Assembly (NCBI GenBank): GCA_043750125.1
Contig: JAYVCD010000316.1
Location: 1 to 26,340, forward strand
Source: Archangiaceae bacterium
Lineage (GTDB): Bacteria > Myxococcota > Myxococcia > Myxococcales > Myxococcaceae
Length of the DNA stretch: 26,340 bases
Reading direction: 5' to 3'
The notes beneath the pieces were generated by a model. That model worked only from the letters and a program-made list of their open reading frames with translations. It had not been told where the DNA came from and ran no database searches. The position numbers were made by a program, and so were the translations under genes. Positions 1 to 26,340 of the stretch are shown here, in pieces (position 1 is the stretch's first letter; the number at the start of each line of letters is the position of its first letter).

Positions 1-285
1 CGGCCTCTTCGGCGCGATCCGGCAACGACGGCCGATTCTGGTCCAGCTTCCTGGATTACCCTCCGCCATCAATGGCGCCTTCCCAAATGCGCGGCGCTCA
101 ATAGCAGGACCCGGGCGTTCAACAGACCAACGCGAGAAGTGCCGCGGACGCAGTTCGTCGAATTCACCCTCCCGCACCGAGTCCGGGCCAACCGAAGGCA
201 AGGCCTCCGGCCGACTGCCAGCGGCCACCCAAAGGTTGCGCGATTCAACGCACCAGAAAATGGGAGCTGCCGATAACCTCTGTCC

Positions 286-1305
286 ATGCCTCCCCCCATT
301 GGCAGCGCCCCGCTCAAGCCGATCGTCGTCCCCAAACCGGTCACTTCGCTTCCGCCCGTAGCAACGGCCAGGCCGGTCGTGGTTCCCCCGCTGGACAAGT
401 TCGAGGCCAAGCCGCTGACCCCGGCGCAGAAGCTCGAACAGGTCGAGAAGGACCTGACGCCCACGTTCACCGTGAAGGTCGACGGGAAGGACGTGACGAC
501 CAGCGTACCGGCTCCTTTCCGGATGAATGGAGGCAACGGCCAGCCGACTCCCGAGAAGGCCCAGACCCTGATGACGACGGCGATTCAAAAGGGAAAGGCG
601 TGGCCGAAATCGAAGGCAGACCAGGCGGCCTTGAGCACGGCCATCAATCGCAACGCGTACGGAAGGGCGACTCCCGCACAGCTGAAGCTCGTCACCCAGA
701 AGCTGATTGAGGCGGGCGCGCTGAAGCCGTACCTCGACGACGTGAAGACCGGAAAGGGCGGAGCCGCACTGGGTCCGGACGATCTGAAGGTCGCGATTCG
801 ACGGATGCAGTGGGACCACGGGGTGGGCGTGGACTGCAACGGCGTCTGTCAGATTGGCGCGAACGCGGTGAACGGGAAGCCGCCCACCGAGAAGTGGGGC
901 GACGCGTTGATTCCGACCGGAAAAAATGGCGCCAGCCTCAACCCGAAGTTCAAGAAGATCGACGTTCAGGAAGCGAAGCCGGGCGACATCGTGGTGCTCG
1001 ACGACGTGACCGGCGACGTGGGCCACAACGTGATCATCACCGACGCGAAGACCGTCTTGGCCGACGATGCGAAGAAGCTGAACGGCGCTCCTCGCCCGAC
1101 CGGCCCGCTCAAGCAGATGACGGTGCTCTCGTCCTGGGGCGCGGACGGAAATAAGGACGACACGTCCGGGGGTCTGAACAAGCAGACCTGGGTCTACGAT
1201 CAGGGCTCGAAGAAGTGGGGCACGCTGAACGGAAACAAGGTCGAGTGGAGCAAGCAAGACGGCCCGTACGAGCACAAGTTCGTCGGCGTCTACCGCGCCA
1301 AGTAG
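286..1305 (+). CDS. Hypothetical protein with C-terminal NlpC/P60-like (papain-fold) Cys-His domain and Pro-rich N-terminus
   Basis: 339-aa ORF with GC3-rich codons. Motifs GVDCNG, PGDIVVL and GHNVII match the NlpC/P60 pattern GxDCSG / PGDLV / GHVGI. No obvious signal peptide. Confidence 0.6.
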   Translation: MPPPIGSAPLKPIVVPKPVTSLPPVATARPVVVPPLDKFEAKPLTPAQKLEQVEKDLTPTFTVKVDGKDVTTSVPAPFRMNGGNGQPTPEKAQTLMTTAIQKGKAWPKSKADQAALSTAINRNAYGRATPAQLKLVTQKLIEAGALKPYLDDVKTGKGGAALGPDDLKVAIRRMQWDHGVGVDCNGVCQIGANAVNGKPPTEKWGDALIPTGKNGASLNPKFKKIDVQEAKPGDIVVLDDVTGDVGHNVIITDAKTVLADDAKKLNGAPRPTGPLKQMTVLSSWGADGNKDDTSGGLNKQTWVYDQGSKKWGTLNGNKVEWSKQDGPYEHKFVGVYRAK

Positions 1306-1330
1306 CGTTGCCAGCAAGTGCACCGCGGCT

Positions 1331-2150
1331 GTGTCCGTCACGGATTCTGCTTGCCCGAACTGTGGGGCGGCGATCTCGTTTGATCCCAGAACCCCGAAGC
1401 CTTCGTCCAGCGCGAGCAAGCGGGTCCTCGAAGAGAAGTGGAAAATCCTCGAGAAGCTCGCCCAGAGAGGAATGGCGACGGTCTACCTCGCCAAGGACCT
1501 CGCGCTGGGGCGGGTTGATGGCCCAGCTCGAGCACCCCAATCTTTTGCCGGTCTACTCGGGGGGCCGCACCGCCAACGTGCCCTTCATCGTGATGAAGTA
1601 CCTCGACGGCCAGACGCTGGGCGACTGCCTGCAGGAAGCAGGGCGGCTGTAGATGGTGCGGGTGGTGTCGATCTTGAAACAGATCTGCGCGGGCCTGACC
1701 GCCCTGCACGAAAGGTCGTTCGTCCACCGCGATCTCAAGCCGAGCAACATCTTCCTCGGGCCCGACGGGCTGGTCACGCTGCTGGATTTCGAAGTCGCGC
1801 GAGATCCCACCAATCACCTGACCCAGATCGGAATGCTGATCGGCACTCCCCGGTACATGTCGCCCGAACAGATCCGCGGAAAAGCGGATTTGGATTACCG
1901 CGCGTTGTTCGCCGCGATGGAGGCCGCCAGAGGGGGCGATTGGACTTTGGCCCCGCCGCCGCGAGAAGCAAGCGAGTATCCGCTGACCCTCGACGAACGA
2001 GCCGGCCTCTTCAAGGGCATCCCGCCCGCGACTTTGCTCGAGCCGCTCACTGCGTTGATGCCCACCTCGCCCGAGCCGGGGCTTGCGACCGCCGACCCCA
2101 AAGCGCCCACCCCCTCGAGCGACAAGCGCTCTTGGCCTCCGCGTGCTCCG
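1331..2150 (+). pseudogene. Hanks-type Ser/Thr protein kinase relic (end approximate)
   Basis: CPNCG zinc ribbon and degenerate Gly loop (LAQRGMATVY). Frameshift/deletion at ~1514 removes the VAIK/helix-C region. In-frame TAG at 1650-1652. HRDLKPSN and GTPRYMSPEQ remain, DFG reads DFE, and subdomains IX-XI are missing after ADLDYR. Confidence 0.85.
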
Positions 2151-2659
2151 AGTGACAGTTGGTACAGGTCGACCTGGTACAGCGTGGGGGTCCCGACCGA
2201 GGGTGCGTCCCAGGAGATGTTGGGGGTCAACCCGACCGACGCCTGGTTCACGAAAGCGTTGAGCCCGTTGATCCGCGGGTTGAGCACCGGGGTCACCAGG
2301 GGTGTCACCGGAGCACTGGTGAAGCTCGTCTGGGCGAGCTGTCGGGCCGGGACGTCGGCGAATGCGCCGGACAGCAACGAGTTGAGTCCGTTGGTCATGC
2401 TGAACGGGCCGGGGCTGAGGACCTTACCCAGCGTGAGCTGCCGCGGCGAATCGAACGGGCTTGTGGGCTCGAGCCTCAAGATCACAGAGGCCCGCCCGAC
2501 GTTCATCAACTGCATCGATCGCCGGCCGGCGCTGTCGAGCCAGGTGTCGCCGAAGTCGAGGGTCCTCGGCTCAGCGCGAAGGCTGCCTTCCGCCGAGACG
2601 AGGCTCGCGTCGTGGCAGGCACAAAGGACCCACAGCATAGAGATGACGAGATGGCGCAA
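1895..2659 (-). pseudogene. Mosaic lipoprotein/surface-protein relic (Ig-like choice-of-anchor-D-type start joined to a FN3-like fragment)
   Basis: TTG at 2659 with GGGAG upstream. MRHLVISMLWVLCAC resembles a lipoprotein signal, followed by EPRTLDFGDT...QLMNVGRA. It then switches abruptly to ...VGLTPNISWDAPSVGTPTLYQVDLYQL. Below ~2150 the frame is antisense to the kinase relic. Confidence 0.5.
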
Positions 2660-2959
2660 CCCTGCTCCCCGGCCGACCCGCTGCCGCCCGGACGTTACCA
2701 CCGCCGTCCCCATCGACGACCCGGGTCGCCTTTGCCGCAGCGCCGCCAATGGTGATCCCGGGCGAGTGGTACCGGGGCGCGCTCGCGCAGAAAGTCACTG
2801 CGCTCGAGGTCTCGGCGCGCAGCTCTGCATCAGGATCGCGGGGGACGCGAGCGTCGTCGGCAGTTTCATCGACCAGAACGACGGAGATTCTGAGCCGACC
2901 GCGACGATTCGCGGCTCGCCGCAACTGCGCAGACCGTGAACCACGCCAACTGCGAATAA

Positions 2960-3772
2960 TCATGGGGCGCTTTCGGTGCGCGGTGCTTCGCCGTCGAAGA
3001 TCACTCCGACCCGGTTGACGACCCTGGCGAACGGCGGCATCTGGAGCTCGGCGACCGTCATCCGGGTGACGACGAGGTTCGGATTCTGGCGAGCGTCGTG
3101 GTTCGGCGGCAGTGACTCGATCTCAGCGGCAACGAACGGACGCTCGATCGCTTCACGGCGCAAGAAGGTGCCCCGCTTGAAAAAAGGCGGGTAGTCGTTC
3201 CAGTTGATTCCCTTCTTGAAGAGCAGCTCGTGCATCTGCGAGTTGGTGCGATCGACGACTTCCGCGTGCGGGTAGTACGCGCGGGTCGCCATGCTCACCG
3301 AGTTCTTGGTCGCATCGAGCTCACGCCACAAAAAGACGTTGGCCGCTTCGTCTCGGGTAGGAACGGCCCAGACGCGGCAGTCGAAGAGCGCCGAGATGCC
3401 GGCCTTTTCAGGAATCGCAGCCACGAGGTGGGCATTGAAATAGGCCGTGGTCATCGAGGCGAGAATCGACGTGAGCTTTTGCACCCGGCTGTCGAGGAAA
3501 GGCGTCGCTTTGGGCGCGTCGTCGTACCAGGTGAGACTGATCTCGTCGGACTGGGTGTAGCCGACGAGCGCGGCCGTCTCTTCGACCAGGTGCTTGGTGG
3601 TGTCGACCATCAGCTGAGAGAGGCGGCGATCGAAAGGCCGGGCGAGCCCTTCGGTGAACCGGGAGAAGCGTTTCCCGTCAATGCGCGCGCAAATGGGCAG
3701 CCGGGGCATGAGCCGATGGCCGGCCTCGGCCATCTCGTACGCTTTCATCCGGTTGCCCAGGTCATCCTTCAT
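2960..3772 (-). CDS. thg1: tRNA(His) guanylyltransferase Thg1-like protein (TLP, 3'-5' polymerase)
   Basis: Motifs RMKAYE, ARIDGKRFSRFT, GYTQSDEISL, FDCRVW and GINWNDYP..FKRG. ATG at 3772 preceded by AAGGGAG. 270 aa. Confidence 0.92.
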   Translation of the reverse strand: MKDDLGNRMKAYEMAEAGHRLMPRLPICARIDGKRFSRFTEGLARPFDRRLSQLMVDTTKHLVEETAALVGYTQSDEISLTWYDDAPKATPFLDSRVQKLTSILASMTTAYFNAHLVAAIPEKAGISALFDCRVWAVPTRDEAANVFLWRELDATKNSVSMATRAYYPHAEVVDRTNSQMHELLFKKGINWNDYPPFFKRGTFLRREAIERPFVAAEIESLPPNHDARQNPNLVVTRMTVAELQMPPFARVVNRVGVIFDGEAPRTESAP

Positions 3773-3821
3773 GCTGCGGTGCTCCCTTGTGGGTCGGTTG
3801 GCTAGTATCACGCCGGCACTG

Positions 3822-4310
3822 GTGCAACCTCGTGACGCCCCTGACCGCGTCTTCCTCGACGCCAACGTTCTCTTCTCGGCAGCGCTGGGAGGCGAGAGCT
3901 TTTCAATGCTGTGGGACGCGAGGCGGCGGGGCCTGGTCACCTTCTGCACCAGTCCGCAGTGCATCGATGAGGCGCGGCGCAACATCGTGCGAAAGCGACC
4001 GGAAGCCACCGCGCGGCTCGAGGCCAGTCTGGTCGACGTGGACGTGGTGCCGGCGCCGGTGGCCCTGGTCGCCTGGGCGGCAGAAAAGCTTCCCGAAGAT
4101 GACGCCTGGGTTCTCGCTTCGGCCGTCGAGGCGAAGGTCGAGATTCTCCTGACCGGCAACACCAGGCACTTCGGTTGGATGATGACCCGCTCGGACTTAC
4201 CGATTCGCGTTCACACCCTTCGCGCCTATCTGGATCAACTGGTGGCGGTGGGGCGGCTGTCGCCCGAGGTCCGTACCACGATCGGGGTATTGCCCCGGAC
4301 AGTCGCCTGA
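3822..4310 (+). CDS. PIN domain protein (putative ribonuclease/TA-type toxin, PIN_3-like); start uncertain
   Basis: RVFLDANVLFSA, IDEARRN, EDDAWVLASA and LLTGNTRHF provide the acidic PIN active-site pattern. Confidence 0.82.
   Translation: MQPRDAPDRVFLDANVLFSAALGGESFSMLWDARRRGLVTFCTSPQCIDEARRNIVRKRPEATARLEASLVDVDVVPAPVALVAWAAEKLPEDDAWVLASAVEAKVEILLTGNTRHFGWMMTRSDLPIRVHTLRAYLDQLVAVGRLSPEVRTTIGVLPRTVA
4274..4289. promoter_or_regulatory. 7-2-7 inverted-repeat operator, copy 1 (TACCACG-AT-CGGGGTA), upstream of the O-methyltransferase
   Basis: 15/16 identical to the site at 6191-6206. Followed by TTGCCC (4290) and a candidate -10 CACGGT (4314-4319) 6 nt before ATG 4326. Confidence 0.7.
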
Positions 4311-4325
4311 CCGCACGGTGCGGCC

Positions 4326-5366
4326 ATGCTCAAGCCTTCGCGCCAGACTCCTTTCACCGGTGAGGCCCCCGTCGTCGACGATCGCCTTCTCTGGACTTTG
4401 TGGCTTTCGCCGACCTGGTTGCCGAGCGTCACCGCCGCCGACGAGCTGGGGCTGTTCGATTGTCTGGCCGAGAAAAAAGCGGCCACCGCTGAAGAGCTCG
4501 CCGCGGCGCTCGAGCTTGCGCCCCGTGCGATTCGCGCGTTGCTCGGCCTGCTGACTTCCCTCGGGCTGCTGAAGCAGTGCGCCGGCTCATTCGCGTTGAC
4601 CGAGTCGGCCCGGGCGTACCTCGTTTCCTCGAGCCCCTTCTATTGGGGCCCCGCCCTCGTTCCCCACAAAGTGGTTCCGATGTCTCACACCCAGATCCTC
4701 GAGGCGCTGCGGCGCGATAAGCCCGGCGCTTCGACCGACGCTGCCGCGATGTGGAAGGCGCCCGATTCGAACGTGTTGCGAATGTTCACCGCGGTGATGC
4801 ACGCGCATTCGCTGCCGACCGCCAGCGCGCTGGCCCGCAACCAAGCGTTCGTCGGCCTGCGGCGACTGCTCGATGTCGGAGGAGGCTCGGGCGCCTACTC
4901 GGTGTCCTTTGCGCTTCGCCACCCCGAGCTTGCGTGCACCGTGCTCGAGCTCCCCCAGATGACGGCCATCACCGACGAATACCTCGCCGCCACCCCCACC
5001 GGCGGCCGCGTGAAGTCGCACCCGGCCGACATGTTCAACGATGTCTGGCCGGGCGGCCATGACGGGGTCTTCTTCAACGACGTGTTTCACGACTGGCCGC
5101 TGCCGCAATGCCGGGCCCTCGCGGGCAAAGCCTTCGACGCGTTGCCCAGCGGAGGCTCGGTCTTCCTTCACGAGATGCTGCTCGACGAAGGGCTCGACGG
5201 CCCCCTGCCCGCCGCCGCCTATTCGATGATGATGCTCGTCGCTACCCCCGGGCGGCAGCTGTCGGGCAAAGAAGCCCTCGCCATTCTGGCCCAGGCCGGC
5301 TTCATCAACACCCGAATCACCCCCACCGTCGGGCACTACGCTTTGGTGTCGGGCCGAAAACCCTGA
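4326..5366 (+). CDS. SAM-dependent small-molecule O-methyltransferase (Methyltransf_2 with N-terminal dimerisation domain)
   Basis: N-terminal ELGLFDCL..ATAEELAAAL helix-turn-helix dimerisation domain. SAM motif LLDVGGGSG, plus ADMF and DVFHDW. 346 aa. Confidence 0.88.
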   Translation: MLKPSRQTPFTGEAPVVDDRLLWTLWLSPTWLPSVTAADELGLFDCLAEKKAATAEELAAALELAPRAIRALLGLLTSLGLLKQCAGSFALTESARAYLVSSSPFYWGPALVPHKVVPMSHTQILEALRRDKPGASTDAAAMWKAPDSNVLRMFTAVMHAHSLPTASALARNQAFVGLRRLLDVGGGSGAYSVSFALRHPELACTVLELPQMTAITDEYLAATPTGGRVKSHPADMFNDVWPGGHDGVFFNDVFHDWPLPQCRALAGKAFDALPSGGSVFLHEMLLDEGLDGPLPAAAYSMMMLVATPGRQLSGKEALAILAQAGFINTRITPTVGHYALVSGRKP

Positions 5367-6157
5367 ACCAGGTCAGCCTCCGAGGTCACCAGCGTGGCTC
5401 TGCCCGTGGCGCCGAACCGCGCGGCGAGCTCGACCCGGGAATGCACCCCCAGCCGCCTGAAGATTTTCTTCAGGTGCGAGCCAATCGTCGTTTCCGACAG
5501 CTCCAGCCGCTGAGCGACGTTGTTGTCACTCAACCCCAGCATCACCAGCCGAACAATCTGTCGTTCCCGCGCGCTCAAGGCCTTGAGCGCTTCTTGCTGC
5601 GGCATCATTGGGCGAAATCCGCACGCCTCTGCGAGCGCAATCGCTCCGCGCAGGGTGTCAGACGCGTATTCCGCCACTCCTTTGAGTGGGACGGCATGAC
5701 GGCTCATCGCCTCTTCCGTCGAGCAGCCCAGGCCAATCGAAATCCACCCGATCGGACCCTGCGCCGTGCCTTTGAGAAAAACGTGCAGCAGCGAGTGGAT
5801 TCCATTGGGCGTGAACAGCGTCCGCTTCAGCTCGATGTTCACCTGCTGAGCCGCGGACAGCTCCAACGGCGCGTACACTTCATCGCTCGGCACCCGCGCG
5901 CTCATCCCGTCGGAGGTCTTTTCAATGCGAGGCAGAAATCGCACGAAGAGCTGCTCGGTCAACGCACGGTGGCTCTCGGGTGAAGTCCCCGCCTGGGCCG
6001 CCAGCGAATCGCCGGGAGGGCAGGTCGCGACCGTCACGTATTGAGCGTCGGATGCCCGCCGCACCGCATCGGCCAGCTGCGATCGCCACTCGGCGGCATC
6101 CATCAGCTTCTGGGCCGCGACTTCGGCCACTCGCCACCACGTCAGAGGCTCAATCAA
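5336..6157 (-). CDS. LuxR-family transcriptional regulator with N-terminal non-REC (GAF/autoinducer-binding-like) domain
   Basis: C-terminal LSARERQIVRLVMLGLSDNNVAQRLELSETTIGSHLKKIFRRLGVHSRVEL is a LuxR HTH. The ~190-aa N-terminus lacks receiver motifs. TTG start is uncertain. Confidence 0.88.
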   Translation of the reverse strand: MIEPLTWWRVAEVAAQKLMDAAEWRSQLADAVRRASDAQYVTVATCPPGDSLAAQAGTSPESHRALTEQLFVRFLPRIEKTSDGMSARVPSDEVYAPLELSAAQQVNIELKRTLFTPNGIHSLLHVFLKGTAQGPIGWISIGLGCSTEEAMSRHAVPLKGVAEYASDTLRGAIALAEACGFRPMMPQQEALKALSARERQIVRLVMLGLSDNNVAQRLELSETTIGSHLKKIFRRLGVHSRVELAARFGATGRATLVTSEADLVQGFRPDTKA

Positions 6158-6190
6158 GATTGGTCAATGCTCACGCGCGCTTAGAACAGA

Positions 6191-6206
6191 TACCACGTTC
6201 GGGGTA
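6191..6206. promoter_or_regulatory. 7-2-7 inverted-repeat operator, copy 2 (TACCACG-TT-CGGGGTA), in the luxR/cheA divergent intergenic region
   Basis: Imperfect palindrome extended by a flanking A/T pair. Candidate -10 CAAATT at 6231-6236 has the same spacing as in copy 1. Confidence 0.72.
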
Positions 6207-6261
6207 TTTCGCCACAGAGGCGGTTCTCCCCAAATTCTCGGTGTCCGCCCCGGCGGATACC

Positions 6262-7785
6262 ATGAGCTTTGACGAACTGGCTGCCGATTTTGCGCATGAA
6301 GCACTGAGGTTGATCGCCACGCTCGAAGCGGCGCTGCTCCGGCTGGAATCGTTGGAAGCCCCCGAGGGAGCCGCCGAACAGCTCGAAGCGCTTCGGGTGC
6401 TGCACACCCTCAAGGGCAACTCAGGGCTGCTCGGCGCCGAGCTGCTGAGCACCACCTTGCATCGGCTCGAGACCTTGATCGAGACCGGCCGCAGCCAGGT
6501 CCCGGTGCTGCTGGACTCGATCGGTGCGATCCGCCACGAGGTTCGCCGCATCGCTTCGGGCGGCCCCGCGAGCCAGCCGTCGGCCGAGCTGATCGCTTTG
6601 GACCTGGCGCTCGCGACCGGAAAGGTCAGCCCGACGACTTCCGTCGCCTTCGATCTTTCGCCCGAAGTGACCGTGCCCCAGCATCGCCTCGACGCGCTGG
6701 TCGCCGCCGCCGGAGATCTGATCATCCACAACGCGCAGTTGCAGCGGGGCATCTCGCGCGGAGCGTCGCTGGCTCAAATCTACGAACGGGCCGACCGGTT
6801 CGATTCGGCGGTGAAGTTGATGCACGGCCTGGTGTTGACGGTGCGCACCGTGCCCGTCGGCCAGCTGCTCTCGAAGTGCGAACGGCTGGTGCGCGACGAA
6901 GCGCGCCGCCAGAACAAGCAGGTGCAGTTGGTGCTCGACGGAGAGACCACCGAGGCCGACAAGGCCGTGCTCGACCTGATCGCCGGGGTGCTTTCCCATC
7001 TGGTTCGAAATGCAATCGTCCACGGCCTCGAGTCACCCGACGAACGGGTCGCCGCCGGAAAATCACCCGAAGGGCGGCTCACCCTTTCGGCCCACTCGGC
7101 CGGCGATCGCGTTCTCCTGTTCGTCGAGGATGACGGGCGGGGGCTCGACCGGGAAGCGATCGCCGCGCGGGCGACCTCGATGGGGCTCGACCCGCTCAAC
7201 GACGCCGAAGAGCTGATCTTCGAGCCCCGCCTGTCGACCGCCCACCTCACCGAGGCTGCCGGTCGCGGAGTGGGGCTCGATGCAGTGCGCCGCACGGTCC
7301 TCTCGATTGGAGGCACCGTCGGAGTCTGGAGTCTGCCCGGCCTGGGCACCCGCATCACCCTCACGCTTCCGAGCAGCATCGCGGTGCAGCGGGCGGTGCT
7401 GTGCGAAATTTCGGGCGAGACGTTCGCACTGCCGCTGACCGCGATCCTCGAGACGGTTCGCCTCGACCGCACCCGAATTCGCTGGCTCGGGCGCGGCCGA
7501 GCCCTCGAACACCGCGGGGCCCTGGTGCCTTTGATCGACACCTGCGCTGAGCTCGGCGCGAGCAAGGACACCGCGGCGTATGCGGTCTTCTTGAGCTCGA
7601 CCAGCGTGGCCGCTTTGCCGGTCGACGCGCTGCTCGATCAGCAGGACTTCGTCTTTCACTCGCTCGAAAAACGCATCGCCGGCAACGCTCCCATCTCGGG
7701 CGCCGCGCTGCTTTCCGACGGCCGGGTCGTCTTGCGGCTCAACCCCGAGCCCCTCGTTCACTCTGCCTCGCAGGCGCGGGCATGA
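6262..7785 (+). CDS. cheA: Chemotaxis histidine kinase CheA (Hpt, dimerisation, HATPase, CheW; no P2, no REC)
   Basis: LHTLKGNS (Hpt His), HLVRNAIVHG (N box), EDDGRG (G1), GRGVGLDAV (G2), and a C-terminal CheW-like domain. ATG at 6262. Confidence 0.93.
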   Translation: MSFDELAADFAHEALRLIATLEAALLRLESLEAPEGAAEQLEALRVLHTLKGNSGLLGAELLSTTLHRLETLIETGRSQVPVLLDSIGAIRHEVRRIASGGPASQPSAELIALDLALATGKVSPTTSVAFDLSPEVTVPQHRLDALVAAAGDLIIHNAQLQRGISRGASLAQIYERADRFDSAVKLMHGLVLTVRTVPVGQLLSKCERLVRDEARRQNKQVQLVLDGETTEADKAVLDLIAGVLSHLVRNAIVHGLESPDERVAAGKSPEGRLTLSAHSAGDRVLLFVEDDGRGLDREAIAARATSMGLDPLNDAEELIFEPRLSTAHLTEAAGRGVGLDAVRRTVLSIGGTVGVWSLPGLGTRITLTLPSSIAVQRAVLCEISGETFALPLTAILETVRLDRTRIRWLGRGRALEHRGALVPLIDTCAELGASKDTAAYAVFLSSTSVAALPVDALLDQQDFVFHSLEKRIAGNAPISGAALLSDGRVVLRLNPEPLVHSASQARA

Positions 7786-8312
7786 ACGACCTGGCCAGTG
7801 ATCCCAAACGGCTGGTGCGCTTCGTCGAAGGCACCGCCTCGCTCGCGCACGCCCCCCGCGTGGCCCCCGAAGAGACGCGTTGCCTGGTCGCGTTCGGTCT
7901 GGCCGACGAGCTGTTCGCGCTGCCAGTCACCACCGTGCGCGAGGTCGTCCGGGTGGTTCACCTGACCCGCATTCCCCAAGCGCCCGAGCACGTGCGCGGG
8001 GTTCAGGGGCTTCGGGGCCTGGTGTTGCCGGTGCTCGAGGTCCGCACCCGGCTGGGCCTGCCCCCGCTGGTAATCACCGCCGCTTCGCGAATCATCGTCG
8101 TCGAGGCCTGGAACCGGCTGATCGGCCTGCTCGTCGACTCGGTGCAGCGGGTGGTGCGGCTTCCGGTGTCCCTGATTCAGCCGCCTCCGCGCGACATCGT
8201 CGGGCGACTGTCCGGCCACGTCAGCGCCGTCGCCGACACCGGGTGGGGAACCGCGCTGGTGCTCGATGTCGATCAACTGCTTCTTCTTTCCCAGCTTCCC
8301 GAGAGTCCATGA
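7782..8312 (+). CDS. cheW: Chemotaxis coupling protein CheW
   Basis: [48 protein letters not shown] overlap with cheA. Confidence 0.92.
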
Positions 8313-10165
8313 TTTCGATGAGCGTAAAGCGCCGGCTGTGGATCGGTTTCCTCGCCAACCTGATGGTCTTGCCGGTGATGCTGGTCACGATGGGCTGGTC
8401 GATTGGGCAGGCAGATCAGATCATGGGCGATTCGGCCCGGCTGACCCGCGCGGCGCAGCAGCTCACGACGCTCTATTCGACCCTGGTCTCGCTGCGGGGC
8501 CCCGCCCGGCCCGGGCGAGAGCCGCTGAACCAGGCGCGCATCGCGTTGGTTTCGATGCACGACGAGCTCACCGGCACGCTGTCGACGCTCGGCTCAGACG
8601 CCCGGCGCATCAACGAAGACCTCACCGTCGAGCCGCTGGAAGCCGACGCGCTGGTCCTCGCCGAGCGTCACACCCTCGAGCTGCTCAAGGCGGTCTGGGC
8701 CAGCTACGAGGCGAATCAACGGCGGGTCGACGAGGTGAAGTCGCGCACCTTCACCGTCTCGTTTTCTGCGGCGCTGGCGGCGGTGATGTTGGCGGTGCTG
8801 GCCAGCGTCTTGATCTCGCGCTCGATCATCGGGCCCCTTCAGACTCTGACCCACCACGCGCTGCGCATCGCCGAGGGGGACTTGCGCGACGCGGTGACGG
8901 TGCCCAGCGATGCCGAGCTGGCGGCGCTCGGCAATGCCTTCAACCGAATGCGCGAACGGCTGGCCTCACTGATCCACCAGCTGTCGGTGCATGCCTCCGA
9001 GGTGTCCGCGACCGCCAAGGCGGTCAAGATCAACACCTCGGAAATGGCAGAGGGCGTCGAGCAACAAAGCTCAGCCACCGAAGAGACGTCGTCGGCAATG
9101 GAAGAGATCGCCGCGCAAATTCAAAGCGTCAGTCGAAACACCTCTGAGCTGGCCGACGACGGAGCGCGCGCCTCGGTCACCGCGAAGGAAATCGGCCAGG
9201 CCGCCGGTCAGCTTTCCGCCGCCGCCAAAGAGCTAGAGTCTGCGATCGAACGATCGGTTCGGTCGGTCGAATCGGTCTCGCAGCGGGCCGAGTCGTCTTC
9301 GAAGAACCTGAGCGAGGCCGATCGTTTCGGGCGCGACATCAGCAAGGAAGCCGAGTCCAGCGGCACCGCGCTCGATGAATCGATTCGGAAAATCGAAATC
9401 GTCGGAGCCGGGTCCCGAGACGCCAGTCGCGCGATCGAGCTGCTGGGCACCCGCTCACGACAGGTGCGGTCCATCGTTCAGACGATGGCGGACATCGCCG
9501 ATCAAACCAACCTGCTCGCGCTCAACGCCGCGATCGAAGCCGCGCGCGCAGGGGAAAGCGGCCGCGGCTTCGCGGTGGTCGCCGAAGAGGTCCGGAAGCT
9601 GGCCGAGCGCGCCGTGGTCGCGGCGAAAGAAGTGGCCGAGCTGTCCGAGGGAATTCACCAGCAGACCGAGTCGACCCTCGTGCTGGCTCGCGAGAATGCC
9701 ACCCGCACCGAGGAAGGCGTGCGGTTGATCGCGGAGACCGGCAGCCGGCTGCGGCGGGTGCTTACGTCGATCGACAAGTCGAGCGCCCTGCTGACTCAGG
9801 TCTCATCGGCCGTCGGCGATCAATCAGAGCTCGCGGTGTTGCTGAAGCAGGAAATGGTGAAGCTGCGAGACCTTTCGGCAGTGCTCTCGCGCAACGCCCA
9901 GACCCAGGCCGAAGCGTCCACCGGCGTCGTGAGCGCGGTCGAACGCATGAGCGCGCGGACCCGGCAGGTCGCCGACGCCACCGTTCAGGTGCGGGTGGGA
10001 GGCGAGCAGGTGGTGAAGGCGGTCGAAAACATCAGCGTCGTCGCCCGGCAGAACCACGACGCGGTGACGCGGGTGACCACTGCGATGGAAACGATGGTGG
10101 TCCGGGTCGAAGAGCTGAAGCTGAGCATGAGCGCGATCAAGACCGCCGGGCCGACGAGCGCATGA
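8309..10165 (+). CDS. Methyl-accepting chemotaxis protein (2 TM, periplasmic sensor, HAMP, long signalling domain)
   Basis: Two hydrophobic segments and a HAMP domain ([23 protein letters not shown]). Hairpin tip [43 protein letters not shown] overlap with cheW. Confidence 0.93.
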
Positions 10166-10968
10166 GAATTGCCCGCGCAGCCTCGTCCATCGACCCCGAC
10201 CGCCTCGACCCGGCCTGCCTCACGGCATTCGGCCAGCTGGTCCGCGATCGACTCGGGCTTCAGACCGCTCGCAACCGGGAACTGCTCGCCCGGAAGCTGT
10301 GGTCGACCGCCGCAGATGCCGGCCTGCTGGAAACCGACCCTTCTTCCTGGGTCGAACAGCTGGTCCGGTCCTCTCAACACTCGCGGTGCTGGGCGGCGAT
10401 GGCCGACGCAGTCCCCAACCACGAGACGTCATTCTTCCGCGATGTCGAGCAGCTGCAGGGCGCGATCGCGGGTCTGAAGCCAGGCCCCGGCCCGGCCCGG
10501 CTGTTGTCTGTCGGCTGCTCGTCCGGCGAAGAGGTCTTCAGCCTCGTGATGTTGCTGCACGAACAGCTCGACGCGCTGTGGGGCAGGCAGGCCGAGGTGT
10601 GGGGGGTCGATGTGAGCCCCGCGGCGCTGACCCGCGCCCGGCGAGCCTGGTATTCGGCGGGCGCGGTAGATCGCGCCGGGGTGGGCCCGGCGGGGTGGCA
10701 CCACCGGTTTCTGCGTGCAGCCGAAGGCGGCTGGAACGTGCGGGACCTGGTGCGCGCGCGGACCCGGTTTCACGAAGCCAACCTCGCCTTCCCCGAGAGC
10801 TTGGCGGTGTTGGGCCAGTTCGATGTCGTCCTGTGCCGCAACGTGCTGATCCACTTCGAGCCGCAGGCGGCGCGTCTGGCCGTGACGACCCTTCGTTCAC
10901 TGGTGCGGCCGGGCGGAGCTCTTCTGCTCGGCGCGGCCGAAGCCCCCCTGCTGGGGGTCGGACTCTGA
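10162..10968 (+). CDS. cheR: Chemotaxis protein methyltransferase CheR
   Basis: [31 protein letters not shown] and [15 protein letters not shown] overlap with mcp. Confidence 0.9.
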
Positions 10969-12017
10969 AGATCCGGGTCGCCCTCGTCGACGACTCGTCC
11001 TTCGCCCGCCGGGCGATGGCTCGCGTTCTCTCTGAGGCCAATGACATTCAAATCGTCGGCTTCGCCTCGAACGGCGAAGAGGCGCTCACGCTGTGCGACG
11101 CCCAGCACCCCGACGTGATGCTGCTCGATCTCTCGATGCCGGTGCTCGACGGCAGAGCCACGCTGGCGAGGCTTCGCTCACGCCCCAACCCACCTCAGGT
11201 GGTGGTCGTCAGCGCCGGGGCCCAGGCCGGCGCCGAGCAGACGCTCGAAGCGCTCGAGCACGGCGCCTTCGACTTCGTCGACAAGAGCAGCGTTCCCCAG
11301 ATGCAGATGCACGAGCTGGGCTCAGAGCTGTTGGGCAAGGTCCGCGCGGCGGCCGAAGCCAGGGTGCGGCCCCACGCGTTGCGGCGGGCTGCGTCGGGCC
11401 CGTCGTGGCGCCAGGCAGTTCCGGGCCTCGTCGTCATCGGGGCGTCGACCGGCGGGCCGCTCGCGCTGAAGACCGTGCTCAGCCAGCTGCCCGCGAATTT
11501 CCCTACGCCGGTGGTGGTCGCGCAACACATCGCCCCGACCTACGTGCCGGCGCTGACCAGGCGTTTGGGCGAAGCGTGCGCCTTGCCCGTGCAGATGGCT
11601 CGATGGAATGCACCGCTCGAGCCTGGAATTCACGTGCTGTCGGCGACCGCAAACACCGAAGTTCGAATTCGGGCCGGAACTCTGGAGCTTGCGAGGAAAG
11701 CCCCCGGTCGCAGCCTGCACGTGCCCACCATCGATGTGTTGTTCGAGACCGCCGCGCAAGCGTGTCCCGGAGCGTGGGGCGTGCTGTTGACCGGCATGGG
11801 TCGGGACGGCGCGGCGGGTCTGTTGGCGCTGCGGGAACAAGGCGGCCTGACCGTCGCTCAAGACGCGCGGACTTGCGCCGTCTACGGAATGCCGCGCGCC
11901 GCAGACGAGCTGAATGCCGCCTGCGCTGTGCTGCCCGTGCATGCGATTGGCACCTACCTGTGCGAGGCCGTTGCCCGCGCGACCGCCCGTGTCGTTGGAC
12001 TGCAGTTCCACCCGTAG
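10965..12017 (+). CDS. cheB: Chemotaxis response regulator/methylesterase CheB (REC + methylesterase), apparent CTG start
   Basis: [10 protein letters not shown] and LLDLSMP (REC). GASTGG, AQHI and LTGMGRDG give the Ser-His-Asp triad. CTG overlaps the cheR TGA (CTGA). Confidence 0.9.
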   Translation: MKIRVALVDDSSFARRAMARVLSEANDIQIVGFASNGEEALTLCDAQHPDVMLLDLSMPVLDGRATLARLRSRPNPPQVVVVSAGAQAGAEQTLEALEHGAFDFVDKSSVPQMQMHELGSELLGKVRAAAEARVRPHALRRAASGPSWRQAVPGLVVIGASTGGPLALKTVLSQLPANFPTPVVVAQHIAPTYVPALTRRLGEACALPVQMARWNAPLEPGIHVLSATANTEVRIRAGTLELARKAPGRSLHVPTIDVLFETAAQACPGAWGVLLTGMGRDGAAGLLALREQGGLTVAQDARTCAVYGMPRAADELNAACAVLPVHAIGTYLCEAVARATARVVGLQFHP

Positions 12018-12031
12018 AGGAGGTGTTCTTG

Positions 12032-12505
12032 ATGCTTGGACAATGGACCGCGCCGTTCGTTGCTGTGGTGTTGCTGGCTGGGTCAGCCGAGGCAGAAGAT
12101 CCGCTCGAGGCAGCGGCTGCGCGCGCAGGGTGTCCGGCGGGCAGACATCACCGCACCGCCCAGCAAGTGGTGGACGATTTCCACGCCACCCTCGCGGCGG
12201 GAAACCTTCACCAGGCCGTGATCTGCAACTACGCCGTCGACGCCAAGGTGCTGACGCCCGGTGGCATCGCTTCGGGACAAGCAGCGATCGAAGCGGGCCT
12301 GGCGGCGTACGGGATGTTGTTTGGAACTGCGATTCCCACCGTGCTGGTCAATGAATCGACCGTCGACGTGGTCTTGATCATCTACTCGTTGGTGACCCCG
12401 TTCGCGTCCATCCCCGATGGCTCAGACACCTATGTCGTCCGGCACGGCTTGATTCGCACCCAGGCGGTTCACGCCACCATCGTGTTCGGTGCCCCGTCAC
12501 CGTGA
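12032..12505 (+). CDS. Exported NTF2-like/SnoaL-like domain protein
   Basis: AGGAGG RBS at 12018-12023. Signal-peptide-like N-terminus ending in AEA. QVVDDFHATLAAGN..NYAVDAKVLTP..G..AI and DTYVVRHGLIRTQ fit the SnoaL_2 pattern. 157 aa. Confidence 0.72.
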   Translation: MLGQWTAPFVAVVLLAGSAEAEDPLEAAAARAGCPAGRHHRTAQQVVDDFHATLAAGNLHQAVICNYAVDAKVLTPGGIASGQAAIEAGLAAYGMLFGTAIPTVLVNESTVDVVLIIYSLVTPFASIPDGSDTYVVRHGLIRTQAVHATIVFGAPSP

Positions 12506-12912
12506 GCTCAGACAAGAAAATCCTGGTGGTAGAGGACTCGGAGTTCGTTCGGCAGATCTACCGCGTGGCCTTCCGAAAAATCGGAGGCTACGAGGTGATT
12601 CACGCCAACAACGGCGCCGAAGGACTGGCCGCGCTCGCCGCGCAACCGCGGTTCGAGCTGGCGATCGTCGACATCAACATGCCGGTGATGAACGGGTTGG
12701 CCTTCATCGAACAACTGCGACGCGCCCCCCGGCACCACGACACCCGGGTTCTGGTCGCGACCACCGAGAGCGCGGACGGAAAGATTCGCGACCTCGTCGC
12801 GCGCTCGGGCATCACCTATCTGCGCAAGCCCTTTAGCCTCGAACGGTTGATCGAGGCTCTGCGGGCGCTGCTTTCTCTGGCCCCGATGTCCATTCCCCCC
12901 GGCACTCCATGA
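12502..12912 (+). CDS. Single-domain response regulator (CheY-like)
   Basis: KILVVEDS, IVDINMPVMNG, VATT and LRKPF. GTGA overlap with the upstream gene. Confidence 0.9.
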   Translation: MSSDKKILVVEDSEFVRQIYRVAFRKIGGYEVIHANNGAEGLAALAAQPRFELAIVDINMPVMNGLAFIEQLRRAPRHHDTRVLVATTESADGKIRDLVARSGITYLRKPFSLERLIEALRALLSLAPMSIPPGTP

Positions 12913-14630
12913 TCGTCACCGAAGCCCACTTCGACGTTTCTCAACTGCACGCCCGCGCTGTCAGGCCGAACACCGTCGGGTCTCTGATTGCTGCTCGACT
13001 GCACTGCCTTGGAGTCTGCCAGGCGTTCGGTCTGGTCGGAGGAGCCGTCGCTCCCCTGGCTGCCGCGCTTCAGCAGACGCCGATCGAGGTCTTTCACTTT
13101 CGCCACGAAAGCGGCGCGGCCTTTGCGGCGACCGAGGCCTACTTCGCCACGGCGCGACCGACCGTGGTCTTCGCCACCAGCGGTCCGGGCATCACCAACG
13201 CACTCACGGGCTTGATGGCCGCCCGGTGGGAAGGGGCGAAGGTCATTCTGTTGTCGGGCTCTACCTCGTCCGCGCTGCGAGGACGCGGGGCGTGCCAGGA
13301 GACCAACGGGTTGACGATGCCGGCCGGAGTCTTCGAGAAGGGGCCGCTGTTCGATTACGCGGTCCAAATCGAAACGGCAGACGAGCTGCCTGCGGTGCTG
13401 CGGCGAATCGAGCAGGGGTTGGCTGGGCCCGGGGGCTTCGTGGCGCATCTGAGCCTCTCGACCGTGCTGCAGACCCAGAAGACTTCCAACATTCAGGAAA
13501 CCCGAGGCGACCTGCACGCTTTGGCCGTCTGTGCTTCGGACCCTGACCTGTCTCACTGCGCGCAACTGCTCGAGAGCGGACCTGCGGCCCTCTGGGTCGG
13601 CTTCGGTGCGCGGCGGGCTTCGGTCGCGGTGCGCCGCCTCGCCGAACGGCTGGGCTGCGCGGTGATGAGCACTCCGCGCGGGAAGGGAATCTTTCCCGAG
13701 ACCCACCCGCTGTACCTCGGGGTCACCGGCCTGGGTGGGCACGCGCGGGTCGAGCAGTACCTGAGCGCAAATCCTCCCGACCATGTGCTGGTGCTCGGCA
13801 CGCGGCTGGGCGAGCCCTCTTCATTCTGGCGGTCGGAGCTCGTGCCGCGAGAGAGCTTCATTCACGTCGACCTCGATCGCAGCGTGCCGGGAGCGGCGTA
13901 CCCCCTGGCTCGGACCCTGGCGGTCCAATCGGACATCGGCCCCTTCGTCGAGGGGGTCCTCAGTCGTCTGCGTGCACCGGCGCGGACGCCCCGGCCCCCG
14001 CCAACACCCCCGGTCGCCTCGTCCAGCCGTCCAGGGCCGATTCGAGCCCACTTCTTGATGGAAACGATTCAGACCGAAGTGATTCGCAACACCGACGCGG
14101 TGGTGCTGACCGAGTCGGGCAATGCCTTCGCCTGGGGAAACAATCTGCTGAAGTTCGACGAGCCCCATCGGTACCGGGTGAGTGTCGGCTTCGGTTCGAT
14201 GGGACACGCCACCACCGGAGTCGTCGGTTGCGCGCTCGCCCGACGCGGGAAGGCGGTCGCGATCGTCGGCGACGGCGCGATGTTGATGAACAACGAAATC
14301 AGCACTGCGGTGCAATACGGCGCCAACGCGGTCTGGGTGGTGCTCAACGATTCCCAGTACGGAATGGTGGAGCACGGAATGCGAATGCAGGGCTTCCGCC
14401 CGGTCGAAACCCAAATGCCTTTGACGGACTTCGTCGCCATCGCGCAGGCGATGGGCGCCGATGGCACCGCGGTGCACGATGAGGCGGCGCTCGCCCCGGC
14501 CTTGCGCAAAGCGATGGCGGCGCGCGGTCCCTTCGTGCTCGACGTGTACGTCGACAAGACCGAGCCCGGACCGTGGATGCGCAGAATTCAGAACTTGATC
14601 CTTCAGGGCGCGCAAGGAGCCGCCTCATGA
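12909..14630 (+). CDS. Thiamine diphosphate-dependent enzyme, acetolactate-synthase fold, ScyA/acyloin-synthase-like
   Basis: RHESGAAFAA (catalytic Glu), TSGPGITN and the ThDP motif GDGAMLM...VLND..YGM. No ilvN/ilvC nearby; coupled instead to a KAS III-like gene. Confidence 0.85.
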   Translation: MIVTEAHFDVSQLHARAVRPNTVGSLIAARLHCLGVCQAFGLVGGAVAPLAAALQQTPIEVFHFRHESGAAFAATEAYFATARPTVVFATSGPGITNALTGLMAARWEGAKVILLSGSTSSALRGRGACQETNGLTMPAGVFEKGPLFDYAVQIETADELPAVLRRIEQGLAGPGGFVAHLSLSTVLQTQKTSNIQETRGDLHALAVCASDPDLSHCAQLLESGPAALWVGFGARRASVAVRRLAERLGCAVMSTPRGKGIFPETHPLYLGVTGLGGHARVEQYLSANPPDHVLVLGTRLGEPSSFWRSELVPRESFIHVDLDRSVPGAAYPLARTLAVQSDIGPFVEGVLSRLRAPARTPRPPPTPPVASSSRPGPIRAHFLMETIQTEVIRNTDAVVLTESGNAFAWGNNLLKFDEPHRYRVSVGFGSMGHATTGVVGCALARRGKAVAIVGDGAMLMNNEISTAVQYGANAVWVVLNDSQYGMVEHGMRMQGFRPVETQMPLTDFVAIAQAMGADGTAVHDEAALAPALRKAMAARGPFVLDVYVDKTEPGPWMRRIQNLILQGAQGAAS

Positions 14631-15721
14631 GCGGCGCGGGGATGAGCGCGCTTGCGGTCCGATTCCCGGCGCGCCGGGTGGGGCCCGAGTATTGGAAAGA
14701 AAAATACCCCCACCTGCTCAGCGAGGCAGCCCATCGGTCGTTGTCCAGAGTGTGGGCGGCGCCAACCGCCGAATCTTCTGCGGCAGTGTTCGACGCCGCG
14801 GCAGCTCCGTACATTTCGGACCCGTTTCGGGGAGGCAAGGATCGCTGGATTCTCGGCGAGGGCGAGGATTCCAGAACTTTGGAATTGGAAGCGGCCCGGG
14901 AAGCGCTCGCGGCGTCGGGGTGGAAAGCCTCAGAAATCGGGCTGATGATCGTCACTTCCTTTCTGCCGGAAAATGTCGCGGTGGGAAACGCCGCCTGGCT
15001 GGCAGGCGAGCTGCGCCTGGGCGGTGAAGCCTTCAACCTCGAGTGTGCGTGCGCGGGTTCGATGGTTGCCTTTCAGTTGGCTTGCCAGTTGGTCCGCAGC
15101 GGCGCGTACGCGCGCGTGCTGGTGGTGACCTCGTGTACCTATTCGCGAATCGTCGAAGACAGCGACACCTTGTCGTGGTCCGTCGGCGACGGCGCGACTG
15201 CGTTCGTCGTCGAGAAGACCGAAGAGGGCCACGGTTGGCTGGGGGGAAAGACGATGCACACCGCTCAAACCTGCGGCGTGATGTACACCGGCCCGGTCGT
15301 GGGGGCCGAAGGCGCGGCGGTGCTGCGCATGAAGCCCGGTCTGCGCCCAGCGGCGGTGCTGCGCGAGACGGCCGAGCCCATTTTGCGCACCTGCGTCGCT
15401 GGAGCGCTCGACGCGGCCGGCTTGCCCCTCGAGGCGATCGACTTCTTCATCACCACCACTCCGACCGCCTGGTACTCGAAGTTCTGTGGACAGGTGCTCG
15501 GGTATCCCGAGAGCAAGACCGTCAACCTCCACCCCCACATCAGCAACGTGGGCCCGGTGATGGTCCCCGCCAGCCTTCACCATGCTGCCAGCCTTCGCCT
15601 GATCAAGCCGGGCGACAAAGTATTGCTCTACGCGATTGGCAGCGAGGCTCAGGCGTCGGCGGCGATCGTCAAGTGGGGGAAGGTCGCGTTGGGTCCTTCG
15701 CGCGCTACCCCGGTCGCGTGA
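14627..15721 (+). CDS. 3-oxoacyl-ACP synthase III (FabH)-like condensing enzyme/acyltransferase with non-canonical active site
   Basis: AFNLECACAG (catalytic Cys), VGDGATAFVV and ISNVGP (Asn). The FabH HQAN motif is replaced by TTPTAWY. AAGGAG RBS and ATGA overlap with the ThDP gene. Confidence 0.85.
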   Translation: MSGAGMSALAVRFPARRVGPEYWKEKYPHLLSEAAHRSLSRVWAAPTAESSAAVFDAAAAPYISDPFRGGKDRWILGEGEDSRTLELEAAREALAASGWKASEIGLMIVTSFLPENVAVGNAAWLAGELRLGGEAFNLECACAGSMVAFQLACQLVRSGAYARVLVVTSCTYSRIVEDSDTLSWSVGDGATAFVVEKTEEGHGWLGGKTMHTAQTCGVMYTGPVVGAEGAAVLRMKPGLRPAAVLRETAEPILRTCVAGALDAAGLPLEAIDFFITTTPTAWYSKFCGQVLGYPESKTVNLHPHISNVGPVMVPASLHHAASLRLIKPGDKVLLYAIGSEAQASAAIVKWGKVALGPSRATPVA

Positions 15722-15805
15722 CCGGCGCCGCGCAACCGCCAGCGAGGTCTCGCGAGAGGCACGCCTCGAGGGAGGCGAAGCGGCCCCGGCTGACTGGCTG
15801 CTGCA

Positions 15806-16209
15806 ATGAGAACGATCTGGGGCGTTGACGTCTGGGCCTGTCACTGAGTGGCAGGCGGGAACGTCATTGCCCCTGGGCTCGGCTGCGAACGATGTCTGGT
15901 CTGTGGGCGACGACGGAATCGCAACCCACTGGAACGGGACGGCGTGGTCCAGCGCAGCGAGCGGAACGCCAAACAACCTGCTCGCGGTCTGGGGGAGCGG
16001 CACGATCGCGTGGGCAGTCGGCGACCGTGGCGACATCCTTCGATGGAATGGGACGGCCTTTGCGGCGGCGACAACCGGCAGCACGAAGACCCTTCATGGC
16101 GCGTGGGGGAGCGGACAGAACGACATCTGGGTAGTGGGGCGTGTGGAGCCGTGGGCCGAACGAGACCTGGGTCGTCGGAGAAGGCGGCACAATTCTTCGC
16201 GGGCCGTGA
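15806..16209 (+). pseudogene. Relic of a beta-propeller-type WGS..DVWAVG repeat protein
   Basis: Repeat fragments occur in different frames: RTIWGVDVWA (15806), NDVWSVGDDG..HWNG / LAVWGSG..AWAVGDRG..RWNG / HGAWGSGQNDIWVVG, then VWSRGPNETWVVGEGGTILRGP* (16141-16209). Confidence 0.7.
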
Positions 16210-16345
16210 TGAAGCGCTCGAACGGCTTGAGCGCGTAGACGGCGCGGGGATATTCCTTCGTCTGCCCGGTGACCAAGCAAGGCCACGACGGGGCCCGCGC
16301 AGGTGTCGTTTGCGCACCGAGGATCGCGGCCGTATACACGCCCGC

Positions 16346-17473
16346 ATGTTCGAACACGCTGCCGCGACACTCGAGAAAGGCTTCCGCCGGTCCGCGATGT
16401 GGGCCTACGCGCTGAACCAGTCGCGCGCGAAGGTTTTGATGGACCCGGTCTATCTGGGGGTCGCCAGGCTGCTGCTGCGCGACACGCCGGGTCCGAGCAA
16501 GAAGCTGCAGAACGAAACGTTCGCGACCAACTTGTTTTTTCCGTATCGCGCGTTGTCGCGAAAGCTGCAGTACTTCATCGAAGACTGGGACTTCAGCGAG
16601 GCGCGGCCCGAGCTGCTCACGCCCCGCCAGCGCCAGATGATGCACACCGTCGCCCTCGGCGAGACGAGTGGAGCGGCGGTCGCGGACGGGTTCTTGCGCG
16701 CGTTTCGCACCCACCCCGAGCTCGCGGCTTTCTTCGGCACCTGGTTCACCGAGGAGCTCAACCACTTCATCGGCTACCACATCTACCTGCGTCAGATGGG
16801 CGAGGCGTGGCCCGCAGCGCGCGGTCTGGAAGTCGCCGAGACCGAGGTGATTCCGTACGCGAGCGACCTGATGGAAGTGGCCGCATGCAACATGTACCAG
16901 GAGCTGCTCGGGTTCCTCGTCTACCGCTCATTCGCCAAGCAGGTGAAGGATCCGTTTCTCGCGAAGATGCTGGCCCAGTTCGCGAAGGACGAGCTGCGGC
17001 ACTTCCGCTTCTACCAGGACGTGGTGGCGCGACACATTCAGGACAACCCTGCGTTCCGCGCGGTGGTGCTCAAGGTCTTTCTCAAAGCCACCTCTCCGTA
17101 CAACCAGATCTCGGGCGGCCCTTCCAACGTGCTCGACCACCTCGCGATGGGCGCGTTCTATTTCCGCAAACCGGAATTCGACTTCTTCCTTCGTGAGAAC
17201 GAGTACCTGTTCGGGACCCAGTTGAGCGGCTTCTGGAACTGGTACTTCAAAGACGTGGCAGCCCCGTGCGCGTTCTGCGCGAAGAGCACCCACCAGTGCG
17301 CGTGCGAGCACTACGAGGACGGCGAGCCGGCTGCGGTCAAGAACCCTCAATGGTGGAAGAGGGTCACCTCGACGCGCGCCCATGATCCCCGCATCGACAT
17401 CGACCTGTGGGCCCAGGCGATTCTCGCGCAGCGCGGCGAGAACCGGAACCGCTCGACCGCTGCGGTGGCCTGA
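16346..17473 (+). CDS. Ferritin-like diiron-carboxylate protein (acyl-ACP desaturase/AurF-like superfamily) with Cys-rich tail
   Basis: Ligand pattern LGE..EELNH..YQE..KDELRH. C-terminal CAFC..HQCAC. ATG at 16346. 375 aa. Confidence 0.8.
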   Translation: MFEHAAATLEKGFRRSAMWAYALNQSRAKVLMDPVYLGVARLLLRDTPGPSKKLQNETFATNLFFPYRALSRKLQYFIEDWDFSEARPELLTPRQRQMMHTVALGETSGAAVADGFLRAFRTHPELAAFFGTWFTEELNHFIGYHIYLRQMGEAWPAARGLEVAETEVIPYASDLMEVAACNMYQELLGFLVYRSFAKQVKDPFLAKMLAQFAKDELRHFRFYQDVVARHIQDNPAFRAVVLKVFLKATSPYNQISGGPSNVLDHLAMGAFYFRKPEFDFFLRENEYLFGTQLSGFWNWYFKDVAAPCAFCAKSTHQCACEHYEDGEPAAVKNPQWWKRVTSTRAHDPRIDIDLWAQAILAQRGENRNRSTAAVA

Positions 17474-17484
17474 CCGACGTTGTT

Positions 17485-17670
17485 TCAGCGCGGCTGCGCG
17501 CCGCTCAACAGCAGGTCAATCAGGCGCTCGAGAAACGCGTCGGTGACCCGCGCCTGCTCAATGAAGATTCGGGGCATCAAGGTCCCTGCGATGGTCGTTA
17601 AGATCAGCTGAACGTCGGCGTTCGGCGCCAGCCCTCCTCGAGCGATTGCTCGCTTCAAGACGAGGCGCGG
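17485..17670 (-). pseudogene. C-terminal fragment of a TetR/AcrR-family regulator
   Basis: Minus frame reads LVLKRAIARGGLAPNADVQLILTTIAGTLMPRIFIEQARVTDAFLERLIDLLLSGAQPR*, resembling TetR C-terminal RAxxRGE..D..LL..G. No HTH or start upstream. Absent from the ORF track. Confidence 0.6.
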
Positions 17671-18182
17671 CGCTGGGCTTGGGGCTGACGTTCAACGCCA
17701 GCGGGCACCGGCCCGCTTGTCTTCTCGCTCGCCGCTGCGCCCTCTGGAGGGTCGGTCACTTCGACCGGGAGTTATCTATCGGGCTCGACCTTCCCCGCGC
17801 TCGATCAGGTGCAGGTACAGAGCTGCTCGCGCAGAGGTGAACGAGAATCGGTCTGGACACCCGCAGGTTGGCAGCGCTCAACAGCTCGATCGAAACCGTC
17901 GCTGCGGAACAGGGTTTCCTCGATGTTCCGGCGGGACTTCGGTTCGATTCGGCATCTCAGTCGGTCGAATGGACGCCGCTTCGCGAGCAGGTCGGAAGTC
18001 ACGACCTGGTGCTGTACGCCGACACGTCCACGGGAAGATTGACCCAGCCGATTCACCTCGAAGTCAGCTGCACTCCGGTCAAGCTCAGAGTGGGCTGTGG
18101 CTGCTCGAACGACCCTGCGGCGGCGGTCGGATGTTTGCTCGCGCTGCTCGGCTTGGCGAGGAAGCGCCGGTCGTCACCGTAG
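17671..18182 (+). pseudogene. 3' relic of a large Ig-like-repeat surface protein with MYXO-CTERM-type sorting signal
   Basis: LTFNASG / GTGPLVFSLAAAPSGGSVTSTGSY..DQVQV (frameshifted), then VPAGLRFD..VEWTP, ending GCGCSNDPAAAVGCLLALLGLARKRR*. Confidence 0.65.
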
Positions 18183-18292
18183 GGCCGATGGGACCCACCC
18201 TTGATAGGTCCAATGTAGGTCTGTCACCTTCGACGGACACCCGAAGGGAACGCAGCGCTCGGCGCTCACCCCTGCGGTAAGTCTGGGTGTCC

Positions 18293-19261
18293 ATGGTGAC
18301 CTTGCTTGCTGGGCTGTTGCTGGCCGCCGCACCCGATGTGGCCTTGCTCTCGACGGTGCCGGACGCCGAAGTGACCGAGCTTCGCTTCCAGCCGCTGGGA
18401 GATTCGCGGCTGAGCGCTCCGGTCGCCCGCGTGCTTCACGTCGCGCAGGAAACCGTCCTCGGATCCGTGATTCCCGGAACCCGCCGGGTGGTCGCGATCG
18501 CGGTCACCGAACAGCGCAGAGACTTGTCGTTCGCCTCGAGCCTGGTCCTGCTCGAAGCCAACAAGCCCTCGCGGGTGCTGTGCGACCGGGTGGTGCTCGG
18601 CACCCGCCCCCTGGTCACCGCCGACGGAAGAGTCTTCGTGCAGCGCGGCCGCGCGGGCGAAGGTCGAATCGACGCGCTCACGATCGACGAAGTGGATCTG
18701 CGCACTGGCCGCACCCGCGAAGTGCTGGGGTTCAATGGCTTCACGGTCTTCCTCGCCGGCAGCATCGGCCGCGAGCTGCTCGTCTACCGCGTGGGGCCGA
18801 AGGGCACCGACCTGATCGCCGTCCACGTCGACGCGCTCGGCGTCCGCGTGCTGATTCCTTCGATGCAGCCGCTGGCCCGAGACTTCGCGCTCGCCGCGGA
18901 CAACCGGACCCTCTTCTACACCCAGGGCGATGCGTCGACCGCCCAGTGGTACGTCGAGAAGCTCGACCTGCAGAGCCTGGCCGTCACCCGACTGGCCGAG
19001 GGGCCTTCGATGGCGCTGTTGCCGACCCCGTTCCCCGATGGACGGGTGGCCTTTGCTCCCGGCGCCGGAATGGGACTGAAGGACCTCGAAGGCAAGACGG
19101 TGCTCGAATCGAAGGGTCCCGGCTACGAGCGGGTCCGCGCCTTCACCCACAAGCGCGTCGCGATCGGCCTCCACGAAATTCCGGGGGACTTCCCTCGTGC
19201 CCTGGGTGACTTCGCCGTTCCCTCCGGCCAGCGCCTCGACGTCGCGGGAGTCATCGAATGA
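18293..19261 (+). CDS. Secreted hypothetical protein, probably beta-rich/propeller-like
   Basis: Signal-peptide-like MVTLLAGLLLAAA and strong GC3 coding pattern. ATGA overlap with the next gene. Alternative GTG start at 18287. Confidence 0.7.
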   Translation: MVTLLAGLLLAAAPDVALLSTVPDAEVTELRFQPLGDSRLSAPVARVLHVAQETVLGSVIPGTRRVVAIAVTEQRRDLSFASSLVLLEANKPSRVLCDRVVLGTRPLVTADGRVFVQRGRAGEGRIDALTIDEVDLRTGRTREVLGFNGFTVFLAGSIGRELLVYRVGPKGTDLIAVHVDALGVRVLIPSMQPLARDFALAADNRTLFYTQGDASTAQWYVEKLDLQSLAVTRLAEGPSMALLPTPFPDGRVAFAPGAGMGLKDLEGKTVLESKGPGYERVRAFTHKRVAIGLHEIPGDFPRALGDFAVPSGQRLDVAGVIE

Positions 19262-20439
19262 GAAGCGCGATCCTGACCGCGGCGCTCTTCTCGACGGCCT
19301 CCGCCGCGTACTGCCCCAGCTACACCCTGACCAGCACCGGCAACACCCTGAACTGTGGAGTGGAATCGGCCGCGGGAATCAACCCCACCCCCACCCAATG
19401 GCAGGCCATCTTCGCCGTCGTCTCGGGCGGGCCCGCCAACTGGGGCACCAACGGTCCCGCGGTGGCGGACATCGGCTCGGGCTGCGGCAAGCCGTTGCCG
19501 ACCACCCAGGTCCCCGCCCGATTTCCCTGCGAATTGCTGAAGGCGATCGCGATGCAGGAATCGAGTTGGAAACAGTTCTGCGTTCCCGAGTCGCCCTCGG
19601 ATCAAATCGGAAAGACCTCGCGCACCATCATCGCCTTCGACTGCGGGTACGGCATCGGGCAGGTCACCAGCGGGATGCACGGGGGCGAGAACCCCGCCTT
19701 CGACCGCGCGCGGGTGGCCAGCGATCCGACCTACAACATGGCGACCGGCACTCAGATTCTCGCCTCGAAGTGGAAGGCCACTCAGTGCGTCGGCGACAAC
19801 CAGCCGAGAATCATCGAGGACTGGTACACCGCGACGTGGGCCTACAACGGCCTCGCGTACAGCAACAACCCCTCGAACCCCGCCTACTCGTCGACCCGCG
19901 GCATCTACAACCCGAACGTCGGCGGCAGCCGCCCGTACCAGGAAAGGGTCTTCGGGTGGATGGAGCACCCTCCGGGCGCCACCTACTGGAACGTCACCGC
20001 GGTGGCGTATCCCAATTCCGCGCTGGTGGGCGGAGCGGGGTCTCCTCCTTCCCTTCCCAGTTCCACGTGTGCCTCGCCGACCGACTGCGCGGGGACCCGT
20101 TCGACGCACGTCTCGTCGTGCTTCAGCGTCGACGCAGGAACTCCCGATGCGGGGCCGAAGCCAGACGCGGGGCCGAAGGCGGACTCAGGCACTGCCGACT
20201 CGGGAACGCCGGTGGACGACGGCGGCATCGAGATGGACGCGGGCCTCACCCCCGAAGATGCAGGCCCCCCCGACGGAGGCCACGTTTCGGTGGGCGACTA
20301 CAAGGTTCGCAAGCTCGACGACACGCTGGGCGCGGTGGCTCCGAAGGGCTGTGGCTGCGCCGCGTCGACCGGTACGGCGGTGTTCTGGTGGGTGGGACTG
20401 GCGCTGCTCGCAGTGAAGCGCCGCGGTCTGATTCGTTGA
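19258..20439 (+). CDS. Secreted lytic transglycosylase (SLT-like) with DAG-rich linker and MYXO-CTERM-type C-terminus
   Basis: LLKAIAMQESSW (catalytic Glu), GYGIGQV, DPTYNMATG and WAYNG. Low-complexity DAG/DSG linker. Ends KGCGCAAS..FWWVGLALLAVKRR. Confidence 0.8.
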   Translation: MRSAILTAALFSTASAAYCPSYTLTSTGNTLNCGVESAAGINPTPTQWQAIFAVVSGGPANWGTNGPAVADIGSGCGKPLPTTQVPARFPCELLKAIAMQESSWKQFCVPESPSDQIGKTSRTIIAFDCGYGIGQVTSGMHGGENPAFDRARVASDPTYNMATGTQILASKWKATQCVGDNQPRIIEDWYTATWAYNGLAYSNNPSNPAYSSTRGIYNPNVGGSRPYQERVFGWMEHPPGATYWNVTAVAYPNSALVGGAGSPPSLPSSTCASPTDCAGTRSTHVSSCFSVDAGTPDAGPKPDAGPKADSGTADSGTPVDDGGIEMDAGLTPEDAGPPDGGHVSVGDYKVRKLDDTLGAVAPKGCGCAASTGTAVFWWVGLALLAVKRRGLIR

Positions 20440-20496
20440 CTTGTGAGGCTTGACGGCTAGCTTCCGACGCCTTCAGCACCAATCGAGGGGTAATAC

Positions 20497-21942
20497 ATGA
20501 CGCGCGTAGCACCGCTGCTGGCCGCCTTGCTGGTGGCCGTTCCGGCCCTGGCTGAACAGTCGAAATTCAACCTTTCCATCGAACCTGCAGTCGGCGCGGG
20601 GCTCAACCGTTCCACCTTCGTCTCGGGGGGTTGGCTGCAGCTCGATACGACAGTTTTTGGACTGGGGCCGCTGGCTCCTTCGATTGAAATCTTCGGCGTG
20701 GGCAGTCAGAACACCACCTACCTCGCGGCCGGCGCGGCGTACGGAGCGGGCATCGGACTTCGCCTTCGCCTGCTCAATGACGAGCACGGCTACCTGTTCA
20801 ACCCGGGAACCGACAACAAGGGAAACCTCTGGGGAAATCTGTGGATTGACGCGCACCTCATCGGCGCGCACGGAGGCCTCGGGCTGGGGTTCGACGCGAG
20901 CCTGGGGTACGAGTTCTCGCTGATTGACGGTCTGCAAATCGGCCCGTTCGGCAAGTTCGTCTGGGTCGGCAACAACAAGATGATGCTCGGCGGCTTGTCG
21001 TTCACCGTCGGCTTCCCGAGCGAAATGCCGGCCGACTACGACCCGGACAACGACGGGATCAAGGGCGCGGCGGACAAGTGCCCCAATGATCCGGAAGACA
21101 AAGACGGCTTCGAAGACGAAGACGGCTGCCCTGAGCTCGACAACGACAAGGATGGGATCCCCGACGCGCTCGACAAGTGCCCCAATGAGCCCGAGGACAA
21201 AGACGGCTTCCAAGACGACGACGGGTGCCCGGATCTCGACAACGACAAGGACGGCATTCCCGACGCGCTCGACAAATGCCCCAACGAGCCCGAGGACAAA
21301 GACGGCTTCGAAGACGCCGACGGGTGTCCGGACCCCGACAACGACAAGGACGGAATTCCCGACGTGAAGGACAGCTGCCCCAACGAGCCCGAGGACAAAG
21401 ACGGGTTCGAGGACGAAGACGGTTGCCCGGACCCGGACAACGACAAAGACGGGATCCCCGACATCCGGGACAAATGCCCGAACGAGCCCGAGACGTTCAA
21501 CGGCATCGAGGACGAGGACGGCTGCCCTGAGAAAGAGTCGAAGGTCTACGTGACGCGCGAGAAGATCGTGATCACCGAGAAGATCTTCTTCGAGTTCAAC
21601 AAGGCGAAGATCCTGCCCAAGTCGGATCCCCTGCTCGACAACGTCGCCGACGTGCTCAACAAGTTCCCCCAGGTGAAGAAGATTCGCATCGAGGGTCACA
21701 CCGACGACGTGGGCACCGACGCGCAGAACCAGGTGCTTTCCGAGAAGCGCGCCCGGTCGGTCTACGACGCGATGGTGAAGCGGAAGGTGGATCCCAAGCG
21801 CCTCGAGTCGAAGGGCTATGGCAAGTCGCAGCCGCTGGTGAAGGAGAAGACCGATGCCGCCCGCGAGCAGAACCGTCGCGTCGAGTTCATCGTCGTCGAC
21901 ATGGTTCCGATCGTCGAAGAGGTCATCAAGCCCGCTCCGTAA
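20497..21942 (+). CDS. OmpA-family outer-membrane protein with thrombospondin type-3 (Ca-binding) repeats
   Basis: Signal peptide, beta-strand-rich N-domain and five DxDxDGIPD..DKCP repeats. OmpA C domain IFFEFNKA..IEGHTDDVG..NQVLSEKRA..NRRVEF. GAGGGG RBS. Confidence 0.92.
   Translation: MTRVAPLLAALLVAVPALAEQSKFNLSIEPAVGAGLNRSTFVSGGWLQLDTTVFGLGPLAPSIEIFGVGSQNTTYLAAGAAYGAGIGLRLRLLNDEHGYLFNPGTDNKGNLWGNLWIDAHLIGAHGGLGLGFDASLGYEFSLIDGLQIGPFGKFVWVGNNKMMLGGLSFTVGFPSEMPADYDPDNDGIKGAADKCPNDPEDKDGFEDEDGCPELDNDKDGIPDALDKCPNEPEDKDGFQDDDGCPDLDNDKDGIPDALDKCPNEPEDKDGFEDADGCPDPDNDKDGIPDVKDSCPNEPEDKDGFEDEDGCPDPDNDKDGIPDIRDKCPNEPETFNGIEDEDGCPEKESKVYVTREKIVITEKIFFEFNKAKILPKSDPLLDNVADVLNKFPQVKKIRIEGHTDDVGTDAQNQVLSEKRARSVYDAMVKRKVDPKRLESKGYGKSQPLVKEKTDAAREQNRRVEFIVVDMVPIVEEVIKPAP
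21040..21534 (+). repeat. Five tandem 99-bp coding repeats (33-aa TSP3 units)
   Basis: Units start at 21040, 21139, 21238, 21337 and 21436. Confidence 0.9.
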
Positions 21943-21967
21943 CGGGCCTCCTCAAAGCAGCCTTTTC

Positions 21968-22005
21968 TCCCCCCCGCGTCAGCTCGAGCGGGGGGGATTT
22001 TTTTT
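21968..22005 (+). terminator. Intrinsic terminator after the ompA-like gene
   Basis: Perfect 10-bp stem TCCCCCCCGC/GCGGGGGGGA with a 10-nt loop, followed by T8. Confidence 0.88.
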
Positions 22006-23402
22006 CAGGACTCGCCGACCATTTTTTCAGGGCGGACCCACTGGTCGAACTGCTCGGGCGTGACCAGCTTCAGCTCGACGGCGACCTGCTTGAGCGTCTT
22101 GCCTTCCTTGTGTGCGGTCTTCGCAATCTTCGCCGCGTTGTCGTACCCGATGTGCGGGTTGAGCGCGGTGACCAGCATCAAGCTCTTCTCGAGGTTCTCC
22201 TGAATGCGCGGAGCGTTCGCCTCGATCCCCACCACGCAGTGCTCGCGGAAGCTGTTCATCCCGTCCGCGAGCAGGCGGCAGGACTGGAGGAAATTGTGAA
22301 TCATCAGCGGCTTGAAGACATTGAGCTCGAAGTTGCCGGACGCTCCGCCGATGGTGATTGCCACGTCGTTCCCCATCACCTGCCCGCAGAGCATCGTCAG
22401 CGCCTCGCACTGGGTGGGGTTCACCTTCCCCGGCATGATGCTGCTGCCCGGCTCGTTCTCCGGAATGATGATTTCGCCCAGGCCTGACCTGGGCCCGGAC
22501 GACAGCCAGCGCACGTCATTGGCGATCTTGAACAGCGCGGCGGCGAGGCTCTTCAGGGCCCCGTGGGCGTGAACGATCGCGTCGTTGGCCGCCAGCGCCT
22601 CGAACTTGTTCGCCGCGGTGATGAAGGGAAGCCCGGTGAGCGTCGAGATTTCCTTCGCCACCCGTTCGGCGTAGCCCTTCGGAGCGTTCAGCCCCGTGCC
22701 CACCGCCGTCCCGCCCAAAGCCAGCTCGTGCAGGTGCGGCAGCGCGGCGTCGAGGTGCTTGAGCGCCTGGGACAGCTGCACCACGTAGCCTGAGAATTCC
22801 TGGCCGAGGGTCAGCGGCGTCGCGTCCTGCAAGTGGGTGCGGCCGATCTTCACGATGCTCTTGAAAGCTGTCGCCTTGGCGTCCAGCGCGTCGCGCAGCG
22901 CCTTGAGCGATGGAGTGACGGCACGCGCGATCGAATCGGCCGCGGCGATCGACATCGCGGTGGGAAAGACGTCGTTGCTCGATTGCCCCTTGTTCACATC
23001 GTCATTGGGGTGGACCTTGCGGCCCTCGCCGCGTTGCCCGCCCATGATTTCCGAGGCGCGGTTGGCGAGCACCTCGTTGACGTTCATGTTGGTCTGGGTC
23101 CCGCTGCCGGTCTGCCAGACGGAGAGGGGAAATTCGCCGCTCCATTTTCCGGCGAGCACTTCGTCAGCGGCCTGCTCGATCGCTTTCGCCTTGTCGGCAG
23201 GAAGGGACTTGTTCTCGGCATTGACGCGCGCGGCGGCCTTTTTGGCGAGCACCAACGCGGACAACAAGGCGGGCGGCATCTGCTCGGTGCTGATGTGGAA
23301 GTGGTGCAGGCTGCGCTGAGTCTGCGCTCCCCACAGGTGCTCGGCGGGGACTTCGATGGGACCGAAGGTGTCTTTCTCGATGCGGAATTTGGGGTCGGAC
23401 AT
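22005..23402 (-). CDS. fumC: Class II fumarate hydratase
   Basis: [36 protein letters not shown] and signature [15 protein letters not shown]. 465 aa. Confidence 0.97.
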
Positions 23403-23499
23403 TCCGGGGGGTCTAGGTCACCCCTCGGCGACACGCTACGGGGTTTCGCCGACAGAAAGCTCTTCATGCGCGAGCGGATGAGTGATTGAAGAAGAGGGC

Positions 23500-24933
23500 A
23501 TGCGTGCGCTCGCCGAACATTCAATGAACCTTCGGCTGCGTTGCGACGATCAGGGCGCTCAAGCCCGACCGAGGTCCGCCATCAAGGGCAATTGGCAACA
23601 CTTCCTCTTGATCGGCCTGCTGATCGCACCCTTCGGATCGCGCGCCCAGGACGTGCCGGCGGCGACCTCAAGGGTCGGCGAGCCTGGTCCACTCGAGGAC
23701 GAGCGATTCAGCGTTCATTTCCAGATGACGGCGGCCACGCAGTACCACCCGGCCTTCGCCGCGAAGTATTCCGGCCAGAACAGCCTTGAGGCCCAAGCGG
23801 AGAGCGCCACCGCGATGGTCGCAACCGGCTTTCTCGACCTCCGGTTGTGGCGCGGGGCTGAGGTCATTTTCAATCCCGAGCTCAGTGGCGGATCTGGGCT
23901 GAGCAAGACGCTGGGCGTTGGAGCTTTTCCCAGCGGGCTGGTGTACCGCGTCGGAAGCCCCGCACCCGCGGTCTACATCGCCCGGCTCGCCTTCAAGCAG
24001 ACCTTGGGGCTCGGAGGAGGGACGGTGCTCGTCGAGGCAGGCCCAAATCAGGTCAGCGGCCACCGGGACCGAGACTCTCTCACCGTCTACGTCGGTCGTC
24101 TTTCCGTCACCGACATGTTCGACGGCAACGCCTACGCACATGACCCGACGACGCGGTTCTTCAATTGGGCGCTCTTCGCCTCGGGCGCGTGGGACTACCC
24201 GGCCGACACGCGCGGCTACACCTACGGTCTGTTGAGCGACCTGTCGATCAACTGGTGGTCCGTGCGCGCGGGCCTCGCGATGCTTCCGCAATATTCCAAC
24301 CTGATGGTCATGGAAACCCGCCTCGACAAGGCTCGCGGCCTGATGGCGGAATTCGAAGCCCGCTACGCACCCAGGGGCCGAAAGGGCTCCGCGCGATTGC
24401 TGCTGTTCCTAAATGACGCGCGAATGGGGAGCTACCAGCAGGTGACCGAGAATCCCAACGCGTACGGCAACGAGGTCTCTGCTACCCGTGTGTTTGGGCG
24501 CACGAAGTATGGCTTTGCAATCTCTGTCGACCAGGAGATTTCAGATTCTCTGGGTGCCTTCCTTCGGGTGAGCGCCAACGACGGTGCGAACGAGACGTGG
24601 GCCTTCGCGGAAATCGACCAGTCGCTGGCCGTGGGCGGAGTGCAAAAGGGCACGCTCTGGCGCCGGCCTGACGACGAGTTCGGGGTGGCCATCGTCATCG
24701 GCGGGCTGTCGTATTGGCATCGGAAATATCTCGAGGGCGGCGGCTACGGCTTCATGATCGGCGATGGTGCCCTCCGCTTCGGCCCAGAGACCATCCTCGA
24801 CGCCTACTACCGGTTGCAGGTGGTGCCCCACATTGCGATTTCCGGCATCTACCAACTGGTCGCGAACCCTGGTTACAACCAGGACCGTGGCCCAGTGCAT
24901 ATTTTCTCAGCGCGCCTTCGCGTGGATTTATAA
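23500..24933 (+). CDS. OprB-family carbohydrate-selective porin (MnoP-like subgroup); start uncertain
   Basis: Signal-like LLIGLLIAPFGSRA. FSVHFQ..QYHPAF..YSGQNSL, FDGNAYAHDP, WDYPADTRGYTYG and C-terminal NPGYNQDRGPV..ARLRVDL. Confidence 0.8.
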   Translation: MRALAEHSMNLRLRCDDQGAQARPRSAIKGNWQHFLLIGLLIAPFGSRAQDVPAATSRVGEPGPLEDERFSVHFQMTAATQYHPAFAAKYSGQNSLEAQAESATAMVATGFLDLRLWRGAEVIFNPELSGGSGLSKTLGVGAFPSGLVYRVGSPAPAVYIARLAFKQTLGLGGGTVLVEAGPNQVSGHRDRDSLTVYVGRLSVTDMFDGNAYAHDPTTRFFNWALFASGAWDYPADTRGYTYGLLSDLSINWWSVRAGLAMLPQYSNLMVMETRLDKARGLMAEFEARYAPRGRKGSARLLLFLNDARMGSYQQVTENPNAYGNEVSATRVFGRTKYGFAISVDQEISDSLGAFLRVSANDGANETWAFAEIDQSLAVGGVQKGTLWRRPDDEFGVAIVIGGLSYWHRKYLEGGGYGFMIGDGALRFGPETILDAYYRLQVVPHIAISGIYQLVANPGYNQDRGPVHIFSARLRVDL

Positions 24934-24940
24934 TGCAGCC

Positions 24941-25441
24941 ATGACCATTCGTTGCGCGGTTGCGCTGTTGCTGACGATGGTGCTGACCGGCTGCAACAAT
25001 CACGCGGGAGCTGTGTGTGAGGCCGTGGGCGACTGCTCTGAGGCGGGCTCATCGGACTGGATCTCGCAATGTGTTGCCGAAGGAGATCTGCTGATGAACG
25101 AGAGCCAGGCCATCGGCTGCTCCACACAGTTTGACGCGTACTTCTCGTGTGCTGACGCGAAATACGTTTGTACCGGCAACGTCGCCCGCTTTGCGGGCTG
25201 CGCTGATTCCCGGGCAAGACTCGACGCCTGTCTCGCCAAGGCCACTGCGGATACAGGTTGCGCCCAACTCGCCGCGGCAGTGATGGCCTGTCCTGGCTTC
25301 GACGCGGGCGTCGTGCCCGGCTCGTGCAGCGTCACACGCTCCTGCGAATCGCGCTGTGTCCTCGCTTCCGAGCAAAACGTGTGCGCCCCGCAATTGGCGG
25401 AGCTCCAAGCGTTTATCGACTGTGCCAAAAGCTGTCCGTAG
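24941..25441 (+). CDS. Cysteine-rich lipoprotein
   Basis: Lipobox LTGC followed by 16 further Cys in 166 aa. TATAAT lies 6 nt upstream of the ATG. Confidence 0.75.
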   Translation: MTIRCAVALLLTMVLTGCNNHAGAVCEAVGDCSEAGSSDWISQCVAEGDLLMNESQAIGCSTQFDAYFSCADAKYVCTGNVARFAGCADSRARLDACLAKATADTGCAQLAAAVMACPGFDAGVVPGSCSVTRSCESRCVLASEQNVCAPQLAELQAFIDCAKSCP

Positions 25442-25444
25442 TTT

Positions 25445-25720
25445 GTGGCGGAGCGCTTCGGATCTGCGCCGAGGAGCCTGGCTGACTCGACCAGGCTGCG
25501 AAGATGACTCGTCATGAAAACGCACCCGTCCCAACACACCGCAGGTATTTGACGGCCGTTCCGATTTCGTTGCCGGGCAGAAACCGCTGCCCTGGATTCA
25601 GCTCCTGATGTCTTCGACGATGGGGCGCGACGACTCGTCGCGAAGTCTGAAACGGGGAAGTCGGAAAGACGGCGCCTTGACGGCCGCGCTGGGGGCGTCG
25701 AGGTTACGCCCCCGATGAAA
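25445..25720 (+). pseudogene. Possible heavily degraded ECF sigma factor relic
   Basis: Fragments in different frames: KMTRHENA, QHT, QVFDGRSDFVAGQKPLPWI (region 2-like), and AALGASRLR (region 4.2-like). Recognition is tentative. Confidence 0.3.
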
Positions 25721-25753
25721 GACGAGGCCGCCTTCGCCGGACACAGAAGTGAC

Positions 25754-26340
25754 ATGAGAGGGACGGTCTGGTTGCTGCTGTTGATCCCTACGCTCGCAGC
25801 GGCGGGGACGGTTCGCGTGCGGGTCTCCGCGCTGGCACAGATAGAGTCGTGTCGCAGCGATCGCGCACTGGCGACGCAACTGCGCACCATGGCCGGATTG
25901 GCCGTGGTCGACCGCGACTTCGATTTCGACGCGACGTTCGAGCGCGACGGAGCGGACTGGAGAATCTCGCTCCGCCGACCCGACGGAAGTCTGGCGTTGC
26001 GGCGCAGCCTGGTTGGCGCCACCGAGTGCGTCGATGTCTCATTTGCTGCGGCGCTGATCATCGAACGGTTTGCGCGCGCGTTGGACGTGAAGCTCGCACT
26101 TCCCACCGGACACAAGCTTGAGGCCGGCCCAGGTCCCGAGACCCAGGCGACGGGCGAGGCCGAATCAAAGGCGGCGAGGAACATCGGACCACAAGAGCCA
26201 GCGACCTCGAGGAGCTCGACGAACGTCGCCAAGACGAAGGCCGGTGGGAACAAGGAGGGCACATCGAGGACCGCTGAGACGAGAGCCGCTGAGACGAGAG
26301 CCGCTGAGACGAGAGCCGCTGAGACGAGAGCCGCTGAGAC
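25754..26340 (+). CDS. Secreted hypothetical protein, runs off the window (partial)
   Basis: ATG 25754 gives MRGTVWLLLLIPTLAAAG, then ..SC..LALRRSL..ATECVDVSFAAALIIERF and a low-complexity linker. Open to the window end, so absent from the ORF track. Confidence 0.75.
   Translation, partial: MRGTVWLLLLIPTLAAAGTVRVRVSALAQIESCRSDRALATQLRTMAGLAVVDRDFDFDATFERDGADWRISLRRPDGSLALRRSLVGATECVDVSFAAALIIERFARALDVKLALPTGHKLEAGPGPETQATGEAESKAARNIGPQEPATSRSSTNVAKTKAGGNKEGTSRTAETRAAETRAAETRAAETRAAE
26271..26340 (+). repeat. 15-bp tandem repeat CCGCTGAGACGAGAG (at least 4.7 copies), encoding AETRA
   Basis: Perfect copies continue to the window edge, in frame with the ORF starting at 25754. Confidence 0.92.

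Follow-up and report, generated by a model that had tools for sequence, protein, structure and literature searches.

A chemosensory operon linked to probable furanolide-type biosynthetic enzymes and a LuxR-family regulator in the Myxococcales

What might a complete chemosensory pathway have to do with two small-molecule biosynthetic enzymes encoded in the same unit, beside a LuxR-type gene? The question is raised by the window investigated here, the whole of a 26,340 nt stretch from an Archangiaceae bacterium, in which an earlier note had described a single unit of nine genes, cheA-cheW-mcp-cheR-cheB-SnoaL-cheY-ThDP-KAS III. Domain assignment across the locus using Pfam and NCBIfam supports this unit (6262–15721, all on the + strand), with domain matches from cheA through to the KAS III gene and a structure match for the SnoaL-like gene. 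The CheA protein (6262–7785) has Hpt, dimerisation, HATPase_c, and CheW-like domains and the HTLKG histidine motif, lacks a receiver, and is one of nine CheA homologues in the genome. It is followed by cheW (7782–8312; Pfam CheW, E 5.1e-31), which has an ATGA overlap with cheA, mcp (8309–10165; HAMP and MCPsignal), cheR (10162–10968; Pfam CheR, E 3.6e-31), and cheB (10965–12017; REC and CheB_methylest, E 1.9e-51; NCBIfam PRK12555, 315 bits). The product of cheY (12502–12912; Response_reg, E 2.6e-20) is a single receiver domain and contains what we take to be the acidic pocket and the equivalents of D57, T87, and K109. A recount of the junctions agrees with the earlier figures: seven of the eight are 4 nt overlaps (five ATGA, one GTGA, and one CTGA), while at the cheB/SnoaL junction a TAG is followed by 14 nt containing AGGAGG and then an ATG. 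The CTGA overlap is between cheR and cheB and gives cheB an apparent CTG start, since no ATG, GTG, or TTG was found nearby in frame. The genes from cheA to the KAS III gene are translationally coupled in one operon.

The two enzymes indicate the kind of compound that may be made. The ThDP enzyme (12909–14630) has three TPP domains and belongs to a ScyA/CybE-like, acyloin-forming clade; its NCBIfam scores are 746 bits for the ScyA-related model and 702 bits for ScyA, both under the respective cut-offs of 1000 and 1020, and the next family is at 194 bits. It is 47–49 % identical to the ThDP enzymes of cyanobacterial PAL-4CL-ThDP-KAS-SDR clusters. The KAS III-like enzyme (14627–15721; ACP_syn_III and ACP_syn_III_C) is of the furanolide-synthase (CybF-like) type and shares 39–43 % identity with its KAS counterparts in cyanobacterial clusters of furanolide type. 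In 29 family members the active-site Cys and Asn are always present and the FabH His never is. Homologous ThDP-KAS pairs lie beside an aromatic ammonia-lyase, a CoA ligase, and an SDR in the cyanobacterial loci L023 and L026, a composition that corresponds to the cybB/C/E/F set as given in the accessible parts of PMC13288894 and PMC12395478. Of the chemistries listed earlier, the furanolide (CybE/CybF) option is favoured by the ScyA-like scores, the cyanobacterial pairs, and the active-site pattern, and the product is probably of this type. Judging from sequence, the ThDP enzyme would couple two 2-oxo acids to an acyloin, as CybE does, and the KAS III-like enzyme would then, like CybF, acylate the acyloin from an acyl-CoA and close the butenolide (furanolide) ring. 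Neither an ammonia-lyase nor a CoA ligase is encoded at the locus; the one PF00221 gene is on another contig and may encode a histidine ammonia-lyase. Counting against a signalling function, characterised furanolides are described as antibiotics, cytotoxins, or algicides, and not as signals, in the accessible parts of PMC12395478 and PMC8777810.

The SnoaL/NTF2-fold protein (12032–12505, 157 aa) resembles ketosteroid isomerases (PDB 7e85, E 4.5e-7). It has no Pfam match of its own; 14 of its 17 orthologues match SnoaL_2. The AF2 model (pLDDT 81.7) has a TM score of 0.90 to 7e85, with ketosteroid isomerases next. All 17 orthologues have a signal-peptide-like N-terminus, as judged by eye, which amends the earlier reading of this protein, and residues C34, C65, Y67, D129, D132, and H147 are invariant. 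By homology, the protein may be one that binds or acts on the compound outside the cytoplasm. A SnoaL-ThDP-KAS trio without Che or LuxR genes was found in G169, in G179, and in five genomes from other families of the Myxococcota, and the compound therefore has a role for which no Che pathway is needed. A function as a Che accessory was considered for the SnoaL-like protein and rejected, as it is a secreted companion of the ThDP-KAS pair that is present also where Che genes are not.

The divergent LuxR-type gene that had been noted 5′ of cheA is confirmed by a GerE helix-turn-helix match (aa 193–245, E 8.8e-16); it lies at 5336–6157 on the − strand, with a 104 nt spacer between it and cheA. Its N-terminal domain has no match to Pfam Autoind_bind. 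The best Foldseek matches of the AF2 model (pLDDT 75.7) are SdiA, RhlR, CviR, TraR, and LasR; over its full length the protein is structurally closest to quorum-sensing receptors, with which it has the two-domain build in common. By VIA-align, residues 2–180 resemble GAF domains (Z about 13), and on this model the predicted N-terminal fold is that of a ligand domain, of generic GAF type. The generic fold and the failure to match Autoind_bind count against the autoinduction model considered below. Orthologues of this LuxR are present in 16 of the 363 genomes of the order, 13 of which are CheA-positive.

It had also been claimed that the O-methyltransferase (OMT) gene and cheA have an upstream box in common, and the 18 nt palindromic pattern TACCACG(A/T)TCGGGGTATT indeed has its only two exact copies in the 6.17 Mb assembly at these positions. 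Box 1, TACCACGATCGGGGTATT, is at 4274–4291, 34 nt 5′ of the OMT ATG, and box 2, TACCACGTTCGGGGTATT, is at 6191–6208 in the luxR-cheA spacer, 53 nt 5′ of the cheA ATG; self-complementarity extends to 14 of 16 positions in box 1 and to 12 of 16 in box 2. With up to three mismatches there are four more matches, a total of six against six in the reversed-pattern control, which is no excess. Box 1 falls within the 3′-terminal part of an ORF for a PIN-domain protein, which extends to 4310, a correction to the earlier reading; it is kept 5′ of the OMT gene in two congeners (G001 and G002) in which the upstream gene is different. Box 2 is identical in both, the proteins being 73–82 % identical. A related box precedes cheA in all five orthologous spacers read, and in G350 and G351 an 18 nt identity island containing the box core lies between the LuxR and SnoaL genes. 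The box marks the promoter region of the operon and is found 5′ of the genus-specific OMT gene, and of the SnoaL gene where this sits apart. From its position, the box is fairly likely to be bound by LuxR; the chances are even that the ligand of LuxR is the product or a precursor.

The OMT itself (4326–5366, + strand; Pfam Methyltransf_2, E 3.4e-29, and a dimerisation domain) is convergent with luxR, with a 28 nt overlap. Its orthologues in the two congeners are 73–75 % identical and the order OMT-LuxR-cheA is kept, and none was found at E≤1e-20 in G003, G004, G006, G267, G272, or G039. As a regulon partner of cheA it is thus supported by the box here and in the congeners, although the partnership is limited to the genus, in which the OMT may methylate a phenol of the product.

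Absence of this linkage from other genomes would have argued against any common function. Among the 363 genomes, the CheA subfamily (E≤1e-70) is present in 14, and all 14 have the ThDP or KAS module. In five (G006, G039, G267, G272, and G350) one contig carries the complete arrangement; two of these contigs are 532 kb and 131 kb long, so it is not an assembly artefact. Five more (G002, G252, G270, G275, and G353) have a partial but consistent arrangement on cut contigs, and G361 has a variant form. The locus is conserved in the Myxococcales. In genus g12 (21 genomes) and in most of the family's other genera, the KAS query has no match. Across three families, at 36–57 % protein identity, the gene set is intact despite changes in the position of cheY and a shift of the SnoaL gene to a place next to LuxR. 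It is very improbable that the gene order merely reflects descent, as an accident of history with no functional link: the set has been kept although rearranged, the start and stop codons overlap, and an operator is common to separate promoters. In favour of accident, the carriers are mostly from one order and as relatives are non-independent, and the ThDP tree does not tell how often the linkage arose.

Two loci are informative for what they have lost or exchanged. G351 (12.5 Mb, 8 contigs) retains LuxR, the box, and SnoaL, whereas searches for KAS at 1e-40 and for CheA at 1e-70 gave no match there and the neighbourhood has no Che genes; this remnant hints at a diffusible ligand. In G361, LuxR, Che, and SnoaL genes accompany a ThDP enzyme that is ALS-like and non-orthologous and a KAS III that bears the His. 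The MCP of G361 has the sensor that diverges furthest (16 % identity, against 22–31 % elsewhere) and a signalling domain as conserved as in the others. Enzyme exchange and sensor divergence together would suggest coupling of pathway and chemistry, the sensor argument coming from this one genome. The persistence of the association in G361 beyond replacement of the enzymes by non-orthologues also counts against the idea that this is an allelochemical cluster with co-expressed taxis, in which the furanolide is a weapon, SnoaL gives periplasmic immunity, LuxR is an ordinary cluster-situated regulator answering product or stress, and an unrelated ligand acts through Che on motility, with timing alone in common. 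That idea draws support from the trio standing alone in many Myxococcota and from lineage-specific tailoring genes that flank the core, as they do in ordinary biosynthetic clusters (here the OMT gene, in G272 one for an aminotransferase, and in G350 one for a second KAS III). It is nevertheless improbable, given the module in all CheA-subfamily genomes and the biosynthetic genes that sit between cheB and cheY within the operon.

The Che pathway could instead report on the product. The MCP is a transmembrane protein with two hydrophobic segments (about aa 9–29 and 146–170) and a periplasmic sensor that is small (aa 30–147, about 118 aa) and matches no recognised ligand-binding family; between orthologues the sensor is 22–31 % identical, against 56–60 % for the signalling domain. 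Under autoinduction with product sensing, the compound would be diffusible and would bind the GAF-like domain of LuxR, a dimer of which on the box would switch on the operon and the OMT gene, closing an autoinduction loop. The co-expressed MCP would read how much of this compound the periplasm contains and, with adaptation by CheR and CheB, would act through CheA and CheY on a behavioural output, for which no partner is recognisable at the locus. As a whole this model, the preferred one, is tentative, with somewhat less than an even chance of being correct, and sensing of the product by the MCP, taken separately, is a more doubtful part.

A reversed arrangement, with synthesis under the control of Che, is about as likely as product sensing. 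Here an outside cue such as prey, a surface, or nutrients would act through the MCP and CheA to give CheY-P, which would tune the ThDP and KAS enzymes, or LuxR, to produce an antibiotic furanolide on demand; LuxR would be a pathway-specific activator and SnoaL a periplasmic finishing or self-protection enzyme. In its favour, cheY always adjoins the enzymes, 5′ of ThDP in family f1 and 3′ of KAS in f4, and the Che subfamily is never without the ThDP/KAS module while the module is found without Che, as is expected of a dedicated regulator. Chemosensory systems with non-motility outputs, Che3 and Che7, are present in Myxococcus. Adaptation by CheR and CheB, however, gives transient responses, a poor fit to sustained metabolite production. 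Furanolides have antibiotic activity according to the accessible part of PMC12395478, which would suit such control. With Che and its supposed target on one transcript, any control would need to be post-translational, yet the enzymes show no module for binding CheY, and the G351 remnant, which lacks a synthase, is more in keeping with the sensing of a compound from outside. Taken by itself, control of synthesis by Che is rather unlikely.

No published description was found of a Che operon joined to furanolide-type enzymes and a LuxR regulator, and the locus points to an undescribed system, either self-signalling or a signal-controlled metabolite. In cyanobacterin synthesis, CybE and CybF are likewise an adjacent ThDP and KAS III-like pair, with the Cys, no-His, and Asn pattern in common, the link being drawn by way of homologues whose clusters have a cyb-like composition. 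For the enhygrolides and deoxyenhygrolides of marine myxobacteria, pairs of cybE/cybF homologues have been proposed (PMC8777810, PMC12395478, and PMC13288894, in the parts accessible), co-localised for deoxyenhygrolides (PMC8777810), and in P. pacifica the two core genes alone are reported to be co-localised, as here. Unlike cyanobacterin-type clusters, this locus has a secreted SnoaL-fold partner in place of ammonia-lyase, CoA ligase, and SDR, and its enzyme genes lie within a Che operon that has a GAF-LuxR regulator beside it.

Myxococcus xanthus has Che3, with CrdA as output, and Che7, with CheY7-Cpc7 and a desaturase gene in the cluster. These are similar in that a non-flagellated myxobacterium encodes the full CheA/W/MCP/R/B/Y set with accessory non-Che genes inside the cluster, whereas the accessories here are a pair of enzymes for small-molecule synthesis, a secreted protein of NTF2 fold, and a ligand-type LuxR with its own operator. 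LuxR solos sense ketosynthase-derived signals, PluR responding to photopyrones and PauR to dialkylresorcinols; they resemble the present LuxR in the general fold of the ligand domain, encoded beside a KAS III-type synthase, and in the absence of the acyl-homoserine-lactone signature. They differ in that this LuxR fails Autoind_bind, the putative signal would be an acyloin-derived butenolide, and Che is co-transcribed with the synthase. The Streptomyces gamma-butyrolactone and butenolide autoregulators, including avenolide, have AfsA-type synthases and TetR-family receptors. A butenolide-type molecule encoded beside its presumed receptor-regulator would be common to both, but here the genes are ThDP and KAS III-like rather than AfsA, GAF-LuxR rather than TetR, and a membrane chemoreceptor pathway is added. 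In scytonemin synthesis, ScyA is a ThDP acyloin synthase and later steps are thought to be periplasmic. The top NCBIfam models and the pairing of a cytoplasmic coupling step with a secreted partner are alike, but the scores are under the curated cut-offs, and there is a KAS III-like partner instead of ScyB, ScyC, or other scy genes.

A further ORF (15848–17473, + strand) starts 126 nt 3′ of the KAS gene, and it is uncertain whether it belongs to the unit; no homologue was found in the related loci compared. It has a ferritin-like di-iron, acyl-ACP-desaturase-like C-terminal domain (FA_desaturase_2, E 2.5e-6; Rubrerythrin; PDB DesA2, E 1.6e-5) and is possibly a lineage-specific tailoring gene.

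The source genome is metagenome-assembled (6.17 Mb, 460 contigs, 89 % complete), and the window, with a G+C content of 62–69 %, is one entire contig. The gene identities proposed in the earlier note were returned under the same names by Pfam and NCBIfam. The gene at 4326–5366 (+) encodes a plant-type small-molecule O-methyltransferase (OMT) by domain make-up, with a SAM-binding Methyltransf_2 domain (PF00891, E 3.4e-29) and an N-terminal dimerisation domain (PF08100, E 2e-11). It is followed by a LuxR/GerE gene (5336–6157, −; PF00196, E 8.8e-16), divergent from a unit transcribed from the forward strand: cheA (6262–7785; Hpt, kinase, and CheW-like domains), cheW (7782–8312), mcp (8309–10165; HAMP and signalling domains, with a periplasmic domain at aa 30–147), cheR (10162–10968), cheB (10965–12017), a 157-aa ORF of SnoaL fold (12032–12505; matched to PDB 7e85), cheY (12502–12912), a ThDP enzyme gene (12909–14630), and a KAS III-like gene (14627–15721). 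The Che set is complete, since all six proteins (CheA, CheW, MCP, CheR, CheB, and CheY) are matched by both databases, and by reading of the sequence the contexts of the His and Asp residues that we take to be phospho-accepting are present. The junctions of the unit are ATGA (five), GTGA (one), and CTGA (one), the eighth being a 14-nt gap with AGGAGG. No ATG, GTG or TTG start lies near the receiver domain of cheB; the sole in-frame candidate there is a CTG at 10965 overlapping the cheR stop, and because of this CTGA junction cheB is limited to a CTG start. In orthologous loci, in contrast, cheR and cheB are separated by a spacer of approximately 80–110 nt. Five DNA sequencing runs in two studies are listed as containing the locus, and no RNA run.

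The arrangement is conserved. Orthologues were accepted at E<=1e-40 for the KAS III-like protein, E<=1e-20 for LuxR, and E<=1e-70 for CheA, whose best paralogue in the source genome reaches only 1e-52. With the best four to seven first-look candidates scored per genome, and with relatives that are not independent of one another, a KAS III-like orthologue was found in 15 of the order's 363 genomes and in 21 of 401 sampled across the phylum, and a CheA-subfamily orthologue in 14 of the 363, all 14 of which have a ThDP or KAS module. LuxR orthologues were found on the same basis in 16 of the 363 genomes, 13 of them CheA-positive. One genome, G271, enters the counts only, its locus not being among the flanks compared. 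The linkage on which the earlier note had staked its proposal recurs: LuxR with a divergent cheA-cheW-mcp-cheR-cheB-SnoaL-cheY-ThDP-KAS order is present on single contigs in genomes G006, G267, and G272; G039 has the identical gene set with cheY placed after KAS; and in G350, where cheY likewise follows KAS, SnoaL has its place beside LuxR. Contig-cut pieces in G002, G252, G270, G275, and G353 are consistent with one or other of these. The contig of G352 ends just upstream of ThDP, and no match to the CheA subfamily was found in that genome. An accidental gene order is scarcely credible. The co-occurrence foreseen for ThDP, KAS III, Che, and LuxR genes together with the OMT holds for all but the OMT, which is genus-specific and is for that reason ruled out as a core part of the system.

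The module also occurs on its own. In G169 and G179, complete genomes of the same family (~13 Mb), SnoaL-ThDP-KAS is isolated, the 11 kb or more upstream containing neither Che nor LuxR genes, and five genomes from other Myxococcota families (G393, G466, G470, G473, and G480) have SnoaL-ThDP-KAS without adjoining Che genes. Four more genomes of such families have a ThDP-KAS pair or a lone KAS; likewise, no Che genes accompany the pair or the KAS in cyanobacterial and Polyangium/Sorangium records. A module is present in all 14 CheA-positive genomes, and the module is also found without Che; the dependence is thus that of the Che subfamily on the biosynthetic module, not vice versa. In a tree of the ThDP enzymes (24 rows, at least three forced label changes), 7 of 21 inner branches are supported, and too few of these are deep to count the origins of the Che linkage. 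The asymmetry is compatible with the mechanism preferred here, in which a compound made by the locus is sensed by its own LuxR and MCP, and with its main rival, in which the Che pathway responds to some other cue and synthesis is gated by CheY. The rival, judged somewhat doubtful, draws some favour from the location of cheY next to the enzymes.

The upstream box that the earlier note described as shared by the OMT and cheA is real, and the case for it is stronger than was claimed. Copies of the 18-nt element TACCACG(A/T)TCGGGGTATT precede the OMT start by 34 nt (4274–4291) and the cheA start by 53 nt (6191–6208); on the opposite strand, 33 nt separate the latter copy from the start of luxR. 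These are the only two exact copies in the genome, and looser matches show no excess over the control. The element is a dyad, with 14/16 and 12/16 self-complementary positions. A related sequence occupies the equivalent place in the luxR-cheA spacers of 5/5 orthologous loci, with the core ACGTTCG-N-GGTAT. In the congeners G001 and G002 the OMT-LuxR-cheA order and both boxes are retained (CheA 80–82 % and OMT 73–75 % identical), the cheA box being identical to that of the window and the OMT box one to two letters different; the gene 5′ of the OMT is not the same as in the window. In G350 and G351, where the SnoaL gene is set apart beside luxR, an 18-nt island of identity with the box core lies between them in a spacer that has otherwise diverged. 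The presence of the box at the Che operon, the OMT, and SnoaL indicates one operator-like element at three kinds of promoter. No sigma-54-type spacing was seen by eye around the box. A looser coupling, in which a weapon cluster and taxis are simply co-expressed, is regarded as improbable.

The HTH of the LuxR protein gives profile matches to the HTH domains of NarL, RhlR, CviR, and SdiA, and no Pfam match to the N-terminal autoinducer-binding domain (PF03472) was obtained at E<=0.01. A profile of six orthologues matches solved structures almost solely through the HTH region, with one weak LasR row (6mwz, E 0.0023) spanning profile positions 122–236. By sequence, the protein is not a member of the autoinducer-binding family. 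In its structural model (pLDDT 75.7), the top 20 Foldseek matches are quorum-sensing receptors (E 2e-7 to 6e-5), with full-length TM scores of just 0.40–0.47; the best full-length matches are to SdiA, RhlR, CviR, TraR, LasR, and QscR, and the LasR ligand domain aligns with a TMt of 0.68. With VIA-align, residues 2–180 match GAF domains at Z ~13, those of phytochrome and NifA ranking first. On these structural matches the LuxR protein is a candidate one-component regulator of the ligand type, perhaps built like a quorum-sensing receptor. Elsewhere, G276 has three GAF-LuxR paralogues, two of them in tandem (L060:9089–9784; L061:9737–11486), without Che, SnoaL, ThDP or KAS genes in the vicinity.

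With 746 bits for the NCBIfam family of ScyA-related TPP-binding enzymes and 702 bits for that of ScyA, the ThDP enzyme scores best with these two, yet stays below their respective cut-offs of 1000 and 1020; the next-best family reaches 194 bits. Among named proteins, its closest relatives are ScyA or ScyA-related ones from myxobacteria and cyanobacteria (53–58 % identity), and it is 47–49 % identical to the ThDP enzymes of cyb-like clusters. The nearest solved structures, BbmA and CsmA, are far more distant (E 1e-55), and nothing relevant was found in the literature on these two. The KAS III-like gene adjoins the ThDP gene with a 4-nt overlap. Its product is distant from FabH (E 2.7e-15); in an alignment of the two, the nucleophilic Cys and the Asn are conserved, and Thr takes the place of the catalytic His. 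Among 29 members of the family, Cys is present in 29, His in none, and Asn in 29, a pattern that probably extends to CybF itself, whose sequence lies outside this comparison.

The KAS-like protein is 39–43 % identical to the KAS proteins of the cyanobacterial furanolide-type loci L023, L026, and L028, and two cyanobacterial loci found with it as query encode an aromatic ammonia-lyase, a CoA ligase, a ThDP enzyme, a KAS, and an SDR. According to two reports, in the cyanobacterin and furanolide pathways the ammonia-lyase and CoA ligase provide coumaroyl-CoA, CybE joins two 2-oxo acids into an acyloin, and CybF carries out acyloin O-acylation and ring closure (PMC13288894; PMC12395478). Furanolides are reported to have their UV absorption at 330–360 nm (PMC12395478). 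Homology to the pairs in such clusters leads us to read the pair in the window as CybE/CybF-like, and by the same homology the product would be of the furanolide class. The ammonia-lyase and CoA ligase are absent from the window and from the myxobacterial flanks compared; one PF00221 gene is present elsewhere in the genome. The myxobacterium Plesiocystis pacifica was reported to have no more than a co-localised pair of cybE/cybF homologues, which was proposed as the source of the deoxyenhygrolides, in a locus without ammonia-lyase and CoA ligase; nothing in that text refers to SnoaL, regulators or chemotaxis (PMC8777810). Giant Ser/Thr-kinase-AAA-GAF-HATPase sensors adjoin the ThDP-KAS pair in two of the cyanobacterial loci (L026:12136–17553; L028:13355–18826), and a dCache-PAS hybrid histidine kinase is near the pair in the third (L023:16497–19676). 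A signalling neighbour may recur outside the myxobacteria too.

In Myxococcota the SnoaL gene constantly accompanies ThDP-KAS; beside the cyanobacterial pairs it was not found. The ORF in the window has no Pfam match, and its similarity to the solved SnoaL-like protein 7e85 has an E value of 4.5e-7; SnoaL_2 is matched in 14 of 17 orthologues. The AlphaFold model (pLDDT 81.7, and >90 over residues 40–150) has the alpha+beta cone fold of the SnoaL/NTF2-like superfamily and superposes on 7e85 with a TM score of 0.90 and then on ketosteroid isomerases. In all 17 orthologues the N-terminus runs from a short positive stretch through a hydrophobic one to an Ala-X-Ala-type site (signal peptide judged by eye), followed in 17/17 by a conserved Cys, with a second invariant Cys some 30 residues on. 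Because of this signal-peptide-like N-terminus, the protein is most likely periplasmic. Its polar residues Y67, D129, D132, and H147 are invariant and Q144 nearly so, which suggests an enzyme rather than a passive binder. It could finish, inactivate or carry the compound outside the cytoplasm. A primary role as a Che accessory or MCP-docking binding protein is rejected, as it accompanies ThDP-KAS also at loci that lack an MCP. Complex prediction with two copies of the MCP periplasmic domain and the mature SnoaL protein scored 0.07 and 0.04, the mark being 0.32, and is evidence neither way.

Two variant loci are instructive. In G361, from a third family, LuxR is divergent from cheY-cheA-cheW-mcp-cheR-cheB-SnoaL. 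Next come a ThDP enzyme resembling acetolactate synthase (27 % identity; acolac_lg, 338 bits), with no ScyA-type family among the 25 best listed, and a KAS III in which the His is retained (28 % identity). Its signalling genes and SnoaL are orthologous to those of the window (CheA 48 %, SnoaL 42 %); its enzymes are not. The MCP signalling domain is 56–60 % identical in all six loci, and identity to the sensor of the window is 22–31 % in the five ScyA-type loci and 16 % in G361, which as a single case gives a hint that the sensor diverges alongside an enzyme swap. Further, lineage-specific genes are a glyoxalase/VOC-family gene between ThDP and KAS in G361 (L062:13130–13597), a class I/II aminotransferase directly after KAS in G272 (L042:3513–4712), and a second KAS III directly after the core in G350 (L036:3233–4390); this is tailoring variation of the kind seen in biosynthetic clusters. 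In G351 (12.5 Mb, 8 contigs) LuxR, the box, and SnoaL are retained with no Che, ThDP or KAS gene nearby, and the best four to seven candidates per genome include no KAS match at E<=1e-40 and no CheA-subfamily match at E<=1e-70. A receiver-only or defence-only remnant would look like this.

What is observed is a gene set that is coupled, conserved, and provided with an operator. The mechanism tentatively preferred to account for it is that the compound made by the locus would be diffusible; that the GAF-LuxR protein would bind it and activate the box promoters; and that the co-expressed MCP would read it in the periplasm and signal to CheA and CheY, with adaptation. Over gating of synthesis by CheY, this sensing of a self-made compound is slightly favoured by G351 and by the CheR/CheB pair. 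In its most specific form, a self-made furanolide doubling as autoinducer for the cytoplasmic GAF-LuxR and as chemoeffector of an adapting Che pathway in the same operon, the proposal is rather unlikely; signal 'dialects', as in G361, and the receiver-only G351 would fit it. If it were true, cells would count and steer by their own signal, as a cue for autotaxis or aggregation.

Myxobacteria are a textbook case of bacterial social behaviour. To our knowledge, only a few diffusible self-signals have been described from them, and for most of their many chemosensory systems neither ligand nor output has been reported. Since one Che subfamily is here tied to one small-molecule pathway, a ligand-type regulator, and an operator, a hypothesis of ligand, receptor, and output can be tested directly, and the locus is a testable case for an orphan chemosensory system. 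Furanolides may have a physiological role beyond toxicity. The secreted SnoaL-fold protein is an unrecognised constant partner of myxobacterial cybE/cybF-like genes, and the partnership bears on the finishing or tolerance of enhygrolide-type compounds. Should Che control synthesis instead, the locus would represent a natural-product cluster gated by a chemoreceptor, of use for activating silent clusters. The parts are of known kinds (Che systems with accessory genes, furanolide synthases, LuxR solos, and SnoaL-fold proteins). In the literature apart from the main myxobacterial chemosensory survey (PMC5763041), no Che pathway co-transcribed with a small-molecule synthase pair was found described, nor, apart from the cybE/cybF homologue listing in PMC8777810 Table S6, a SnoaL partner of myxobacterial cybE/cybF. 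The terms thiamine, ketoacyl, LuxR, SnoaL, and acetolactate do not occur in PMC6194562.

An ORF at 15848–17473 (+), 126 nt 3′ of KAS, has a C-terminal ferritin-like di-iron domain and resembles acyl-ACP desaturases (PDB DesA2, E 1.6e-5). No counterpart was found in any related locus, and for want of conservation the ORF is not counted among the core genes; it may encode an oxygenase that is peculiar to this lineage and acts on the product, or have nothing to do with it. A scan of 15500–17800 gave no sigma-70 promoter-like site and one terminator-like hairpin (17700–17717), inside the shuffle range. The window has no Rfam family or tRNA gene, and the ORFs at 17717–19261 and 25000–26262 have no family match. 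Upstream of the OMT are a PIN-domain ORF (~3846–4310, +; PIN_3, E 4.7e-10), with the first box within its final codons, and a Thg1-like gene of the tRNA-His guanylyltransferase family (2963–3790, −; E 5e-30). The Ser/Thr protein kinase gene at 1215–2939 (+) has an in-frame TAG at 1650–1652, mid kinase domain, and its frame upstream of ~1500 looks wrong (arginine-rich); the gene is a pseudogene unless the assembly is in error here. At 19258–24933 an SLT-domain protein, an OmpA protein with thrombospondin type 3 repeats, a class II fumarase (−), and an OprB-family porin are encoded, which are ordinary envelope and metabolic genes.
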